From positions 11,238-75,237 of IMG/VR virus record IMGVR_UViG_3300042197_003319: DNA of 64,000 nucleotides; one strand, written 5' to 3'. The position numbers were made by a program, and so were the translations under genes. Positions within the stretch are counted from its first letter, which is position 1, and every line of letters begins with the position of its first letter. A model generated the notes under the pieces. That model did no database searches, had not been told where the DNA came from, and saw only the letters and a list, made by a program, of their open reading frames with translations. Shown piece by piece: positions 1 through 64,000 of the stretch. This DNA comes from a virus.

Positions 1-1053
1 TGGAGCAGGCTGGCTAGTGTTTGCCACTGCAGAGGTTGTGCCCCTTACCTTCACCACACTTCCGTTATGAGCCTGCACACGAAGAGGATTAGAATTTGAA
101 GCGGTATTCGCCAGCGAAATTGGGAAGAGGTTGCTGGTCGAAACAGCCGCACCATTGACAAAGGTATTAGACGTAGCCACTACGGGTATTGGGTAACCAG
201 AAGGAACACCCTGTACGCTAACTACATCTGGGGAAACTGATTGCGGAGTCCCAGTCCTGCCATAATCAATAACTGCCCCGGTCGAATCAGTAATTTGAAC
301 TTTAGCTTTAAGATTGTTAGAATCCGACTGAGATACTACGACTGCAGAAGCTCGCAATTGGCTATCGGTTAAAGGGCCTGAGACAGAAACAGGCGATGAC
401 CGTAATTGAGTATTTGTCAGAGGTCCTGTAACTGTCACAGGATTTTGCCTAAGCTCGTAGTCTGTAAGCGGGCCTGTAACCGTTTGAACGCTTGGCAGAT
501 TAACAACAGCTACATTTCCGTAGCTTACCTGAATGCTTTCAGGCATGTTGGAAACGGAAACAACTCCGTTTATCGTTTGGTTTTCAGGAAAATTTTGAAC
601 CGAGACATTTTGGGAATTCGGGAAGGTGACCTGTATATTCTCTAAGGCTTCAAGACTCGAGGGCGCCAATGAAACAGAAACCGGGGAATTACGAAGTTGG
701 GTGTCTGTAAGCGGCTGATTCAGACCGGTATTTGCAGTTACAGTTCCGGTTATTTCCTGAATCGTTGGTAGATTAGAAACAGAGACAGACCCGTCCACCG
801 TAATCGAACCGTTATTGTCGGAAACCGGAACAGGACTATTTACGGATACGCCGTTTGCAACATCGCTTCGAAGAGATTCAATTGAACCCTGGACCGAAGC
901 TAACGTTGTCTCTGACGCGAGCGAGGACCCGTCAATCGTAACCGGGCCAGTAATTTCGGCGGCTCCGGTTTTAGCCTCGATCTTGTTTAAAAGGCTAACA
1001 GCTTTTCGTAACGAGGTGTCCGCCCCGTCATTGATGTAGGGCGAGTCGTCCAT
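1..1053 (-). CDS. Ser/Val/Thr/Pro-rich virion decoration/fibre-like protein, truncated at window edge (not in ORF track)
   Basis: ATG at 1053, 7 bp after the scaffold stop, and open to position 1. Reads MDDSPYINDGADTSLRKAVSLLNKI... and carries internal repeats PLTD(T/Y/S)(Q/E)LR..PVxVxG. Confidence 0.7.
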   Translation of the reverse strand, partial: MDDSPYINDGADTSLRKAVSLLNKIEAKTGAAEITGPVTIDGSSLASETTLASVQGSIESLRSDVANGVSVNSPVPVSDNNGSITVDGSVSVSNLPTIQEITGTVTANTGLNQPLTDTQLRNSPVSVSLAPSSLEALENIQVTFPNSQNVSVQNFPENQTINGVVSVSNMPESIQVSYGNVAVVNLPSVQTVTGPLTDYELRQNPVTVTGPLTNTQLRSSPVSVSGPLTDSQLRASAVVVSQSDSNNLKAKVQITDSTGAVIDYGRTGTPQSVSPDVVSVQGVPSGYPIPVVATSNTFVNGAAVSTSNLFPISLANTASNSNPLRVQAHNGSVVKVRGTTSAVANTSQPAP

Positions 1054-1059
1054 CTAGTT

Positions 1060-2358
1060 TTAGAGACCCCGTTCCAAAGCCTCCAGAAAACTGACGTTGG
1101 GGTCGGCCTTTGCCGTCTTCGCAACGGCCTGACCGGAACCTGCGCCAGGAGTGGCCTTCCTGTACTCGGAAAGACTGCTCTTCAGGCTGGTAAGTTCCTG
1201 GTTGGTTTTGGTGATGTAGTCCTTAAATACCTGGACAACTAGAGGAAGGGACACTGCCTGGTAGGTCAGCATTGCCCTTTGGCGATGACCAAGAGGCTCG
1301 GCGTCAAGCTTCTCGGCCTGCGTGCGGAGTTGGTCGACAGTGTTATTCCAGGCCTCGTTGCCATCCACTTTTTTAAGAAGCGGCATATCTTCCTGAAAAC
1401 TTGACCACACTTCGCTAAAAGCTTTTTTGGCCTCAGCATCGTAACTTGCGCGACTAGCCCTCTCCTGCTCCTCCTCTTGCTTGGCGATAGCTTCCAGAGC
1501 TGTCTTGCTGTTTTTTAGAAGCTCATCTTTTTTGGAATAAAGAGAAGCAAGTTCCTCGACCTTGGTGCGGACGGCCAAAGCATCCACCGGGTCCATCTCT
1601 CCGGTAAGTTCCTTAAGAAGGACCCTACGCTTAACGCCGTCCGGCTCATTTGCAGCTTCCAGAATGGCATTTGGCTTGGCTTCATAGGCCTTCGCAATGT
1701 CCACGATAGTCTGGGTTGTTTTTTGAATCGGCTCCCCGATGGAAGACTTGTATTCGCGGGTAGCCTCAATTTTAAAAACGCGAAGCTCGCTCTCAAGCTC
1801 ATCGCGTTCTTTTTGGAATTGCTCCAGCTTTTGTTGGTACTCCTTGACCTGAGTATCCGTCCCAGCGTCACCGCCCTTGTTCTCCACAGTTTCGGTGCGT
1901 GTCGCGAGCTTGGACTCAAACTCCTTAAGTTTGGACTTCGCTTCACGAAGCTCCTTGGTGAGTTTAGCAAAAGCTGTTTGAGCCGCAGGAGGCGTAGCTT
2001 CGGGCAAAGCCTCTTCCTGGGGCTTCTCTTCAGGAGCTTCTGCCTTTTCCTCTTTGGCGGGAGACGATTCCGTTTTCTCTTGGCCAAGCGAGCTAAGGCG
2101 ATCGAAAATAGAATCGGGAGTCTTTAACGAATTGTCCTGACTCTTTGCCGGTTCGGGAGTTGTCTTTTCAACAGGAGTTTCGGCCACGGGCTTTGACGGC
2201 TCAGCTGCAGGAGCTTGGGCTTTGGCCGGGGCTTCGCGGTTTAAGGGGGTGGGTGCTTCGGTCCCAAGGGCTGCGTCCAAGGCTTCAGCCAAAGACATTG
2301 AAGCGTTGAGTTTGGGGGCCGCTTCCTGAGCGGTCGGTTCTGCGGTTGCTGTGGCCAT
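1060..2358 (-). CDS. capsid scaffolding protein (putative)
   Basis: 432 aa, P/E/A/K-rich disordered N-terminus, long acidic coiled coil, amphipathic C-terminal helix (SFLEALERGL); located downstream of portal. Confidence 0.7.
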   Translation of the reverse strand: MATATAEPTAQEAAPKLNASMSLAEALDAALGTEAPTPLNREAPAKAQAPAAEPSKPVAETPVEKTTPEPAKSQDNSLKTPDSIFDRLSSLGQEKTESSPAKEEKAEAPEEKPQEEALPEATPPAAQTAFAKLTKELREAKSKLKEFESKLATRTETVENKGGDAGTDTQVKEYQQKLEQFQKERDELESELRVFKIEATREYKSSIGEPIQKTTQTIVDIAKAYEAKPNAILEAANEPDGVKRRVLLKELTGEMDPVDALAVRTKVEELASLYSKKDELLKNSKTALEAIAKQEEEQERASRASYDAEAKKAFSEVWSSFQEDMPLLKKVDGNEAWNNTVDQLRTQAEKLDAEPLGHRQRAMLTYQAVSLPLVVQVFKDYITKTNQELTSLKSSLSEYRKATPGAGSGQAVAKTAKADPNVSFLEALERGL

Positions 2359-2364
2359 GGTAGG

Positions 2365-2652
2365 TTACTCCTCCTTCTTGGTCTCTTCCCAGGGTCCTGG
2401 TAAAGATTCGCTCGGCCTTTTGATTTCTTTTAAAGCGTCGATGTTCCGGAGGGCGTCGTAATACCCCTCGCGTCTTGCGTTTGCCAACGCGTTGTACTGA
2501 ATTGGGTCAAAACCCTGTGGGATCTTAGTCTCTGCCGGAAGGGCGGCTTCTTTCAATACTTCCAGTCCGTGTTTTAGAGAGTCGTTGGTCTCCCAAAGTT
2601 TCTTCCACTCTGCCTGCAAATCGTCGCGTTTTGCCCATTCGTTTATGTTCAT
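2365..2652 (-). CDS. small head-morphogenesis protein between portal and scaffold (Bbp19-like position)
   Basis: 95 aa with REGYYDALRNI helix; syntenic position typical of podoviruses. Confidence 0.5.
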   Translation of the reverse strand: MNINEWAKRDDLQAEWKKLWETNDSLKHGLEVLKEAALPAETKIPQGFDPIQYNALANARREGYYDALRNIDALKEIKRPSESLPGPWEETKKEE

Positions 2653-2659
2653 ATGGTGC

Positions 2660-2677
2660 TTGACTTTATTTTGTCAA
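2660..2677. promoter_or_regulatory. palindromic operator-like site TTGAC-N8-GTCAA
   Basis: TTGACTTTATTTTGTCAA in the intergenic gap; the motif recurs at six other gene starts. Confidence 0.5.
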
Positions 2678-2683
2678 AACGTT

Positions 2684-4915
2684 TTAGGCAAGTTTATTCT
2701 TACGGATCTTCTGGGCAGTCTCGGCGTCGCGAAGGGCAAGCTTTTGTTGGGCGTCAGTGACTTTGATACGGTTATCGATCTCGGCCTGGCGAAGTTTGAT
2801 CTGGTTGTCCACGTTGGCCTTTTCCATGGCGATCCTCGCCTTCGGGTCAAACTGAGGCTGATTCGCACGGGCCCTGGCCATGGCTTCTTTTTGCGCCTGG
2901 GCCTGAAGCTGTTTTCCAATATTCTCAATCGCTTCGCGCATTTGGTTAAGCACCTCTTTCGCCACCTTAACTTCCCTCTCCCGGCTTTTGTCTGCGGCCA
3001 AGGCTTGTAGGTGGGCCATGCTGTGCGGGTACTGTAACTTGAAATAATCCGCCGCAATCTTGGGATTGACCTGGTTTTGCTGGAGAGCTTGGAGAAACCG
3101 CACTGCATCCTGCAAATGAACGTCCAGATGGACAGCATGATTTTCGCCCTCCTGGACGCTGATGCCCCTGCCCCCCTGCATGGCGTCGTTTTCGAGTTCG
3201 GCGATCTTGGCATCCACAGGAACCCGTTCAGTCTCGCTTTTTGGCATGTAGCGGTCGACCTGGTCGTAACCGACACGTGCCGCAACACGATCACGGATCA
3301 GGTTTCTTTGGCCAACTTCGTCGAACCTGGGCATAATTTGCATAAACTCGTCAAAAGCCAAAAGCCTGGCCCCAGGACTGCCTGCGCCAACCGCCCTGAC
3401 CGCTTGGACGTGGTAAACCTTTTCTACGGCCTTCCACGGAACGCCACGGGCCTCAATGCGTTTACGGAAATCAATCGCTTCCGGCCCACCTGGCTCGTCG
3501 GAACGATACTTCACCGTGGCCAAACGCCGGAACTGTTCGTTCAGAAGTTTCTGGAACGGGATGTAGTAAAGGTTCATGGCTTGCGTCGAAAGGATGGATT
3601 GCTGGGCTAGTTGGGCCTGAACTTCCGTGGCCGTACGGGCGTCGCCTTCCGGCATAAGCTGTTTTTGATTGTACGTGCCGGTGTTGTTTTGGCGAACCAG
3701 CTCGAGGTCACGCACAATTGGGAGCACGTTGCCGGCAAGATTCGGCATGGACTTATCAATAACATTGATCCCGGGCGGGAGGATGCTCAAGGGCCCGTTG
3801 TAAACCAGACCCATGTTGCTGACATCCTCACCGGTAGAAGGCTGGATCATCAAGGCGGAAGAAAGCATGGCTCCGTCAACAACGGCGTTCCGCAACCGGT
3901 TAGAAAGCTGGATGAACGGAAAGAGCTTATAGCCAAGACCGCGGATACTATGCAGCAAACCGTTTGACCCAATGCCGTACGGAAAGAGAATGAAGGCTTC
4001 ATTGGGGTGGGCAAAGCGGTTGGGCTTTTGGAAAAGGAAATCGTCAGAGTCACCTGCCCGAAGACCGATATAATGCGAAATAGACTGGTCGAATTCTTTG
4101 ACAAAATAATGAACGCACCGAACCACCTTGGAGCGGGCATGCGAGTACATCAGGTCATTGTTTTTAAGCTCGGCCTGAAGCTTCTCCCAATCCCGGGTGG
4201 TTGCCCGTCCGCTTTCGGTAGATAGCAAAATTGCTCTGCGAGTCTCTTCGACATTCCATCCAAGCTCGGAGGCCACCTTTTCGTTTTCAATGAACTGGTA
4301 CAGCTCTCCAACCAGATATTCGCGTTCGATAACTGCTATTTCTACCTTGGTGTCACAGGCGGGTGTTCCCCGAGGAACTTTAAAATCTTTCAACCCGCAG
4401 GTGTCCCACTTCCAGCTTCGGTTGTCCTCAAAATAAACAACGCCCACTCCTTGTGCGACAAAGTGGTGGGACAGAAGCTGCTGCTTGTAGAAAAATTCGT
4501 CCCAACCAACAATAGTCCGGTGGAACTCCTCGGAGATTATGTTCTCCCACTCGGCTCTTTGGGAGGGGTCTCCCTCCGAAGTTTTTACCGTGGCCAATCG
4601 ATCCACGGAGTTTACCAAATCGGAGTAGGCGGACAGAGCTGTCTCAAGAGCTGCGGAAGCTTCACCAAAATTAAGATTGGCCCGATAGCCTTGGCCGAGT
4701 GCTTTTAGCTTCTGAGGGGAATAGGGAGGCTCCCCATCCAGCATGGCCTGAATTTTTTGACGATCCATCGACGAAGCATCATCTGCATTTCGGATCGCAA
4801 GGTACAAGGCATGGGCGCTTTTCGCGTCCTTGATTCTTGTACGCGGCGCTTTTCCGGTCTCAGAAAGATTTTCTAATTCAATGCTAGACACGTGTCTCCC
4901 GAGTTTAACACTCAA
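2684..4915 (-). CDS. portal (head-tail connector) protein
   Basis: 743 aa directly downstream of TerL; 'ARTATEV' motif typical of podovirus portals; Q/A-rich C-terminal barrel-like extension. Start may be a few codons later (GTG). Confidence 0.8.
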   Translation of the reverse strand: MSVKLGRHVSSIELENLSETGKAPRTRIKDAKSAHALYLAIRNADDASSMDRQKIQAMLDGEPPYSPQKLKALGQGYRANLNFGEASAALETALSAYSDLVNSVDRLATVKTSEGDPSQRAEWENIISEEFHRTIVGWDEFFYKQQLLSHHFVAQGVGVVYFEDNRSWKWDTCGLKDFKVPRGTPACDTKVEIAVIEREYLVGELYQFIENEKVASELGWNVEETRRAILLSTESGRATTRDWEKLQAELKNNDLMYSHARSKVVRCVHYFVKEFDQSISHYIGLRAGDSDDFLFQKPNRFAHPNEAFILFPYGIGSNGLLHSIRGLGYKLFPFIQLSNRLRNAVVDGAMLSSALMIQPSTGEDVSNMGLVYNGPLSILPPGINVIDKSMPNLAGNVLPIVRDLELVRQNNTGTYNQKQLMPEGDARTATEVQAQLAQQSILSTQAMNLYYIPFQKLLNEQFRRLATVKYRSDEPGGPEAIDFRKRIEARGVPWKAVEKVYHVQAVRAVGAGSPGARLLAFDEFMQIMPRFDEVGQRNLIRDRVAARVGYDQVDRYMPKSETERVPVDAKIAELENDAMQGGRGISVQEGENHAVHLDVHLQDAVRFLQALQQNQVNPKIAADYFKLQYPHSMAHLQALAADKSREREVKVAKEVLNQMREAIENIGKQLQAQAQKEAMARARANQPQFDPKARIAMEKANVDNQIKLRQAEIDNRIKVTDAQQKLALRDAETAQKIRKNKLA

Positions 4916-4924
4916 CGATTTTCG

Positions 4925-6676
4925 TCAAGTGACTGGCTGGTATACGCCCAAAACCTGACGGTCCCCGTAGGAGCTGACATCCAATTTTTTGGCCTGATTC
5001 AGCCAACCGTCACCACGGCTTAAGGCCAACTTAGCTCCGGCGTAAGCCCCCAGCCTTTGGCGGCAAACGTCGAGCAAGAGGAAGGCTGCGTCCGCCAAAT
5101 CTGGAGATTTACCCATTCTGGCTTTCATGTCCTTCTTCGACTCAACTACAAGTTTCCCACCGGCCATAGTGCTGTACTTCCTAGCGGTCAGCTCCCTAGC
5201 GAGGTCAGGCGTAATCCCCTTTAACTGGTATGACCTTAAAAACTCAACGCCTACGTACCACAGTTCGGTAACCCGGTTGGCGAACTTCTCATTGGCAAGC
5301 ACCGGAGAAACGGCGCTGGTCGGCAGATTGGTGGGCTTCTCGCCAAACTTCACCCTAAACACCCTGGGTGACCAAAGCTCGCTGATGATGTCGCAAAAAG
5401 GATCACCGGCTCCGGTGGCGTCAACCGCAAGATGTTCGGGGCGGACCCCCTCTTTCTCGCAAATATCCTTTACCATCCTGGCAATCTGGAAGTTTCTTGG
5501 CTCATTGGCCTTGGTCGAGTCTTCACGTAAAAGATGCATTTTTTCAAAAGCCACCGTGGCAACACCGTCACGGCTTTTCCCAAAACTGCCGATATACAAA
5601 ACAGATCGATCTCCACCGTTGGTAAAGGCCGGGTCAAATCCCGCTACGCGAACCGGCTCTTTTTCCCAAACCGGCAGTCCCTCCCCCTCGTACCTGCGGA
5701 TGTCGGCTTCGGAGTAGATGTTTTGTTCCGCGCCGATGGGCGAGGGGTACGAGCGGATAAACCTCCAATACGAAAGGCTGTTCTCGCCTTGATGCTCCCT
5801 GGCGTCCCTCAGTTGCTTGGAGGTAAGCAAAAAGGGCCACTTGTCGTCGGCGTCAAGGTTTGGGGTCCTCTCACCGTCAAGGTGAACGCAATACCCACGC
5901 TGGGTCTCCCAGCCGTCCATGTCCGCGTTAACGCTGTTCCAGGTGTTCTTTGGGGCAATGAACTGGCCGAAAGGATCGTAAGCCGAGGCAAAGTTACCTA
6001 GGGCAATACATTGAAAGAATGGGTTGGAGTCCAGGTTGTGGATGGCCTCAAAGATCGCCGGCGAGACATCTGTGGCCTCGTCGACCAGAAGCAGAACCCG
6101 CTTGTTTTTAAGCCCGATGAGTTTCTCTGTGGCTTCTTTTTCCTTGTCCTTGGCTGACGGGATAAGGGTAATCGAAGACCGGTCACTGCCGGCTTCATCG
6201 AGAATCAGCTTACCCATCGAATCCACAATCCGCCCTGGGAGCCCCGGGATCTGTAAATGCCGCTCACGGATCACGCCCCACATGCGTTTCCGGGCCTCAC
6301 GGACCGACGTGGTAGTGACTAAGACAAGCGTGTTAAAGGGGTCGCAGAGCCAGTTGATCAATCCCCAGATGCCAATGCAGTGGGTCTTGCTTGAGGACTT
6401 CGGCCCAGAGATTCCGAGGTAGTTCCATTTACAGGCCTCCTCAAAGATCCGCTCGGCCCAAGGGTTCCATTGGAAGCCGTTTTTGTTCTTCCTAGGGTCA
6501 TACGGCCACAAAAGCTCAACTACCCGTCGGAAATGCCCGTACTTCCCAAGACCCCCCACTTCCGGCCCGTAATTCTCCCGAAACCCCATCAGCTCAATCG
6601 TGACCTCGGTTGTGCCAATTGGCCAAATTCTGCCGTATTTCTCAAAGCCTTCAGCCATAACCCAATGGGAAGACAT
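4925..6676 (-). CDS. terL: terminase large subunit
   Basis: Variant Walker A GPKSSSKT, Walker B LLLVDEA, motif III LGN, RNase H-like nuclease motifs GFDPA..GGD and SPDLADA. Confidence 0.9.
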   Translation of the reverse strand: MSSHWVMAEGFEKYGRIWPIGTTEVTIELMGFRENYGPEVGGLGKYGHFRRVVELLWPYDPRKNKNGFQWNPWAERIFEEACKWNYLGISGPKSSSKTHCIGIWGLINWLCDPFNTLVLVTTTSVREARKRMWGVIRERHLQIPGLPGRIVDSMGKLILDEAGSDRSSITLIPSAKDKEKEATEKLIGLKNKRVLLLVDEATDVSPAIFEAIHNLDSNPFFQCIALGNFASAYDPFGQFIAPKNTWNSVNADMDGWETQRGYCVHLDGERTPNLDADDKWPFLLTSKQLRDAREHQGENSLSYWRFIRSYPSPIGAEQNIYSEADIRRYEGEGLPVWEKEPVRVAGFDPAFTNGGDRSVLYIGSFGKSRDGVATVAFEKMHLLREDSTKANEPRNFQIARMVKDICEKEGVRPEHLAVDATGAGDPFCDIISELWSPRVFRVKFGEKPTNLPTSAVSPVLANEKFANRVTELWYVGVEFLRSYQLKGITPDLARELTARKYSTMAGGKLVVESKKDMKARMGKSPDLADAAFLLLDVCRQRLGAYAGAKLALSRGDGWLNQAKKLDVSSYGDRQVLGVYQPVT

Positions 6677-6679
6677 TAA

Positions 6680-6925
6680 GATTCGTCAAGATTTCGTCAA
6701 GATTTTTTAGGCCCTTTGCACAAAACGCTGATTTCGAAGTACTTCCCAAAATTGCACATTGGGCTAACGACCCGTCCTTGTAAGTCACTAACTTCCAACT
6801 ATTTCCGTTAACTCCTTCAGTTAGAGTAAATTACCTGTGCAACCTGGGAAATGCAATGTGCAACATTAAGCAAAGATTTCTGTTGACGCGTGTCAAGATT
6901 GTCAAGATACTGTGTCAAGAAACTA
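6680..6925. mobile_element. putative attP region (arm repeats, IHF site, candidate core)
   Basis: GTCAAGA direct repeats at 6685, 6696, 6892, 6901 and 6914; inverted TTGCACA(TTG) at 6716 and 6752 versus (CAA)TGTGCAA at 6836 and 6854; IHF consensus match AATCAGCGTTTTG on minus strand 6721-6733; TAAC-N7-GTTA at 6809-6823; immediately upstream of integrase. Confidence 0.55.
6883..6911 (+). promoter_or_regulatory. sigma70-type promoter of integrase
   Basis: TTGACG (6883-6888), 17 bp spacer, GATACT (6906-6911); ATG at 6931. Confidence 0.6.
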
Positions 6926-6930
6926 AAACC

Positions 6931-8157
6931 ATGAAACCAATCATAATTCAAAAGGGCTGGGCGAAAGTCCGGATCTACGAGTGCCCTCTTCGCCGGGGGG
7001 CTGACGAATACATGACGTACATCATTTCCTGGTACATCGGGAAAAAACGGATGCGTCGAGGCATGGCCTCACTCGAGTTGGCCAAACGGGAAGCCAAAGC
7101 GATCGCCGAGCAACTGGCCGATGGGTCAGCGACGACGACTGAAATCACCCAGAAAGAACTTCAGTATTACCGGCAGTGCGAAAATCTTCTCAACGGAGTC
7201 CCACTCGACAGGGCCGTTAAGGCCTACGTGGAGCTAAACCCAAAAGAAGTGAAGCAGGTTAGGATCAAGGAACTGGTCGAAGAGTTTCTTAAGCGCAACG
7301 ACGCTGACCCCAACCTTTCAAAATCGCAAAAGCTGACTATCCGACACCACTTGACCAGATTTGCCGAAAGGATGAACCGTCCGATATCTGTGGTCACCCC
7401 AAAGGAAATTGACGAATACCTGGACGACCCCCAATACGCCCCAAGGACCCGGCACAATCACCGTGCGTCCATTATCGTCCTTTTCAATTACGCCAGACGC
7501 AAAGGCTATCTTATCGAAGACAAGCGGCATGCGGCCGAGAAATCCGAAGAGATCCGATTTAAGCGCCCAGACGTTGAGATCTATTCCCCCGAACAGGCCG
7601 AGGCCATGCTTCACTTGGCCGACGCCAAGCTCATTCCCTTTTTGGCCATTGGGCTCTTTTCTGGGGTCAGAAGCGCAGAGCTCTGTCGGCTCAACTGGGA
7701 AGACATTGACTGGGTTGGGGGTAACATTCGGTTGGACCGAAACATCACCAAAACCAACCAATCCCGTCTTGTCCCCCTTCTCCCCAATCTTGCCGAGTGG
7801 TTGGCCCCGTACAAAGGCAGGAAGGGGAACATCATGGTTTCGATGGGGACAAAAGAACCGACTAGGTTTGTCAGCCCGTGGCTGATCAAAACCGACAACC
7901 CAAAGCTTCCCCGTAAATGGATCGATAACGGAATGCGTCACAGTTTTGCTTCTTACTATCTTGCCTATACGCAAGACGCGGCCAGGACAGCCCTGGCCTG
8001 CGGACACTCGGTAAGCATGTTGATGGGCACTTATAAAACGGTGTCTCTCAACGGGGTGTCCATAACCCAGGAGGTGGCCAAGCGATATTTTGAGATCCGC
8101 CCGGTGGCGGCAGAAAATATCGTCCCAATCAGGCATGCCAAATCAAAGAAAGCCTAA
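6931..8157 (+). CDS. int: tyrosine recombinase / phage integrase
   Basis: Catalytic R (SGVRSAEL), K (ITKT), NxxRH in place of HxxR (NGMRHSFASY), H (ACGHS), Y (GTYK); N-terminal beta arm-binding-like domain. Start placed at ATG 6931 behind the promoter. Confidence 0.9.
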   Translation: MKPIIIQKGWAKVRIYECPLRRGADEYMTYIISWYIGKKRMRRGMASLELAKREAKAIAEQLADGSATTTEITQKELQYYRQCENLLNGVPLDRAVKAYVELNPKEVKQVRIKELVEEFLKRNDADPNLSKSQKLTIRHHLTRFAERMNRPISVVTPKEIDEYLDDPQYAPRTRHNHRASIIVLFNYARRKGYLIEDKRHAAEKSEEIRFKRPDVEIYSPEQAEAMLHLADAKLIPFLAIGLFSGVRSAELCRLNWEDIDWVGGNIRLDRNITKTNQSRLVPLLPNLAEWLAPYKGRKGNIMVSMGTKEPTRFVSPWLIKTDNPKLPRKWIDNGMRHSFASYYLAYTQDAARTALACGHSVSMLMGTYKTVSLNGVSITQEVAKRYFEIRPVAAENIVPIRHAKSKKA

Positions 8158-8308
8158 CCAGACCACGGCGACCTTCACCATACCCAAGCATCTTTTAACT
8201 TGGGTACAGTCAGAGGCTACGAAGCGGGGGCAATCGACCTCTGAGTATATTCGGGGTTTGCTCCTTAAGCAGTGGGACAAAGCTTCCGAAACTAAAAAAG
8301 AAAAATAA
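8135..8308 (+). CDS. ribbon-helix-helix (Arc/CopG-like) DNA-binding protein
   Basis: TATFTIPKHLLTWVQSEATKRGQSTSEYIRGLL fits the beta-strand/helix/G-x-S/helix RHH pattern. Confidence 0.7.
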   Translation: MPNQRKPNQTTATFTIPKHLLTWVQSEATKRGQSTSEYIRGLLLKQWDKASETKKEK

Positions 8309-8402
8309 TAGCCTAAAAGGGATAAGGTTTATTGTGGATTAGGTGGCGTATAATTGGCGCATTTGTAACGTATAAGTAGCGTATTTATAAGTATTTACGT
8401 AC

Positions 8403-8431
8403 TTGCCAATAAATGCTTAAGCTACTAAGAT
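8403..8431 (+). promoter_or_regulatory. sigma70-type promoter, probably giving a leaderless mRNA
   Basis: TTGCCA, 17 bp spacer, TAAGAT; GTG start 8 bp later at 8440. Confidence 0.5.
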
Positions 8432-8439
8432 TCTCCCTT

Positions 8440-8619
8440 GTGAAAAGGGGATTCCACGACAATAAAGCAGAAAAAACCAACCTGCTCCTCCCCAGTAAAC
8501 TAAAAATCAGGACTCTGGACCAGGCGAGGAAGGAGGGCGTATCAATGTCGCAACTCGTGCGAAAACTTTTGGAGAGCTATTTGGCGGAAGCGGCGAAAGC
8601 CGAAAAAATAAAAATGTAA
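8440..8619 (+). CDS. second ribbon-helix-helix protein
   Basis: KTNLLLPSKLKIRTLDQARKEGVSMSQLVRKLL RHH pattern. Confidence 0.7.
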   Translation: MKRGFHDNKAEKTNLLLPSKLKIRTLDQARKEGVSMSQLVRKLLESYLAEAAKAEKIKM

Positions 8620-8679
8620 AAAAAAAGAAGAAATTACTTGCCATGTATGCGCTGACGCTTACACCTAGTCGCCTCTCGC

Positions 8680-8988
8680 ATGAGACTTACCCTCGAAACT
8701 AAGTCGGTTAGGATTTTTACCCAACCCAGCGGCCATTTGGCCGTGGAGCTGGAGCCCATCGGAGAAGACGGTTGGCCGAAGGATCTTCCGAGTGAAAACA
8801 TCTACACAATCCCCGAGCTAACCAAACGGCTCGGAGTTTCTCGTCGCACAATCTACAGCTATTTTCGTCGGCACCATAATCCCCTCCCCCACTCGAAAGC
8901 GGGAGGCCGTCCGCGTGTGACCGAATCGGATTTAATGTCCTGGCTCTCCAGGGAAAAGACCAAAGCCAAGATCGTGAGCATCGTATGA
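8680..8988 (+). CDS. excisionase-like HTH DNA-binding protein (HTH_17/MerR-like)
   Basis: YTIPELTKRLGVSRRTIYSY...LPHSKAGGRPRVTESDLMSWL. Confidence 0.75.
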   Translation: MRLTLETKSVRIFTQPSGHLAVELEPIGEDGWPKDLPSENIYTIPELTKRLGVSRRTIYSYFRRHHNPLPHSKAGGRPRVTESDLMSWLSREKTKAKIVSIV

Positions 8989-9033
8989 TTTCAACCCAAA
9001 TAAAAAAGAGGGCTGTCGCAAAGAAAGGAATGA

Positions 9034-9492
9034 ATGACACCCACCAAGGAACTGATTGCAATCGATCCGGGAAAGTCCGGAGGGATTGCATGGAAGATGG
9101 CCTACGGCGCGCGAGCCGTGGCGATGCCGGCCACGGAGCCGGACATCGCACAGAAATTAAAGGAGATCTATTATCACCTGGACAAACCTACTGTCCTAAT
9201 CGAGGAGGTGGGCGGCTACATCGGGAGGCCGCAGCCGGGTTCAGCCATGTTTACTTTTGGTCGCAATTTCGGGTTCTTGTTAGGCGTTCTGACCTGCCTC
9301 TCGGCCAGGATCGTTCTGGTCCGACCTCAAAGATGGCAAAGCTTCTTAGGGCTTGGAACGAGCGACGGAAACCGAACCAAGTGGAAAAACAAGTTAAAGT
9401 CAAAGGCTCAGAACCTTTTTCCAGATCTTGACGTAACCTTGGCAATATCAGACGCTTTATTACTTTTGGAATACGGGAGAAAGACAGAATAG
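9034..9492 (+). CDS. RuvC-like Holliday junction resolvase
   Basis: IAIDPGKSGGIA, LIEEV, FTFG, PQRWQ and DALLL motifs. Confidence 0.85.
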   Translation: MTPTKELIAIDPGKSGGIAWKMAYGARAVAMPATEPDIAQKLKEIYYHLDKPTVLIEEVGGYIGRPQPGSAMFTFGRNFGFLLGVLTCLSARIVLVRPQRWQSFLGLGTSDGNRTKWKNKLKSKAQNLFPDLDVTLAISDALLLLEYGRKTE

Positions 9493-10761
9493 ATGGAACT
9501 GTATGACTGGCAGAAGGATTCGGCTGAGGCTCTTTTGGCGAGCCTGCGGGAGCACCATGTCGCAGCGGATTGGAGCGACACCGGCACCGGGAAGACGGCT
9601 AAGGCTGTCTGGGTTGCCAAGCAGTTGGGTAAGCCAGTCGCTATCATCTGCCCAAAAGCCGTAATCCCAGCCTGGAAAAACTGGTGCAAGGAAGCCGGAA
9701 TTGAGCCGACCTTTATCCTCAACTACGAAAAGCTTCGGGCCGGCTCCACGCCATACGGAGACTTTGTTGGTGGGGCCTGGGTATGGTCACAGCCGATTGT
9801 ATACGATCAACTCTTTATCTGGGACGAGGTCCACAAATGCAAAGGACCTAATTCTCTCAACGGGAAGATGTTAATCGCCTCCCGCCCTTACTACACGCTT
9901 ATGTTGTCGGCTACCTTCGCCTCAAACCCCCTCGACATGAAGGCCACCGGGTATGTCCTGGGCTTGCACAAATACGCGGATTTCTGGCCATGGTGCATCA
10001 AGAACGGGGTTAAGAAAGCCCCGTGGGGGGCCATGTCGTACTTTGGGGGGAAAAAGAGCCTGGCCGTGATCCACCAGGCCATGGCCCCTAAATCGAGCCG
10101 GGTCAAGATTCGTGAGCTGGGAGACAAATTCCCCGACAATGAGGTATTCGCGGAAGCCTACGATTGTGGGGATGTTCAAGGCCTATACGACGATCTGGAG
10201 CGCAGATTGGCCGAGTTGGAAGTTAGCAAGGCGGCTGACAAGCCCCACCCGATGACGGAAATCCTGCGGGCGAGGCAGGAATCAGAATTGTTGAGGGTCC
10301 CGATCTTGGCGGACTTGACGGATTCATTGCTCGACGAGGGGAGGTCGGTGGTTATTTTTTGCAATTTTCGTAATTCTCTTGACGCTCTTTTGTCAGTGTT
10401 TAGTAAATCCAGCTCAATGATCTGGGGAGGGCAATCTACCGAGGAGCGCCAGGAGATGATTTCCGATTTCCAGAGCGACAAGACCAACGTGATGTTGTGC
10501 CAGGTCCAGAGCGGTGGCGTAGGTGTGTCCCTGCACGATGAGAACGGTGTTCGCCCTCGTAGTTCCCTCATCTGCCCGACCTATTCCGCCATCGACCTTA
10601 AGCAGGCTCTGGGCCGCATCCACCGGGCCGGGGCCAAGTCCAAGGCTGTGCAAAAAATAATTTTCGCCGCCGGCTCCATTGAGGAGCAGGTGATGAAGAA
10701 AGTCAGAGCGAAACTGAAGAACATCGAAACCCTTAACGACGGAGACATCGAAACGATATGA
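9493..10761 (+). CDS. SF2 (SNF2-like) DNA helicase
   Basis: Q motif LYDWQ, DTGTGKT, DEVH, SAT and QALGRIHR. Confidence 0.9.
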   Translation: MELYDWQKDSAEALLASLREHHVAADWSDTGTGKTAKAVWVAKQLGKPVAIICPKAVIPAWKNWCKEAGIEPTFILNYEKLRAGSTPYGDFVGGAWVWSQPIVYDQLFIWDEVHKCKGPNSLNGKMLIASRPYYTLMLSATFASNPLDMKATGYVLGLHKYADFWPWCIKNGVKKAPWGAMSYFGGKKSLAVIHQAMAPKSSRVKIRELGDKFPDNEVFAEAYDCGDVQGLYDDLERRLAELEVSKAADKPHPMTEILRARQESELLRVPILADLTDSLLDEGRSVVIFCNFRNSLDALLSVFSKSSSMIWGGQSTEERQEMISDFQSDKTNVMLCQVQSGGVGVSLHDENGVRPRSSLICPTYSAIDLKQALGRIHRAGAKSKAVQKIIFAAGSIEEQVMKKVRAKLKNIETLNDGDIETI

Positions 10762-10934
10762 AAACCAAAACTGAAAAGTTAACGGAGCAACTCCAGTTCC
10801 TGGCCAACAGATTCTACGTTCTGGGAGTCCAGTACTTCGAGGGCATCAAGGGGCGGGATATCCCGAAGTGGGAGGATGAACTCCAGGGAGCTGTCGACGA
10901 ATACGAGGATATCCGCGACGAGTGGGTTAGCTGA
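10758..10934 (+). CDS. hypothetical protein (58 aa, not in ORF track)
   Basis: MKTKTEKLTEQLQFLANRF...; ATGA and TGATG overlaps with both neighbours. Confidence 0.6.
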   Translation: MKTKTEKLTEQLQFLANRFYVLGVQYFEGIKGRDIPKWEDELQGAVDEYEDIRDEWVS

Positions 10935-12040
10935 TGGGCGCACACCACGAGTTCTCCCCTTCCCAGTTGATGTACCGGGAGGCGTGTCCCGGTTGGAAGA
11001 CCGAGGAGGGCGAGCAGTCTGTCCAGGCGGCGGAGGGCACGATGATGCACCAGGCCCTGGAGACCGGGGATCTTAAGGGGCTCAATGAGGAGCAGTCCCG
11101 TTGCGTCAACATGGTTAGTGAGCTGTTTGCGGGAATGCGGGAAGAGCTTGAGACCGAAGGCCCCAAGGCTGAGGTCCACCAAGAGCTGAGACTTGGAATC
11201 ATGGGGCTGACCTTTGGGACCGCCGACCTTGTCCTGGTTAACGGAACCAACGCCAAAATCGGGGACGCCAAGTTCGGGTGGAACGCCGTTGAAGATGCAG
11301 AAACCAATCTCCAGGGCTGGGCTTATGCCATCGGTGTGTACGAAAAATGGCCTTCGGTGGAGTGCGTCGAGGTTGTCTTCGCCCAGCCGAGGCTGGACAC
11401 CGTAAGCAGGGCGCAGTTTTACCGGAAGACCGACCTGGAGCGCATGAGGCTTCGGGTAATGACGGTCATCGCTAGGGCCAAGGACCACAAACCGGAAGAC
11501 TTGAGGCCCAGCGAGTTCACCTGCCTTTACTGCGGGGCCAAGGCCACCTGCACGGCGCTCCACAAGAAAGCCCTGGTCATTTCCAGCAAATTTGTCGAGC
11601 TGACTCCAGACCAGCAGCTTCTGGACATTTACAACCCGGAGCAACTGGCCACGCCAGAGTTGCGGGGGAAGGCGGAAATTCTGCGGAGAATCTTGGAGCC
11701 TTGGTGCGACAAGGTACGCAAAGAGAACTTACGGCATGTCCTTGAGACCGGAGAGGAAATTCCTGGTTTCGAGGTCAAATCGCGTGCGGGACGCCGATCT
11801 GTCACAGACCCGCAAATCACATGGGAACTGGTCAAGGACCGGCTGACTCCTGAGGAGTTTGCCGGAGTGACCGAGGTCTCAGTGGCGCAACTGCTCAAAG
11901 CCTATTCCGACAAGGCTCCGCGAGGGGCCAAGGAAAAGCTCAAGCAAGAAATCGAGGATCGGCTCACCGATGCGGGAATTCTGCAAGGGGGAGACGAAAT
12001 TCGGTACCTACAACGAACAAAGGAAAAACAAAACAAATGA
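10934..12040 (+). CDS. DUF2800 / Cas4-like PD-(D/E)XK exonuclease
   Basis: HHEFSPS..C, FGTADLV..IGDAKFG, QGWAYA, C-x2-C-x5-C (Fe-S cluster) motifs. Confidence 0.85.
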   Translation: MGAHHEFSPSQLMYREACPGWKTEEGEQSVQAAEGTMMHQALETGDLKGLNEEQSRCVNMVSELFAGMREELETEGPKAEVHQELRLGIMGLTFGTADLVLVNGTNAKIGDAKFGWNAVEDAETNLQGWAYAIGVYEKWPSVECVEVVFAQPRLDTVSRAQFYRKTDLERMRLRVMTVIARAKDHKPEDLRPSEFTCLYCGAKATCTALHKKALVISSKFVELTPDQQLLDIYNPEQLATPELRGKAEILRRILEPWCDKVRKENLRHVLETGEEIPGFEVKSRAGRRSVTDPQITWELVKDRLTPEEFAGVTEVSVAQLLKAYSDKAPRGAKEKLKQEIEDRLTDAGILQGGDEIRYLQRTKEKQNK

Positions 12041-12792
12041 AAACATCATTCGCCAAACCGGCGACCAAACCCCAGCCCCGTGCCGTTGCGCCCGTAGAAG
12101 AGCCATCGGAATCCGCGGAGCTGGCCACCACCGAAACCGCCTCGACCAGCCTGGCCATCCAGGGATCGGTCGACGGCCAGATCCAGGGCGAGTTCAGCCG
12201 TCGGGACCTCACGATCCCGAAGATGAACCTCGTCAACAAGACCGGGGAACTCTCCAACCAGTTCTCTCCTGGCTCCTTCGTCTACAACCGGGAGGTTCTC
12301 CTGGGTGACGGCAAGAAGCCGGCGACCATCACGGTAACCCGGATCGCCAAGTTCTATCTCCAGGATGTCCCCTACGGCTCCGGCGAGATGCCCAAGAACT
12401 TCACCTCCATCCGTGACGTGCGGGCGGCGGGTGGAGCTCTTGCCGGCGATCAGGACGTGGAAGAGGGTACGGACACCTACTCCGAGGCCATGACCTGCAT
12501 TGTGCTGGTCAAGTCTCCGGCCAAGGCCCACCCGCTCTTCCCGTTTGAGTTCGGGGGAGATCACTACGCCATGGCTCAGTGGCTTCTCACGAAGTCAGCC
12601 TACAAGGCCACGGGTCGCAAGCTCTTCACGGACTCGCAACTCGCCCTCCGTGACGGGATCGACACGGCAGCCTACGAGCTGACCTCCAGTCTCCGCACCA
12701 ACAGCGCGGCCAGCTGGTACGTACCCACGGTCAAGTTGGCCACACGCCACACGCCCGAGTTCATCGAATTCGTGCGCGGCCTGGTCAAATAA
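12037..12792 (+). CDS. putative single-stranded DNA-binding/annealing protein
   Basis: Between exonuclease and polymerase; DLTIPKMNLV motif; strong codon bias. Confidence 0.55.
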   Translation: MKTSFAKPATKPQPRAVAPVEEPSESAELATTETASTSLAIQGSVDGQIQGEFSRRDLTIPKMNLVNKTGELSNQFSPGSFVYNREVLLGDGKKPATITVTRIAKFYLQDVPYGSGEMPKNFTSIRDVRAAGGALAGDQDVEEGTDTYSEAMTCIVLVKSPAKAHPLFPFEFGGDHYAMAQWLLTKSAYKATGRKLFTDSQLALRDGIDTAAYELTSSLRTNSAASWYVPTVKLATRHTPEFIEFVRGLVK

Positions 12793-12793
12793 C

Positions 12794-13174
12794 ATGACGG
12801 AAGTTCCCACCCATGGTGTGCAGGGAGAACCTGCAACGGCCACCCAACCTGACAGTGCCTCCTCGGCTTTTGAAACAGGTGCGGAACTTTACTGCCCGTC
12901 CGTGACGGAAGTCGCGGACATGGCCTGGGACGTGATCCACCGGATCATGTCCAGGGGCAGCGATAAAAGCGTGTTTGGCCAATGGTTTCACACCGACAGC
13001 CGCAGATACAACGCCGACCGATGCATCAACCACATCTGCCAGGCGATGATGCAGCTGGACGGAAACCGTCCGGCCAAGGACGCAAACGGAGAGGACGCAG
13101 TGGATCATCTGGAACGCGGGATGGTGAGAGCCGCGTTCTTGCTCTTCAAAACCAAGAAAGGAAAAGTTGAATGA
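12794..13174 (+). CDS. divergent DUF5664 / dATP-dGTP diphosphohydrolase-like domain protein
   Basis: IMSRGSDK...W...RY..DR..NH...G...D...DHL...RAAFL follows the G..KY...W / RH / D...HL pattern of that family. Confidence 0.5.
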   Translation: MTEVPTHGVQGEPATATQPDSASSAFETGAELYCPSVTEVADMAWDVIHRIMSRGSDKSVFGQWFHTDSRRYNADRCINHICQAMMQLDGNRPAKDANGEDAVDHLERGMVRAAFLLFKTKKGKVE

Positions 13175-13479
13175 AGAACAAAAAACAAAATAACAAGAAA
13201 CAGAAAGTCGGGGTCAAGGTGGACATGGACAAGGATCTGGCCAAGTACGCCCAGCGGGTAAACCAAGACGAGCTGGGGATCATCCAGTGCTTGGGTAGCA
13301 AGGATATCGAGATGTGCGAAGTCAGCTTCCAGACGGACGACAAGACTTTCGCCAAGGTCGCGGATATCGGAAGGGATCTGATCCAGTCCGATAAACACAA
13401 GCTTTTTGGGTACGCCATCGTCCGGGCCATCGAGGACGTGATCGCCGAGGAGAAGGGGAAAAAATGTTCGAGGGCTTGA
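13171..13479 (+). CDS. hypothetical protein
   Basis: ATGA-coupled ORF in the replication operon. Confidence 0.6.
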   Translation: MKNKKQNNKKQKVGVKVDMDKDLAKYAQRVNQDELGIIQCLGSKDIEMCEVSFQTDDKTFAKVADIGRDLIQSDKHKLFGYAIVRAIEDVIAEEKGKKCSRA

Positions 13480-13637
13480 GAATGAGGCTTTTCGTATGGC
13501 TAGCAACCAGATGGTTCCCTCACCTCACGTTCTCCACGGACCCGACGACTGGATCCGTCGTTACTATGATTTTTTCCTGCAAAGAGGAAACAGTCGACCG
13601 GGTCATGTCGTGGATGGTCAAGGAGGAGCTTCTGTGA
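13464..13637 (+). CDS. hypothetical protein (57 aa, not in ORF track)
   Basis: MFEGLRMRLFVWLATRW...; purine-rich SD; stop overlaps the next GTG. Confidence 0.5.
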   Translation: MFEGLRMRLFVWLATRWFPHLTFSTDPTTGSVVTMIFSCKEETVDRVMSWMVKEELL

Positions 13638-13891
13638 GCGAGCGTGAACTTAACCGGCTACGAGACTTTTACCACGGTCTGACCGACGAGCTGGGGCGGG
13701 TGCGCCAACACGCCGAGGAGGCAAATAAGGTCTCCGAGGGCCTGATGCACCTCTGCCAGGATCACCTGACCATCCTGGCGGATTTGGAGCAGCAGAACGC
13801 CGACCTTAGGCGGGAGAACCGAAACATCAGGGAAAAACTCAATCAACAACTTAAGGAGGACGACAGATGCAAAACATTATTGTCGGCCTGA
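13634..13891 (+). CDS. coiled-coil hypothetical protein
   Basis: GTG start with AGGAGG SD; heptad-rich. Confidence 0.6.
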   Translation: MSERELNRLRDFYHGLTDELGRVRQHAEEANKVSEGLMHLCQDHLTILADLEQQNADLRRENRNIREKLNQQLKEDDRCKTLLSA

Positions 13892-14094
13892 TCCTGGGAT
13901 GGATCGGCCATTACACCTGGGTGTGGCTAAGGCACCGCTCGGTGTTCCACACCACCGCCTACACGACCAGTTCCGGGAAGACATCGTACGTCTCGTACAC
14001 ATGGCCGAAAAAATTGAAGCTCCCGGGCAATATGTGGCCTTTCCGGAAGGCCGAGGATGTCTTCGTGGGCAAGAAGCGCGGGAGGAAAAAATGA
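13867..14094 (+). CDS. small membrane protein
   Basis: N-terminal hydrophobic segment, AGGAGG SD. Confidence 0.55.
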   Translation: MQNIIVGLILGWIGHYTWVWLRHRSVFHTTAYTTSSGKTSYVSYTWPKKLKLPGNMWPFRKAEDVFVGKKRGRKK

Positions 14095-14210
14095 TCGAAG
14101 CCATTAAATACGTGTTTTTTGCGGCAGGAATCGTGGCCACGACGATGCTGATCGTGTCTGTCGCCTGCTTCGGGGCCTGGCTCTTTGACAAGTGGAGGAA
14201 AGAGCGATGA
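14091..14210 (+). CDS. small membrane protein
   Basis: MIEAIKYVFFAAGIVATTMLIVSVACFGAWLF single TM; GGAGG SD; ATGA overlap. Confidence 0.5.
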   Translation: MIEAIKYVFFAAGIVATTMLIVSVACFGAWLFDKWRKER

Positions 14211-14410
14211 CCGGCCAACCCATCCCCACCACCGAGGATATCCGTTTGGCCCGAGTGGAGAAGTCCATCGAGACCCTGGAAGCGGAGAACTTCGGACTGA
14301 AACAAAGGATCAAGGAATTGGAAGACCAGATCCGCTACGACTTCACTCCCCTCACGGAGCCCATCGAGGTCATCGGGTCCTGGCACAAAACGAAAGGAAA
14401 CAGCCTATGA
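14207..14410 (+). CDS. short coiled-coil hypothetical protein
   Basis: ATGA-coupled, GGAGG SD. Confidence 0.55.
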   Translation: MTGQPIPTTEDIRLARVEKSIETLEAENFGLKQRIKELEDQIRYDFTPLTEPIEVIGSWHKTKGNSL

Positions 14411-14613
14411 GCGTTGATGTGAGAATCCGTGCCGTCGAGGACACGGAAAACGACAAACTTCGGTTTGAGATTCATTTGGACCGGTACGGGGCCACGGATC
14501 TGGAATTGGCGGCGGCACAGAGGATTTATCCCAAGGTCGCCAACCTGCTCGAGATCGTCACCCACGAGGTCGAGAATCCACCGGAGGAACCCTCAAGAAT
14601 CATCGTTCCCTGA
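14407..14613 (+). CDS. hypothetical protein
   Basis: MSVDVRIRAVED...; coupled to the polymerase start. Confidence 0.55.
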   Translation: MSVDVRIRAVEDTENDKLRFEIHLDRYGATDLELAAAQRIYPKVANLLEIVTHEVENPPEEPSRIIVP

Positions 14614-16370
14614 TGTACGCCGTCGACTTTGAGACGACGTACTCCAGTGACGTCAACATAGATGCGCTTGGGCAGTGGCACTATCTGCGCCACCCGTCCA
14701 CCGACATCTATCTGGTGTCCATCGTCGGACCGGACGTGGAGTATGTGGGACGACCTGAACAGGCCCCATGGGACAGGATCAACGGGAAGCACTGGGTCGC
14801 GCACAACTACTCCTTCGACGGGGCGGTGATGCAGGTGCTGCGGGAGCGGGAGGTTACCAAGGCCCTTCCTAGCACCTTCACCTGCACGGCCAACCTGTCG
14901 GTCTTTATGGGGGCTCCCCGTAATTTGGGGGGTGCGTCCAAGGAGCTTTTGGGGGTGAAGGTGGACAAGGACCCCAGGGCTTTTATGAAAGGCAAGACCT
15001 GGAACGACGTTGTCGCTCTGGGCAAGGCCAAGGAGATCGAGGACTACGCCCTCAATGACTCCAAGCACTGCCTGGATCTGGCGAAAACTTTTTCGGCCAG
15101 GATGCCGGAGATAGAGCAGAGGCTATCGCGGCACACCATTGAGATGGGCTGGCGCGGGTTTTGCGTGGATTCGGACCTGGTCGACAAGGGCCTCAACGTC
15201 CTGGACTGGACAAGAATCAAGGCCAACGAAAAGCTCCCCTGGGCCAACGACGACCACACCGGAGAGGTCTTAAAGGTCAGTGAGCTGGCCAGAGCCTGCC
15301 GGGAGGCCGGCATCCCGGTGCCTCCCTCGACGTCGGAGGACGACCCGGCCTGCATTCGCTGGGAGGAGGAATTCGGGGAGAAATTCCCATGGGTCGGGGC
15401 GATGCGGGATTGGCGCAAGGCCAACATGCTGTTTACCAAGATGGAGATTCTCTGGAAACGCCGGCGTCCGGACGGGACGGTCCCATTCGGTTTAAAATAT
15501 TTCGGGGCCCAGACAGGCCGGTGGTCGGGGGAATCCAAGTTCAATTTTCAAAATCTCCCCAAGGGAGAAATACATGGAGTCGACCTCAGGGCCTGCATTG
15601 TACCCAGAGCGGGGAAGAAATTCATCATCTCCGATTTGGCACAGATTGAGCCACGGGTTCTAGCGTGGCTCTGCGGGGACGAAACTCTCCTTAACGCGAT
15701 ACGTCATGGCTACGGAATCTACGAGGCATTTGCGGTAGCCTCCGGGATCTGGAACGGAAACAAGGGCACGCTCAAGAAGGGCGATCCGGCCAAGTACGCC
15801 TTGGCCAAAGCCCAGGTCCTGGGGCTGGGCTACGGCTGCGGGTATAAGAAGTTCGTTCTGGTGGCCAGGATGATGGCTGGTCTTGACTTAAATGAGGTAA
15901 GATCAAAGGAGATCGTCGACAACTACCGGCGCAAGAACCAAAAGGTCGTCAGTCTTTGGAACAAGCTCGAGCGGACCTTCCGGGAATCCCAGAACGAGGA
16001 CTGCCACATCGAGCTGCCGTCGGGTCGGGCGCAAAAGTATTTCGGGATTTCCAGCCAGATGGGGCCCCACGGGCGTCCCGACTGGAGGGCGAGCGTCAAC
16101 ATGGGCGGACCCAAGTTCCCCTTCTGGGGCGGGAAGCTGTGCGAGAACCTGGTCCAGGCCACCGCCCGGGACGTGTTTGGCGAGTGCCTGCTGCGCCTGG
16201 AAGACGCCGGCCTCCAGGTCCTGGCCCACGTCCATGACGAGGTGATTTTGGAAGTCGACCCGGACGTGACCTGCGAGGACGTCAACCGCCTGATGGCCGT
16301 GACCCCCGACTGGCTGGAGGGCTGCCCCATCGAGGCCGAGTCCCACGAGGCGGAGTGTTACAAGAAATGA
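14613..16370 (+). CDS. family A DNA polymerase with 3'-5' exonuclease
   Basis: ExoI DFET, ExoII AHNYSFD, ExoIII YALND; TGRWS; motif A DLAQIEPR; motif B KAQVLGLGYG; motif C HVHDE. Confidence 0.95.
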   Translation: MYAVDFETTYSSDVNIDALGQWHYLRHPSTDIYLVSIVGPDVEYVGRPEQAPWDRINGKHWVAHNYSFDGAVMQVLREREVTKALPSTFTCTANLSVFMGAPRNLGGASKELLGVKVDKDPRAFMKGKTWNDVVALGKAKEIEDYALNDSKHCLDLAKTFSARMPEIEQRLSRHTIEMGWRGFCVDSDLVDKGLNVLDWTRIKANEKLPWANDDHTGEVLKVSELARACREAGIPVPPSTSEDDPACIRWEEEFGEKFPWVGAMRDWRKANMLFTKMEILWKRRRPDGTVPFGLKYFGAQTGRWSGESKFNFQNLPKGEIHGVDLRACIVPRAGKKFIISDLAQIEPRVLAWLCGDETLLNAIRHGYGIYEAFAVASGIWNGNKGTLKKGDPAKYALAKAQVLGLGYGCGYKKFVLVARMMAGLDLNEVRSKEIVDNYRRKNQKVVSLWNKLERTFRESQNEDCHIELPSGRAQKYFGISSQMGPHGRPDWRASVNMGGPKFPFWGGKLCENLVQATARDVFGECLLRLEDAGLQVLAHVHDEVILEVDPDVTCEDVNRLMAVTPDWLEGCPIEAESHEAECYKK

Positions 16371-16436
16371 AATACAAGCCCCACTTCAACCCGACTTTTG
16401 GAAGATGGAAAACCGCACCCTACGGAAGGAACCAGA

Positions 16437-16568
16437 ATGAAAAAACCCAAATGGAGAAAATGTCTGAGATGTGGAAAGCGTTTCACCGAAGAGTCTCTGC
16501 TCTGCTCGGTCTGCGACGCCAAGCCCACAAAACCAAAAAGGCTAAGGGCCAAAAGAGGTAGAAAATGA
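16437..16568 (+). CDS. small basic zinc-ribbon protein (43 aa, not in ORF track)
   Basis: MKKPKWRKCLRCGKRFTEESLLCSVCDAK... has CxxC-x10-CxxC; GGAAGG SD; TGA overlaps the next ATG. Confidence 0.6.
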   Translation: MKKPKWRKCLRCGKRFTEESLLCSVCDAKPTKPKRLRAKRGRK

Positions 16569-16828
16569 AATTCACATTCATCGGAGATTCCGTCGAACCA
16601 CCCTGTGAGACCTACCATACTCGAGGTTTGTGTGCGATCCCCACCAAAACCACCCTTGAGTTCGAGGCCGAGACCCTTGACACCGTCTTGTCGCAATTCA
16701 AGCAGTTCCTCCAGGGGTGTGGCTACGTAGTCGATGGTGAGCTCGAAATCTATAGGGACGAAACCAGCCCAGGAACCGAGATCACCGACAGGCTCCGCAA
16801 AGAAATGCATGGGGGGAAAGAAAAGTGA
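16565..16828 (+). CDS. hypothetical phage protein
   Basis: LEFEAETLDTVLSQFKQFLQGCGY motif resembles small aquatic-phage proteins. Confidence 0.6.
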   Translation: MKFTFIGDSVEPPCETYHTRGLCAIPTKTTLEFEAETLDTVLSQFKQFLQGCGYVVDGELEIYRDETSPGTEITDRLRKEMHGGKEK

Positions 16829-17097
16829 AACTCCCAAGCTGGCGGCCCCACGACGAGGTGCCGGAGACAAACCACGATCTGACCAAGCGGGTGGCAGACC
16901 TGGAGAACAGGTTTACCAACCTGTGGCTGACCGTGGGTGATTACGTCGGCCGCCTCAAGTCACTCGAACTCCACGAGCAGTGGCGGGGGGAGTACGACAT
17001 GCGGGAGATGGATCTCTACCACAAAGCCAAGATCAAGGCGTGGATGAACGAGGAAGAGACACTTTCGAAGCCCAAAAAGAAACGGAAGAAAAAATGA
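16825..17097 (+). CDS. hypothetical protein
   Basis: GTGA-coupled ORF. Confidence 0.55.
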   Translation: MKLPSWRPHDEVPETNHDLTKRVADLENRFTNLWLTVGDYVGRLKSLELHEQWRGEYDMREMDLYHKAKIKAWMNEEETLSKPKKKRKKK

Positions 17098-17318
17098 GTC
17101 AGTGGACTTTCCTGCCAACCGAACGCTGGGTGCAGACGCCGAAAGGTGAAGGCATCTGGCTTGCGGTCATTGACTACGGAAAGTCCGACAATCCCATCTA
17201 CCTGGTTGAGCTCAACGAAGACGGCAAACACATCTGCGTCGACATGAGCGAGATCCGGGGAACCGAAAACCAGATGTTTGGCATCAAACGGCCTGACCTG
17301 CCTGAAAGGACCATGTGA
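17094..17318 (+). CDS. hypothetical phage protein
   Basis: VQTPKGEG..LAVIDYG motif; ATGA overlap. Confidence 0.6.
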   Translation: MSQWTFLPTERWVQTPKGEGIWLAVIDYGKSDNPIYLVELNEDGKHICVDMSEIRGTENQMFGIKRPDLPERTM

Positions 17319-19456
17319 AGACCACCCTATTTAGAATCCCCAACCTCCAATCCCGTAGCGCCGAACCCATTAAACCGTGGGACGTGGGTTCCCTTTCCTT
17401 CCCGACCTTCAAAGAGAAGGAGGAGTTCCGCAAGTGGTGCGCCGAGGACACCACCGACTACGTCTTTGTTTCCAGCTTCGAGGGTTTGAACCCGCACGTT
17501 CGGGTCAGCAAATCGAATGAGCCTTTCAAGATGCACGGCCTGATTGCCGATTATGACGCTCCCTTGACCGACGAGCAGCTCCTGGAAGGTCTGGCCCGCG
17601 GGTCCAAGCCTGGCTTCAAGCCCATGTACGCCCACAAGACCTTCTCCTCCGGAGCCCGTGTGGTCTGGATGTTTGAGGAGCCGGTCTATGTGCTGCCGGG
17701 AGTACTGAAAGAATTCCTCCACCTGCTGGTCAAGGAGACCAAGGCCAAGACCTTGTTCCCCAGAATGGACGAGGCCATCTACAAGCCCGACCAGTACTAC
17801 GCCTGGTTTCCGGGAGCGGTGAAGTTCGCCGACCAGCCCATCCGCACCGAGGCCGTCCACAGCGTCCTGTCCGAGGCCGTAGAGAAATCCAAGAAGTACC
17901 GGGGCGAAGGGGAGATTCACATTCCCCTGGATCGGGTTTACGCGAAGGTTCAGGAGGTCTATCCGGGCCGGTGGACAGGGGCCTTCGAGGAAGGTTTGCG
18001 GGGACCGCTGTTCTGGATCGAGGATAACATCGACCGGACCGGTGCCCAGGTCACCAAGACCGGGATGATCTCCTACTCGACCCGCTCGACCAAGGGCTTC
18101 ATGTCCTGGGCGGATCTGTTCGGGGCTGGCTGGGTCCAGGAATTCGTCGAGGACCGCTACGGCGGCCCACTTCAGACCTTCTGGTATGACGGCAAGTTTT
18201 ATTGGAAAAAGGACCTGGAGGGAAACTGGCGCAATTCCGGAAAGGACGACACCCGCCACGATATCGTCGGGTCCTTTGGTTTATCCTCCTGTCCGGACAG
18301 CCGTGGGGATCTTTCCGAAGCCGACGAGTCCATGCGCCGCATCCGGGAGTCGCGGATTGTAAACGGGTCACTCCCTGCCCTCTACGACCCGCGGGACATC
18401 GTCGTCCAGAACGGGGAAAGAATGCTTAACATCTCCCGGATCAAGGTCATTCAGCCCGAGGAAGGCAGACACGAATGGGGCCAGGGCTTCCCCTGGCTGG
18501 CCAAGTTTTTCGACACCGCCATCGAGCCCCATGAATCGCTCCCCTACCTCATGGGTTGGCTGAAACATTTCTACTGCTCAGCCTTGCGGGGGAACCTCAT
18601 GCCTGGGCAGGCTGTCTTCGTCGCCGGCGACGTGGGCCTGGGGAAGACATTCTTCGGCACCGAGATCGTAGCCCGGCTGATGGGGGGTGGCGCCAACGCC
18701 TCCGATTACCTCGTCCACGGGTCGACCTTTAACGCAGAACTCTTTAACTACGCCGTCTGGAACGTGGACGACGCCAGCTCAGCTGATTCCAGCGAGGCTC
18801 ATCGCCACTACAGCCGAATGATCAAGCAGGGGGTGGCCAACACAAGGCACTCCTACCACAGGAAGTTCATGGACCAGGTCACACTTGAATGGCGGGGCCG
18901 GATCATCCAGACGCTGAACGACGATCCTGAATCCGTCCAGGCTGTGCCCCATACCGACGGAAGTATTCTGGACAAGATCAGCCTCTTCAAGTTCCAGGCC
19001 CACGGCATGTTTGACAGTATCAAAAGATGTGACATTCCAGCGATGTTGGCAAAAGAATTGCCCCACTTTGCAGCCTGGTTGAGGGACTGGGAGGTTCCGG
19101 ATCATGTGGTCGGCGATACTCGATACGGTGTCAAATCCTACCACCATCCTCTGCTCCTGGCCGAAAGTCGTGCCTCCTCGGCCAACCACAGCTTCATGGA
19201 GTATTTGGACGTCTTCCTGCGCCAATACAAGGCCGACCATCCAGAAGAGACGAGCTGGAAGGGGCCGGCGATCGATCTCCTACTAGCCTTCCAGAACGAC
19301 GCCAAGCTGTCGGGTAGCGTGAAGATGTTTATCTCAAGCTCACGCCACCTAGGCAAAATGTTGGCGAACCTGTCAGTTATCAAGGGCAGCGGTATAAAGC
19401 GAATGCTGAAGCTAGACGGGGTTACTCAATGGAAAATTGACTTGCCGACCGATTGA
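17315..19456 (+). CDS. primase-helicase (AEP/primpol N-terminus + SF3/D5-like NTPase)
   Basis: hhhDxD (LIADYD), HKTFS motif II, Walker A GDVGLGKT, Walker B WNVDD, motif C TLN. Confidence 0.85.
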   Translation: MKTTLFRIPNLQSRSAEPIKPWDVGSLSFPTFKEKEEFRKWCAEDTTDYVFVSSFEGLNPHVRVSKSNEPFKMHGLIADYDAPLTDEQLLEGLARGSKPGFKPMYAHKTFSSGARVVWMFEEPVYVLPGVLKEFLHLLVKETKAKTLFPRMDEAIYKPDQYYAWFPGAVKFADQPIRTEAVHSVLSEAVEKSKKYRGEGEIHIPLDRVYAKVQEVYPGRWTGAFEEGLRGPLFWIEDNIDRTGAQVTKTGMISYSTRSTKGFMSWADLFGAGWVQEFVEDRYGGPLQTFWYDGKFYWKKDLEGNWRNSGKDDTRHDIVGSFGLSSCPDSRGDLSEADESMRRIRESRIVNGSLPALYDPRDIVVQNGERMLNISRIKVIQPEEGRHEWGQGFPWLAKFFDTAIEPHESLPYLMGWLKHFYCSALRGNLMPGQAVFVAGDVGLGKTFFGTEIVARLMGGGANASDYLVHGSTFNAELFNYAVWNVDDASSADSSEAHRHYSRMIKQGVANTRHSYHRKFMDQVTLEWRGRIIQTLNDDPESVQAVPHTDGSILDKISLFKFQAHGMFDSIKRCDIPAMLAKELPHFAAWLRDWEVPDHVVGDTRYGVKSYHHPLLLAESRASSANHSFMEYLDVFLRQYKADHPEETSWKGPAIDLLLAFQNDAKLSGSVKMFISSSRHLGKMLANLSVIKGSGIKRMLKLDGVTQWKIDLPTD

Positions 19457-19486
19457 CAATCTTAAACACCAACTACAATAAATCCA

Positions 19487-19876
19487 ATGGCCAACGAACC
19501 ACTTGTCACGGACAGCGAAAATCAGTCTTTACGTAAAATCAACGCGGAAATCTCCGCCTTAAACGCGGACGTTGCCGACGGAATTTCGCTTCAGGGCTTT
19601 TCTACCGTTAGTACTGTTTCAGTAGACTATGCCAATCACGCGGGTGGGACAGGTGGGTCGGCCCAGTTTTTAGAAACTCAGGCAAACAGGAAATACCTTA
19701 TTTTGACGTGCACGACTGGAACGGCGTTTATTGGTTTCGGCTCAGCAGCAGTGTCTTCCACAGACTATGCGATAAAACTACGCGATGCCGAAGTATACGA
19801 ACTAAGCGGTTACGCCGGGGCTGTTCAAGTAAAACTAGACCCGGGAAGCTCAATTAGAAGCACAAGCATTTCTTAA
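19487..19876 (+). CDS. virion decoration-like protein, paralogous N-terminus to ORF 1-1053
   Basis: M-x3-P-x3-D-x4-SLRK and DVA(D/N)G(I/V)S shared with ORF 1-1053; beta-rich C-terminus; TTGACA/TACAAT upstream. Confidence 0.55.
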   Translation: MANEPLVTDSENQSLRKINAEISALNADVADGISLQGFSTVSTVSVDYANHAGGTGGSAQFLETQANRKYLILTCTTGTAFIGFGSAAVSSTDYAIKLRDAEVYELSGYAGAVQVKLDPGSSIRSTSIS

Positions 19877-19892
19877 TCGGCTAGCTACAAAA

Positions 19893-20816
19893 ATGCCACT
19901 AAGAAAAAGATTGCGCTCAGCCAGTCCGTATGAAATTTTTGGCAACAAGCCAAACATAAATTTATTACATTGGTTCGACGCTTCCGATTCTTCGAGGGTT
20001 GGCGGCCAGAAAATAAGAGACAAACGCGATTCTACCTTTGCTCAAAACGCAATCGCTGGGATGCCAAACTTAACTACGTTTGGGGGAGTTCAAGATGTGT
20101 CGACAGGAGCCATTAACGGAATTCCGTGTGCAGGGTTAAACGGCACAAGCGGGGGCCATCTCGTGCTTTGCAATGCTGGGGGAACCACGTACAGTCCGGT
20201 ATTCGGCGGGATCGGAGCTTCGACATCAAGTATTTGGAATACAGAAAACCAGGCGGTCTTTATTGCCGGGGTTTTTACCAACACAAACACCGGAACGGCT
20301 GGAGCAGCCGGGACTACTTTCTTCTCTCAAAACATATCAGACGCAACTAGCGGAAGATTGTTGCACTGTTTTAGGGTTTACCCTGACACTTACGGAACTA
20401 GAGGAACTACTTTCTGGGTAAAAGGGACAGACAGGACGATTTTTGACGACACGGCAATTCCCCAAGAAGCTCCTGCGGTAATTACGTTTCTTCAAAGATC
20501 TGGGGCAACCCCAAGACAAGTGTTAAGCGCGTGCAGCAGGTACATAAACGTTGGCGTAAACCCCAACGCGTCTTATGTGGCGGCTAATGAAGCGGCAGCT
20601 AATTTTAGAATTGGAGCCAGAATCGGGGCTAACGGAAACCCAACAGCTTTAATGACTGGAGCGTTTGGGGAGTTAGTGGTCGTAACTACAACAAACATAG
20701 TCGGGACTATTTTGGAAGAGTTTGCCAATCCGGTTTCTGGGGCAGCACCGAAACTACTAAAAAATTACTTTATCGAGAAATGGAAACTAGCCGAAGGGGC
20801 ATATTTAAACTTCTAG
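19893..20816 (+). CDS. concanavalin/lectin-like beta-sandwich virion protein
   Basis: LLHWFDASD...INGIP...GAFGELVV...YFIEKW pattern; G/T/A/N-rich; visibly lower GC than flanks. Confidence 0.55.
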   Translation: MPLRKRLRSASPYEIFGNKPNINLLHWFDASDSSRVGGQKIRDKRDSTFAQNAIAGMPNLTTFGGVQDVSTGAINGIPCAGLNGTSGGHLVLCNAGGTTYSPVFGGIGASTSSIWNTENQAVFIAGVFTNTNTGTAGAAGTTFFSQNISDATSGRLLHCFRVYPDTYGTRGTTFWVKGTDRTIFDDTAIPQEAPAVITFLQRSGATPRQVLSACSRYINVGVNPNASYVAANEAAANFRIGARIGANGNPTALMTGAFGELVVVTTTNIVGTILEEFANPVSGAAPKLLKNYFIEKWKLAEGAYLNF

Positions 20817-20939
20817 TAAACCTTTGGCGTTGCGGCAGGATTCTTTGGATGCACTTTAGATAAAACGTTGCACTTGGACTAACTACCTACAGGCCAACAA
20901 TTTAAACAATAAAAAATGGGTTAGGGCGTTGTTGGTCAC

Positions 20940-21125
20940 GATTTCAAACCCATATCCTACAAAATATATTTATTTGGCCACAAAATATATTCCTATAACC
21001 CCCTCTTCTATATAATACACTTTAATACACTAATACACTTATAAGATAGAAGTATATAGAATAGAAGGGGTTACAAAAAGTGGGTTTGCCAGTGTATTGA
21101 CGTTAGGCCCGGATTAACACACTTA
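20940..21125. other. AT-rich iteron-containing region, candidate replication origin
   Basis: ACAAAATATATT x2 (20959, 20980); TAATACAC x3 (21013, 21023, 21031) plus inverted (21092) and variant (21115) copies; TAACCCCCTCTTCTA / TAGAAGGGGTTA inverted pair. Confidence 0.45.
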
Positions 21126-21134
21126 TGGTTGACG

Positions 21135-21305
21135 CTACAAGTATTTAGAAAAGGCTTTTGCGGCTTTTTTGCATACCTTTCTAACCCTCCCCGATAGCTC
21201 CTTAAAGATCCCGGCTATACCCATTGAGACGAGGGTTGCAGCCAGTAGGGCCAAGACCGAACCGAAAGACGATATAGCGTCTCGTATAAGCGGATCCTGG
21301 ATCAT
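21135..21305 (-). CDS. small membrane protein
   Basis: MIQDPLIRDAISSFGSVLALLAATLVSMGIAGIF single TM, basic C-terminus. Confidence 0.5.
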   Translation of the reverse strand: MIQDPLIRDAISSFGSVLALLAATLVSMGIAGIFKELSGRVRKVCKKAAKAFSKYL

Positions 21306-21451
21306 ATCTCGTCGACCTCGTCTATGCGGTCGTCGACCTTGTCGCCGTCCTGGTCGATGAAGTTTAGCGGATCCCTGGCGAAGACCTGGTGCGCATCCAG
21401 GAATTGTTCGACAATGAATTGCTCTTCCAGCTTTTTTGTGTGTTTGTCCAT
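21302..21451 (-). CDS. acidic hypothetical protein (49 aa, not in ORF track)
   Basis: MDKHTKKLEEQFIVEQFLDAHQ...DEVDEI; ATGA overlap with the next gene. Confidence 0.5.
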   Translation of the reverse strand: MDKHTKKLEEQFIVEQFLDAHQVFARDPLNFIDQDGDKVDDRIDEVDEI

Positions 21452-21463
21452 TCATCGAGTCTG

Positions 21464-21502
21464 AAAAAGACCCGAGAGTGTCAACCCCTCTTGGGGGTTT
21501 TT
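21464..21502 (-). terminator. hairpin flanked by A and T tracts (possible bidirectional terminator)
   Basis: AAAAAGACCCGAGAG...CTCTTGGGGGTTTTT. Confidence 0.45.
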
Positions 21503-21503
21503 G

Positions 21504-21878
21504 TTATTCCCCGATGGGCTGAGCAGTGATCGGGTCGACAACTTCGGGTGCTGTCTCCCCTTCCGCTACAACAGTCCCGTTGGGAAGCGGCGTAGTTTCG
21601 GGCTTGCTTGTTTCTTGCGCAGGTAATGTCTCTTGGTTTTCGGGGGCCACTATTTGGTTTATGAGAACAATGCCAGGACCTCTTAAATTGATCGTCTGAG
21701 GATTAAGCTCAATTGCCGGCAACTCTACTTTTTTTTCCACAACTGTCACCGGGGTGCCTTCTATCAGGTTGACTGAAGTGGGTAGAATTTGAGGCTCAGG
21801 GATGATTGTGACAGAGCCGGCTTGTACCGGCATAGATTCCGCCTTTACGTTAAGGCCGGTTATTGAGGTATCCGACAT
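21504..21878 (-). CDS. P/E/V-rich hypothetical protein
   Basis: ORF in leftward small-gene cluster; GGAG SD. Confidence 0.55.
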   Translation of the reverse strand: MSDTSITGLNVKAESMPVQAGSVTIIPEPQILPTSVNLIEGTPVTVVEKKVELPAIELNPQTINLRGPGIVLINQIVAPENQETLPAQETSKPETTPLPNGTVVAEGETAPEVVDPITAQPIGE

Positions 21879-21883
21879 GTCTT

Positions 21884-22030
21884 TTATCTCCTGGCGGCGG
21901 CTGCGTTATCGACCAGGTTGGGGTATTTCCTGCCGGCTTTTCTGGCCCTTTCCCTCGCCCAGGCAATGTCACGCGGAGACAATTTCTTGTCTTTCTTTGT
22001 GGGGTCGGGCTTTTTCCAAAAAGGCTTCAT
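21884..22030 (-). CDS. small basic phage protein
   Basis: MKPFWKKP...ARKAGRKYPNLVDN motif recurrent in aquatic phages. Confidence 0.6.
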   Translation of the reverse strand: MKPFWKKPDPTKKDKKLSPRDIAWARERARKAGRKYPNLVDNAAAARR

Positions 22031-22287
22031 TAGCAGTTCCAGAGCACCTTTCTTGACCAGTAGTTGGCCGAAAGCTTTCCGTCCCCTCCCTTGATCCCAC
22101 CGCTCCTGGCGCAATAGCTTTTCCTGCGCTTCTCGCTTTTGTGCTGACGGTAATCCTGCATGGAGCTGTCACCAAAATGGACAAGCCGCTCCTTCCCGTT
22201 CGCACAGGCCTTAACCATCATTTTCTTTCCAGGCCTTGTGCTTTTCCGTGGCTTGTTACAAGGCATGTTGGCTTTTCCGAGCGGCAT
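22030..22287 (-). CDS. DUF5754-like small basic protein
   Basis: KK..V......VHFGD...DY..HK...RRKSY.AR......SANYWS...LW. Confidence 0.6.
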   Translation of the reverse strand: MPLGKANMPCNKPRKSTRPGKKMMVKACANGKERLVHFGDSSMQDYRQHKSEKRRKSYCARSGGIKGGDGKLSANYWSRKVLWNC

Positions 22288-22291
22288 GACT

Positions 22292-22882
22292 TCAGTTTAC
22301 AACGATCTTATTTTTTTGCACTACCCCTCCCCATGAACCTTTGGGGAAAGCGTTAAACGCGATTGAGTACCTCGGCTCGTCGTCAAGATTAAGCCTGACC
22401 CCGTGCCTGAGGTTTGACGGGAAGACCACCAACCTTCCCCGTTTGGCTGCAAGCTCCGCAGACTCCCGGTCCTCCCCGTACAGAAAGAACAGATTCCGTT
22501 TCCATAGATTGACGTTGTCCGAAAAGTACGTTTCACCCCCCTTTCCTTCCGTCAGGTAAAATACCCCGCTTACCAGGGAGTTGTTGTGCATGTGAAAGTG
22601 ATGCTCAAAGCCCGTCTCTGTCAGGTTGGCCCAGGAAAGTATAATCTCCAACTTTGGGAACGGGTACCCAACCCTTTGGTTAACTGTCGCCAAACATTGG
22701 TCGAACCATTCGTGGAGTTCCTGGAATTCCGGTTTTGTGTGCAGGTCGGCCGCCTTGGTTATCAAATTGGCCGCCGTGTTCTCAAATTGCTCTTTTTTAA
22801 CAGCTGCCAAAGCCGAGCTTGTTAGCTCATCGCTCGCCTGGAACGTAAACAGGCTAAGCCCAAGGATCTTTTGCTCCTGCAT
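22292..22882 (-). CDS. 2OG-Fe(II) oxygenase (TIGR02466-like)
   Basis: SWAN, HxH (HHFHMH), SGVFYL, FPSNLRHGV, RYSIAFN. Confidence 0.85.
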   Translation of the reverse strand: MQEQKILGLSLFTFQASDELTSSALAAVKKEQFENTAANLITKAADLHTKPEFQELHEWFDQCLATVNQRVGYPFPKLEIILSWANLTETGFEHHFHMHNNSLVSGVFYLTEGKGGETYFSDNVNLWKRNLFFLYGEDRESAELAAKRGRLVVFPSNLRHGVRLNLDDEPRYSIAFNAFPKGSWGGVVQKNKIVVN

Positions 22883-22924
22883 TTTCAAAGTTTACCTGGG
22901 TTTGATTTCTGTCCAGGGCGCGAA

Positions 22925-23085
22925 AAATTAAAAAATTTTTTTTAATCCCCTCTATTAAACGTTATGAACCGCCAGAGGGGGGGTGGGGGGGAGGGGGGTG
23001 GTGCGTAGCGGTTTTGCCGAGGCTCGACCTTCGGTCGTTCGTCTCGCAAACCGAAACTCGTTTGAGGCGGCTCGCTTTGAGCCGT
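22925..23085. other. A/T palindrome + G-tract + hairpins at transcription divergence point; candidate packaging (pac/terminus) locus
   Basis: ATTAAAAAATTTTTTTTAAT; G7-T-G7-A-G6-T-GG (22977-23001); nested hairpin 23009-23053; hairpin 23068-23084; about 0.7 kb from terS. Confidence 0.45.
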
Positions 23086-23226
23086 TCGGTCAATGCGTGG
23101 CCAACGCCAGTTCTTTTTGGTTAAAGCTCCCGCTTCCTCTCCGAGGTTGCGGGTTGCGATGTGCGGCTGGTTGTCTCGATCGAGACATCGGCTTCACACT
23201 CAACCCGTAACTATGGAGTCATAACT

Positions 23227-23670
23227 ATGAATAACAACGAAGCAACTACACTGGTGAAATCATTCAACAACATCGATTTGGGTAAGTCGATGCGGTTGTT
23301 CAGTTCCTCTAACAAAGAGGACATCGCCAAGATCGGTGGCCAAACCCGTGCCGAAATCCGCAAGTCTTTGCGTGATTCCGGTCTCTCGGGCAACGCCCTG
23401 ACCGCGGCGGTGAACGAGCGTTACTGCTCGCAGCTGGGCAAGTCCACCCTCGCTGGTAAAACCCTCGAGGCTGCTTTCGAGCAGACGGGCGCCCAGATCA
23501 CCAATCAGACGGCGCGCCGGTCGAAGGGCATGCTCAAGCTCGTCACCACGCGCTCCAAGTTCGTTCCCGTAACCACGGAGGACGAGCTCGCAACCGTCGA
23601 GGCCAAGATCGCTCTGCTCAAGGCCAAGGCAGCCGAGCTCGCCGCGGAAGCCAAGACAATCGAAGCCTAA
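23227..23670 (+). CDS. first early gene, K/A-rich protein of unknown function
   Basis: GGAG SD, strong codon bias, own terminator. Confidence 0.7.
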   Translation: MNNNEATTLVKSFNNIDLGKSMRLFSSSNKEDIAKIGGQTRAEIRKSLRDSGLSGNALTAAVNERYCSQLGKSTLAGKTLEAAFEQTGAQITNQTARRSKGMLKLVTTRSKFVPVTTEDELATVEAKIALLKAKAAELAAEAKTIEA

Positions 23671-23689
23671 GCAACCTAGGCTCGACAAC

Positions 23690-23728
23690 GGAGGTCAGGG
23701 GTTTTCATCCCCCTGGCCTCCTTTTTTT
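23690..23728 (+). terminator. rho-independent terminator
   Basis: GGAGGTCAGGGG-loop-CCCCTGGCCTCC followed by T7. Confidence 0.8.
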
Positions 23729-23770
23729 GTGTAGGTTTGGGGTCTTAACCCAATGGGTTTCTCTGTAGAA

Positions 23771-24232
23771 TCAGGATTCTTGACAATTCTTGACAGGCTG
23801 CGAATCCGCAACTTGTTGTAACACCGCAATATTGACAATTCCGCCTTTCGTCCCGTTTGCCTGATCGTTCAGGCCAAGGGCCGGACGGGCGATCTTATCA
23901 ATTTTGCCCAGAGCCTCGAAGTGCTGGTCGACTTCACGGACAGTCGCCGGCGTCGCGGCCTCAAGCACGGCTAACCCTTTGTCAACCTGCGTGACTACCC
24001 TTTCCAGGTATCCACCCGCGCGATTAGCCAACGTTTGCACAGTCTTTTCCGCCTGTTTGACCTGTATGGCATCTCTCAATGCAAGGCGCTTTGTAGCCCA
24101 TCCTCCGCGCCGAATTCGGGCCTCTAGAGTGCTTGGCTTGAGTTTGTAGAACGTTGCAAGGTCAACAACTCGGGTTCCTCTTAGGTAATCAGCCTCAACC
24201 AATTTCCAATCTACGCCTATGTCCTTCGGCAT
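23771..24232 (-). CDS. terS: terminase small subunit (putative)
   Basis: N-terminal HTH VDWKLVEADYLRG...DLATFYKLKPSTLEARIRRGGW, central helices, C-terminal beta-strand (IVNIAVL). Confidence 0.7.
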   Translation of the reverse strand: MPKDIGVDWKLVEADYLRGTRVVDLATFYKLKPSTLEARIRRGGWATKRLALRDAIQVKQAEKTVQTLANRAGGYLERVVTQVDKGLAVLEAATPATVREVDQHFEALGKIDKIARPALGLNDQANGTKGGIVNIAVLQQVADSQPVKNCQES

Positions 24233-24238
24233 AGATGA

Positions 24239-24267
24239 CTTATAACAGAAGGACAGAAAGTAGTCAA
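24239..24267 (-). promoter_or_regulatory. leaderless promoter of terS overlapped by a GAC-N8-GTCAA site
   Basis: TTGACT (24267-24262), 17 bp spacer, TATAAG (24244-24239); ATG 6 nt later. Confidence 0.5.
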
Positions 24268-24273
24268 TACACC

Positions 24274-24546
24274 ATGCAAACCAACCAAATCGAGGCGGTC
24301 TTGCGGGATGTTAACTATATGGCCCGGGTCAATGACCTGGTCGTTAACGCCCCTGCAAAACCCTCCCCGAACGTCCCACGAACCTTCGCTGAAGGGGTCA
24401 GCAGACTTGAGTCCAGCCCAGCTACTTCTTACTGGCTCATGGATGCTGTCCGAGACCTGGACAAACGTGACCCGGTGGATGCGTTGAACGACGCGGAAAC
24501 CCTGGTCTTTCTGTTCAAGCTCAAGCTTGGCGAACCGACGACATGA
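24274..24546 (+). CDS. hypothetical protein with RDPVDALNDAE motif
   Basis: S.WL..A...LD.RDPVDA..DAE.L motif seen in mobile-element small proteins. Confidence 0.6.
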   Translation: MQTNQIEAVLRDVNYMARVNDLVVNAPAKPSPNVPRTFAEGVSRLESSPATSYWLMDAVRDLDKRDPVDALNDAETLVFLFKLKLGEPTT

Positions 24547-24607
24547 CGCTGGCAAGACTTCGCAGGCTGTTTAAGAAGGCAGCCCGCATGAAAGAAAGGA
24601 GGCTCGC

Positions 24608-24841
24608 ATGAGCCATGCATTGGAAGACGACATCCTTGCAACGATGGTTAGTCCCGTTGTGGTGGGGCAGATCATCGACAAGGACGACGGAACCCGGGAG
24701 ATCGTGACCTGGGTTGGCAACAACGACGGTGAGATCAACGTGATCACCGAGGTTCTGGCCGGCAAGGGCCGGTACTATTCGGTCGATCACAACCACAAGC
24801 TGGTCGACGCCATTGGCCGGCCGGTCACCTGGTCCAGATAG
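24608..24841 (+). CDS. hypothetical early protein
   Basis: AAGGAGG SD. Confidence 0.6.
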   Translation: MSHALEDDILATMVSPVVVGQIIDKDDGTREIVTWVGNNDGEINVITEVLAGKGRYYSVDHNHKLVDAIGRPVTWSR

Positions 24842-24858
24842 CAAATAGTTCAGTCAAG

Positions 24859-24902
24859 AAAGGGGGAGATGAGGCTTAACGGCCTTGTCTCCCCCTTTTT
24901 TT
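24859..24902 (+). terminator. rho-independent terminator
   Basis: GGGGGAGATGAGGC-loop-GCCTTGTCTCCCCC followed by T7. Confidence 0.75.
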
Positions 24903-24955
24903 GTGGACGGACAACAAACCAAACAACCAACCCCGTCCCGAAAGGATAAACAACC

Positions 24956-25147
24956 ATGAATAACAATAGCATCCGCGTATTGTACGGCCAAGACGGCGGT
25001 ATGATCCGCGTCAGCAGCATCGAAACCCCCAACCACAACGAAGCCGGTGCGCCCAAGCGTTACCGCTTCGAGCTGGAAGGCGATTCGGAGCTGTTTGAGA
25101 CCTACACCCCCGGTCAACGCAACGTCGTGCTCGAGGCGGTACTCTAA
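24956..25147 (+). CDS. hypothetical early protein
   Basis: AAGGA SD, strong codon bias. Confidence 0.6.
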   Translation: MNNNSIRVLYGQDGGMIRVSSIETPNHNEAGAPKRYRFELEGDSELFETYTPGQRNVVLEAVL

Positions 25148-25341
25148 TGAAGTTCATCTGGCGTACCCCCAACAAAAGCAGCTCGACCAAGCACATCACC
25201 ATTCAGCGCTACATTCCCAAGGAGTGGCGCCAGACGCACACGGAGCGCGAGAACTGGCATCAGTACCGCAAGGAACAGATGGTCAGGACGCCCCAGAATG
25301 CGCCCCTGGTTGGTCTTGACAGTCTCTTGACTGTTTCTTGA
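25147..25341 (+). CDS. hypothetical early protein
   Basis: TAATG coupling. Confidence 0.5.
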   Translation: MKFIWRTPNKSSSTKHITIQRYIPKEWRQTHTERENWHQYRKEQMVRTPQNAPLVGLDSLLTVS

Positions 25342-25448
25342 CAGATATCTGTCCTGTCCCCTAGACCAGTACAGACAGGCTGGCCCCGTCGGATTCATAA
25401 CTCCGGCGGGGTCAGAAGCCTGCACTGCAGGAGAAAAGGAGACACACT

Positions 25449-25670
25449 ATGTTAGCCATCTACAGACAAAATTCCCATCGAGAATGGGTCCTGTCCACCG
25501 TGTTTGCCGACAACGTCGCGGGCATGATGTGGCGGGAGTGGTTCGAGAAGGGCGGTTATGAAACCAAGGTCAAGACGGTCAACTCGGTCAGTGAACTGGC
25601 CGATGTTCTCTCCCCGGAGGAAGAGCTCATGTCGGAGGTCCTGTCGGATCTCCAGAAGGAGACCGAATGA
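25449..25670 (+). CDS. hypothetical early protein
   Basis: AAGGAG SD. Confidence 0.6.
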   Translation: MLAIYRQNSHREWVLSTVFADNVAGMMWREWFEKGGYETKVKTVNSVSELADVLSPEEELMSEVLSDLQKETE

Positions 25671-25819
25671 AGCTGGTTGAGAAAGACGGCGAGTATTACC
25701 TGGAGTTCACGACACGGAGGGCCTTTGTGCTTTCCGTGGCCAAGGGGCTCCTGGTGATCGCCTCGGCCTTTGCTTCGTTCTACGCGCTTTGGCTGTTGGC
25801 TGCACTGTTTGACAAATGA
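25667..25819 (+). CDS. small membrane protein (50 aa, not in ORF track)
   Basis: MKLVEKDGEYYLEF...LLVIASAFASFYALWLLAALF; ATGA overlaps at both ends. Confidence 0.55.
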   Translation: MKLVEKDGEYYLEFTTRRAFVLSVAKGLLVIASAFASFYALWLLAALFDK

Positions 25820-26022
25820 ACCCCAAGAAATTCAAACGAGTTTGGTGGGGCTACATCAAGGCCGGGGACCGCGTGGTGTTTGACGAAAACGGCGAGGCTT
25901 ACACCTTCGTCGGCAAAGACCCGCAAGACTCGGCCCACATCATCCTTGCCGACAGCCAGGGCAACACGGGCAGTTTTCACAACTGCTTTTGCAGCCCTTA
26001 CCTGCGGGGGGCGATGCTATGA
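25816..26022 (+). CDS. hypothetical early protein (SH3-like beta fold possible)
   Basis: IKAGDRVVFD motif. Confidence 0.55.
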   Translation: MNPKKFKRVWWGYIKAGDRVVFDENGEAYTFVGKDPQDSAHIILADSQGNTGSFHNCFCSPYLRGAML

Positions 26023-26045
26023 ACGCAACTTTAGGAGGATAAACA

Positions 26046-26234
26046 ATGACCAAAAACACAATCAAAAAGCAACTTAGATACGAGCAGAAGATGCTTAAAA
26101 AAGCCAAAGACTTTATGCTGAAAACCGAAGGTTACGCTGGAATCGCTTGTAGCGGTTCGGCAGACATCGGTTTTTATGAGGGTCGAATTGCCCTGCTTGA
26201 ATCTCGGTTAAGGGAGGAAAGCCGGAATCGATGA
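26046..26234 (+). CDS. hypothetical early protein
   Basis: AGGAGG SD. Confidence 0.6.
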   Translation: MTKNTIKKQLRYEQKMLKKAKDFMLKTEGYAGIACSGSADIGFYEGRIALLESRLREESRNR

Positions 26235-26485
26235 GCAACATCCGTACCCCTACCCGGAAATGGCTGGAAAAGTTACCGGACGCCTACAAAGAGGCGTTCT
26301 ACGACAACCTGGCCAACTTCAAAACCAACGACCTTTGGGAATGGATCATTGATCTGTTGCCTTTGCGGGATGCGGAGGATCTGCTCGCCAACCTCACCAG
26401 TCACTGGGAGGAGGACGAGATCGGAACTCCGTACCGCAAGAGCATGAAGTCCCCAAGCGTCAAAACCAGAAAGGTTAAAACATGA
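26231..26485 (+). CDS. hypothetical early protein
   Basis: ATGA coupling. Confidence 0.6.
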   Translation: MSNIRTPTRKWLEKLPDAYKEAFYDNLANFKTNDLWEWIIDLLPLRDAEDLLANLTSHWEEDEIGTPYRKSMKSPSVKTRKVKT

Positions 26486-26673
26486 ACATGTATGACGCCA
26501 TGGTCGGAGACATCTCCGATCAGATTCAAAAGCTACGTGAAGAGATGGGGGTCACTTCCCGCCTGGAGTGGGAAGGCCTCAAGGAAATAGTCGGGAAAAA
26601 AGCCCATGACCAGATCGTGGGCAACCTTCCCCGAACGGACGAGGACACGTTGTCCTTGGACAAATGGGCATGA
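26482..26673 (+). CDS. hypothetical early protein
   Basis: ATGA coupling. Confidence 0.55.
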   Translation: MNMYDAMVGDISDQIQKLREEMGVTSRLEWEGLKEIVGKKAHDQIVGNLPRTDEDTLSLDKWA

Positions 26674-26930
26674 TCGTAATCGACAAACCACTTAACGGAC
26701 CCAACGGAGTTCCATTTTTGCAGCTCCTGATGGCCGTCCAGGGTCTTAGGGCCATCAACAACGGGATGAGACTCACGCGCATGGCCACACCGGCCGTGTG
26801 CATGGAGATCATCTCCAACGTGACCGGCGTTAAGTACAAACGAACCCACAGAAACATCGCGTTGGCCGATGGCGAAGCCGTGCTTGAAGCTGTCCGCCAG
26901 CAGAAAGGAAAGTCAAAGCCAAGGTCTTGA
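26670..26930 (+). CDS. hypothetical early protein
   Basis: ATGA coupling; GMRLTR...TGVKYKR motif. Confidence 0.6.
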   Translation: MIVIDKPLNGPNGVPFLQLLMAVQGLRAINNGMRLTRMATPAVCMEIISNVTGVKYKRTHRNIALADGEAVLEAVRQQKGKSKPRS

Positions 26931-26946
26931 CTTGTTTATGACAAAC

Positions 26947-27084
26947 ATGGATACAACCGAAAAGCCTGACACAAAGGACATCACCGATGGTCGTGAACAC
27001 CCTGACTGGGTAGCGGAACAGCGCGAAAGGTTTGAGCGCATGGACCGATACGACGAGTCCGGATACTGGAGACACTTCCGATGA
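26947..27084 (+). CDS. hypothetical early protein
   Basis: Short acidic ORF, coupled to next gene; start could be 26938. Confidence 0.45.
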   Translation: MDTTEKPDTKDITDGREHPDWVAEQRERFERMDRYDESGYWRHFR

Positions 27085-27263
27085 GCTACACCGTACGCGA
27101 GTGCGACTGTGGCTCAGGCAAAACGTCTGACTGGGTATACGACGGCCACGGCATCCCGCTGTGCCGGACATGCCCGACATGTCACGACAAGAAGATATCG
27201 AAATATCGGGCCGATATCTTTGAGGCATACGTGCCCGATGAACAACTAGACGAGGATTATTAA
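27081..27263 (+). CDS. small zinc-finger protein
   Basis: CDCGSG...YDGHGIPLCRTCPTC. Confidence 0.65.
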   Translation: MSYTVRECDCGSGKTSDWVYDGHGIPLCRTCPTCHDKKISKYRADIFEAYVPDEQLDEDY

Positions 27264-27266
27264 ACC

Positions 27267-27452
27267 ATGAGCAGAGCCGACAAATGGGATGACATTGACT
27301 ACACACCGGATGACACCGGCCAGGACGAGCCCATCGACACTCGTTCTTACGCTGAGATCGAACGTTCTGACCGCAGTGATTACGCCTCGGAGATGGTCAG
27401 AAAAGGTAAATGGGACCCCATTCAAGCTGCCGAATATCGCATGGGCGCTTGA
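27267..27452 (+). CDS. acidic hypothetical early protein
   Basis: 61 aa, D/E-rich. Confidence 0.55.
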   Translation: MSRADKWDDIDYTPDDTGQDEPIDTRSYAEIERSDRSDYASEMVRKGKWDPIQAAEYRMGA

Positions 27453-27499
27453 GTAACTGGTGACCAGACCCCGATGGCAGGCGAGCCCCTGCCATTCGG

Positions 27500-27517
27500 T
27501 CTGTTCATTAGAACAGA
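27500..27517. promoter_or_regulatory. palindrome matching the Verrucomicrobia LexA box TGTTC-N4-GAACA
   Basis: TCTGTTCATTAGAACAGA upstream of the 27545-rIIA-rIIB operon. Confidence 0.4.
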
Positions 27518-27544
27518 CAACCAATTAACCCAAAGGAGGATACT

Positions 27545-27868
27545 ATGTCTCATATCACCACTCCTACCCGTGAGCAGATCGACTTGTTCGGCGATGCCAC
27601 GGACAGGAAAAATCAGGCGGACAAGGTGCGTAACGCCGTGTACCCGCTGTTCAAATTGAGTTACGAGTCCGATCGGATGGCCCTTTTCCTCGGGGAAAAG
27701 TGGCAGGTCCGGGCGTATGACACTTCGAGGTCTTCGCTGGACGTGCACAAGCTGATCGAAACGCTGGCTGCCATGGGCGTGGATTCGCCCGCGCAGCTGG
27801 TGGACGGCTGCTATGCCAAGCAAACCTACCCTTCATTCCGGGCAACCCCCATTCCGGTGCTTGCCTAG
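27545..27868 (+). CDS. hypothetical protein preceding rIIA
   Basis: AAGGAGG SD. Confidence 0.65.
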   Translation: MSHITTPTREQIDLFGDATDRKNQADKVRNAVYPLFKLSYESDRMALFLGEKWQVRAYDTSRSSLDVHKLIETLAAMGVDSPAQLVDGCYAKQTYPSFRATPIPVLA

Positions 27869-30091
27869 ATGATTACCACTACTGACAGGCCGACGCCAAC
27901 AGTCGTCGGTGCCAAGTCGGAGGTCGGTTTCACCATCGACCCCCGCAACCTTGCCCACGTTGTCAGTCTGTTGCGCGACGCTTACTCCGACCCGATCACT
28001 GCGGTGCTTCGCGAGTATTCCGTCAACGCGGCCGACGCGCACGTCGAGGCGGGTATTCCCAACAAGCCGATCAGGGTCACCCTGCCCGGCAGGTTGGAGC
28101 CGGTGCTCAAGATCCGCGACTTCGGTCGTGGCCTTACGCCGGAACAGATCGAGAGTTTGTTCTGCTCGTATGGCGCTTCCAGCAAGCGCACCAGCAACGA
28201 CTACACCGGTTGCCTTGGCATCGGCTGCAAATCGGCCTTTGCCATCACCGACTCCTTCACCGTCACCACCTTCCACGGTGGCCGGGCAAGGTCGTACAGT
28301 TGCTTTCTTGACGAGAGCGAAGTCGGCAAGGCCGTCCTGCTGAGCGACAAGCCCAGCAACGAGACGGGCGTGCTGGTCAGTATCCCGGTCAAGAAGGACG
28401 ACATCGGCACGGTTGAGAACAAGGCCATTGAGGTATACAAGTACTTCAAGATCCGGCCTGAGTTCGAAAACCTCGGCAACTCCCGCCTGCAGGAGATCAC
28501 CCGACCCGCGTATCTTTACCGGACAGACGGCGTTGGTCTTCGCAACGGCAATTCCTGGCGCAACGACGACAGCAACATTGTGATGGGCAACATTGCCTAT
28601 CCGATCAAGATTGACGAGTTGGGCCACGATAAGATCCAGGAAATCCTTAACTACACCGCGTTTGACATCGAAGTCCCCATCGGTGCGGTCGACATCGCTC
28701 CGTCCCGTGAGGAACTCAAGTACAACGCCAGGACCAAGAAAGCCGTGCTCGAGGCGGTCAAGGACGCGTTCAAGCGTATCGGCAAGAGCGCGGCCGACGA
28801 CATTGCCAAAAGCAACGACCTGTTTTCGGCCATCAAGATCTTCAAGGCCTGCTTCCAGCGCCACAAGCTGGACGGCTACCTTCGCGGTCTTGGCCACAAG
28901 CCGGTCTACAAAGGCAAGGAGCTGACGTCCTGCGACATCAAGCTCTACGACAAGGAAGAGGAAGCCAAGCAACACGGCTTTGCCGTTCGTCGCCTGGTCA
29001 AGCTCAACACTATTCGGCGTGGTAAGTCCTATCAGTTCAGTGAGACCAACACCATGGAGATCGGCCTGGATGACAAGCTGTATCACGACACCTCATCCAA
29101 CCAGATGGAGTTCTACGGCAGGGTCCGGACGTTGTTGTCCGATCCCCACTTCAGGTCCGCGTACGTGTTCAAGACACGCAACGGGGGCATGGATTATCTC
29201 CGCAACAAGCAACCCTTGTTGAACGAGATGACGTTCGATGACTTTACAGCCATCGATATCACACCTCCGGAGAAAACGGACACAAACGTCCGTGGTCCGA
29301 TCAACAACGCCAAGCACTCGATGCAGGTCTTCAAGCTCAAGCCTGACGACAAGCTCAGCGAGTGGCAAAGGCATCAGTCCGAGCATTGGCTTCCAGCCAG
29401 CATCGATCTTAAGAACGACAGCGGCGTGTATTTCGCCATTGATCGTTTCCAGATCACCACGGAATCCAACTCGCGGGACGTCAGCGATTACGTGGAGAGG
29501 ATCAAGCTTCTTCGGAGGTTCGGCTACAAAGGCGAGCTATACGGCTTCAAGCCTGCTGTGGTCGAACGGCTGAAGAAATCCAAAAGCACCAATTGGGTCC
29601 TGTTTCACGATAAATTCCGAGAGCTCTGGGAAGCCAGGGTTGCTCCTTATCGCGAAGCCATGGACAACCACTTGAATTACCTGATGCACATCAACGATCG
29701 CAATGGCGATCGGGAAATCATTGATGTCCTTCACAAGGAAACCTTTGCCGAAGGAACCGTGGCTTCCATGTACAAAGACGCGTTGGATCGATGTGTCGCC
29801 AATCCACCAGGCGTGGATCTGGCCAAGGAAGCCAAGTTGATCGACGGCAACATGTGGTTGTTGCCCAAGCTCAAGCCGACCATTGACCTGGACGGCCTGT
29901 GCAAGCTGTTCGATGAGCGGTACCCGATGGTCATGTTTTGGTCTCTTGATGGCGGCAGCTACGAATCTGCCACCATAAAGGCCAGAAATACCCGGAACTC
30001 CAAGTTGTTGGCCGACTACTTGAAGTTGGTCGATGCCAATGACGCAGTCATTTCAACCTCAACAACAAAAAGAAAGGATAAAGGTGAGTAA
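27869..30091 (+). CDS. rIIA: rIIA-like protein (GHKL/Hsp90-type ATPase N-terminus)
   Basis: YSDPITAVLREYSVNAADAH, IRDFGRGL, YGASSKRTSNDYTGCLGIGCKSAFA, DIAPSREEL. Confidence 0.85.
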   Translation: MITTTDRPTPTVVGAKSEVGFTIDPRNLAHVVSLLRDAYSDPITAVLREYSVNAADAHVEAGIPNKPIRVTLPGRLEPVLKIRDFGRGLTPEQIESLFCSYGASSKRTSNDYTGCLGIGCKSAFAITDSFTVTTFHGGRARSYSCFLDESEVGKAVLLSDKPSNETGVLVSIPVKKDDIGTVENKAIEVYKYFKIRPEFENLGNSRLQEITRPAYLYRTDGVGLRNGNSWRNDDSNIVMGNIAYPIKIDELGHDKIQEILNYTAFDIEVPIGAVDIAPSREELKYNARTKKAVLEAVKDAFKRIGKSAADDIAKSNDLFSAIKIFKACFQRHKLDGYLRGLGHKPVYKGKELTSCDIKLYDKEEEAKQHGFAVRRLVKLNTIRRGKSYQFSETNTMEIGLDDKLYHDTSSNQMEFYGRVRTLLSDPHFRSAYVFKTRNGGMDYLRNKQPLLNEMTFDDFTAIDITPPEKTDTNVRGPINNAKHSMQVFKLKPDDKLSEWQRHQSEHWLPASIDLKNDSGVYFAIDRFQITTESNSRDVSDYVERIKLLRRFGYKGELYGFKPAVVERLKKSKSTNWVLFHDKFRELWEARVAPYREAMDNHLNYLMHINDRNGDREIIDVLHKETFAEGTVASMYKDALDRCVANPPGVDLAKEAKLIDGNMWLLPKLKPTIDLDGLCKLFDERYPMVMFWSLDGGSYESATIKARNTRNSKLLADYLKLVDANDAVISTSTTKRKDKGE

Positions 30092-30869
30092 CAACATAGC
30101 CTACAACATCAACCAAAACTCCCTCGTCGCCCTGATTGACGGCGAGGCGTACACAATACCGAAGTCGCATCCCAAGTTCGCGGACATCGCGGAAGCCTTG
30201 CGGAACGAGCTGACGCAGGACGAAATCCTGCCCCTCTTCCAGACGGCCAAGCAGGTCGCGGACTACACGGAAGGGTCGATCGAGGTTCGTGGTGGCAAAG
30301 TCTTCTTTGCCGGCGAGGAAGTCGGCGGCGCTGTCGTCGACCGCATCCTCGAGTTCATGTCGGAAAAGCTGCCCCACAGGCCGCTGGTCCGATTCCTTGA
30401 GCGTCTGATGCGGAACCCGTCGTTCCGCAGCCGCGAGCAGCTCTACTCGTTCCTGGAGCACAAAAACCTGCCAATCACTCCCGACGGCAAGTTCCTGGCC
30501 TACAAGTCGGTGTCGGCGGAGTACATGGATCATCACTCGGGCAAGATCTCCAATAAGGTCGGCTCGGTGATCACCATGCCGCGTCACCGCATCTCGGACG
30601 ACCCGAGCATCGGATGCCACACCGGCCTCCATGTCGGCGCGCTCGAGTACGCACGGGACTTCGGCGGAAGCGACCGCAAGGTCGTCATCTGCGAGATTGA
30701 TCCCGAGCACGTGGTCAGCGTTCCGCTTGACTGCGACTGCCAGAAGATGCGCGTCTGTCAGTACCGCGTGGTCGACAACTACAAGGGTCCGTTGGACCGG
30801 CCCATCGTCGATGATTACACCGACGACGAAGAGTCCTACGACCCGGACGAAGTAACCTCAACCTACTAA
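30084..30869 (+). CDS. rIIB: rIIB-like protein
   Basis: FLERLMRNPS..SREQLYSFL, PITPDG.FLAYKSV, C..GLHVG, IDP..VVSVP.D...KMRVC.Y; directly follows rIIA. Confidence 0.85.
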   Translation: MSNNIAYNINQNSLVALIDGEAYTIPKSHPKFADIAEALRNELTQDEILPLFQTAKQVADYTEGSIEVRGGKVFFAGEEVGGAVVDRILEFMSEKLPHRPLVRFLERLMRNPSFRSREQLYSFLEHKNLPITPDGKFLAYKSVSAEYMDHHSGKISNKVGSVITMPRHRISDDPSIGCHTGLHVGALEYARDFGGSDRKVVICEIDPEHVVSVPLDCDCQKMRVCQYRVVDNYKGPLDRPIVDDYTDDEESYDPDEVTSTY

Positions 30870-30880
30870 AGAAAGGCGAT

Positions 30881-30918
30881 TGGTCCCGGGGGTTCATTCC
30901 CCCGGGGCCGTCATTTTT
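30881..30918 (+). terminator. GC-rich hairpin/terminator after rIIB
   Basis: GGTCCCGGGGG-loop-CCCCCGGGGCC followed by TCATTTTT. Confidence 0.55.
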
Positions 30919-31104
30919 ATGCTTATCAATATCACCCACACCAAACGCATAGCTCTCGAGTATTCGCAGAAGCTACGCAACGGAAAATTTACCCGTGTTT
31001 CCAAAGCCTTTCTTGAGGACCTGGACCGCACGGTCAAACGAGAACTAGAACACAAAATTAGAACCCACCCCAGCAAGGGTAAAACCTTGATGGGAGGGCA
31101 ATAA
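30919..31104 (+). CDS. putative histone-fold-like small basic protein
   Basis: 61 aa: LINITHTKRIA (alpha1), TRVS (L1), long helix, GKTL (L2). Confidence 0.45.
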   Translation: MLINITHTKRIALEYSQKLRNGKFTRVSKAFLEDLDRTVKRELEHKIRTHPSKGKTLMGGQ

Positions 31105-31115
31105 GAAAGGAGTTT

Positions 31116-31466
31116 ATGTTACAACAGACAACCAACCCACCGCTCGAAGTTGTGTGGGAGAAGGGCATTCTTGCCAGCCGGTTTGGCGCCAAGACTGTCC
31201 AAAAGTCCAGCACCCACAGCTTCCCGCTCAACCACGCAACCGTCAGGACCTACCGTCTTCACGACGGTCACAACGCAAGTGTCGGGATCTACTACGATCG
31301 CGAGATTAAGGATCAGGGCCGCCGTCGCTGCGTGGCCAGCCTTTATTTCAACGATAAAGGAGAAGCCAGGGTCAACTTCAATGGCAACCTTGTGTACGAG
31401 GACTTGCAGGATATGGCTCGTTGCGTCCAGCACGTCCGGGATCAACTAGGGTCGCTCAAGTCTTGA
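31116..31466 (+). CDS. hypothetical protein
   Basis: AAGGAG SD. Confidence 0.6.
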   Translation: MLQQTTNPPLEVVWEKGILASRFGAKTVQKSSTHSFPLNHATVRTYRLHDGHNASVGIYYDREIKDQGRRRCVASLYFNDKGEARVNFNGNLVYEDLQDMARCVQHVRDQLGSLKS

Positions 31467-31472
31467 CTGTTT

Positions 31473-32249
31473 ATGGTCAATACTGCTTTAGCTGATTCGT
31501 TCTTTGACACGCTTACTCCAGAGGCGGTCAAGGATCAGACGGATTACTGGGAGAAGCTGGCGCCACAATCGCTCGACGACATGTTTCGGCGCTGGCTGTT
31601 TGCCTTCACCTCCATCCACACAAGCTGGAAAGGCAACGTGTACGGGTACGAAGCCCTCAAGGACTTTCTGCCCTGGAAGTGGAACAAACCCGAGCTGAAC
31701 AAACGTCTTCGGAACTGCGGCTGTGGCATGTACCAGAACCGCACCGAATACATCTGGGACTTCAGCCGCAAGTTCTGGGACAAGCCAACGGACTACTTTC
31801 CGCAGGCCGGAGAGCCGTGGCGTGCGTACCGGGACCGGCTGGTCGAGCAGAACCGTGGCATCGGCATCGCCAAGGTCAGTTATGTCCTTGAGCTGTGTTA
31901 CCCGATGACCGCGCAGGTCCTGTGCGGCGACATCCATCAATGCCGCCTGTACGGGGTCAACCGAAACCTGACCGGCAACGGTCCGGACAAACACGCATAC
32001 GAAACGATGGAGTATCACTGGGTCAAACGCAGCCGCGAGAAAGGCGTCAGCGCACCCGTGGCACGCCAGTCGTTCTGGAACAACCTTAAACAAAAAGCGA
32101 ATTCCCGCTTTTGGAGCTGGGTATTCGAACCGGAGGATATGAAGAAAGAACTAGACGCAAAAGAAGCAGCCATCGCCGAAGGCGAACGGCGCGAGATCGA
32201 GGAGCCCTTGTTTGTATGGGGCGAACAAAATGAGAAAGCCAGCGCCTAA
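31473..32249 (+). CDS. HhH-GPD superfamily DNA glycosylase-like protein (Ogg-like)
   Basis: HhH motif NRGIGIAKVSY followed by VLCGDIHQCRL (catalytic Asp, DxH). Confidence 0.7.
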   Translation: MVNTALADSFFDTLTPEAVKDQTDYWEKLAPQSLDDMFRRWLFAFTSIHTSWKGNVYGYEALKDFLPWKWNKPELNKRLRNCGCGMYQNRTEYIWDFSRKFWDKPTDYFPQAGEPWRAYRDRLVEQNRGIGIAKVSYVLELCYPMTAQVLCGDIHQCRLYGVNRNLTGNGPDKHAYETMEYHWVKRSREKGVSAPVARQSFWNNLKQKANSRFWSWVFEPEDMKKELDAKEAAIAEGERREIEEPLFVWGEQNEKASA

Positions 32250-32481
32250 ACGTTGGTTTCTCCATTACAACAAACCCGAAAGCCGAAAGGCTGGACGCAA
32301 CGTCCTCACACTTCACTGGGACAAGGCCTGCCACATGGTCAATCACTTCGTCACGGTGAACGTTGATTCGGAATCACACGAAAATCAAAGACAACCCCGC
32401 TGTGTCATCCGCGGCTTTGCAAAGAGCGTGCGCTTTTTGAAAGCCGACGGTCTTGTCACGGCAGTTATTTCAGGAGTTTAA
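32230..32481 (+). CDS. conserved hypothetical phage protein
   Basis: HYNKP.S...TLH...C.....QP..VIRG motif. Confidence 0.6.
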   Translation: MRKPAPKRWFLHYNKPESRKAGRNVLTLHWDKACHMVNHFVTVNVDSESHENQRQPRCVIRGFAKSVRFLKADGLVTAVISGV

Positions 32482-32482
32482 C

Positions 32483-33292
32483 ATGATCCACACACCTCTC
32501 ACTAACGACGAGATTCGCAGGCTTGCCCCTGCGGCCTTCGCCACCAAACCCAGCCCGAAGGTATCCAACCGCTACGGGTTCATCAGCACAGCCGAAGTTC
32601 TCGACGGGCTTCGCAACCACGGTTGGGTGCCGGTTCGCGCTCGCCAGTCCTACACCAGGATTGCGGAGAACGTTCCGTTTACCCGGCACGAGATTGTTTT
32701 TCGCCGGCCAGACGAAAAACCGACTGTTGAGTTAGGCGATCTCCTCACCGAGACACGCCTGATAAACAGTCACGGAACAGAATCCTGCTATCACACGGTA
32801 GGCGGTCTTTACCGTCTGGCGTGCAAAAACGGGGCCGTTGCAAGCGCAGGCTCGGAGTTCTGGGTCCGTGTTCGGCACACTATTCATTCCGTTGAAGGAG
32901 TGCTCGAAGCGGTTATGCAGGTTGGCGAGAAATTGCCACGGCTTGTGTCCACTGCTGCTGAGTGGTCCAAGATCCAGCTGACCCAAGAGCAGATCATAGC
33001 TTACGGTCAGACGGCGCTTGAGATCCGCTACGGACAAAACCAAGACAAGTGGCCGACCAAGCCTTCCTTTATCGGCAACCACGTCAACCGTCATGCCGAC
33101 GCCGGCAACAACCTTTGGTCGGTATTCAACCGGGTGCAGGAGAACGTCACCCGCAACGGTTCCGTTCCCCGTCATCTGATCGGGCGGACCACACGTCGGA
33201 TGAGCATTCGCTCAGTCAAGTCGATCGACTCCGACCTCAAAATCAACAGCAAGCTTTGGGAAGCAGCGTCTCAACTGGCGCTTGCAGCCTAA
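32483..33292 (+). CDS. DUF932 (DUF945) family protein
   Basis: APAAFA....VSNRY.FIST.EVL..L...GW, LINSHG, GLYRLACKNG, NLWSVFNRVQEN. Confidence 0.9.
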   Translation: MIHTPLTNDEIRRLAPAAFATKPSPKVSNRYGFISTAEVLDGLRNHGWVPVRARQSYTRIAENVPFTRHEIVFRRPDEKPTVELGDLLTETRLINSHGTESCYHTVGGLYRLACKNGAVASAGSEFWVRVRHTIHSVEGVLEAVMQVGEKLPRLVSTAAEWSKIQLTQEQIIAYGQTALEIRYGQNQDKWPTKPSFIGNHVNRHADAGNNLWSVFNRVQENVTRNGSVPRHLIGRTTRRMSIRSVKSIDSDLKINSKLWEAASQLALAA

Positions 33293-33306
33293 GCAGAAAG
33301 GAAATT

Positions 33307-33495
33307 ATGTTACGAAAAGGCAGACCACGTATTCACTGGGACAAACTAACCAGGATCATCCGGCAAAGGGCAAACCTAAGCCAGATGCAGCTCGCAGCGG
33401 CTTTGAAAGTGAGCCAATCATCCATCTCCCTGTGGGAACAGGGGTTGATTGTCCCAACGCGCAAGCTCCAAAGGAAGCTTGAGGCAATTGCTTGA
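33307..33495 (+). CDS. XRE-family (Cro/CI-like) HTH protein
   Basis: IRQRANLSQMQLAAALKVSQSSISLWEQG...P. Confidence 0.85.
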   Translation: MLRKGRPRIHWDKLTRIIRQRANLSQMQLAAALKVSQSSISLWEQGLIVPTRKLQRKLEAIA

Positions 33496-34244
33496 GCGTA
33501 TATTCAGCCCACAATTTGGCGTTCGGCAACGGTAACGCCAAGTTACCGGATGGCATTTATCACTTCAGTTTGTTATCCGGCTACACCTGCCCTGGCGCCC
33601 ACAAGTGCCTTGCCAAAGTCAATCTTCAGACAGGCAAGATCATGGACGGACCCGAGGCAGACATCCGTTGTTACTCGGCAATGATGGAGGCAATGTACCC
33701 GAACCTTCGGGAGCTTCGCCAACACAACACCAAGTTACTCTCCGGCAAAACAAAGCAGGAGATGATCGACTTGATTGACAGGTCATTGCCCGTACACGCC
33801 AGGTTCATCCGTGTGCACATCGGCGGTGACTTCTTCAGCGAGGATTACTTCCTTGCCTGGATGGAAGTTGCCTCGAGACACCCAGGCATAACCTTCTACG
33901 CGTACACCAAGAGCCTGCCCTTCTGGGTTAAGAACATGTCCAAGGTGCCATCCAACTTCATGCTCACGGCAAGCAGGGGCGGATTGCACGATGTCTTGAT
34001 CGACAGCCACGAGCTCCGCTGCGCAGAAATTGTGTTCAGCGAGTCCGAGGCCAACATCAAGGGCTTGGAGATAGACCATGACGACAGTCATGCTTACGGC
34101 AACGACCCAAAGTCGTTTGCCTTGTTAATCCACGGATCGCAGAAAGCCGGCTCTCCAGCTTCCAAAGCGTTATCCGCTTTGCGTAAGTCGGGGTGGACCG
34201 GCTACAGTAACAAGAAGAAGAAAGGAGAACTCCTTGCCGTTTAA
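33492..34244 (+). CDS. GP88-like protein (radical-SAM-related fold)
   Basis: FSL.SGYTCPGA..C...RCYSA, IRVHIGGDFFS..Y..AW, FYAYTKS. Confidence 0.75.
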   Translation: MSVYSAHNLAFGNGNAKLPDGIYHFSLLSGYTCPGAHKCLAKVNLQTGKIMDGPEADIRCYSAMMEAMYPNLRELRQHNTKLLSGKTKQEMIDLIDRSLPVHARFIRVHIGGDFFSEDYFLAWMEVASRHPGITFYAYTKSLPFWVKNMSKVPSNFMLTASRGGLHDVLIDSHELRCAEIVFSESEANIKGLEIDHDDSHAYGNDPKSFALLIHGSQKAGSPASKALSALRKSGWTGYSNKKKKGELLAV

Positions 34245-34551
34245 TTCATCACCCGATCCTGCAGCTAACGAAGGCGGACCTAATCGCGAGCACATGCTAC
34301 GCAAGTTCTCGGATGTGGGTTGGCACGTTAAAGGCAGGTTTTATTACACACCCAAGAAAGGTGTGGGTCTCTCGTACCCGGTGGAATATCAAGCCTTGAT
34401 TGACCCCTGGGGAGAGACAAGACAAGAGCAGATTGTTAACTTGCAAGTCGACCTTCCTAATCAGCTGGCTGAGGAACTACTGACTCCAGTTCGCGACGCC
34501 GCCAAGCTTCACGTATGTGAAGACCTGGCTAAAGCTGAATTGTCAGGTTAA
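34234..34551 (+). CDS. hypothetical protein
   Basis: AAGGAG SD with TTG start. Confidence 0.5.
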   Translation: MPFNSSPDPAANEGGPNREHMLRKFSDVGWHVKGRFYYTPKKGVGLSYPVEYQALIDPWGETRQEQIVNLQVDLPNQLAEELLTPVRDAAKLHVCEDLAKAELSG

Positions 34552-34578
34552 ACTAACAGTTACGGATTGAGTGTGGCG

Positions 34579-34620
34579 CTACCCCGGAAGGTCTATCCCT
34601 TTCGGGGTAGTTTTATTTTT
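34579..34620 (+). terminator. rho-independent terminator ending the early operon
   Basis: CTACCCCGGAAGG-loop-CCTTTCGGGGTAG followed by TTTTATTTTT. Confidence 0.75.
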
Positions 34621-34631
34621 AGAAAGGAAAA

Positions 34632-34907
34632 ATGAAAACAACTATCATACTAACCCTCGCCCTAAGTTCTTTGGCTCACGCCCAAGAGTTAAGGCTGTCA
34701 GCTAACCCTGACCTAATTGGTTCAACCTCAAATGATTACGGACTTTGGGGTGCGCCCGAGTTCATCAACTCGTTTACCAACGATTATGGACCGGTCGGAT
34801 CCCCTGAGTTTGTAACCGGTATCAGCAATGACTACGGGATTGGTCTTGGATTAAAACTTATCCAGCCAAGCTTCGAACTCATCCAGGTGCCGCTCGAGGT
34901 CCCTTAG
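34632..34907 (+). CDS. secreted protein with signal peptide and 3x (S/T)NDYG repeats
   Basis: MKTTIILTLALSSLAHA|Q (AxA cleavage site); SNDYGLWGAPEF, TNDYGPVGSPEF, SNDYGIG. Confidence 0.65.
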   Translation: MKTTIILTLALSSLAHAQELRLSANPDLIGSTSNDYGLWGAPEFINSFTNDYGPVGSPEFVTGISNDYGIGLGLKLIQPSFELIQVPLEVP

Positions 34908-35060
34908 AGTAATTAAATCCTGCGTAGCTGCCCGTGCCAGAAGAAGGATGTCGCAGATCCTGTCTGGCAACCTTCGCAGGTCTGAATCCTCCGGCAGTCC
35001 GTCCCAAAGCGGACTGTCGGGGGGTATCAGGAATTCAGGTTCGCGCGTCTTTTTGCGCAT
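34851..35060 (-). CDS. hypothetical protein
   Basis: Plausible helical protein, but overlaps neighbours on both sides. Confidence 0.35.
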   Translation of the reverse strand: MRKKTREPEFLIPPDSPLWDGLPEDSDLRRLPDRICDILLLARAATQDLITLRDLERHLDEFEAWLDKF

Positions 35061-35365
35061 GCCCCGCAGCCCTTAATGTCAGTCCCCGCAACCATGTCTA
35101 TTGCCGCCGCAATCGGTTGCGCAACCATAGCCACGGCGTCCCCCAAACCAAAACCCTCACACCATTCTTTGCCAGCCCTGTCGCAGATCTGGTCTTGAAT
35201 CATTTGCCCAAGCTTTGTGGTCGGCTCAATCCCAGCGGAAGCTCTCTCCGAAACAACCTGGCCCACTAGATCCTGGTAAGAATCCCCTGTAATTGTCCGC
35301 TTTAACTCGGGGTCGTTGTATAACCACCCCCCAGGAGGAGTTCTTCCAAGTTCTTTTAACCTCAT
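35027..35365 (-). CDS. Cys-motif phage protein (GLGD...CGAC)
   Basis: PPGGW N-terminus; GLGDAVAMVAQPIA..ID...GT..KGCGACAKRR..LN. Confidence 0.6.
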   Translation of the reverse strand: MRLKELGRTPPGGWLYNDPELKRTITGDSYQDLVGQVVSERASAGIEPTTKLGQMIQDQICDRAGKEWCEGFGLGDAVAMVAQPIAAAIDMVAGTDIKGCGACAKRRANLNS

Positions 35366-35411
35366 GTCCAGCCCATCTTGACACATGTTTGTTCAGTTTC
35401 AAGCTGGGTTT

Positions 35412-35636
35412 ATGGCAGACGACACCTACTGGATCGACGGCGAAAGCCGCACATCCCAAAAGCTACTGCGTATTTTTCTGGCCGCTTCAATCATCGACAG
35501 CGGCGGAACCCTAAACGTTTCCCGAAAAGCCTTGGCCGAGCTTTCAGATAAATGCTTAAGCTACCGAGGCTTTCAGATCATTGCCGCCCCGGGGGAAGAC
35601 CATGACATGGACCTTTCGCTCGAATGGCACAAATAA
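35412..35636 (+). CDS. hypothetical protein
   Basis: TTGACA 35378 upstream; plausible composition. Confidence 0.5.
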   Translation: MADDTYWIDGESRTSQKLLRIFLAASIIDSGGTLNVSRKALAELSDKCLSYRGFQIIAAPGEDHDMDLSLEWHK

Positions 35637-35766
35637 TCCTGGCCTTTAAGCTCTTGCTGATTCTTCCCGTTTTTCTTTTTAAACTTTCAATACTTTTAGC
35701 CGCTTACCCAATCGCCAGGCATTACCCCAAGCTTTTCCTTTGGCTCCAAGCCAAATGTCGTTTCTG

Positions 35767-38700
35767 TTAATCCACGTTCCTCGGCCCAAGCTCCCGCTTC
35801 AGCTGCCTTTTATCCGAAGCCTCCTGCCATAACTCGTATTTGTTTAGCACCAGAAGATCAGCGCTCTTGTTGGCTCTGCTTGTTAGGCGGGTGATCTCGT
35901 TTTGAACATCGCCAGAAGTGCGCTCAGGCAGTTCTTTAAGCCACTCCGGGTCCCTCAACGTTTCCCTAAGAACCTTCGCCCTTTCCATAACCCAATCATC
36001 CCTCTGCTCTTCGTTTAGCAGCACCCCCCTCACCCTTACTTGTCTTTCCGGCAGGGTCACCCAAGCCCTCTTCTTGGCCAGCTCAATCCAAAGAGGGTCG
36101 GGGTTATCCCGATAGCGCATAACAATATCCCCATAGTTGAAGAACGCCTGCTTGGCCCTATCCCATCCGTCCTTAGGCAGTTCTGATCCGTCGCTCAGCA
36201 TGGGCTCTCCCAATACGTTGGTCATAGGGTGGTTAAAGTTGCGGAGGAAAGGGATGTTCCCGATCCCAGCCGCCATAATGGATGAGTAATTGTCGGTCTT
36301 TTCGGGGAAGATTTTCCGGTCAGCTTCCCGCAGCAGGTTCCCAAACAGCATAGACCCACCCGTCCGCATCAGGAAGGCAACCGCTTTTTTGTCCCAGCTT
36401 CCGCTGTCCAGGTTGCCAAGGTCGGCCAGGGTTTTCACACCGCTTAAGAACGGAACGTCAACGATGCCAAAGAGCATCGACTTTAATCCGGCCAGTGAGA
36501 ACTGCATGGCCAGCTCCCCAGCCTTTGCCTGGTTGGGCTTCTCGTACTTTGAATAGTCGCGCATGTACCCCAGCGATTTAAACAAGAGGAAGGTCGGCAG
36601 CCAGTTCGGGTTCTTGAACCACATATTCCCCACCTTGATGCTTTCCGGTTGCCATTTTCCGCTGTCGATCAAAGCCTGCCTGAACGCAGGATCCGAAGGA
36701 CCCTTGCCGGAAAAGTCCAGGAACCTTTCTTTTTCGTCATCGTCTCCGTCAATTGTCCTGGCGATAATCGCAGTCAATCCCGCCAGCATTATCCCTAAAC
36801 CTGCAATCCCCCCGCCTAGTTCCATTGCCCGCATGTCGCTGGGCTTCTGCCTGGTCCCCTCTCCCCACACCTTGATCGTAGGGTTCATGCTCTTGAGTAT
36901 TCCTGTCCCCATCCAGGACAGCCATGTCTGGTAAACCGAAGTCACAATCCCGTAAAAAGGCTGGACCAGTTTCGCGATCAGGTAATCGTTGGACCATCCC
37001 TCCAAGGTCTTCGCGAGGAAACCCGTGACTCCCATCGGCTTGTTGGTGTAAGCCAGCACAGAGCCCAGGAAAAACGCCTCGTCAGTCACAGCCCCGACCA
37101 TTCTGTCGATGGTCTTCCTTTCAGCTTCGCTCGCCCTGTTCCAGACACGGTTCCAATAGGGGTTCGCCAATCCACGATTCCTTCTGGCCGACAGGTAAAG
37201 CTGTTGCCGGAACTCAAGTGTCCCAGGCTTGAGCCTTTCCACCCGCTCCTCAGACGCTTCCCGCTCTAGTTTCCGCACGATCTCCGGGCCTTCCAAGCCC
37301 TCCGGCAATCTCTCGTTTGTCCCGGCAATCTGTCTTGCGGTCCTGAGCATGCTGCCCAAGTCAGAAGACAACAGGCCCTGGGCATCAGGAACATCCCGGT
37401 CAGGGTAATTTTCAGCGAGCTCCCTCGAAACATCGGAAGCCGCAAGAGCTGCCGCAAGTTCGCTGTAGAAAGTTGTCGTGGCCAAATCCAGGGAGTTGTA
37501 GAGCCTCGAGATCAGAATCCCAAGACCTGTGGGGCTCACCTGGATTGCCGCTGAGTCTCCGTATTCGGGTGACCTAATCGTTCCGGCGCCAACCTTCTTT
37601 AACCCTACCCGAACAAGCTTAAATGTTTTGTCCCAGGCGCTCTTGGATATCGGGATTTGAGGCCAGATTCCACGCTTGTTCCACCCAAACCAAAGCTCAG
37701 CAAGCTTGGCCACGCCCCTGCCGAACGAAGAGTTTGCGTTGATCCGAACACCACCCTCACCAAGAAGCTCGGGCAAGGGACGACCGGATACCCTGGTCGA
37801 TAAGGTTTTTCCTGGAGCAAGGGTTTTACCTGAGCTGTCCCCGGTTGCCAGCAGGTCAATGGCTTCCACCAGGGCGTTGTTGATCGCTCTTGGGATGGCC
37901 TTCATGGCGACCCTGACAGACGACATGTTCTTGTCCCTGGCAACCCTCACCCCAAGCATAGCCCCGAGGTTCAGCGCGTTGCCGATTGGTGACAGAAGGT
38001 TGACCGTGATGGTCTTAACCCCTTGCAAAATATTCGTGTAGAACTGGCCGACAAAAGCCTCGAGAACCGTGACCCCGGAATCCTTCTTGATGGCGTCCAG
38101 GATGTCCATGGTCTTGCGGCCGGCCCTTCTGGAGTCAGGACCGTCAGGATCGTTGGCGATTTCGTTGGCTAGTTTCTCAATCGTCTTCTTGGTCTGCTCG
38201 CTCGGCATCCAGTTCTCGTCGTCGAGCTTTAGCTTCTTGGCCACATATCCGTAGATCACCTGCTCGGTAAGGTTCCCAGCCAAAGCAGCCTTCACGACGT
38301 TATGCAGGTTGTCCCGAATGGCCCTTGTCGCCCGGTTCTCGCTCTTCCCGAACACAAGTTGAATGGATCGCTGGATCTCGGTTTGGGCGATCTTTTCCAT
38401 TTCGTCCGAGATCTTGGACAGAACCCGCCCAAGCACGTCCTCCTTAACCTCGATTCCGCTGGCCTTAAGCTCGGCCACCAGGTCGGCCAGAACCTCTGCT
38501 TTCCTGGCCGTCAAAAGATACCTGCGGTTAAAGACAAACTCCTTGAAGTTGAAGCTTGGGAGGGTCATGTACGACCTGACGTCCGCCGTGGTGAACGGTT
38601 CGTCCATGGCCTGCTGCATGGCCTCGACAATCAATTGGTAAGAGCCTTCGTCCACCGAGTCTTTGAGGCTGTCGTAGATCATTTGAACCGCAGTCTGCAG

Positions 38701-41700
38701 GGATTCCCAGTTGTTCATGGCCTCGCGGAACCTGCGGACAGACTGAAGTTTCCTTTGCTCCTGGCTCATCTTGCTGCGGGTCAGCTTGAGCTGTCCGTTA
38801 CCCTGGAGCTGAACCCTTTCGCGAAGGATTCTGCGGATGATCCCCACGGCGGTTTCTTTGGGGGCCTTGTTTTCCGCGTCTTTTGCGTCCAGGGCCCTTT
38901 CAAAATTCTCAAGAAACCCATCCAGGACGTTCTCGATAATCTTTCGGCTGGCTTTGTTAACGTCTTTGACTGGGCTTCCGGTTCCCGAGACCTGCTCGTC
39001 TGCCTCGTCAGACATCATAGTGGTTCCGAAACGGTTCCAGAGGTGATTGTTGATCTCGTTTGTCGTCGCTTGGGCTGACTCATCAAGCACGTCCTGGGCC
39101 TCTTCGATGTTTTCCAGAACTTCCCCTTCGGAAACACCAAGCTCTTTGGCCACTTCTTTGGCGGAGGCTGTGCCTTTCTGCAAGAGCGCAGCGGTTCCCT
39201 CGGCAACCGTGGCCGACATTTGCCGTCTTGTCTCAGCCGAATCCTCGGTCTTCTTGAGCAGTTCGACCATTTCCTTGGCCGTCTTGATCTGCTGGTCGAG
39301 CACGTCGGAAAGCGTGTTTGTGCTCATCCTCTGCCACTCCGAGGAGATGCTGGCAATTCTCTTGGCCTTTAACAAAAGCTGCGCCCAGATGGCGTTGTTC
39401 GCTGTTGATTCGATCAGCCCGCCAAGCTTGGAAACTTCTTCTTTCCCAAACACTTTCTCCAAGGCGCTGTTGATGGCCTGGTCGCCAGCCATCTTGGCTT
39501 TGGCGATGTCGTCCGCAAACAACCCGACCTGGCGGAGCCTTTCGACCTGCTTGGCGTTTGTCGCAAACCACATCCAGCCAGCCACTCCGATCCTTGAATA
39601 AGCCCCAAAAGCCCTAAGCCCTTGGGCAAGGGATGTCCCGAGGTCGGCTTGTTTTCTTGCCAGAGCAAACTGCATGGCCCGTATTTCGTTTGCCCTTTCC
39701 GGGTTTTCCTTTGCTGCTTTTTCCAACTGCTGGATAAGGATTGAGTTAAGGATAACGATGTTGTCAAAGTGCCTGGTGCTTCCGTCGCGGATGGCCTGAA
39801 GCTCTTCGTCGTTAACGCTAAGATCGGGGCTAAGGATTGCCCTGGTTGCCTGCTCTGCCCCACCGACACGGTTGATCAGGGCCAACATTTCCTCTGCCCG
39901 CAAGGGCTGGGTCCTTACCGAGTACTTAAACTCACCCAGAGCTGTCGCGCTTCTGAGTTCGTTGCCAAGTCGTTCATCCCTGGCCAGCTGCCCGGCAAAC
40001 ACCTGGCGACGTTCTTTGCCTTCCCGCTTCTTAAAGTATTTCATGCCCCTGGCTTCCCGCTCTCCCTGTTCCCCACGGTATGGGCTTCCGGTTCCAGCCA
40101 CATCGTCGTTGCGGATTACAAACTTAATCGTTCCGGCTTTCTCCTGTTTCTCAAGCTCACGGACCAAAAGCCCAAATTCAGATCTCTGCCACACACGTCC
40201 GTTAAAAGGATATTTAGCGACAATCATTTGAGAGGCTACGTTTCCTCGAGCCCCTTCCCTTGAAACGTTTAGTGTCGTAAACCCAATAGCTCCTTTGTCT
40301 ATCAAGTCCCAGGTAAACCTAAATTTCGGTCTGGCTCTCCTGGCTTTGGCCTCACTTCCAGTTACCGGAGGTTCCGGATGAACCGTTTCTTTCGTGGAAA
40401 GCTTGTCCCGTTTGTTGATCTCAAAGGATGTTTTTGCGTTACGGCCAATTTCCGAGTACTCAAGCTTTTGGGAATTGGTCTTGTCCACCTTGTAAAGGTC
40501 CAGGGAATTAAGCTCGTGGTAGCCAGGTATTTTTGGGACCCCCTCAAAATAGAGCACGGTCCTGGGCTGGATGACGATCTTCGTCCCTTTTGTGACACCA
40601 GTTGCGTCCCCGTAGTCTTCGTGGGAATACATGTTCACATAGCGGTTGTTCTCATCCAAAAGGCTTTCGGGTGTTAGACTAACTTCTGTCAATACTCCGC
40701 CACGATTGGTCGAAATGCTTATGCCCGAGGTGGCAATCACATGGTCCAAGGGGGTCAACTTTAACCTGTCGGAATGCTCAAACCGCTCAAACAAGAACCG
40801 CTCCAACTCTTCCGCCGACATTCCGTTGTTGTTGTCGATGATGGTGTAGCGGTTGTTCACCTTGTCTACAGTCACACTGACCTTGGTTTTCGCATTTCCG
40901 GCTTTGAACGCCTGCTGAATCAGCTCCGTAAGTCCGTTAACCAGGTCGTAGTCCTTGGCCTGGCCGATAGCATTCTCCACCAGGGTTTTATTTACCAACA
41001 GAGGAACCTTAACCCTGCCCGGAGCATCTTCCCCGTCATAGTAAAGCGATCCGGTTCCGGCAACTTCTCCGTTGCGGCTTACAAGTTGAACCCCAGTCGG
41101 AGCCCTGTCCTTATACAGCATCTGCGGGTAGGTTACGTGTGAACGCTCCTTGATGATCTTAAGCGCAAGATCCATCAGGTTATTTGTCCTTGGCGATTCC
41201 GGTATCTTAATCACGTCACCTGGTTTCGGCTGGTAATCCGTCGGAAGGTTATTGTGTTTGGCCACTTCCTCCCTGGTCAGTCCGTACTTTGTCGCAATCT
41301 CAAGCAGAGTCAGTTGTTCCGGAGCCTCGAAGAACGGAGGCACTTCCACGCTCTTGGTAGTTCCGGGAATCAGCAATTGAGAACCGACAATAACTTTACC
41401 CATCGTCAGGTTGTTTGCTTTCTTGAGGTCCTGGACGCTAACACCGTTTTTGGCCGCGATATCAGCGAGCACTTCATCTGAAGTCCGCTTGCGGCCTTCC
41501 GGCACAACATATTCAGTTGCCTCTACCGGGACATCCATTTGGGGGGACTTGCCCGCGAACAGCATGTTTTCGGTCACGCTTCTCATGGGGCCGGTTGCGC
41601 TGATCTTTTTGCTGCGATTCACAACCGACATGCTCTTTGGCGTGTTCCGTAATAGGGCAAGCTGCTGGATTTTCTCCAAGCCCTGCTTGTTAAACTCACC

Positions 41701-44700
41701 CTTGCGATAGGTGACCCAACCAAACATCATCCCCACCTTGACAATGTCCTGGTCGTTTATCGAAGCGCCTGCCTCAAACCTTCCCGCGAGGTATGCCTCG
41801 GCTTCCCGCTTTACGACATAATCAAAACTGGAATTGGTGGCTCTACCCTGCTCAATGGCTTCCATCAAAAGGTCGATGCGCTGTTTCCGCAGCGCTTTCC
41901 TGACTTCGATTTGCGACTGCGCGACATTGTCGGGCCTTTCCGTTTTCTCGATGTCCACCTTCTTGGTTCTGGTGGCGATGTCTTTGCCGTACCACTTGCC
42001 TTTGTAGTAAATGTCGCCCTGCTCGCCCAGTTTCTGAATCGCAATCATCACCGCTTCGTCGGCGTTCCTGGCCCGGATATAGATCTTCTTTGACCTTGAG
42101 TTGACAGCACCGATGCTTCCGGTCGAGCGGTTGATCTTTGCCGCAGCGGAAGCCATCGACATCACCATGGCCTCGCCTCTCGGCCCACCCCGCTTGTTCG
42201 GCTTGCCGGCGATCTCTTTAAGGAGTCTTTTGGCGTTTATGTCGGCGATTTCCGGGTGAAGTTGGAACTCCCACATGGAGTTGCCCCGTTCGTCAACCAT
42301 AGGCTCGGACTTAATGATCGGCGTTCCGGCTGGCTTCATCCCAATTATGGTTGCCGGCTTGAGCGACTGAGTTTCCTTTTCGCTCTTGAACTCCACCCTC
42401 CGAATCGCGGAAAGATCCGGCTCAACGGGAAGTGTGACCATCAGGGTGGGGGAATCCGTCCCCTGGTCGCGGGTGATGGTTACGGCTTTCTTGGTCGTGT
42501 AATAAGCCGAAGCCGCGTATTCAGCGTGCAGACTCGGCACATAGGAACCGTCGGTAAATATCGGGATCTTGAAATTCCCCGAAACGTTTTTGTCGGAGTT
42601 ATACTTAAGGATCATCCCGACCCCACCGTAAGACACCGGCAACTGCCACTCTCCGCTTTCCGCCTTGGACCACCCTTTCTCTTTGGTTTCCTGGTAAAGG
42701 ATTTCCGCAGATATCTTCTTATCCTCGACGTTTGCCAGGCCAAGATAGTTTGCCGGGAATGTCCACTCGATTGTCTTTTTGTAGACCGGGGCCCCCTGAC
42801 CAAACTTCGGGACCATGCCGCGACGCTTGAGCTCCGCCACAATCGCCGGTGGCAGATTGTTAAGTTCCTGTTCTGTTACAAGGACACCTTCCTGGGAGTC
42901 ATCGACTTTGATTTGGCTTACGTATTCGGTCTTCAGCATTCTGTCGAATACGTCCTGGACCTCAGCTTTTTCAGCGAGGATTTTCTGCCGTGCAGCCTGT
43001 AGTTCTGAACGTTTTTTGAAAGCCAAAGCTGCTCTTGGGTTGTTCTCTTCTCCCATCTGCAACTCGGACAATATCTCCTGGTTAATCAAAAGAATTTTTT
43101 GATCCTGCTTTCGGATGTCTTCTTCAATATTTTTTAAGTGGACACGATATTCGTTAACCCTCTTTGGGATGCTTGGGGTTAAGACCGCGGAGCGAATCGA
43201 CTTTTGGTCGATCAACTTCATGGTCATCTGCAGACGTCGTCTGGCGGCTTTGTCGAGAGGTGCCGGAGGAAGCTCCTGTTTCGCTTTTTTAGAAACCCAT
43301 TTTTTAAGACCAGCGTCCCAATCGGCATCCGCACCGGTGATCTCCGGGATTGAAACGTTGGTCGTCAGCCACTGCTCGTAAGCCGCCACTGCTTTCTCGG
43401 CAAGCTCCCTGGCTTCCTTTGTCTTCTCTTGGTCGCCGATGGCGTTTAGAAACCGCAGGATTTCCTTGGTATGTTTGTTGGTTTCTACAAGTTTTTTGAC
43501 GGCCTCGTCTTCGTAGGACAATATTCTTGAGTTGGTTTTTGTGACCTCGATTGCCTTTCGGAAAGGCCCAAACAGCACATTGACAACCGGGTCCTGCAGG
43601 GCTTTTGTCTGAACCATCGGCTCCGAAAGCTTTTTGATTTCCTGCATGAAGTCCCGCAATTCCTTACGGGTTTTCGCAAGCTCGATTGTTTCTTCGAGCC
43701 ACTGCTCATCCTTGGCAATTGTTTCCAGAACTTTCTTGAACCGGAAATAGTTTTCCATGCCGGCAGCTTCCAGGGCGGCAAGCAACCTGTTGTATTCCCA
43801 CCGCGACTTGAATCCCCTCTGTTCCAGCACTTCGTCCGTGATCTCCGGCGAATCGAATACTTCCAGGTTTGCCAGGTTGGGCCCGTACTTCTCTTGCTGG
43901 TCGGTGGTTATTTGAAAACCTTGAGCGCCCATGTACAGGCCGTGTTGAGTGGACAAATAGGCGTATTTTCCTGCGTAATCCTCCGTTAGGATTTCTTCGG
44001 CCGCGGAATCAACATCCATGCCGTCGTAAAACTCTTCGTCGTCAAGCCCGGTATTAGGGTTATTGTAGTTCGAAGAAGCGTAATCGGTTTCTTCTTCGTA
44101 AACTTCCTCGCCAAAATAGTACACGGGTTTCTGAATAGATTGGCGATCGCGCTCAAGCGTTTTCCGAACCACCTCCCATTTTATTTCGGCAATTTGTCTA
44201 CGTATCTCCTTCATCTCCAACTCGATCTGTTCGCGTGTCCTTGGCGTTCCTGTTCCCGATACCCATTCCTTGGACTCAAGGTCTTGATTTGGTTTTTGCG
44301 CTTCCTTAACCCTAAAGGTCACCGCTTCCATTGCTTTTTGGATGGGTGACACGGAAAACATATCTTCCGCATTCCCCTGACGCGAGTTGTCGGAAAGAGC
44401 CGCTGCCAGCTCGTCCATCATCACATTAAACAAGGTGGCTGATTTCGCTGTATACTTTGTCTTTCCGTTTTCCAATTTTGTGGTCGGCCCGATTTTCTCG
44501 GACATGAAATCGACCAGGGCCCTGAACTCTGGGTTTGCATCGATCTCTGGGAACTTGTTGGTGGCTGTGCCCTTTTCGTCAAGCAGGTCCATGACGTTGG
44601 AACTTGAAGCCAGCTCTTTGATTGCCGCGTACGGGCTCATGTTTCTGGCTTTTTGGGAGAGCATTTGATTCATCAACCTGCTGAAGAAAGCCTTGTACTG

Positions 44701-47700
44701 GGCGCTTTCTTTTTCCCCAAGAACTTCCGACGATGCGACACACTGGGCCATGGACAAATAGAGGTTTTTGGCGTTGCCCTGGTCCATCACTTCCCTGACC
44801 ATTTCTGTTGCCGGGGTTGTGCTTTTGGGGGCATTCAGATGTCGGTCCATCGGCTGCAAAAACTCACGTAGGATCATGTACTGCAGGTATTCGACCGGCT
44901 GAGAACCTGCCGCGCTGCTCAGCAAGGCGGCTCTAGAATCCCTGTCGATGACGTTTTCTTCGACGAGTTGTTTGATAAATGTCTGAGCCCCCTCCCTAGT
45001 CAGGTTGTGGAGATCGACGGCAAGAGACCTTAGCTTTTTGCGCTTGGTCTCTGATTTGGCCACAGCGTCATAATCCTGGTCAGCTTTTTGCAAATGGGTC
45101 AGTTCCGACCCACCTTCAGCGTTCATCACCTTAACCAGGTAATCCAGTCTTTCGGAACCCTCCTGGGTTGAGGTGTCAACCTGCTCCGTCATTACCCGAT
45201 AAAGGAAATACCCTCCAGTTTCGAGGTCGGCTGGTATTTCTCCCCCCATTCTGGCCGTCATGTCTTTCGCAAGATCCAGCATTGCAGACACGTTTTCGGG
45301 AGACTTGGCAAACTGATACCCGAGAACTTGCTCCCGTGCATTGCCTCCGACCACCATCCATTCGCCTACCGCCTTATCAAAAATAAGGGTGGGAAGCCCT
45401 TGGTTGGGCGAACCGGCCCCCTCGTTTACGATCTGCTGCGGGTCAAAACCTGGGCCTTGGATTTTTAGAATCTTTTCCTTTTCTGCCGGGTCATAAGAAT
45501 AATTCCTGGTATTGCGACCGGTGTATCTTGAGTTTGCCCCAAAGAATTTTTCTGAACCCATGTGGGAGGCCTGAACCTTTGACCTTTTGACCCAGGCGTA
45601 AACAAAAGGATGCCTTTGACCAGAAGCGTCTCGCACCTTTTGCTCTGGCCCAAAATCTACGATATCTCCTGGGTTTCTCTTTTTAAGCGTGGTGGCATGC
45701 GTAATTGTTCTTGTGACGCTGGACAAGTCCACCGGCTCTGCGGTTACAGCTGAGCCACCTTCCCTGAGCGTAACCTTCGGTCCCTCCTCCGTGGAAACAA
45801 GTTTGAGCAGGCTGGTTATTGACTCGTTGTTTTTCGGGGGTGCGTTAGGACCATATTTTTCAAGGTGGAAAAGGATGTTGTCCGTTGCGTCCAGGACAGA
45901 CCCAAGGAATGGGCTGTCTTTTACGGTGATGCCCAGACGGCCAAGGATATCAAACACCGCCTGCCGCAATGCCTTGAACCACATCGCCAGGTATCCGTCT
46001 TTGGGAACCCCTTTGAGGAGCTGTCTCAGGCTTTCTTCGTCTGCCTCGGATGGGCGGATAAAGTCCTCCGTCGTGTAACCAAGTCTGGCTTTTTGCAGGA
46101 CGAATCTGATGTATTCAATGGTTGCCGATTTGTCATCAAGCTCCCTGCCGTACCTTTTTCTTAGGAGCTCCAATGCTTCCGGGGATATCTCTTCAAAAGC
46201 CTTTTGGGTCAGGTAGTTCATTGTCCTGGAGTAAGCTTCCTGGGCGGTTAGTTCTCCAGACCTAATCTGCCTGTCATACAACTGAACAGCCACGGTTCTG
46301 ACCACCGCGTAAGTTGCGTTGTGCGCCATCTCTTCGCTTGCTGTGCTCAGAAGATATCCTCTTCCCGCTTCGCCAACCCTGCCCCGCATGTTGAGGGAAA
46401 TCCTGTCCCTGTTGTTGAGGAGGACTTCCGGCTTGATGTATACCGTGTTGAAGTCCGGTGACGAAATACTTACCCAAGCCGCCATGTCTCCCCTGTCCCC
46501 AAAGATAATTTTTACGTTCTTGAACTTCAGGTCCGAAAGGGCTTTTGCGAATTCGTCGACAACATCCTGCTGGTAAGGTGACAAGCTGGAAAATCTTTCG
46601 TCAACAAGCTGACCGTTTCTAAGAACAGTTGCCTGCCTTCGGACTTCGCCCTGCAGGTCTTTTGCGTAGACTTTTCCGTCGCCAGTTTCCTTCGGTATCT
46701 GGGGGCGACCATCAACATAAGTCGACCCTTGAAAAGGAAGGGTGGGTTGGTTGCTGTCGCCTTGTTGCAGAACACCCTGGGTGGCGGCAAGAACACCCTG
46801 CTTGCTTTCCCGTCTGCGGATTCTCTCAAGGTCCGTCCAAATGTCCGAGGCAACCAGTTCTTTGATAACCGGCTCCGACATGGAAGAAAGCCGGTAGCCT
46901 GCGCGCTTTAGGATCTGATCGTGCTTGTCGGCAGCCTCGTTCGGAGTCGCGATATAAACAACTCTTGGTGCTGTTCCCGTCTGGTCGTCCAACGATAGCC
47001 CGGCTCCACCCTTCATCGGGGTAACAAGAGCCACACGTTTTAGGCCTACCTGGAAGTCATTGATGTCGGAGGTCATTTGAGCTCCGCCTTCCCCGTAAAT
47101 GACAGCCGGCTGGAGTCCTTCTTTGCGGAACATGTCGTTCAGCATCTCCAGCATGGACGGGGTTTTGCCGAAGTTTATCTCCGGGAAGGAGATCTCGTTG
47201 ACGAATTCCCCGAAGATAACAACCTGCTTGCCTTGCCGCAGATCCTGCATGGCCATTTCGAAAATGTACGGAGCCTTGTTAACTTCGGCCCAGGCTTCCG
47301 TCTTGAACTTCAACACGCCCTCAAGCTCGAGCGTTTTACGCTGTTGCTCGACCGTTGGGATCACCGAAGGGTCGCCGGTCAGCTCGGAAATTTGTCTGCG
47401 GTAATAACCCTCGATCTGTTCGATCTGAGCCTTGATTTGCGGACCGGCGTTAAGCTCAACCCTCGATGTCTGAACGTTGATCCCTTCCGGCACTCTCCGG
47501 ATGTAGGCCCCAACGGTTGCAGCCGACTCAACAAGGTTGGCGATGGTCTCCTCTTTGTTCTTGGAGATTTCCAACATCGAGCGAACGGTTGTCTCTGATT
47601 TGCCGAGAATTCCCGGCAGGAAATAGAGAGCACCCGAAAGGCGGTCGGCGGGAGTTGCCGTAAGGAAAATCTTAAATGCCTTGGTCTGCCTCGCCATCTG

Positions 47701-50700
47701 GTTACGGATGGCGGTGGTGTTCTTGAGGTTCTGGGCTTCGTCGAACAGGATTACGTCCGCAGACTCAATGTCCTTAATGGAGTTCTTGGAATAAGCATCG
47801 TACGTGTAAAAGAACACGCGGTTCTTCGGGATGTTGGCCGAGGCCAACTGGCTTTTTAGGCCGCCCGTGGAAGCGTTGATTAGCTCGTTGCTTTCCGTGA
47901 TAACGATGACTTTCCCGTACGGCTCGTTGCGCGCAGCAGCTTTCATGTCTGCGATCACACGGGCAGCCGCCTGCCCCGACCTGGTCTTCCCCAGGCCTGC
48001 GTCGTCCGCCAACAGTGCCGCCTCCCGCCCAACCTTGTAGGCGTTCACAATCAGGTTGGCCGCTTCCCTTTGGTGCGGAAGCATCAGGTAACGGTTCGGG
48101 ACCACGTTTGGGACAGCCGGGTTTGCGTCCGAGATAACCTTCAATGCCGGCTCTTTGATGCCAACCCCCGGCTGCTTGGACGCAAGGATTGCCTGCATGA
48201 GCTGGATCGCTTTGTTTGCCGCCCCCTGTCTTGGGGACATATCAAGCTGGTCCTGGATTTCGGCGACCTCGACGTTGGTCAGGAAGCCCGACTCGTACAG
48301 CTCTTCCAGCAAATCCCTGGCCAGAGCCTGCGATTCCCGGTCAAAGGCGGTGAGCTGTGGCTTACCTTTCGTTTCCGAAAGAACCCTGAATGTCTTTTGC
48401 GGACCCTGGATTATCTCGGGCAGCTGCCCGGTTTTTTGGTAAGCTTCAAGGTCTTTGTTGTATTTTTCTTTTACAAAAGCCACCATCCCGTCGATCATTT
48501 TTGGAAGGCTCTTGGCCAGCTCTCCGGTGCTCGTCTTGTACCCCATCGAGTTAAGAACACCTGCTATCTCTGATAGCTTTGTGGTGTTCTTCGCAAACTC
48601 TTTCGGGTCTTGGTTTTTCCTTGAGGCTTCGTTAAGCGCAGCCCCGAGCAGGTACTTCTGGCCAGGGTCCTCGACCGAGGCGAAGTATGCGTTTTTGGCG
48701 TTCTTCCGAAGATCACTGCGGACATCTTCGTCACTGGCCTGAACCGTGGGGGAGGCAATCACATCCTCAAGCGTCTCGTCTCCTGAGTCGTCTCCCAGGC
48801 TTTTCTGGAGACTTACGGCGGACTCTAACCCTATTTTCCCGCCAAGCCTCCGGCCAAGCTTCCTGGAGTAGTCTTCCACCACGGAACGGAAGATCCTGTT
48901 TTTCGAAATTCCAGGTACGTCCTGGGTCTGGAAGAGTTCGTTGGCTTCTTTGTCCGTTACACCGGAGGTCTTGTTTTTACGGACATCGTACTTGCGGCGC
49001 AGCTGTCTCCAGTAGCGCATCCGAGCCGCGTTGGCCAAACGGGTTTCGTCAACGGTGAGGTTGGGGTTATCGAGCTTGAACTTTGAGGCCTTTTCCCGGA
49101 ATGCCCTTTCGGCCTCGGCAAGGTTTTGGGCCTCGTCGGGGGATTCCGGTAGTTTCTCAAGAGCAGCCAGATAGTCCGTGGACTCTTCGCTAAAAGAAAT
49201 TTCGTTGCTGACCCTAGACCCCGGTTGCGAGACCTTGGGTAAACGTCTTACCGGCTCAGGCCGGTTTTGCTGCAGCCTTCCGTACCTTGCGTTCAGATCG
49301 GAAAGCGCCGTGGAGACGTTTACCGGCAGATCCACTTCTGCCTCCTCCGGAGGAGGCGTTCCTTTGGCGAGCTCCTTGGCTCTGTCGACCATCGGCCCTT
49401 TCGGCTTTTGCCACAATACCGCAATGGTGTTTTTGACCTCTCGGACAAAAGCGGCTTGGAGCTCTTCGTCGTCCGGCCATACCAGGTCGGCCTGCTTTAG
49501 GATCGGGATGATCTTGTCCGCAAATTCGGCGTAGGATAAGTCGGACGGAAATAGTTTGTCCCCGTCCTTGATTCGTCCGGCCTCAAGAAATTCCGGGCGC
49601 AGCTTGTTGAGATAGTATTCGGCGGAGTAATCCACACTCCTCTGCAGCTTGGGGTCGAGCTTGGGCGTGCCGGTACCGCTGAAACCCTTAAAGAGAAATT
49701 GTTGGGTTAGTTTGTTTTCGGGGACAAGGGTTGTGTAAGGTTTCTCATCCCCTGCCCGCTTGAAGTCCATCTCAAGTTGCGGGTCGACCGGAACCGTAGC
49801 CTGTGTGTCAGGGTCAACTTGTTTGCCGACGGGGAGTTCCTGGTCCACCGCCAAAGGTTTGTCGACAGTCGCCTGGGTGTCTGGCGTTCTAACTTTTCCG
49901 GCAGGGAGTTCCTGGTCCACCGCCAATGGCTGGTCGACAGTCGCCTTGGTGTCGACTTTGGCCGGACGTCCTGGCCTTGAGAAGTTAAGCTCGTCCGGAA
50001 GTCTCCCAGTCCCAGCGATCTCTTCCCCTTCTACTTGAGGAGTGACTGGCGCTTGACCTTGTTCAGCAGCCCCTGGCTGCACGTTTTCCCCAGGAGCGAC
50101 TTCTTCTGGGGTTGTGGTTGCGGCTTCTTCTTTTTGTGTCGTTGATGGTTGCCCACTGGTTGTTCCCTCCGTTGGCATCAAAGAGCCAAGATCAAACGGC
50201 TCGTCTGTTTTTAAAATGTCCTCATCCGGCCTCTCGTATTCCGTCATCGGTTTGAGGGATTCGGCCACTTCCTGCTCAAGCCCGACTTCGGCCTGGGCCT
50301 GTGAGGTCAAAGGAGCGTTGGAAATCTCAGGTATATTCCCCGATCCTCTCCTCCTCAGCCTAAGCCCCAAGGCGTTGACGACTGCGCTGACCAAAACTCC
50401 GGAAGTTCCCCCAACCTTTGCCGACTGCAGGAGGTCTTCGGTTAACTCTTGGTTGGGGTTGTATCCAATCTTCTCAAAGAAGTTCGAGGCCCATGTCTGG
50501 AAAGCTTCCTGGGAAAATTCTTCTGCCCCTTCCTTCGCCACCTCTTTCATGTAACCAATAAAACCCCTTGAGAACTGACCTCCGGTGGAATCGTCCAGCT
50601 TGTCCACCCATTTGGCCATGGGGATCGCTTCGCTGGTTCCGAAAAGGGCGTTTAGCGCAGAGTACTTCAGGGCCTGCTCGTCGCTTGCGCCCTCTGAGAG

Positions 50701-51492
50701 CGCTTTGGAAACAGACTGTCCCCCGGAAATTGTCGACCCGGTTATCATCGTTGTTTGGGTCCCAGTCAGGCCGAGTGTTCTTCCGGCAGGACCCGCAAGC
50801 AACATCCCGGAACTTTGCCCGACCGCCCCGGCAACCTGACCCGGCAAGGACTCCTGGGTTTCCTGGCTTACCGGGAAAGTACCCTCGACGTTTTGCTCGT
50901 ATTTTCTGGCGAGCTGGTAACCCAGGGTTGACTCGACCGGGTAAGGTTTGCCCTGCGTGACATAACCAAGCCCGCTGGTTAAAGCTCCGTAGGCGTCAGC
51001 AGCCCCTGAGATGTTGGAATAAAAACCCCGCATAAGAGCGTTCGGAAGTTCACCCGCCTTCCAGGATTCCGGCTCTTGCGGCTTCTCAAAGGACTGAAGT
51101 TCGAGCCTTGCGTCCTGGGGAAGGATTTCAGCGGATACCGGTTCCGTCTCCGTAATACCCTGGAGGTCTTCCTGTAACAGGTCTGCCAGGGACTTCTCTT
51201 GCTGGAGTTTGGGCTTAGGGAGAAACGGTGCGTCCAACTCGGTCGACGCCATTTCGATGGGGGATGGCGGGTTGGAAAACATGGCGACCTGCTTGTTGTC
51301 ACCGGCCACAAGGGTTTTGTTGAACTCGCCAAGCACCTGGTCGTTTTCAGACGTATCCGGCTCGGCCTTAAGAAACTCTACAAACTTTTTCTGTTCTTCC
51401 GTGAGCTCTATTTCCGGCTCCGGGTTGTCTACCTGCCCCTTATCGCCGGCCAGAAGTTCGGCCAGCGTCTTGTTCGGATCGAGAGGGTTCAC
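35767..51492 (-). CDS. giant (5241 aa) internal virion / polyvalent protein
   Basis: Last gene of the virion operon. Contains an SF2 Strawberry-notch-like helicase (LLADDAGLGKT, DEAQNLKN, TATP, GGAGLSLDD), a ddrB/ParB-like domain (VVGGNAR), two LysM repeats, a degenerate GHKL domain, an EExxH motif, a sigma-like segment and a helical C-terminus resembling ejection proteins. Confidence 0.85.
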   Translation of the reverse strand: MNPLDPNKTLAELLAGDKGQVDNPEPEIELTEEQKKFVEFLKAEPDTSENDQVLGEFNKTLVAGDNKQVAMFSNPPSPIEMASTELDAPFLPKPKLQQEKSLADLLQEDLQGITETEPVSAEILPQDARLELQSFEKPQEPESWKAGELPNALMRGFYSNISGAADAYGALTSGLGYVTQGKPYPVESTLGYQLARKYEQNVEGTFPVSQETQESLPGQVAGAVGQSSGMLLAGPAGRTLGLTGTQTTMITGSTISGGQSVSKALSEGASDEQALKYSALNALFGTSEAIPMAKWVDKLDDSTGGQFSRGFIGYMKEVAKEGAEEFSQEAFQTWASNFFEKIGYNPNQELTEDLLQSAKVGGTSGVLVSAVVNALGLRLRRRGSGNIPEISNAPLTSQAQAEVGLEQEVAESLKPMTEYERPDEDILKTDEPFDLGSLMPTEGTTSGQPSTTQKEEAATTTPEEVAPGENVQPGAAEQGQAPVTPQVEGEEIAGTGRLPDELNFSRPGRPAKVDTKATVDQPLAVDQELPAGKVRTPDTQATVDKPLAVDQELPVGKQVDPDTQATVPVDPQLEMDFKRAGDEKPYTTLVPENKLTQQFLFKGFSGTGTPKLDPKLQRSVDYSAEYYLNKLRPEFLEAGRIKDGDKLFPSDLSYAEFADKIIPILKQADLVWPDDEELQAAFVREVKNTIAVLWQKPKGPMVDRAKELAKGTPPPEEAEVDLPVNVSTALSDLNARYGRLQQNRPEPVRRLPKVSQPGSRVSNEISFSEESTDYLAALEKLPESPDEAQNLAEAERAFREKASKFKLDNPNLTVDETRLANAARMRYWRQLRRKYDVRKNKTSGVTDKEANELFQTQDVPGISKNRIFRSVVEDYSRKLGRRLGGKIGLESAVSLQKSLGDDSGDETLEDVIASPTVQASDEDVRSDLRKNAKNAYFASVEDPGQKYLLGAALNEASRKNQDPKEFAKNTTKLSEIAGVLNSMGYKTSTGELAKSLPKMIDGMVAFVKEKYNKDLEAYQKTGQLPEIIQGPQKTFRVLSETKGKPQLTAFDRESQALARDLLEELYESGFLTNVEVAEIQDQLDMSPRQGAANKAIQLMQAILASKQPGVGIKEPALKVISDANPAVPNVVPNRYLMLPHQREAANLIVNAYKVGREAALLADDAGLGKTRSGQAAARVIADMKAAARNEPYGKVIVITESNELINASTGGLKSQLASANIPKNRVFFYTYDAYSKNSIKDIESADVILFDEAQNLKNTTAIRNQMARQTKAFKIFLTATPADRLSGALYFLPGILGKSETTVRSMLEISKNKEETIANLVESAATVGAYIRRVPEGINVQTSRVELNAGPQIKAQIEQIEGYYRRQISELTGDPSVIPTVEQQRKTLELEGVLKFKTEAWAEVNKAPYIFEMAMQDLRQGKQVVIFGEFVNEISFPEINFGKTPSMLEMLNDMFRKEGLQPAVIYGEGGAQMTSDINDFQVGLKRVALVTPMKGGAGLSLDDQTGTAPRVVYIATPNEAADKHDQILKRAGYRLSSMSEPVIKELVASDIWTDLERIRRRESKQGVLAATQGVLQQGDSNQPTLPFQGSTYVDGRPQIPKETGDGKVYAKDLQGEVRRQATVLRNGQLVDERFSSLSPYQQDVVDEFAKALSDLKFKNVKIIFGDRGDMAAWVSISSPDFNTVYIKPEVLLNNRDRISLNMRGRVGEAGRGYLLSTASEEMAHNATYAVVRTVAVQLYDRQIRSGELTAQEAYSRTMNYLTQKAFEEISPEALELLRKRYGRELDDKSATIEYIRFVLQKARLGYTTEDFIRPSEADEESLRQLLKGVPKDGYLAMWFKALRQAVFDILGRLGITVKDSPFLGSVLDATDNILFHLEKYGPNAPPKNNESITSLLKLVSTEEGPKVTLREGGSAVTAEPVDLSSVTRTITHATTLKKRNPGDIVDFGPEQKVRDASGQRHPFVYAWVKRSKVQASHMGSEKFFGANSRYTGRNTRNYSYDPAEKEKILKIQGPGFDPQQIVNEGAGSPNQGLPTLIFDKAVGEWMVVGGNAREQVLGYQFAKSPENVSAMLDLAKDMTARMGGEIPADLETGGYFLYRVMTEQVDTSTQEGSERLDYLVKVMNAEGGSELTHLQKADQDYDAVAKSETKRKKLRSLAVDLHNLTREGAQTFIKQLVEENVIDRDSRAALLSSAAGSQPVEYLQYMILREFLQPMDRHLNAPKSTTPATEMVREVMDQGNAKNLYLSMAQCVASSEVLGEKESAQYKAFFSRLMNQMLSQKARNMSPYAAIKELASSSNVMDLLDEKGTATNKFPEIDANPEFRALVDFMSEKIGPTTKLENGKTKYTAKSATLFNVMMDELAAALSDNSRQGNAEDMFSVSPIQKAMEAVTFRVKEAQKPNQDLESKEWVSGTGTPRTREQIELEMKEIRRQIAEIKWEVVRKTLERDRQSIQKPVYYFGEEVYEEETDYASSNYNNPNTGLDDEEFYDGMDVDSAAEEILTEDYAGKYAYLSTQHGLYMGAQGFQITTDQQEKYGPNLANLEVFDSPEITDEVLEQRGFKSRWEYNRLLAALEAAGMENYFRFKKVLETIAKDEQWLEETIELAKTRKELRDFMQEIKKLSEPMVQTKALQDPVVNVLFGPFRKAIEVTKTNSRILSYEDEAVKKLVETNKHTKEILRFLNAIGDQEKTKEARELAEKAVAAYEQWLTTNVSIPEITGADADWDAGLKKWVSKKAKQELPPAPLDKAARRRLQMTMKLIDQKSIRSAVLTPSIPKRVNEYRVHLKNIEEDIRKQDQKILLINQEILSELQMGEENNPRAALAFKKRSELQAARQKILAEKAEVQDVFDRMLKTEYVSQIKVDDSQEGVLVTEQELNNLPPAIVAELKRRGMVPKFGQGAPVYKKTIEWTFPANYLGLANVEDKKISAEILYQETKEKGWSKAESGEWQLPVSYGGVGMILKYNSDKNVSGNFKIPIFTDGSYVPSLHAEYAASAYYTTKKAVTITRDQGTDSPTLMVTLPVEPDLSAIRRVEFKSEKETQSLKPATIIGMKPAGTPIIKSEPMVDERGNSMWEFQLHPEIADINAKRLLKEIAGKPNKRGGPRGEAMVMSMASAAAKINRSTGSIGAVNSRSKKIYIRARNADEAVMIAIQKLGEQGDIYYKGKWYGKDIATRTKKVDIEKTERPDNVAQSQIEVRKALRKQRIDLLMEAIEQGRATNSSFDYVVKREAEAYLAGRFEAGASINDQDIVKVGMMFGWVTYRKGEFNKQGLEKIQQLALLRNTPKSMSVVNRSKKISATGPMRSVTENMLFAGKSPQMDVPVEATEYVVPEGRKRTSDEVLADIAAKNGVSVQDLKKANNLTMGKVIVGSQLLIPGTTKSVEVPPFFEAPEQLTLLEIATKYGLTREEVAKHNNLPTDYQPKPGDVIKIPESPRTNNLMDLALKIIKERSHVTYPQMLYKDRAPTGVQLVSRNGEVAGTGSLYYDGEDAPGRVKVPLLVNKTLVENAIGQAKDYDLVNGLTELIQQAFKAGNAKTKVSVTVDKVNNRYTIIDNNNGMSAEELERFLFERFEHSDRLKLTPLDHVIATSGISISTNRGGVLTEVSLTPESLLDENNRYVNMYSHEDYGDATGVTKGTKIVIQPRTVLYFEGVPKIPGYHELNSLDLYKVDKTNSQKLEYSEIGRNAKTSFEINKRDKLSTKETVHPEPPVTGSEAKARRARPKFRFTWDLIDKGAIGFTTLNVSREGARGNVASQMIVAKYPFNGRVWQRSEFGLLVRELEKQEKAGTIKFVIRNDDVAGTGSPYRGEQGEREARGMKYFKKREGKERRQVFAGQLARDERLGNELRSATALGEFKYSVRTQPLRAEEMLALINRVGGAEQATRAILSPDLSVNDEELQAIRDGSTRHFDNIVILNSILIQQLEKAAKENPERANEIRAMQFALARKQADLGTSLAQGLRAFGAYSRIGVAGWMWFATNAKQVERLRQVGLFADDIAKAKMAGDQAINSALEKVFGKEEVSKLGGLIESTANNAIWAQLLLKAKRIASISSEWQRMSTNTLSDVLDQQIKTAKEMVELLKKTEDSAETRRQMSATVAEGTAALLQKGTASAKEVAKELGVSEGEVLENIEEAQDVLDESAQATTNEINNHLWNRFGTTMMSDEADEQVSGTGSPVKDVNKASRKIIENVLDGFLENFERALDAKDAENKAPKETAVGIIRRILRERVQLQGNGQLKLTRSKMSQEQRKLQSVRRFREAMNNWESLQTAVQMIYDSLKDSVDEGSYQLIVEAMQQAMDEPFTTADVRSYMTLPSFNFKEFVFNRRYLLTARKAEVLADLVAELKASGIEVKEDVLGRVLSKISDEMEKIAQTEIQRSIQLVFGKSENRATRAIRDNLHNVVKAALAGNLTEQVIYGYVAKKLKLDDENWMPSEQTKKTIEKLANEIANDPDGPDSRRAGRKTMDILDAIKKDSGVTVLEAFVGQFYTNILQGVKTITVNLLSPIGNALNLGAMLGVRVARDKNMSSVRVAMKAIPRAINNALVEAIDLLATGDSSGKTLAPGKTLSTRVSGRPLPELLGEGGVRINANSSFGRGVAKLAELWFGWNKRGIWPQIPISKSAWDKTFKLVRVGLKKVGAGTIRSPEYGDSAAIQVSPTGLGILISRLYNSLDLATTTFYSELAAALAASDVSRELAENYPDRDVPDAQGLLSSDLGSMLRTARQIAGTNERLPEGLEGPEIVRKLEREASEERVERLKPGTLEFRQQLYLSARRNRGLANPYWNRVWNRASEAERKTIDRMVGAVTDEAFFLGSVLAYTNKPMGVTGFLAKTLEGWSNDYLIAKLVQPFYGIVTSVYQTWLSWMGTGILKSMNPTIKVWGEGTRQKPSDMRAMELGGGIAGLGIMLAGLTAIIARTIDGDDDEKERFLDFSGKGPSDPAFRQALIDSGKWQPESIKVGNMWFKNPNWLPTFLLFKSLGYMRDYSKYEKPNQAKAGELAMQFSLAGLKSMLFGIVDVPFLSGVKTLADLGNLDSGSWDKKAVAFLMRTGGSMLFGNLLREADRKIFPEKTDNYSSIMAAGIGNIPFLRNFNHPMTNVLGEPMLSDGSELPKDGWDRAKQAFFNYGDIVMRYRDNPDPLWIELAKKRAWVTLPERQVRVRGVLLNEEQRDDWVMERAKVLRETLRDPEWLKELPERTSGDVQNEITRLTSRANKSADLLVLNKYELWQEASDKRQLKRELGPRNVD
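49790..49960 (-). repeat. about 72-bp (24-aa) tandem repeat x2.5 inside the giant gene
   Basis: DT(K/Q)ATVD(Q/K)PLAVDQELP(A/V)GK repeated. Confidence 0.8.
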
Positions 51493-52574
51493 CGGGGTTT
51501 ACCGGTGTTAATCGAAAAGTCTTTGATATTAAGCAAAGACCCGTTGTACGAGATGGCGTCAGAGTATTGCGCCTGAGTCATCTGTCTGGTGCGGACCTGA
51601 GTCTCACCCGGAAGGGTATAGTTTACCGTGTAGGTAATCTCCCCGTCTTTCGGTAGAGTCGAGCTTTCCATCATCCTCAAAGCGTCTTCGTTTGAAAAAG
51701 CTCCTCTTTGGGCTTGGTTTCTCTTCGCCACCGATTCCAGATACTGCATCTTAAACTTCTCGGCATTCGCCTGCGCGTTCTCGTAAAGCTTTTGGTTGCC
51801 GCTTTGAGCCGCTTGGGCGGCCACTTTTTGATATTCAATCCACTGGGTTTTTGCGGCGTCAACCTGGTCGTCCAGAGCCTTAAACTCCTGGGTTAGTTTT
51901 TTGTCGCGGTTAGTCTGGCTCAACTTTGCCATCTCAACCGTCATGTCCATTTGCTTGGCCATGTATGTCGGGTTTGAGCTGAGAGATTTTTTAGCAGCAT
52001 ATTGAGCCGAATCCGTTAAAGCCTTTGCGTGCTCAGCACCAAGTTGAGAGATGGGAATGCCAGCCTGAAGAAGTGCCCGAGCTTCGTCTGCGTACCCACG
52101 CTGAATCGGGTCAGCCCCAAGGGTCAGGGAGTATTCGGTAAGATTATTGATGTCTTGCAGACGGTTCTTTTGCCCGGCTGACGCTGACAAATAGTTGGCT
52201 TTCTGAATCCTAAAAGCTTCACGCTGGGCGTTGTTAAACCTTCCGATTGACTCCGGGTCTACCCCTTCGATCTGTACGTCCTGGTATGTTGCTGATTTAA
52301 GCCCCTCGTAGTCTTCGTTGATTGCAGCTGTTTGAAGCTTTTCAAACTGACTCTGGGCTCCGGTGGACCCGAGAGCAGTTGCCCTTTCCAAATCCATCGT
52401 GCGTTTGGTGTTTTGGATGGCAAGGCTCCGCATTTCCTGTTCCTGCTCAAAGGCTCTTTGGCGAAGACTAAGCTCTTGCTGGGCACGACCCTCACGCATG
52501 CCCATAAGGACATCGCTAAACGCTGTTTGGATAGCGTTGCCAGCCTGAATTCCAAATGCTTCGTATCCCGCCAT
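51489..52574 (-). CDS. internal virion (ejection) protein
   Basis: 361 aa Q/A/E-rich helical protein, GTAA-coupled to the giant gene. Confidence 0.6.
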   Translation of the reverse strand: MAGYEAFGIQAGNAIQTAFSDVLMGMREGRAQQELSLRQRAFEQEQEMRSLAIQNTKRTMDLERATALGSTGAQSQFEKLQTAAINEDYEGLKSATYQDVQIEGVDPESIGRFNNAQREAFRIQKANYLSASAGQKNRLQDINNLTEYSLTLGADPIQRGYADEARALLQAGIPISQLGAEHAKALTDSAQYAAKKSLSSNPTYMAKQMDMTVEMAKLSQTNRDKKLTQEFKALDDQVDAAKTQWIEYQKVAAQAAQSGNQKLYENAQANAEKFKMQYLESVAKRNQAQRGAFSNEDALRMMESSTLPKDGEITYTVNYTLPGETQVRTRQMTQAQYSDAISYNGSLLNIKDFSINTGKPR

Positions 52575-52578
52575 AACC

Positions 52579-53529
52579 TTAACCGATTGATCTCACGTTT
52601 GTCCGGTCAAAGAGCGAAGCCATATAGTAGTCGCTAAGTCCTCCGTACCCACCACGGTTCTGGTAGGCCGCGCTTAAACCTCCGAAACCAGCAGTAGCTC
52701 CCCCAAGCCCCTGGAAAATTCCAGCCATCCCCATCCCCTTTGCGCCACCATAAGAACCCATCAGACTCGACCCGGCCGACATCCCAAGACCTCCGCCAAT
52801 CATAGCCCCGGCTGCAGTACCGATCCCAGGGAAGGCAAAAGTCCCAAGCGCAGCGCCGATTCCGGCACCGCCTCCACCACCCACAAGACCACCTAGGGCA
52901 GCTCCAAGCCCGCTACCTCCGTACTTTGAGTCGTACTCGTAGCTGGCCTGGGAGTTCATGTTCGCCACTTGCGCGTTCCACTCGGCCTGACGATTGGCCA
53001 CGTCATTGTTGTAGTACTGGTTGGTGAGCTCCTCCGCTCGAAGTTGCTGAGGCGTAAAAGCAAGATTCATCGCCTGCAGAGGCATCAGGCTTCGTGTCTC
53101 GCCACGGAGCTTACTCAACATGTCAACGCCAGAATTTTCGAGATCCATCGTAGTTAACAGGAGATCTCTTGGTTCCAAGGTTGACCTTGCCGGACCCTGG
53201 ATTCCACTGGTAAGCGATTTAAAAGCGGCGGTTCGCGAAACTTTATTTGCGGCGTCGGCAGGTAAGTTTCCTTCCGCACGCGACATCGCAATTTGTTGAG
53301 TCTTGTCAAAACCTTCCTTATACCCGGGAGACAATTCGTTAAGCGCGTTTTGGTATTTGCTCGCCGAGGAAAGAATTGTCTTTTGAAGCTCTTCAAAATT
53401 TATTTCCTGCGAATTAAATTTGTCCAAAGCCGTCTTGAAATCCGACAGCTCCACTTTGCTAAGTGTCGGAGCTACGTAATTTGGCTTGGCCGGGTCGTTC
53501 CCGCCAAAAATGTCGTCCCAAAAACCCAT
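52579..53529 (-). CDS. DNA ejection/pilot-like protein with Gly-rich hydrophobic C-terminus
   Basis: Coiled-coil N-half; GLGAALGGLVGG...GIGTAAGAMIGGGLG glycine zipper. Confidence 0.6.
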   Translation of the reverse strand: MGFWDDIFGGNDPAKPNYVAPTLSKVELSDFKTALDKFNSQEINFEELQKTILSSASKYQNALNELSPGYKEGFDKTQQIAMSRAEGNLPADAANKVSRTAAFKSLTSGIQGPARSTLEPRDLLLTTMDLENSGVDMLSKLRGETRSLMPLQAMNLAFTPQQLRAEELTNQYYNNDVANRQAEWNAQVANMNSQASYEYDSKYGGSGLGAALGGLVGGGGGAGIGAALGTFAFPGIGTAAGAMIGGGLGMSAGSSLMGSYGGAKGMGMAGIFQGLGGATAGFGGLSAAYQNRGGYGGLSDYYMASLFDRTNVRSIG

Positions 53530-53613
53530 TTAAACAAGATCCCCAGGTTTGATCGGTTTTTCCATGAGTACTCCTATGTTCCTGTATGACTTAGTTTTGT
53601 CAATATTCCCACC

Positions 53614-54675
53614 TTAAAACTGAAGCGCGTAATCCGTGTAGGTGTAGTTATCCTGGGGAGGCCCAAAGATCACGTGGTAGGTTTTGTCAGCTGCGCTGTC
53701 ATAATCGATTATAAGTCCGGTATTAGTGGCTGGTTTCCCTGCGTAAGAAACAACAACTAATCCCCCTCCTGTGTATCCTCCCCCTCCGTAATAAGCGGCT
53801 CCGCCCCCACCGCAACCCCATCCACTTGCGTTTGGGGAATTTCCGCTACCTGCTCCTGGTCCTCCGCTAGCCGCTCCGTAAGCATTTCCGTAACAAGGAT
53901 TACAAGCCCCTCTGGTTCCGCTAGCTCCCCCACCGCTTGAAGCCCAAAGCGTTGAATAGCCGTAATATCCTGCGCTTGATAACACGGAATTGCCCATACT
54001 CAAGGTCGTTTGCAAATACGGGGAAAGGTAAGCCGAGATATTAAGACCTGTTCCACCTGATCCTGGGGATATTCCTGGGCAAAAGACGGCTGGCAAAGAA
54101 CCGGAACTTCCGGCCGATGAATACCCGCCGCCACCACCGCCCAAAGCCCAAAACATAAGACACGCACCGCCGCACGAACAGTATCTAGTTCCGGCAACGC
54201 CACTGCCACCGCAATTCCCTTGCCCGCCTTGAGAACAGTTCGCAGCAGAAACACAGTTTGTCCCGGCTGCTCCTCCCCCGCCTGAGCCACCAGCTCCACC
54301 AGGAGCACTGCAATTACAGGCACCGTATCCGCCTTGGTACACAGTGGTGGTTGATGTGACAGCCCCTGATGAGTTGTAGGTTTTCCATAATGTGTGCATG
54401 CCGATAATAGACGTATTACCCCCACCGTTTGCTCTAGCCCCGACAGTAAAAGTAAATTTATTCTGCGGATTTGGCGGCCCATACCAGGTTACAAAATTTG
54501 TCGTGTAATTATTTCGTATAACAATCCCGCCTCCGCCACCTCCGCCCATGCACCCTTCGCCACCCGTTGCAATTAAAAGTAAATTAACTGAAGCAGGTGG
54601 AAATCGCCCAAAATATTGCGGCTTGTCGTAAATTGGGCTTGGTTCAGAGCCAAGGTTAAAAACCGGCCAAGCCAT
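53614..54675 (-). CDS. Gly/Cys-rich tail-associated protein
   Basis: Polyglycine GGGGG tracts, GGSGGG motifs and many Cys; start ATG 54675. Confidence 0.65.
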   Translation of the reverse strand: MAWPVFNLGSEPSPIYDKPQYFGRFPPASVNLLLIATGGEGCMGGGGGGGIVIRNNYTTNFVTWYGPPNPQNKFTFTVGARANGGGNTSIIGMHTLWKTYNSSGAVTSTTTVYQGGYGACNCSAPGGAGGSGGGGAAGTNCVSAANCSQGGQGNCGGSGVAGTRYCSCGGACLMFWALGGGGGGYSSAGSSGSLPAVFCPGISPGSGGTGLNISAYLSPYLQTTLSMGNSVLSSAGYYGYSTLWASSGGGASGTRGACNPCYGNAYGAASGGPGAGSGNSPNASGWGCGGGGAAYYGGGGYTGGGLVVVSYAGKPATNTGLIIDYDSAADKTYHVIFGPPQDNYTYTDYALQF

Positions 54676-54676
54676 A

Positions 54677-55225
54677 CTACACGGTGTTATAGTTAAAAAC
54701 TGCAGAAGCGTATAAATAATTTCCGTCAGAGACAAATGAACAGTTAATCTGTCTATTCGGTCCGATAGAGTTTGTCGTTATCGGAGCATCCGAAGGCCAA
54801 CGGATCCTGTCATCCCAGACAACTGATCTTCCACCGGTGGCGTCCTGCTTGATCATTAAGATGTAGGTACATCCATCCTTGATGCTGCCCGAGCCTTTAG
54901 GAGCTGCGACGTGGCCGGCTGGGACAGCCGGGACAAGGCTCGAAGTTGAGCCTTCCTGGTTAGTCAAAATCACCGCAAAATTTGTATACCCCGAAACAGG
55001 GGAAAGGGTGATCCTGGCCACCTGTGCCTTGGAAGGGTCCCAGAAAAAAGCCGTATAGTTGTTCCCGTTTAAAGTTGCGGCGGAAGCCCCAAGGTCAACC
55101 GTTCTGAAACCATGTGAGGCTGTGTATTCCTGGGATTGACCGAGCAGCGCGACACCTGTGCTAAAACCCGCTTTCGCCCCTGTTGTGTACTGCGGGGTCC
55201 CGGAAATGTACCCGCTGAAGTCCAC
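54677..55225 (-). CDS. tail fibre-associated beta protein
   Basis: TYILMIKQDATGGRSVVW motif typical of fibre accessory domains. Confidence 0.6.
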   Translation of the reverse strand: MDFSGYISGTPQYTTGAKAGFSTGVALLGQSQEYTASHGFRTVDLGASAATLNGNNYTAFFWDPSKAQVARITLSPVSGYTNFAVILTNQEGSTSSLVPAVPAGHVAAPKGSGSIKDGCTYILMIKQDATGGRSVVWDDRIRWPSDAPITTNSIGPNRQINCSFVSDGNYLYASAVFNYNTV

Positions 55226-55227
55226 GG

Positions 55228-58200
55228 CTAATTTAACCTTTGGGAGTAAAATGTTGTGCCTGCGAGGCCAGTGTTTAAGCTATTTACAAGGTTTGTGTAA
55301 TAATCGTGCGGATGGATCCGAAGGTTTGAGATAAGGGTTACGTCCAAAAAGTTGTTTGGCGAAGCGGCTATTGTAGAACCTGCGGTGACATAGCCCTTTA
55401 AAAAACCGTTTTGTAAATCAAGAGCTAGTAGAGTGGCCCCTGCAGTTATGTTATTATTTACCGTGCTTGTGTTATCCGATCTGTTTCCACTCTGATACAA
55501 ATACGGTTTTTTAGGTGTGAAGTTTGCGGTGATCCCGTATCTTGAGTTTGCGGTAGCTGGTAGTTCGTACACTCCGGCTTTGACATGCTCATACTCGGAA
55601 AGCCATTCGTTTAAATGGTAACTTGGCGGTTGAAAGATATACTCTGTCGCCGAATCCCCGGCTTCTAATTGAGCCTGGCAGAAATAAAAATAATTTCCGG
55701 AAACGTCAAACAAATTGTTTATTGCGCTACCGTTTGCACTTCCCACTGCTGGTAATGGCGCGAGAAGAGAATTTCCATGTCCAAAATCAGAATAAACTCC
55801 TTCTGATTGCGAATTGGCGTTAATGCCTAGGTTCAACATGTTGGTACCGTCTGCAGATGTCGGGGTTGAGGCTATGGTCGAATTCGATCCTGTTGCGGCC
55901 AAAGTAATCCCAACAGTCAGCCCTACACCGCCAGGATTATACGCAGCACGGATAAGTCCTGGACGGGTAAAACTTGCAAACGATAAAGACGGAAACGGTG
56001 TTTGAAGTGTTTTTGTAATTTTTGTCCAAGTGTTGGCGGTGGGAACGCTAAACTGAAAAGTAAACCCAAATCTAGACAGGTTTCCGCCTAGCCCAGTCAA
56101 AGCCCCTGCGGCGTCAGTTGTTCCAGCTCCTCCCGCAGGAGTCCAGGTAGGGCTTCCGGTGTTGGAAAGGCTATTGGTTGGCCCAATTATACATCCTGTG
56201 TAAGTTCCGGTTTTGTTTGTGTAGACGTAAAAGGACAAAGTCGCTTTTTGCGGGTTTTCCGTCGAATGCCACTTCAACGCCGAACATCTCTCAATTGGGA
56301 TTTTTTGATAGATGGTAAAGTGGTCTCCGGCCACCATGGAAGCTGTTGCGAGCGGAGTGACACATCTGACTCCGATAGGTCTGCCACCGCCAGGCGGAGA
56401 CGGCGGAGTTCCGTCGTCTGAGGAATGAAGATTCGGGCCAATCGTATTGGGGAAAAAACTTACGTTCGGGTCCGGGCAAATAACATAACTCGAACCCGCA
56501 GTAGTTGGTGTTACTACAACTGGTGTAGTCGCCACAGTTTTAATTGTAAAAGTAGTAGACGTGAGAACAGTGTTGACCTGGTAATAAAGCCAGGGAGTGA
56601 CCGCAGCCGGAAGGTTTGTCGATCCGGCAAAACGAACAAAGTTGTTTGCCGCCAACCCGTGGGCGGTTGCGGAAGTTATGGTCGAACTGTTAGCCGTAAA
56701 TGTCACACTGATAATTGGGGCTGATCTGGAAAGACTTACGCCGCCAATAGCTCGTGCCCCCCAAACAGCTGTCGGTGTACCAGCACTGTGGATTGTTCCT
56801 TGAAGCTGCCTCGCGTTCCCAGGATTACCGTTTGTCGCCCCGCCAAGAAAATTGTTTGTGCTGGAAATAAGCCAACCATCAGCCAGCGGTTGCGTGTGAT
56901 AGGAAATTGCGGTTCCGTTTACGTTTAAATACCCAACAGTGTCGATTTCACCGGCTCCGTTGATGAGCATGTTTTTTCCGGCTGGTGATCCTGCTGCCCC
57001 GGTAGCTCCCGTAGCTCCGGCAGGTCCTGTTGCTCCAGTGGCTCCGGCTGGTCCAGCTGGACCTGTAGCTCCAGTGGCTCCTGCGGCCCCAGCTGGGCCA
57101 GTCGCTCCGGTTGCCCCGGTTGCTCCGGTGTCTCCGCGAGGAATCGTAAAATTAAATACGGCAGCCGAGGAAGTCCCTGAGTTTGTAATTGAAACGTTGG
57201 ACCCAGCCGCTCCCGTTGTGAAAGTACCCAAGGAAACTGTGGCAGCTGCACCTGCGGGGCCGGTAGCTCCGGTAGCTCCAGCGGGACCGGTCGCTCCGGT
57301 TGCCCCAGCCGCTCCGTCAGCTCCTTTGTCCCCCCTTGGAATTGTAAAATTAAATACGGCAGCCGAGCTGGTCCCCGAATTGGTGATAGAAGCGCTAGAT
57401 CCGGCGGCCCCAGTAGAAACTGTGCCTAAAGAGACTGTTGCCGCCGAACCAGCAGGTCCTGTCGCACCAGTAGCTCCCGTAGCTCCTGCCGGCCCTGTTG
57501 CTCCGGTGGCTCCTTGCGGGATTGCAAAATCAAATACGGCAGCCGAGGGAGTCCCGCTATTTGTGACAGTTGCGCTTGAACCTGCTGCGCCAGTCGTGAC
57601 AGCCCCAACCGCAACTGTCGCGGCTGAACCCGCCGCTCCGGTTGCTCCGGCAGGTCCAGTCGCACCAGTCGCGCCGACAAGCGAGACGCCTGACGGCCAG
57701 GCTCCACTGGCTTTCGGACCGAAAAGAGTACTGGTGGCGGTGTTGATATAAAAATCACCGTTTACCCCAAGAGCGTTGGATGGGTTAGTTGTACCGTTAA
57801 GAACAGTTTTTCCGTCTGCCCCTGCGGCTCCGGTTGGACCAGTTGGCCCAGTTAGTCCGGTAGGACCTTGCGGACCTGTTGCACCAGTGGATCCGGTAGC
57901 TCCTGCTGGCCCAGTAGGACCCGTAAGACCTGTCGGACCAGTCGGGCCAATTGGTCCTTGAGGTCCGGTAGAACCTGTATCCCCTTTCGGCCCGGTTAAG
58001 CCCTGGGCTCCAGCGGGACCAGTCGACCCTGTAAGACCTGTCGGACCCTGGATACCTTGTGGTCCTTGCGCTCCAGTGGCCCCAGTTGGTCCAGTTGGTC
58101 CTGTTGGACCAGTCGGTCCGATTAAAGAGACGCCAACGGCTGGCCAAGTCCCGCTAGCTTTGGGGCCAAACAAAGTGTTTGTGGCGGTGTTGATGTAAAA

Positions 58201-59259
58201 ATCACCGTTCGCTCCATCTCCGGAAGAAGGGTTTACAGCACCATTGAGCACAGACTTTCCGTCGGCACCAATAGGACCTTGCGGCCCAGTTGGGCCGGCA
58301 GGACCAGTAGCTCCGGTTGCTCCGGTTGCTCCGGTTGCTCCAGTTGGTCCGGTGTCGCCAGTATCGCCTTTTGGCCCCTTAATCTCCCCAACTTCGACCC
58401 AAATAGTACCATTGCTTACCCACAAAAATCCTGTGCTGCTGACAATATAACCTGTTCCGGCAGCCGGTTGTGGGCTACTCGGAAGATCAGCTGACGTTGC
58501 TACCGAGTCGACAATCGTGACGCTGGTTCCGTCAGCGCCAGCCGGCCCTTGGGGACCTGTTGCCCCGGTTGCTCCGGTAGGACCGGTAGGACCGGTGGGC
58601 CCAGTGGGGCCAGCCGGACCTGTGTCACCTGTGTCCCCCTTTGGCCCGGTCGGTCCAGTAGCCCCTTGCGCTCCTGTCGGGCCGACTGGGCCTTGGGGCC
58701 CTACCGGGCCTGTGTCTCCTGTGTCTCCTTTTGGACCGGTAAGCCCTTGCGGACCTGCGGGGCCTTGGGGACCCGTAGCTCCTGTCGCTCCCGTCGGGCC
58801 TGCCGGGCCTTGAATTCCTTGTGGTCCGGTAAAGCCTGTCTCTCCAATCGGGCCTTGTGGTCCTGCTGGGCCTGTGGCGCCAGTTGCCCCGGTTGATCCG
58901 GTTGCTCCTGTGTTACCAGTGTCTCCTTTTGGTCCGGTTGGACCTGCCGGGCCTTGGATACCTTGCGGCCCAGCTACACCCTGAGGACCTTCCGGCCCAA
59001 TATCTCCCTTGATTCCCTGGATTCCTTGCGGCCCTTGAGGGCCTGTATTACCAATCGGCCCTTGAGGGCCTGTAGGACCGACCGGTCCTTGGACTCCTTG
59101 TGGGCCTTGAGGGCCTGCATTCCCAATCGGTCCTTGCGGACCAGCCGGACCACTGACCAATGCGGACGCCCACTTTTGTCCGTCCCAGGTATACACAGCA
59201 AAGCTGGTGGTATACGTTTGCCCGATTGTCGGGTTTGAGGGAAAATTTAAGGCCGGCAT
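55228..59259 (-). CDS. collagen-like tail fibre protein
   Basis: [12 protein letters not shown]...YTWDG.KW N-terminus; long Gly-X-Y runs; 2x [21 protein letters not shown] modules; 3x AATV..G..TTGAAGS..TNSGT.SAAVF modules; C-terminal KNMLING beta-sandwich. Confidence 0.9.
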
Positions 59260-59261
59260 CG

Positions 59262-60902
59262 TTAGACCCTTCCAAGTGCTGAGTTAGCAGTCCTCGGGTA
59301 AACAAAACCGGAAGACTTACGCAACCAGTAAGACCGCCTTGGTGAAATAATACCGGTGTCAGGGCGTTCATTTTTATGCTTAAGGTACCTATTGTTGCCG
59401 CCACGAAGGCCGTAGGAGTTAGAGTAATCAGTGAGAAGCCCAGAGTCGGAAAGAGCCCCTGCTTGGGAAAAGGCTTTCAGATAATCGATCGCCATGGCTT
59501 GATTCATCCTAGGATATATTTCCAATAAGCAAGCCAGCACGCCCGTGACCTGAGGGCTGGCCATGCTGGTGCCGGAAAGTTTAGTCAGATAAAAATTAGA
59601 AGCCCTAGGATCAGAAACTAGAGTTCCGCTCAGGGCTGAGCTTATGATTTGTTGTCCTGGTGAGAAAATATCCACCCTGTCGCCGGTATTACTAAAACTG
59701 GCTTTCCGTTCTGAGGAGGTGGAATCAACTGCACCAACACAAATACAGGTGCTAGCCGATGTCGGAGAAGCCCCTTGTTGGTAGTAAAAAATATAGTTTA
59801 GGCCGCTAACCGTGCACACAAAATAATTGTTAAAATCCTGGTTAGTAGAAGCAACCATTGTGGCGTCGTCGTTACCCGCTGCACCAACCACAACGATACC
59901 ATCTTGGATTGCGCTGGCCACGTCTGCGTCAACCGCAGCGCTTCTTGTGCCAAACCTATAAATACCTCTTTGTCCTGTGCTTAAGGTTGTTATCGTTGGG
60001 ACACCGTAAGATTTGAGTGTGCTTTCGCTCCAACCCGAACCCTTGTTATATGTGACACCACGTCGAACAACACTTTGAATATCGGTCAAAGGAAAATCAA
60101 TGGACCAGCCAAGGCCGTAGCTGCAATTGAGGATAGTCGGTCTTTTCACTGGTTTGGCGGCGTGGAAAGCCCGGACATAATCGAAAACTTGCTCTGCTGA
60201 CACCCCGTTAAGACCGTAAGGGCTTATGTTGTAAATGGTCGCTTTCCTAGCCCACCCTTGGGTATTCCCGCAAACTGTTCCGGCAACGTGAGTGCCGTGA
60301 TTGTTATCTGCGGAATTACCACCTGAATATGAATAAGTACCGGCTGAGCCACCTGTCACTTGAGGGTTTAAAGCAAACCAGTTGTATTGAACTACCCGAC
60401 TCCCGCCTGTCCCGTCGGAATTTACCGCAAACTCAGGGTGCGATGGTGGAATAATCCCATCCACAATGACAACATCCACCCCATTACCTTCCGCTTTAAC
60501 GTTGATTGTCCCGGACACAGTTTGTGTGCCGTCAGAGCCCCATCCAGGGACATGACCATTGACGCAACGAAGTAGCCCCCAGTTTTTATGGTTGGCGTTT
60601 AAGATGTTGCTTTTGTTCCAGAAGCTTGAGGTCTGCTCAAATAACGGGGTTACTTGAACCATGGGGTTCTGGCTTATGGGTATCTCCACAGCAGCCACTC
60701 TTGGGTCTTTGCGTAGAGTGTCAGCCTCGGAATCGCTTAGGTAATAGTTCGTGTTGAGGCTTAGGGGGCGAAGGTTTGCAACTTCAACCCTCCTGGCTGG
60801 GATATACAAATCCCCTCCAGGGGATTCCATATCATCGTAAAATTTGTCTACATCCTCGGCGTTCTTGAGAGTTACTACGTACTCTTTCCGGCCATCGCTC
60901 AT
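59262..60902 (-). CDS. S8 subtilisin-like serine protease with I9-like prodomain
   Basis: Catalytic triad [15 protein letters not shown] and GTSMASP; oxyanion AAGND; KEYVVTL prodomain. Confidence 0.92.
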
Positions 60903-60903
60903 C

Positions 60904-61839
60904 TTAAGCTTCCAGTTTGACGCAGGTGATGGTGACAGTGATGTTTGCGCTAGAGGCTCCAATGTTGGTGACGACGATCGGGATGGAGGCTACCGGGCTG
61001 GCTTCGTCGTTAAACCCTATCACAGCTGGGGCAAAAACAGATGTGCTCGCTCCGCTGGAATGAATTACTTCGGCAACGACCCCGGCATTGGCGTCGGGGT
61101 CCACGCTAACGGATCGGCTTGAGTCGGCCGTACGTTTCGCGCTGTTGGTGTAAACCCTTACCCAGGCGGATGCACTGGTTTGGATTTTGTAAAGCGCGTA
61201 TCCCTTGTAGGCCGGAATATCGAGACTTTCACTCCAGCCGGAGGCAAGAAGGTTTGTCGTGTTGGCGGAAAAAACGCCTCTCGATTCGATCATGCCGCCA
61301 GGAAGAGCGGCAACCCATTGGGAAGAATCGGCATCCGTGACGTAGATGTAAATTTTCCCTGTGGAGGTGTCCCACCATAAATCCCCTTGGGCAATCCCGG
61401 ATGTCGGAGGGGTGTCCTGGACAGTAATTCGGTAAACAGGGCCTTGAGGACCAGTTGGGCCTGCAGGACCGGCTGGGCCTTGGGATCCAGTTGAGCCAGT
61501 CAAGCCAGTCGGCCCTGCAGGACCTTGCGGACCTGCGGGGCCTTGAGGACCTGTGGCGCCGGCGTCAACAGCCCATGTCGAGGGGCCTGTTTTTTTCAAG
61601 TACCCTGTCGTAGAAACCGAAGCCAGGTTGGTTAGATTCTGGTCCAATACTCCGGTAACTGTTCCGGTAAACACTGCGCTTCCGGAAACTTCAATCCCGG
61701 TTGTGGAAATCTTAAGAGCAGATTGCGTTCCATCGCCATCTTCCACGGTCGCCAATGTGGAGGTGATCCCAGAAGAACTATTGATCTTAAGAAGTTCTGG
61801 AAAGGTAAGCGCTGGGCTTCTGCCTGCTAAAGTGCTCAT
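60904..61839 (-). CDS. short collagen-containing structural protein
   Basis: Gly-X-Y run, QDTPP....GDLWWDT..G.IYIY..D module, C-terminal beta domain. Confidence 0.75.
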
Positions 61840-62045
61840 CTTAAATCCTCCCAGTTAGTAGAAACGCTTTCCCAGTTGTCGGACCAGACGTTCCACTCGG
61901 AAGCGTTCTGCACGGAAAAAAAGGCTTCGTTGTTGACTTGCTGGCTAAGTTGGGCGACCTGGTAAGGGGCGACGACAGCCGAAAAGAAAGCCTCGCTGTC
62001 AGACACTGGGTCAACAAAATTGACATTGTATTTATAAGAAGCCAC
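61836..62045 (-). CDS. small structural protein
   Basis: W-rich C-terminus (WNVWSDNWESVSTNWED); ATGA coupling. Confidence 0.55.
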   Translation of the reverse strand: MASYKYNVNFVDPVSDSEAFFSAVVAPYQVAQLSQQVNNEAFFSVQNASEWNVWSDNWESVSTNWEDLR

Positions 62046-62054
62046 TTTATGGCC

Positions 62055-63779
62055 TTAAACGAGGTGGGTTATTTCGCCTCCCCCAAACCCAACCGGCTGG
62101 ATTTGAAGGGTCATCCGTCCGTGCCTTGTTTCGGCAATTTCTCTTTTCAAAACATCAATGGCTTGCTGCTCGTAGTTCTTTGCAAGCTCGGGGTCTGCGG
62201 CAAAAGACGCCATAGCCATGGCCCGGATGGCGGGATAATTCCGGATGTCCATTTTGTCGGAGTCTGCGGTTTTGATCAGCCAGCGTTTTTTAGCAAGTAT
62301 ATTCAGGGTTTTAACCTGCTCGGGCAGGCCGCCCTGCCCAATAATTGTGGTGTCGGAGGCGTAGCTGTTCCTTACAAAATATTTTTTAACAAGGACTCCG
62401 TTTTTGTATTCCTCCCCACGATCAACAAGCATGTCGTAACCAAAATCACCGCTTTGATAGGCAGGACCGTTAGGGTGATAATCGTGCATCCGGTCGAAAA
62501 TAGCCTGAGGAATGTCCCCCATCGTGGCGGCAAGAATGGTTCCGACAGACGGAGGAAGAAGAATCTCCCCGTTTAGGGTCATGGAGATTTTGTAATTCTC
62601 GATGGTTCCGTACCATTTTCCTAGGCTGAAAAGCTTTTCTTCGGCATTGTTTACCAGGTTAGACAATTCTGCACTCGAGAGCTTAAGGCCGTTGGGAAGA
62701 TCGAGGGCCAATCTGGCTTTCATATAGCCAAACGTATAAGGAGCGGAAGATGTCCTGGCTGCCTCATACACGCTGTGCCGTTTGGTCTCCAAAGAGGTGA
62801 CAAGGTTTTCCTCAAGATTTTTGAAGGCTTCTTCCCGATAAGCCTTTTGAGCCTCAATCCCCTTTTCGTTTGCTGGATCGATCAAGAGGGAAAAAACCAT
62901 GCTCCGAATCACGTCGTAGTCCTTGATCGGCAGCTCTGTTGAGTCGATCGAAACATACGAATATACAGGAATCGTCAGACCGTCCTTGACCCCGTATCGA
63001 CCGGCGGAAAGCAACAACGCCTGCCGATTAACAAGGATATCCTGGGCCTTGTTGATAAGGTCGATAAGTTTTAGATCATCCATCCGAAGACCGTCGGAGA
63101 CATCCAGGGCAAGTCGTGACCGTACGTACCCGAGTGTACCGTAGGCGTAGTTGGCCCGTTTGGCCTGATAGTTGATGTGACGGGCCGCTTCAAGCGTCCT
63201 TTCGAGTTGAACTGAAAGACGCTCAATAGCCTTTTGCTCGAGTTCCCTGGCCATCTCAAGCTGGTTGTTTTCCTCGCGATGAATGGCAAGAATCATCAAT
63301 TTGAGAGCGTCGAGGTCGCCCACGATTAGAAGATCCGTGTCCAAAACTGCCGGTTGGTAATTTAACTTTCCGGTCACTTCGACAAAAGAAGTGGAAGGAC
63401 TTCCGCTCTGAATGGTGTAGGTCCTAAAATTCGTGGAAGACGGTGCAAAATTAAGTGCAAGGACGTCGCCGGAATCCACAAGAAAGGTCTGAACGTTGTT
63501 CGTCAAAAAACCGGCCGAGGCGGTGGTTGTCGTCACGCGGTTTGCACTCTCAAGCCCAAAGCCGGAGTAAGTAGATATGTCCCCAGTGGGACCTGGAAGA
63601 GTGAACTGGTTATTGCTGACTGCCACAGAATACCTAGCCATAACCCCGAGCCATGTCCGATGGCTGTGGAGCCGCCTCTGGGCTTCGTTAATTTTGGTAA
63701 CTACCCTTGAGTCTGTGGAGCAAACGCCGTTATCTATATACGGCGACAACGCATCCCTGGCTTCCAATAATGTTGGCAT
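62055..63779 (-). CDS. head-tail adaptor / tail tubular A-like protein with three internal repeats
   Basis: Repeated L...R..L....G......L...IN.A...L and ..A...E..A...L helices. Confidence 0.55.
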   Translation of the reverse strand: MPTLLEARDALSPYIDNGVCSTDSRVVTKINEAQRRLHSHRTWLGVMARYSVAVSNNQFTLPGPTGDISTYSGFGLESANRVTTTTASAGFLTNNVQTFLVDSGDVLALNFAPSSTNFRTYTIQSGSPSTSFVEVTGKLNYQPAVLDTDLLIVGDLDALKLMILAIHREENNQLEMARELEQKAIERLSVQLERTLEAARHINYQAKRANYAYGTLGYVRSRLALDVSDGLRMDDLKLIDLINKAQDILVNRQALLLSAGRYGVKDGLTIPVYSYVSIDSTELPIKDYDVIRSMVFSLLIDPANEKGIEAQKAYREEAFKNLEENLVTSLETKRHSVYEAARTSSAPYTFGYMKARLALDLPNGLKLSSAELSNLVNNAEEKLFSLGKWYGTIENYKISMTLNGEILLPPSVGTILAATMGDIPQAIFDRMHDYHPNGPAYQSGDFGYDMLVDRGEEYKNGVLVKKYFVRNSYASDTTIIGQGGLPEQVKTLNILAKKRWLIKTADSDKMDIRNYPAIRAMAMASFAADPELAKNYEQQAIDVLKREIAETRHGRMTLQIQPVGFGGGEITHLV

Positions 63780-63780
63780 A

Positions 63781-64000
63781 TCAGCCGAACTTAATGACTT
63801 TTACCTTAAAATTGTACTGACCTGTAGTGAGTGTTTTAGCGACACCCGAGGCATTGGTGCAGCGAATAGTCACAGTGTTTGGGGTGGACACCCATCCCGA
63901 AAAAACAAGGCCTGTGTCTGGGCTGATCACTGGCACGACAACGGCATCTCCCGTAGAACTTCCGGCGCAGTCGTAAATGACGTCTGTGGCAGACCCGTTG
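63781..64000 (-). CDS. C-terminus of a beta-rich virion protein (truncated at window edge)
   Basis: ...GDAVVVP...GLVFSGWVSTPNTVTIRCTN...FKVKVIKFG*, stop 1 bp before the adaptor ATG. Confidence 0.6.
   Translation of the reverse strand, partial: NGSATDVIYDCAGSSTGDAVVVPVISPDTGLVFSGWVSTPNTVTIRCTNASGVAKTLTTGQYNFKVKVIKFG

What the first reader, a model, noticed from the sequence alone, without database searches (positions are those of the whole stretch)
30919..31104. Possible phage-encoded minimal histone
Seen: 61-aa basic protein LINITHTKRIALEYSQKLRNGKFTRVSKAFLEDLDRTVKRELEHKIRTHPSKGKTL. Established: prokaryotic histone folds have alpha1, an L1 loop RV(S/G), a long alpha2 and an L2 loop (R)KT(I/V), and alpha3-truncated variants are known. 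Inference: a histone-like DNA-coating protein in the early region, near a glycosylase, DUF932 and rII, that may shield or condense phage DNA or silence host DNA.
Basis: inference. Interest (0 to 1): 0.7.

Follow-up and report, generated by a model that had tools for sequence, protein, structure and literature searches.

The report
Two-helix phage histone-fold protein
A complete 75-kb freshwater phage carries a real, strongly conserved 61-codon gene for a very basic, stripped-down histone-type protein with no third helix; it probably pairs up and binds DNA, and it belongs to a large phage family that no annotation library covers and nobody has tested at the bench.

Summary
It is a real gene: against three close relatives, codons 20-61 carry 7-8 synonymous and no replacement changes.

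It belongs to a large family of about 60-aa proteins (768 clusters at 50% identity, 1,920 at 90%). All are called "hypothetical". None has a Pfam hit, only 1 of 77 has a PHROG hit, and three family queries found no copy in 50,697 cultured phage genomes.

Two disjoint family profiles each hit a single solved structure: HTkC (PDB 9F2C), an alpha3-truncated archaeal histone (E 3.3e-5 and 6.8e-5). The monomer model's best structural matches are almost all histone folds. The predicted homodimer has the histone handshake contacts.

The family differs from described alpha3 histones. It has no third helix and lacks the Arg-Asp clamp. It keeps the loop-1 Arg and loop-2 Lys-Thr that contact DNA in solved histone-DNA complexes.

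Its neighbours in other phages are mostly replication and DNA-modification genes. DNA binding is inferred, not shown, and nucleosome-like coating is unlikely without the third helix.

Phage mini-histones were catalogued by computer in 2024-2025, and this scan has already noted the same kind of gene in at least 18 other genomes. I therefore rate it a new variant of a known kind, of moderate interest.

The parts
30919..31104 (+). Gene for the 61-aa two-helix histone-fold protein (P0001), stop codon included
   Evidence: ORF and translation. pN = 0 over codons 20-61 against three relatives. Family of 768 clusters at 50% and 1,920 at 90% identity. Profile hits to HTkC 9F2C.
30931..30975 (+). Helix alpha1 (residues 5-19). 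K9 is K or R in 98% of family members.
   Evidence: AF2 model has helix H5-19. Column frequencies. In the dimer model, residues 8, 11, 12, 15 and 16 contact the partner's alpha2.
30976..31002 (+). Loop L1 (residues 20-28, RNGKFTRVS), with R20, F24, R26 and V27 kept in 94-96% of members
   Evidence: It pairs with the partner's L2 in the dimer model. RVS aligns with RVS of HTkC.
31003..31065 (+). Central helix alpha2 (residues 29-49), 21 residues in the model
   Evidence: AF2 model has helix H29-49. Antiparallel alpha2-alpha2 contacts 35/43, 35/46 and 39/35.
31066..31101 (+). Loop L2 and short tail (residues 50-61, HPSKGKTLMGGQ). G54 is kept in 99% and T56 in 100% of members. No alpha3 helix.
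   Evidence: No helix after residue 49 in the model. In one search, the 160 proteins then held (150 profile-search hits plus the window's protein and its 9 close relatives) showed 72 ending 0-1 residue after the G-x-T-[LIVM] motif.
30881..30910 (+). GC-rich hairpin (12-bp stem) followed by a T-run that abuts the ATG. It looks like a terminator, lies between rIIB and the histone-fold gene, and is conserved in relatives.
   Evidence: Scan. Fold energy -30.5 kcal/mol, z -4.6. Stem invariant in L020-L022.
30033..30869 (+). Upstream neighbour, rIIB-like gene (context). Synteny is kept in relatives.
   Evidence: phrog_609, E 1e-72. Synteny in L020-L023.
31116..31466 (+). Downstream neighbour, 116-aa ORF of unknown function with a good Shine-Dalgarno sequence (context)
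   Evidence: Conserved only in close relatives.

Best explanation
The gene encodes a minimal histone-fold protein with the layout alpha1, loop L1, alpha2, loop L2 and no alpha3. It is a diverged relative of the alpha3-truncated histones of archaea and bacteria.

Two chains probably cross their alpha2 helices antiparallel in the histone 'handshake'. This places L1 of one chain (F24-T25-R26-V27-S28) beside L2 of the other (G54-K55-T56-L57).

The two L1/L2 pairs and the basic alpha1 (K9, R10) would then bind the backbone of double-stranded DNA without sequence specificity, as HBb, HLp and HMfB do.

Without alpha3 it cannot build the four-helix bundle that stacks nucleosomal histone dimers. It most likely acts as a dimer or small oligomer that bends or bridges DNA. 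In that case it would be an architectural accessory of phage replication, recombination or transcription, not a packaging histone.

Shown here: the gene is real and conserved, it is homologous to HTkC, and it is very basic. Predicted: the fold and the dimer. Inferred: DNA binding and the biological role.
For: 1. Purifying selection: pN 0 and pS about 0.25 over codons 20-61.

2. Sequence homology: two disjoint family profiles (A2 with 77 sequences, A5 with 79) each give one significant hit among 177,635 PDB sequences. That hit is HTkC 9F2C, at E 3.3e-5 and 6.8e-5, aligned from RVS through alpha2 to KTL.

3. Monomer model: AF2 gives pLDDT 78.5 with helices 5-19 and 29-49. An exhaustive structural comparison ranks TAF4 first (Z 5.9, rmsd 1.9 over 49). 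HTkC (Z 4.7), Marseillevirus histone, CENP-A, HBb (Z 4.4) and HLp (Z 4.3) are all in the top 14. The only two Foldseek rows are CENP-A entries, and both are weak.

4. Homodimer prediction: score 0.83, best of 3 controls 0.00. The mark was reached by 20 of 30 proteins solved as pairs of one chain and by 1 of 23 solved as single chains. Runs agree in at least 98% of contacts and partner pLDDT is at least 92. Contacts are alpha2-alpha2 antiparallel (35/43, 35/46, 39/35), alpha2 to alpha1' (43, 47 with 8, 11, 12, 15, 16) and L2 to L1' (55-58 with 24-28). Histone dimers are solved, so this pass shows likeness to them.

5. Conservation pattern: the best-kept positions are those that contact DNA in solved histones. 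These are the L1 Arg, the L2 Lys-Thr and an alpha1 Lys/Arg. HLp-DNA contacts in L1, L2 and alpha1 are described in PMC12701072.

6. Charge: the family is uniformly basic, with median pI 10.65 and median net charge +8.

7. Neighbours: among 150 flanking ORFs from 49 non-redundant loci, the commonest annotated families are DNA polymerase (at least 6 loci), clamp loader (3), processivity factor, ligase, methyltransferase and Mom-like modification (2 each). Single loci show RecT/exonuclease, helicase and a T7-type RNA polymerase nearby.

8. Fusion: one natural fusion joins the domain to a WLM metalloprotease domain at E 1.4e-18. By established knowledge that family (Wss1) is DNA-dependent.

9. Language-model neighbours: the nearest clusters that carry a Pfam family carry PF00808 or DUF1931, at scores 0.84-0.86. 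This is a lead only.
Against: No DNA-binding measurement exists for any member.

Structural Z-scores are low in absolute terms (under 6), which the tool warns is common for small helical models.

Pfam PF00808 does not detect the protein or any of 77 relatives.

The Arg and Asp of the RxTxxxxD 'RD clamp', kept in HMfB, HBb and HLp, are absent.

The AF2 model of a natural doublet (P0044) did not match double histone folds as a whole.

Histone folds also serve as pure protein-protein modules, as in TAFs. TAF4 is in fact the best structural match.

Gene neighbourhood is suggestive only, and most neighbours are unannotated.
Confidence: 0.6

Rival explanations
1. It has a histone fold but is not a DNA-binding protein. 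The dimer, or a heterodimer with another small phage or host protein, would serve as a protein-protein adaptor or inhibitor. It could, for example, dock onto the phage DNA polymerase or clamp, or onto a host nucleoid protein, as TAF-type histone folds do in TFIID.
For: The best structural match is the TAF4 histone-fold domain (Z 5.9), which also lacks a packed alpha3 in that crystal. The RD clamp is missing. Family members often sit directly beside polymerase, clamp-loader or RecT genes.
Against: The invariant residues are the surface loop residues used for DNA contacts, not only the hydrophobic core. The whole family is very basic, with median net charge +8 in about 60 aa. The homodimer is predicted with high confidence. 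No constant partner gene exists, and the downstream 116-aa ORF is kept only in close relatives.
Confidence: 0.15
2. The protein would be a true packaging or coating histone that polymerises along DNA, nucleosome- or hypernucleosome-like or as an end-on coat. It would condense or shield phage DNA or silence the host chromosome.
For: It is a basic histone fold with the DNA-contact loops kept. By the literature, HLp tetramers wrap about 60 bp and reorganise the E. coli nucleoid when expressed (PMC12701072).
Against: There is no alpha3 and a shortened alpha2 C-terminus, so the four-helix-bundle interface of nucleosomal histones cannot form. Of the face-to-face tetramer residues R49, N53 and R55 (HLp numbering), the window has G54 where R55 would be, and the position of N53 is not kept as Asn. 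The gene has no Shine-Dalgarno sequence and lies just behind a strong hairpin, which does not suggest the very high expression expected of a coating protein. Oligomers above the dimer were not tested.
Confidence: 0.1
3. It is not a histone relative at all. It would be a convergent helix-loop-helix mini-protein with another job, such as a small transcription regulator, an anti-defence protein or an RNA-binding protein.
For: No Pfam or PHROG assignment. Foldseek E-values are not significant. Two-helix models match many things at Z 4-5.
Against: Two independent family profiles find HTkC, and only HTkC, below E 1e-4. The aligned stretch runs from L1 through alpha2 to L2 with matching spacing. One family member (L017) even carries the canonical G-R-K-T-L loop. 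Histone folds fill nearly all of the top 15 structural rows.
Confidence: 0.1

Closest known systems
HTkC of Thermococcus kodakarensis, a face-to-face (FtF) alpha3-truncated histone (PDB 9F2C; PMC11390915)
   Same: It is the only solved protein reached by sequence, at E 3.3e-5 and 6.8e-5, aligned RVS-alpha2-KTL. Its size is similar (59 aa). It has a short alpha2 and only 5 residues after the KTL loop. Structural match Z 4.7, rmsd 2.5 over 48 residues.
   Different: HTkC has the Arg of R-K-T, which is an insertion relative to this family in the HMMER alignment. It also has a one-turn alpha3 and forms a tetramer. The phage family has H-P-S-x-G-K-T-L, no RD clamp, and mostly ends 0-5 residues after the loop. 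Tetramer formation was not tested here.
HLp of Leptospira perolatii (PDB 9QT0; PMC12701072) and HBb/Bd0055 of Bdellovibrio bacteriovorus (PDB 8CMP; PMC11317129)
   Same: Both are small bacterial alpha3 histones that bind DNA non-specifically through alpha1, L1 and L2. They are structural matches at Z 4.3 and 4.4. HBb works as a DNA-bending dimer, which is the mode proposed here.
   Different: Family profiles find no significant sequence hit to either. Both keep the R-D clamp and a four-residue alpha3. Both are chromosomal proteins of bacteria, not phage genes.
Computationally catalogued phage histone-fold proteins: Schwab's 'phage histones' (A0A2E7QIQ9 type, PMC11390915) and the clusters VTTHFP, VHHHFP, VFFHFP and BBVHFP (PMC13681535)
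   Same: They are Caudoviricetes-encoded alpha3-type histone folds of similar size, known from metagenomes, predicted to bind DNA and untested at the bench.
   Different: Schwab's phage histones and VTTHFP carry a long C-terminal tetramerisation helix, which is absent here. The published conserved residues (K10/K49; K8, K9, K47, R48) do not correspond to this family's invariant R26, G54 and T56. I could not check whether any member of this family is in their lists. No supplementary files were held for PMC13681535, and the motifs were not found in the supplements of PMC11390915.
TAF4 histone-fold domain (PDB 1H3O)
   Same: Best structural match, Z 5.9 with rmsd 1.9 over all 49 residues. It is a two-helix alpha1-L1-alpha2 unit.
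   Different: It is a eukaryotic TFIID subunit that heterodimerises with TAF12, at 14% identity. It shares the fold only, with no indication of shared function.

Membership tests
Histone fold (structural superfamily) | Short alpha1, loop, long central alpha2, loop | tested here: met
   AF2 model has helices 5-19 and 29-49 at pLDDT 78.5. The top structural rows are histone folds.
Histone fold (structural superfamily) | Antiparallel 'handshake' dimer with L1 of one chain paired to L2 of the other | tested here: met
   Prediction only. Score 0.83, best of 3 controls 0.00 (mark reached by 20 of 30 solved homodimers and 1 of 23 single chains). Runs agree in at least 98% of contacts and partner pLDDT is at least 92. 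Contacts are 35/43, 39/35, 43 and 47 with 8-16, and 55-58 with 24-28. The pass may reflect likeness to solved histone dimers.
Histone fold (structural superfamily) | Third helix alpha3 after L2 | tested here: not met
   No helix after residue 49 in the model, and only 5 residues (L-M-G-G-Q) follow T56. Of the 160 proteins examined, 72 end 0-1 residue after the loop.
Histone fold (structural superfamily) | Match to Pfam PF00808 (CBFD_NFYB_HMF) or PF09123 (DUF1931) | tested here: not met
   No hit for the protein or for 77 relatives at E up to 1. PF00808 finds nothing in the phage genome, while its controls ring.
alpha3-truncated histones (Schwab et al. 2024) | Significant sequence relationship to a member | tested here: met
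   HTkC 9F2C at E 3.3e-5 and 6.8e-5 with two disjoint profiles, and no other significant hit.
alpha3-truncated histones (Schwab et al. 2024) | alpha3 reduced to 3-4 residues and alpha2 shorter than in nucleosomal histones | tested here: inconclusive
   alpha2 is 21 residues in the model. The 5-residue tail is coil at low pLDDT in the monomer model, yet contacts the partner in the dimer model. Many relatives have no tail at all. The truncation therefore goes further than the definition.
alpha3-truncated histones (Schwab et al. 2024) | RxTxxxxD motif (Arg-Asp clamp stabilising L2) | tested here: not met
   T56 is invariant. The Arg is absent: G54-K55-T56, with the Arg of HTkC an insertion in the HMMER alignment. 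No Asp can follow. The motif is defined in PMC11390915 and PMC12701072.
Face-to-face (FtF) tetrameric histones | Tetramer interface residues R49, N53 and R55 (HLp numbering) and a stable tetramer | tested here: inconclusive
   The R55 equivalent is missing and position 53 is K/V/R, not N. Position 48 is R in only 29% of members.
'Phage histones' of Schwab et al. / VTTHFP | C-terminal alpha-helix that forms a tetramerisation domain | tested here: not met
   The protein ends 5 residues after L2. Only 23 longer relatives were found against 1,920 of near length.

The most novel reading that the evidence does not exclude
This would be the smallest natural histone fold, a two-helix, clamp-less unit. 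It would define a very large phage-restricted family that surveys based on Pfam, PHROGs and published histone profiles have mostly missed. It would act as the phage's own DNA-architectural subunit of the replication or recombination machinery, a functional counterpart of the histone-fold subunits Dpb3-Dpb4 of eukaryotic DNA polymerase epsilon, and not as a packaging histone.
Probability: 0.3. Interest if true: 0.7.

Novelty: new variant of a known kind. Interest (0 to 1): 0.5.

Why it matters
Histones were long thought absent from bacteria and their viruses. Only three alpha3 histones (HBb, HLp, HTkC) have been studied at the bench, and none of them is from a phage.

This gene represents a family of roughly two thousand 90%-identity clusters in uncultured phages. 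The family keeps the DNA-contact loops of histones but has lost the third helix and the Arg-Asp clamp.

If it binds DNA as predicted, that would show how far the histone fold can be pared down and still work. It would also give phage biology a new, widespread class of DNA-architectural proteins placed in replication modules.

The protein is 7 kDa and easy to synthesise, so the question is directly testable. Practically, the family deserves a profile in annotation libraries, since every member found here is labelled hypothetical.

Tried and rejected
- Pfam and PHROG scans of the protein gave only chance-level rows: PET122, VipE and phrog_26269 at E 0.067. Of 77 relatives, none hit a histone Pfam family and 1 hit a PHROG.
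- Foldseek of the monomer model against PDB gave 2 rows at E 8-10. Both are CENP-A entries, too weak to count alone. Foldseek against BFVD viral models gave nothing meaningful.
- A natural doublet of the family (P0044, 140 aa) was modelled to obtain an intramolecular handshake. pTM was 0.46 and the first half was poorly supported, because all singlets aligned to the second half. Fold searches matched only single halves (HTkC Z 4.7, HLp Z 4.4) and no double histone fold. This is inconclusive.
- blastn of 4 kb around the gene against 50,697 phage records found no match. tblastn with three family members (P0001, P0012 and the L015 protein) also found no match.
- The first genome-contig scan, with strict patterns, found none. 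The second, looser scan found 3 MAG contigs only.
- The motifs GKFTRVS, KFTRV and PSKGKT were not found in the supplements of PMC11390915, and none were held for PMC13681535. Overlap with the published catalogues therefore remains unknown.
- Sequence look-up in earlier findings of this scan gave nothing.
- RNA evidence: contigs from two metatranscriptome libraries of one sample, from a 90-95% identical relative, cover rIIB, the hairpin, this gene and the next ORF in one piece (30047-31444). DNA carry-over in an RNA library is not excluded and a contig shows no single transcript, so I do not count this as proof of expression. Uncovered stretches beyond about 31650 are not interpreted.
- I considered reading the hairpin as an N4-type promoter or an RNase III site. 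I dropped both for lack of any test.

Full report
OBSERVATION

The quoted peptide is residues 2-57.

The window is bases 11238-75237 of a 75,237-bp virus record with direct terminal repeats, rated 100% complete.

The gene lies in a + strand block with:
- an integrase (6856-8157), a helicase (9493-10761) and a DNA polymerase (14613-16370);
- rIIA (27869-30091) and rIIB (30033-30869);
- then, after this gene, a 116-aa ORF, a weak Ogg/HhH-like ORF (31473-32249; E 1e-3, below Pfam's cut-off), DUF932 and a GP88-family gene.

'Early' expression is not shown.

IS IT A GENE?

The order rIIA, rIIB, this gene, orf116, Ogg-like, orf89, DUF932, GP88 is kept, in whole or in part, in the short metagenome contigs L020-L024. 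A more distant relative (L023) keeps rIIB followed by this gene.

Against L020, L021 and L022, codons 20-61 carry 7-8 synonymous and no non-synonymous differences, so pS is about 0.25 and pN is 0. That is strong purifying selection in this frame.

Codons 1-19 behave differently, with pS 0.59-0.67 and pN 0.28. In L020 the two flanking genes are 99% identical to the window's at the protein level. This looks like a short recombination patch within helix alpha1 and not simple positive selection.

THE FAMILY

A word-seeded search found only 9 relatives. A profile of them, read against every one of 1.84 billion representatives, found 768 proteins at E <= 1e-3 and 72 at E <= 1e-10. A profile of 77 diverse members then found 1,920 clusters at 90% identity.

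Features of the family:
- Nearly all members are 57-64 aa. Every name on record but one is 'hypothetical protein', and none carries a Pfam domain.
- Only 1 of 77 touches a PHROG.
- Three family queries find nothing in 50,697 cultured phage records.
- 18 IMG/VR contigs and 65 metagenome contigs carry it.
- Among 185,579 species genomes, a motif scan found it only on three MAG contigs. One lies in a 1.95-Mb Verrucomicrobiae contig whose neighbours hit PHROGs, so it looks like a prophage.
- The consensus is L-I-N-x-x-x-V-K-x-x-A-L ... R-x-G-K-F-T-R-V-S ... H-P-S-K-G-K-T-L. Conservation is R20 94%, F24 95%, R26 95%, V27 96%, P51 95%, G54 99%, T56 100%, and K9 as K or R 98%.
- Members are uniformly basic, with median pI 10.65 and median net charge +8. 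The window's protein has pI 10.5.
- Most end 0-5 residues after G-K-T-L.

Variants exist:
- two true doublets (P0044, P0086);
- a subfamily of about 100 aa with a 25-35-residue insert in alpha2;
- N-terminal extensions;
- one fusion to a WLM metalloprotease domain.

Longer forms are rare: 23 were found.

IS IT A HISTONE FOLD?

Four lines of evidence agree.

1. Sequence. The profile of the nine close relatives already ranked HTkC (PDB 9F2C) first, at E 0.72. The 77-member profile A2 gives 9F2C at E 3.3e-5. A disjoint 79-member profile A5 gives 6.8e-5. In both searches nothing else falls below E 0.7.
   - 9F2C is the face-to-face alpha3-truncated histone of Thermococcus kodakarensis (PMC11390915).
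   - The alignment runs from R-V-S of L1 through the whole of alpha2 to K-T-L of L2. It has one gap: the Arg of HTkC's G-R-K-T-L has no partner in the phage family.
   - One family member (L017) does read G-G-R-K-T-L.

2. Monomer model. AF2 with the small alignment gives pLDDT 78.5, helices 5-19 and 29-49, and coil afterwards.
   - Aligning the model to 48,161 representative chains puts histone folds in nearly all of the top 15 rows.
   - These include TAF4 (Z 5.9, rmsd 1.9, 49 of 49 residues), other TFIID histone-fold subunits, HTkC (Z 4.7), a Marseillevirus histone, CENP-A, HBb (Z 4.4) and HLp (Z 4.3).
   - The Z-scores are modest, as expected for a 50-residue two-helix unit. It is the composition of the list that carries the weight.

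3. Homodimer prediction. The score is 0.83 and the best of 3 controls is 0.00.
   - The mark was reached by 20 of 30 proteins solved as pairs of one chain and by 1 of 23 solved as single chains.
   - The runs agree in at least 98% of contacts and the partner's pLDDT is at least 92.
   - The listed contacts are those of a handshake: alpha2 against alpha2 antiparallel (35/43, 35/46, 39/35), alpha2 against the partner's alpha1 (43 and 47 with 8, 11, 12, 15, 16), L2 against the partner's L1 (55-58 with 24-28), and N-terminus against N-terminus (3/3).
   - Histone dimers are well represented among solved structures, so the pass demonstrates likeness to them. It does not prove that this protein dimerises.

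4. Language-model neighbours. The nearest clusters are unannotated viral clusters. The nearest that carry any Pfam family carry PF00808 or DUF1931, at scores 0.84-0.86. This is a lead only.

HOW IT DIFFERS FROM DESCRIBED HISTONES

Schwab et al. define alpha3 histones by an alpha3 of 3-4 residues and a shortened alpha2, and note the RxTxxxxD motif. The HLp paper describes three features:
- the R55-D62 'RD clamp';
- the tetramer residues R49, N53 and R55;
- DNA contacts through alpha1 lysines, L1 (T27, G29) and L2 (T56, T57).

In this family:
- The Thr is invariant and the preceding Lys is kept in 81% of members.
- The clamp Arg and Asp are both gone, together with alpha3.
- Many members stop right after the loop.
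- The face-to-face tetramer signature is not recognisable.

The published 'phage histones' and VTTHFP cluster carry a long C-terminal tetramerisation helix, which this protein lacks. The conserved residues reported for VHHHFP (K8, K9, K47, R48) do not match this family's invariants.

I could not establish whether the published lists contain any member of this family. My own rough scaling suggests most do not. Taken to a database of about 1e8 proteins, the profile-to-HTkC E-value would be near 0.02, which misses the 1e-3 cut-off of that survey. This is an inference, not a test.

WHAT IT PROBABLY DOES

The best-conserved positions are surface loop residues that correspond to the DNA-contacting L1 Arg and L2 Lys-Thr of solved histones, plus a basic residue in alpha1. 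The whole family is strongly basic.

In other phages the gene sits in several settings:
- directly after a family-A DNA polymerase (L004, L013);
- directly before a polymerase of the same PHROG as this phage's own (L018, L019);
- before RecT and an exonuclease (L017);
- near a helicase (L016);
- at the left end of a T7-type contig, upstream of the RNA polymerase (L015).

I tallied 150 flanking ORFs from 49 non-redundant loci. The commonest annotated families were DNA polymerase, clamp loader, processivity factor, ligase, methyltransferase, Mom-like modification, rIIB and integrase. No structural gene was among the 25 commonest families.

The WLM fusion fits a DNA-binding module, because Wss1-type proteases are DNA-dependent by established knowledge.

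I therefore favour a non-specific DNA-binding dimer that bends or bridges DNA and assists replication, recombination or transcription. HBb is the nearest functional model.

Nucleosome-like stacking needs the alpha2/alpha3 four-helix bundle, which cannot form here. Nothing here speaks to shielding of phage DNA or silencing of the host.

EXPRESSION SIGNALS

A 12-bp GC-rich hairpin (30881-30910; -30.5 kcal/mol, z -4.6) with a T-run ends 8 nt before the ATG. There is no Shine-Dalgarno sequence and no room for a promoter. The stem is invariant in relatives while the loop varies.

The gene must therefore be reached by read-through from rIIB, or the hairpin has another role.

Contigs from two metatranscriptome libraries of one freshwater sample, from a 90-95% identical relative, span rIIB, the hairpin, this gene and orf116 in one piece. 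DNA carry-over cannot be excluded.

HABITAT

Runs holding half or more of the sampled words are freshwater metagenomes from three studies, one of which may be the source. Partial holders come from 14 studies in all.

COMPARISON WITH EARLIER NOTES OF THIS SCAN

I consulted these only after my own tests. Notes on at least 18 other genomes describe the same kind of two-helix phage histone-fold gene, with HTkC as the closest known protein. They agree with the reading here and show that this is a recurrent family, not a one-off.

VERDICT

- The fold interpretation is supported.
- The functional speculation is only partly supported.
- The gene is a new variant of a known kind: alpha3-type histones, already catalogued in phages by computer.
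- Interest is moderate. The family is large, unannotated and easy to test.

Noticed in passing
window 30919-30975 (codons 1-19 of the gene) against L020-L022: The alpha1-coding part is a divergence patch: 8 of 19 residues differ, with pS 0.59-0.67 and pN 0.28. The rest of the gene has no replacement changes, and in L020 the flanking rIIB and orf116 proteins are 99% identical to the window's. This looks like a short recombination cassette within helix alpha1.
   Followed up: partly
window 30881-30918: A strong conserved hairpin plus T-run (terminator-like) ends 8 nt before the ATG of the histone-fold gene. That gene has no Shine-Dalgarno sequence, whereas the next ORF (31116) has AAGGAG. In relatives an AAAGGAG lies just 5' of the hairpin, so the stem might bring a distant ribosome-binding site close to the start. 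This was not tested.
   Followed up: partly
window 35767-51492 (-): A 5,241-aa ORF has only scattered domain hits: ResIII/SNF2-type helicase around residues 1137-1284, LysM around residue 3340, and a weak HATPase_c. Its C-terminal 3,000 residues have no PHROG hit. It resembles the giant multi-domain 'polyvalent' virion proteins of other phages.
   Followed up: partly
window 6856-8157 (+): A tyrosine-integrase gene (phrog_1, E 9e-30) sits in a 75-kb phage with direct terminal repeats and rIIA/rIIB genes. This is an unusual mix of temperate and lytic-type features.
   Followed up: no
window 2660-2677, 31463-31480 and five near-copies (9428, 10379, 26927, 40675, 53586): The palindrome TTGAC-N8-GTCAA occurs 7 times at up to 1 mismatch, against 2.45 expected, and 0 of 100 shuffles reach 7. 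The perfect copy at 31463 overlaps the stop of orf116 and the start of the Ogg-like gene, two genes downstream of the histone-fold gene. It is a candidate operator or promoter element.
   Followed up: partly
L018:7941-8309, L019:570-1070; proteins P0027, P0045, P0051, P0059 and others: A subfamily of about 100-115 aa carries a 25-35-residue insert inside alpha2. In L018 and L019 it sits immediately upstream of a DNA polymerase of the same PHROG (phrog_17) as this phage's own polymerase.
   Followed up: partly
proteins P0044, P0086 (doublets), P0143 (WLM fusion), L017:7941-8168: Natural doublets of the two-helix unit exist. One member is fused to a WLM (Wss1-like) metalloprotease domain (E 1.4e-18). 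One member beside RecT carries the canonical G-R-K-T-L loop, bridging the family to classical histones.
   Followed up: partly
window 55228-59259 (-): A 1,342-aa tail-fibre protein has many collagen-like repeat matches to PHROG tail-fibre families.
   Followed up: no
window 30033-30091: The rIIA and rIIB reading frames overlap by 59 nt as listed. The true rIIB start may be a later codon.
   Followed up: no

Follow-up and report, generated by a model that had tools for sequence, protein, structure and literature searches.

An uncultured phage with a genome of ~75 kb encodes a protein of 5,241 amino acids (P0001) in which one short peptide, conforming to the pattern [VIF][AS]GTG[STR][PL], recurs at intervals along the chain. 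The copies fall in linkers between modules, their positions are retained in relatives that spell the peptide differently, and further copies accompany modules that have been gained by close relatives. We assign a probability of roughly 0.55 to the reading that the giant protein is a polyvalent polyprotein, that its junction code most likely consists of cleavage sites, and that a zincin-like domain carried within the same chain is the best candidate for the protease. We infer that the protein would be packaged, injected and cut by a protease at these junctions.

A repeated peptide in the linkers of a giant late protein

The open reading frame (ORF) for P0001 occupies positions 35767..51492 on the minus strand of the window, by which we mean the entire 64-kb stretch of DNA that was analysed, and is open throughout from a GTG start codon. 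Gene order places it at the end of the large genes in the late operon, 3' of the tail and fibre genes on the same strand, and the late module from terL to this gene is syntenic in two related contigs (G001 and G002). Polyvalent proteins are encoded in the same late, virion-gene setting. P0001 is probably a polyvalent protein that is packaged or ejected, by analogy with gp47 of phi24B. No match was obtained when 7.9 kb of the giant gene (by blastn) or the C-terminal 1,067 amino acids of its product (by tblastn) were compared with 50,697 phage records, and IMG/VR yielded nothing when scanned with the C-terminal sequence alone, although alignment-based scans of it did retrieve relatives. A wider search of representative proteins added only P0013-P0015 as relatives, and its other matches were LysM proteins.

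Several unrelated enzymatic and binding domains are joined in this one polypeptide, as the sequence-only reading that preceded this analysis had recognized when it proposed a polyvalent (DarB-like) architecture. All of the coordinates that follow refer to the minus strand. The first recognizable domain is an SF2 helicase of the SWI2/SNF2 type (approximately residues 1031-1587; 46732..48402), which matches Pfam ResIII (E=1.3e-7) and SNF2-rel (E=4.6e-6) as well as PHROG 62. This helicase is 27% identical over 597 amino acids to that of P0011, a polyvalent protein whose precomputed Pfam annotations include RadC (PF04002), PF18760 and PF18857 (LPD38). It is followed by a zincin-like domain (approximately residues 1619-1881; 45850..46638), predicted by AF2 with a pLDDT of ~80, and then by a possible ParB-like domain (approximately residues 1949-2130; 45103..45648) that is suggested by a weak VIA match (Z 4.6) to the ParB-like protein PadC (6ryk) and by invariant ASH and GN.REQ motifs.

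Further along the chain, two LysM repeats (approximately residues 3326-3432; 41197..41517) are detected as two stretches by Pfam (PF01476, E=4e-12) and appear in the AF2 model. The adjoining domain (approximately residues 3493-3794; 40111..41016) is predicted by AF2 with a pLDDT of ~80 to adopt a GHKL ATPase-like fold. Its Foldseek matches are SMCHD1, MORC3, Hsp90, GyrB and MutL (E 2e-6 to 1e-4), and Pfam adds a weak match to HATPase_c. A module predicted by AF2 to be helical (residues 3803-4167; 38992..40086) comes next and includes a weak HTH-like stretch near residues 4100-4130, for which the Pfam HTH families all score below their cut-offs. The C-terminal domain (residues 4173-5241; 35770..38976) is conserved more strongly than any other part of the protein and contains one strongly hydrophobic helix (residues 4891-4914).

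From this arrangement, we propose that the chain would comprise seven modules joined by disordered linkers, with one copy of the signal in each linker. The N-terminal Gly-rich part and a short piece of 112 amino acids would be followed by a 200-kDa module that unites the SNF2 helicase with the zincin-like and ParB-like domains. The fourth module, of 120 kDa, would end with the two LysM repeats, the fifth would be the GHKL ATPase-like domain and the sixth the helical module. The last would be the 120-kDa C-terminal domain, which may be called LPD38-like by features only and which carries the hydrophobic helix.

The full pattern is present exactly six times in P0001, as the sequence-only reading had counted, compared with 0.0008 occurrences expected from composition for a pattern that was defined after being seen. 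The unbiased measure is the tripeptide GTG, which occurs seven times against an expectation of 1.47 and reaches at least seven occurrences in 6 of 20,000 shuffles. The seventh GTG, at residue 4862 (WMGTGIL), has a different context and resides within a conserved hydrophobic stretch.

Sites 1 (IAGTGRL, residues 492-498; 49999..50019) and 2 (FSGTGTP, residues 604-610; 49663..49683) lie in low-complexity sequence, which around site 1 is rich in Pro, Thr and Glu, and the position of site 2 is kept in relatives. Site 3 (VSGTGTP, residues 2411-2417; 44242..44262) corresponds to AF2 residues 842-848, within a segment of predicted coil (831-854) with pLDDT below 50. Site 4 (VAGTGSL, residues 3477-3483; 41044..41064) marks the junction between the second LysM repeat and the GHKL domain (AF2 residues 178-184, within the pLDDT<50 segment 135-194). 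Site 5 (VAGTGSP, residues 3798-3804; 40081..40101) comes right after the last GHKL strand (AF2 residues 499-505, within the pLDDT<50 segment 495-550), such that copies 4 and 5 do bracket a GHKL domain, as had been proposed, with the fold now predicted by AF2 and Foldseek. Site 6 (VSGTGSP, residues 4168-4174; 38971..38991) separates the helical module from the C-terminal domain (AF2 residues 869-875, within the pLDDT<50 segment 851-883). Five of these locations agree with those first reported, but site 1 had been placed at 50002-50019, one codon short of its true extent.

The same short consensus is therefore found at module boundaries in accessible linkers, as is expected of a polyprotein. All four of the sites that were modelled by AF2 are coil with pLDDT below 50 and are flanked by confidently folded domains, the other two lie in the low-complexity stretch, and all six fall in troughs of sequence conservation. 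These results favour the earlier proposal that the copies are located at domain boundaries. Linkers in general are rich in Gly, Ala, Ser and Pro, and hence part of the motif signal is generic.

Acidic residues are present within three positions upstream of five of the six copies, in line with the initial description. Also as described, the core is encoded by differing codons (GGG-ACT-GGG, GGT-ACC-GGC, GGA-ACA-GGA and three instances of GGA-ACC-GGA). These amount to four distinct DNA versions, and therefore the repeat exists at the protein level; a DNA-level repeat or gene conversion is ruled out. Sites 5 and 6 have 15 nt in common. The motif in this context was found in no other real ORF when the window and the rest of the genome were checked, and the capsid, portal, scaffold and fibre proteins do not carry it. 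One motif-like sequence within P0001 itself, DFSGKGP (residues 4926-4932; 36697..36717), follows an acidic run and is a candidate seventh site. Its F-[ST]-G-x-G-P form is kept in all lineages and does not co-vary with the other sites.

Lineage-specific versions and module gain

All six site positions are kept in relatives that range from 28 to 98% identity, and the letters at these positions switch jointly in each lineage. This phage carries GTG at every copy seen, as do relatives that are 77-99% identical to it across the compared stretch. The six cores of P0006 read GAG, GAG, GTG, GAG, GAG and GAG, whereas P0007 and P0008 carry GAG or GSG, and [VTS]G[AS]G occurs seven times in this version against 0.65 expected. 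The cores are AAG, GAG, SAG and GSG in P0004 and P0005, and GAS, GSS and AAS in P0009, P0010 and P0013. The distant P0014 (29-33% identity) employs the version AA[SA]P-E/T-I, with six observed occurrences of [AG][AG][SA]P[ETD] against 0.23 expected, and the version of P0015 is P-x-AA[ST]-x-[ILV]-E-P. Small-residue triplets within conserved domains, such as that in NEGAGSPN of the ParB-like domain, exhibit no such co-variation. In the distant polyvalent protein P0011, the eight AAG sites observed against 3.7 expected are not a significant excess.

The sites are thus uniform within each genome and divergent between lineages, as in polyproteins, with seven versions among approximately seven lineages sampled and a covariation that is confounded with phylogeny. 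Absence of the motif from homologues had been named in advance as evidence against a junction signal. The literal GTG is indeed missing at ~55% identity or less, but each lineage has its own version at the same places. Positions that are kept while their letters change in concert argue that the motif serves as a recognition signal. Two chemical roles for the peptide are ruled out by the same comparison. Thr cannot act as the nucleophile of an Ntn-type autoprocessing reaction (a G|T cut) because Ala is found there in relatives, and a Ser/Thr modification site is incompatible with the several relatives whose sites are without Ser or Thr (e.g. GAGELQP and GAGAIKP).

Modules have been gained and swapped exactly at these sites. 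L005, a relative at 99% identity, carries 167 extra residues at site 5 together with a second GTG copy, and the borders of this insert read DDVAGTG|KVY and EEIVSGTG|TPYRGEQ. P0003, which with L005 makes up a pair of relatives at 97-99% identity, has an extra module of ~78 amino acids at site 1, between PVTGTG| and EISGTG|. The stretch between sites 4 and 5, which is occupied by the GHKL domain in this phage, is swapped in other lineages, and P0014 and P0015 have other module content and additional sites in this interval. The 167-residue module has no Pfam match and no relatives among proteins of 297-2,000 amino acids. Each added module brings its own GTG copy, and together these observations fit a recognition code for module boundaries.

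The signal that we propose would combine acidic residues with one hydrophobic residue and a set of small residues (GTG in this phage), often followed by Pro. A single partner would read it, with a specificity that has drifted from lineage to lineage. With one drifting reader, all copies in a protein would be expected to change together, and any new module would have to bring its own copy. This reader would most likely be a protease, which would split the chain into individual proteins either inside the head or once ejection has taken place.

Candidate readers of the junction peptide

Two candidate proteases had been named from the sequence, an internal E-E-x-x-H domain and an S8 subtilase, and only the former gains in standing. 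A VIA search over model residues 50-312 repeatedly returned zincins among its top matches (Z 4.5-5.9), including M1 aminopeptidases, the Grifola peptidyl-Lys peptidase, lugdulysin, M13 peptidases, HtpX and selecase. These scores are suggestive of a zincin-like fold for the internal domain, at a level below that of safe fold matches. The sequence E-E-M-A-H-N (residues 1720-1725; 46318..46335) resides in the long helix of this domain where HExxH sits in zincins, and E-E-x-x-H-N is invariant in 10 of 10 sequences, including the 29-33% identical P0014. The offsets of the VIA range ends would align H1724 with the second His of HExxH.

However, the first zinc-binding His is replaced by Glu, and therefore the activity of the domain is uncertain; it may be inactive or have another role. 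P0014 is without the TAQEAY helix, a possible supplier of the third metal ligand. Comparison of the zincin region with PDB sequences by phmmer gave only chance-level matches, Foldseek with the whole 901-residue model returned nothing significant, and a predicted complex between the domain and a 53-residue stretch around site 5 scored 0.00, which is no evidence either way. The proposal of an E-E-x-x-H protease thus gains a predicted fold, with weak Z scores, and loses a canonical ligand, and on these models the domain is the best candidate for the processing peptidase. A more elaborate reading, which we hold only tentatively, is that of a self-processing effector polyprotein. In such a system, the unusual E-E-x-x-H zincin would read a code open to reprogramming lineage by lineage, and cassettes could be added with one copy of the code each to allow fast change of the injected set.

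The replaced ligand also bears on an alternative that survives better than the others, although we regard it as unlikely. The motif could mark junctions that stay uncut, with the protein working as a single chain. It would then serve as a defined hinge or as the binding site of a non-proteolytic partner, such as a chaperone, an ejection-channel component or a factor for packaging or head targeting. Concerted change needs one shared reader, which is not necessarily a protease. Moreover, some polyvalent proteins that bear a metallopeptidase domain (N4 vRNAP, ArdC and TraC1) nevertheless travel unprocessed (PMC5512222). A pure hinge, however, would not call for equal letters at every site or for Ala/Ser to become Thr at six places throughout a lineage, and the arrival of each added module with its own copy is the behaviour of a polyprotein. 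Nor are we aware of any factor that recognizes six or seven linker peptides scattered along a single cargo protein.

If the sites are cut, the enzyme could instead be supplied in trans by the S8 subtilase, a CHAP-like peptidase or an unrecognized head protease, a possibility that we consider quite unlikely. The S8 gene (59262-60962, minus strand) is real (Pfam PF00082, E=6e-29) and is present at 52-54% identity (52% by BLASTP) in the P0004 lineage (G002). It was not found in G001, however, whose late region from terL to the giant gene is complete and whose sites are kept. Homologues at 34-44% identity adjoin baseplate and fibre genes in T4-like cyanomyoviruses that have no such giant protein. 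From this distribution of sequences, the subtilase is unlikely to be the dedicated reader of the junction code, contrary to what had first been considered.

The late operon also encodes a 226-amino-acid CHAP-like cysteine peptidase (G000 6201-6881, minus strand) that is recognized by a weak CHAP match (E=9e-5, below cut-off). It is kept in both related contigs at 74-81% identity. Against a role in processing, the motif is conserved far less well than this protein, whose annotation in PHROGs families is that of an endolysin. In phages with prohead proteases, the protease is expected in the portal-scaffold-capsid block and its motif in the proteins of that block. Here, profile searches with Pfam and PHROGs recognized no prohead protease in the interval from portal to capsid. 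This interval holds only a 95-residue ORF, a coiled-coil, scaffold-like protein of 432 residues and variable ORFs before the putative capsid gene, and all of them are without the motif, which would be unusual for the targets of a general head protease. The scaffold-like protein gave only chance-level phmmer matches to PDB sequences. The variable ORF after the scaffold gene, which has a conserved N-terminus of 30 residues, was rejected as a carrier of the head-targeting or cleavage signal because it is without the motif. Pfam and PHROGs scans of the late genes revealed no clan CE Cys-His protease family. Many late proteins are without annotation and could hide a protease.

Processing could otherwise be left to the host, whose proteases would read the motif in the periplasm or cytoplasm after ejection and so free the modules, although we find this improbable. 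Signal peptidase and tail-specific proteases prefer small residues at P3 and P1, which the motif resembles. Contact with the cell envelope is also probable for parts of the giant protein, given its LysM repeats and hydrophobic helix. Yet a broad, slowly evolving host specificity does not explain a strict GTG in this phage versus GAS or AASP in close relatives. Finally, it is very improbable that no signal exists and that chance acted on ordinary linkers rich in Gly, Ser, Thr and Pro, even for a pattern defined post hoc, given the GTG excess over shuffled sequences, the constraint on flanking positions as well, and the retention of six positions down to 29-33% identity with a separate version in each lineage.

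Relation to known polyvalent proteins and processing codes

Site motifs of the T4 and phiKZ type end in Glu, and the dedicated prohead protease also trims capsid and scaffold proteins. In T4 and in phiKZ/SPN3US-like phages, the head protease processes internal and ejection proteins. Cleavage of this packaged cargo takes place at a short consensus, in some cases more than once per protein, and precedes or accompanies DNA packaging (PMC5694885, PMC10052503). P0001 resembles such cargo in its short consensus at several sites, with its packaged status assigned by analogy, but differs in that this phage has no recognizable prohead protease and no motif in its capsid-module proteins.

The type-1 consensus of the adenovirus protease AVP is written (M/I/L)XGX-G. 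This enzyme cuts IVGL|G (PMC4246237), and pS273R of ASFV cuts after Gly-Gly-X in pp220 and pp62 (PMC10308890). Like these codes, the junction peptide combines hydrophobic and small residues and is repeated at the boundaries of a large precursor, and [VIF]-[AS]-G-T-G fits the AVP formula as written. However, the AASP-type versions of relatives do not fit this rule. AVP and pS273R are clan CE cysteine proteases, whereas no Cys of the giant protein is invariant in the family alignment, and a gene of that kind was not recognized in the late region. The likeness is a functional analogy only.

Polyvalent proteins, as defined by Iyer, Burroughs, Anand, de Souza and Aravind in 2017, include DarB/DdrB of P1, N4 vRNAP-like proteins and gp47 of phi24B (PMC5512222). 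The last of these, which combines LPD38 with a metallopeptidase domain, has been found in virions by proteomics (bioRxiv 10.64898/2026.04.10.717836). Like them, P0001 is a giant late-operon chain of unrelated enzymatic domains whose helicase is homologous to that of P0011, and its combination of SWI2/SNF2 ATPase, zincin-like and ParB-like domains is one that is named for polyvalent proteins (PMC5512222). Autoprocessing by their metallopeptidase domains has been proposed in general terms, but that account defines no cleavage sites (PMC5512222), and in the literature we came across no code of cut sites for proteins of this type. P0001, in contrast, has an explicit, positional and lineage-specific junction peptide. 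Its putative active-site motif is E-E-x-x-H rather than the HExxH or HExxxH of polyvalent metallopeptidases, and its GHKL and LysM domains have no mention in the text of that paper.

Few phage proteins are as large or as poorly understood as polyvalent proteins, which are believed to give rise to separate anti-host effectors by processing. P0001 provides six exact, testable positions and a named candidate enzyme whose active-site motif is unusual. Natural controls are available in the lineage versions and in close relatives, almost identical otherwise, that differ by the gain of one module. If cleavage does occur, the module boundaries of such giants could be read from sequence, their effectors could be expressed and studied individually, and protease and sites could be followed as they co-evolve in a simple system. 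The cassette insertions in 97-99% identical relatives offer an unusually direct view of module gain.

Pfam matched no LPD family in P0001, even at E<=1, and gave no match for its C-terminal domain. By language-model features, this domain is nearest to LPD38 clusters in the ESM Atlas (0.96; 24 of 30 matches), which serves as a lead only, and LPD23 is a weak ESM Atlas lead for the zincin region.

A repeated motif at the joints of the giant protein

The window covers bases 11238-75237 of one virus record that is 75,237 bp long. The minus-strand open reading frame (ORF) at 35767..51492 runs uninterrupted for 5,241 codons, and its product carries six matches to the pattern [VIF][AS]GTG[STR][PL], beginning at residues 492, 604, 2411, 3477, 3798 and 4168 (sites 1 to 6). 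The sequence-only reading, which proposed that this motif is a protease site or an export or sorting tag, located copies 2 through 6 correctly, but copy 1 starts at 49999 rather than 50002. Given its composition, this protein would be expected to contain 0.0008 copies of the full pattern, although the pattern was framed post hoc and the plain tripeptide GTG offers a fairer statistic: seven are observed versus 1.47 expected, and seven or more occurred in 6 of 20,000 shuffles. The seventh GTG (WMGTGIL, residue 4862) has a different context and lies within a conserved hydrophobic stretch. Four codon combinations are used among the six motif cores, and therefore the repeat exists at the protein level, as originally supposed. 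Neither a six-frame translation of the window nor a survey of every genome ORF found the motif in any other credible protein.

For sites 3 to 6, the expectation that they occupy inter-domain linkers is borne out by structure prediction. Sites 3, 4, 5 and 6 (model residues 842-848, 178-184, 499-505 and 869-875) fall inside segments with pLDDT<50 (831-854, 135-194, 495-550 and 851-883, respectively) that have confident domains on either side, and sites 1 and 2 lie within a stretch rich in Pro, Thr, Glu and Gln that contains short tandem repeats. Troughs in sequence conservation coincide with all six sites. Between sites 1 and 2, residues 498-600 (49690-50000, minus strand) form a short module of imperfect tandem repeats (DT.ATVD.PLAVDQELP.GK) whose number varies among relatives that are 97-98% identical.

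Lineage-specific versions and module exchange

Searches of protein collections, IMG/VR and metagenomes yielded nine full-length relatives at 48-98% identity and another (P0014) at approximately 33%, along with fragments of extra lineages (P0013 and P0015) and eight loci. Recurrence of the motif in homologues holds in its literal form only for relatives at 77-99% identity, which, like the phage under study, have GTG in every copy seen. However, all six positions are still marked in every other relative, with each lineage using its own version. Relative P0006 has GAG at five sites and GTG at one, P0007 and P0008 have GAG or GSG ([VTS]G[AS]G, 7 observed and 0.65 expected), P0004 and P0005 have AAG, GAG, SAG and GSG, and P0009, P0010 and P0013 have GAS, GSS and AAS. 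P0014 uses [AG][AG][SA]P[ETD] (e.g. SAAASPEI, PAASPTI and AAAAPEI; 6 observed, 0.23 expected), and P0015 carries EPAAATTIEP, LPSAATELEKP and PVAASEVEP. Upstream acidic and hydrophobic residues recur in most versions, as does a Pro located one to three positions downstream. Small-residue triplets within conserved domains, such as NEGAGSPN in the ParB-like domain, are identical in all lineages. Because the six sites change in concert at fixed positions, these alignments point to a single shared reader of the junction signal.

Modules are also gained and swapped at these joints. The related locus L005 matches the giant protein at 99% identity to either side of site 5, and exactly at this site it carries 167 additional residues (L005:11504-12010, plus strand). 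Its sequence reads ...DDVAGTG-KVYTGEG...EEIVSGTG-TPYRGEQ, and thus the motif occurs again at the end of the insert. This insert, a candidate for a recently acquired effector cassette, matches no Pfam family, and a search among proteins of 297-2,000 residues found no relatives. Similarly, P0003 (97% identity) carries an extra module of ~78 residues at site 1, flanked by ...PVTGTG and ...EISGTG. Between sites 4 and 5, the phage under study has a GHKL domain (321 residues), L005 has the GHKL domain plus its insert, P0014 has 767 residues with one extra site, and P0015, which lacks the GHKL domain, has a pair of short pieces plus an extra site. Judged from these comparisons, the gain of a module together with its own site is the behaviour of a polyprotein or cassette array.

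The original motif observation is confirmed and considerably strengthened by the lineage versions, the linker positions and the module-linked copies, and the reading of the giant protein as a processed polyprotein, drawn wholly from sequence logic, is the best explanation. Cuts after GTG would release products of ~53, 12, 201, 120, 36, 41 and 120 kDa.

The motif-like sequence DFSGKGP (hydrophobic-S-G-x-G-P; residues 4926-4932, 36697-36717, minus strand) follows an acidic run just beyond a hydrophobic helix. Every lineage keeps it, even the relative at 33% identity, and its middle residue departs from the lineage rule. Either a constitutive seventh site or a structural turn could account for this sequence.

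Domains and candidate proteases

The giant protein is built in the manner of phage-type polyvalent proteins (PMC5512222). Pfam detects a ResIII/SNF2 helicase (residues 1137-1284), two LysM repeats and a weak HATPase_c match. Over 597 residues, the helicase region shares 27% identity with P0011, a textbook polyvalent protein given its precomputed Pfam matches to RadC (PF04002), PF18760 and PF18857 (LPD38). An AlphaFold model of residues 3300-4300, made with ten sequences, contains the LysM repeats, helical parts and an alpha/beta domain (pLDDT ~80) that matches SMCHD1, MORC3, Hsp90, GyrB and MutL (Foldseek E 2e-6 to 1e-4); this predicted structure confirms a GHKL fold between sites 4 and 5. A possible ParB-like domain is indicated by a weak match (Z 4.6). 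The C-terminal 1,069 residues, which include one strongly hydrophobic helix, are the most conserved part, and their nearest clusters, by language-model features only, are LPD38. There is no invariant Cys anywhere along the protein.

Of the two proteases proposed to process the chain, the S8 subtilase (566 residues; 59262-60962, minus strand), although a real enzyme of this family by its Pfam match (PF00082, E=6e-29), is disfavoured. It is missing from the related contig G001, which retains the sites and the whole late region from terminase to giant gene. Its gene lies inside the fibre module, and its closest relatives in named phages, at 34-44% identity, adjoin baseplate or fibre genes in T4-like Synechococcus and Prochlorococcus myoviruses (S-CREM1, S-H38, S-RSM4 and others). 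The enzyme is more likely part of the fibre module and, to our knowledge, its role appears to be undescribed in any phage. This kinship gives a hint that the host is a cyanobacterium, or at least an aquatic organism. A general head protease is argued against because the scan of genome ORFs found no capsid-module protein with the motif. Pfam, PHROGs and NCBIfam profiles reported no prohead protease. A CHAP-like protein (226 residues; L001:6201-6881 in whole-record coordinates, minus strand) lies mid-way in the structural operon; its Pfam match (E=9e-5) is below cut-off, it is 74-81% conserved in related contigs, and the PHROGs families that it matches are labelled as endolysins.

The second proposal, the internal EExxH domain, is a plausible candidate protease. 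In the predicted model of residues 1570-2470, a small sheet precedes a long helix bearing E-E-M-A-H-N (residues 1720-1725), which is invariant in 10 of 10 sequences, one of them only 29-33% identical. A Foldseek-independent structure search recurrently placed zincin peptidases among the best matches (at least four M1 aminopeptidases, Grifola peptidyl-Lys peptidase, lugdulysin, PepO/ECE-1/Zmp1, HtpX and selecase), all at Z 4.5-5.9, which is under the safe level. From the end offsets of the aligned ranges (LTA4H, aminopeptidase A and puromycin-sensitive aminopeptidase), we infer that H1724 falls on the second His of HExxH, which would make the domain a probable zincin with Glu replacing the first zinc-binding His. 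The zincin-like matches favour this proposal, whereas the low Z scores and the replaced His count against it. A predicted complex of the domain with site 5 returned no answer. The insert boundaries are compatible with a cut after G-T-G; a zincin would more typically cut before the hydrophobic residue.

The giant protein's own zincin-like domain would be the remaining candidate for processing the chain. Iyer et al. likewise proposed that polyvalent proteins are processed by metallopeptidase domains, although these authors also list some cases that travel uncut (PMC5512222). Proteomics of phi24B virions has recently detected a polyvalent protein that combines LPD38 with a metallopeptidase domain (bioRxiv 10.64898/2026.04.10.717836). 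Short small-residue site codes are known from the core polyproteins of adenovirus (IVGL|G; PMC4246237) and ASFV (Gly-Gly-X; PMC10308890), but these are served by clan CE cysteine proteases, and there is no sign of such an enzyme in this phage. Full-text literature searches found no published cleavage-site code for polyvalent proteins. Although the polyvalent architecture itself was already known, what would be new here, as read from the alignments, is that the junctions bear an explicit code whose copies vary together from one lineage to the next.

Genome context

A minus-strand late operon has the giant gene as its last large member. The gene order runs from the terminase large subunit (4925-6676) through a portal-sized ORF, a 95-residue ORF, a coiled-coil, scaffold-like protein (432 residues), variable ORFs, a conserved 426-residue protein, the probable capsid protein, a set of small proteins (the CHAP-like and PD-(D/E)XK proteins among them) and an 884-residue protein to three tail-collar or fibre-like proteins. 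The order continues across the record ends with a 574-residue protein, a fibre, the S8 subtilase, a 1,343-residue collagen-like fibre, four small proteins and the giant gene.

A tyrosine integrase gene (PHROG 1, E=9e-30; 6856-8157, plus strand) adjoins the terminase gene, and the phage is probably temperate. The PD-(D/E)XK nuclease (Pfam E=1e-17; L001:5800-6204, minus strand), mid-way in the structural operon, is conserved in related contigs. The first ORF past the scaffold-like gene (whole-record G000 11016-12290, minus strand, equal to L001:11016-11400 plus window 1-1053) has an N-terminus of 30 residues that is ~80% conserved (MDD.P..NDGAD.SLRK.VSLLN.IEA) and is duplicated in G001. The remainder is unrelated and ranges from 169 to 1,025 residues across related contigs, and this ORF may encode a decoration or fibre that is anchored to the capsid and whose distal parts can be exchanged. 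The 1,343-residue tail fibre (55228-59259, minus strand) has long collagen-like repeats and PHROGs fibre matches down to E 1e-114, and an adjacent 311-residue fibre protein has a C-terminal domain in common with PHROGs 15343 and 9627.
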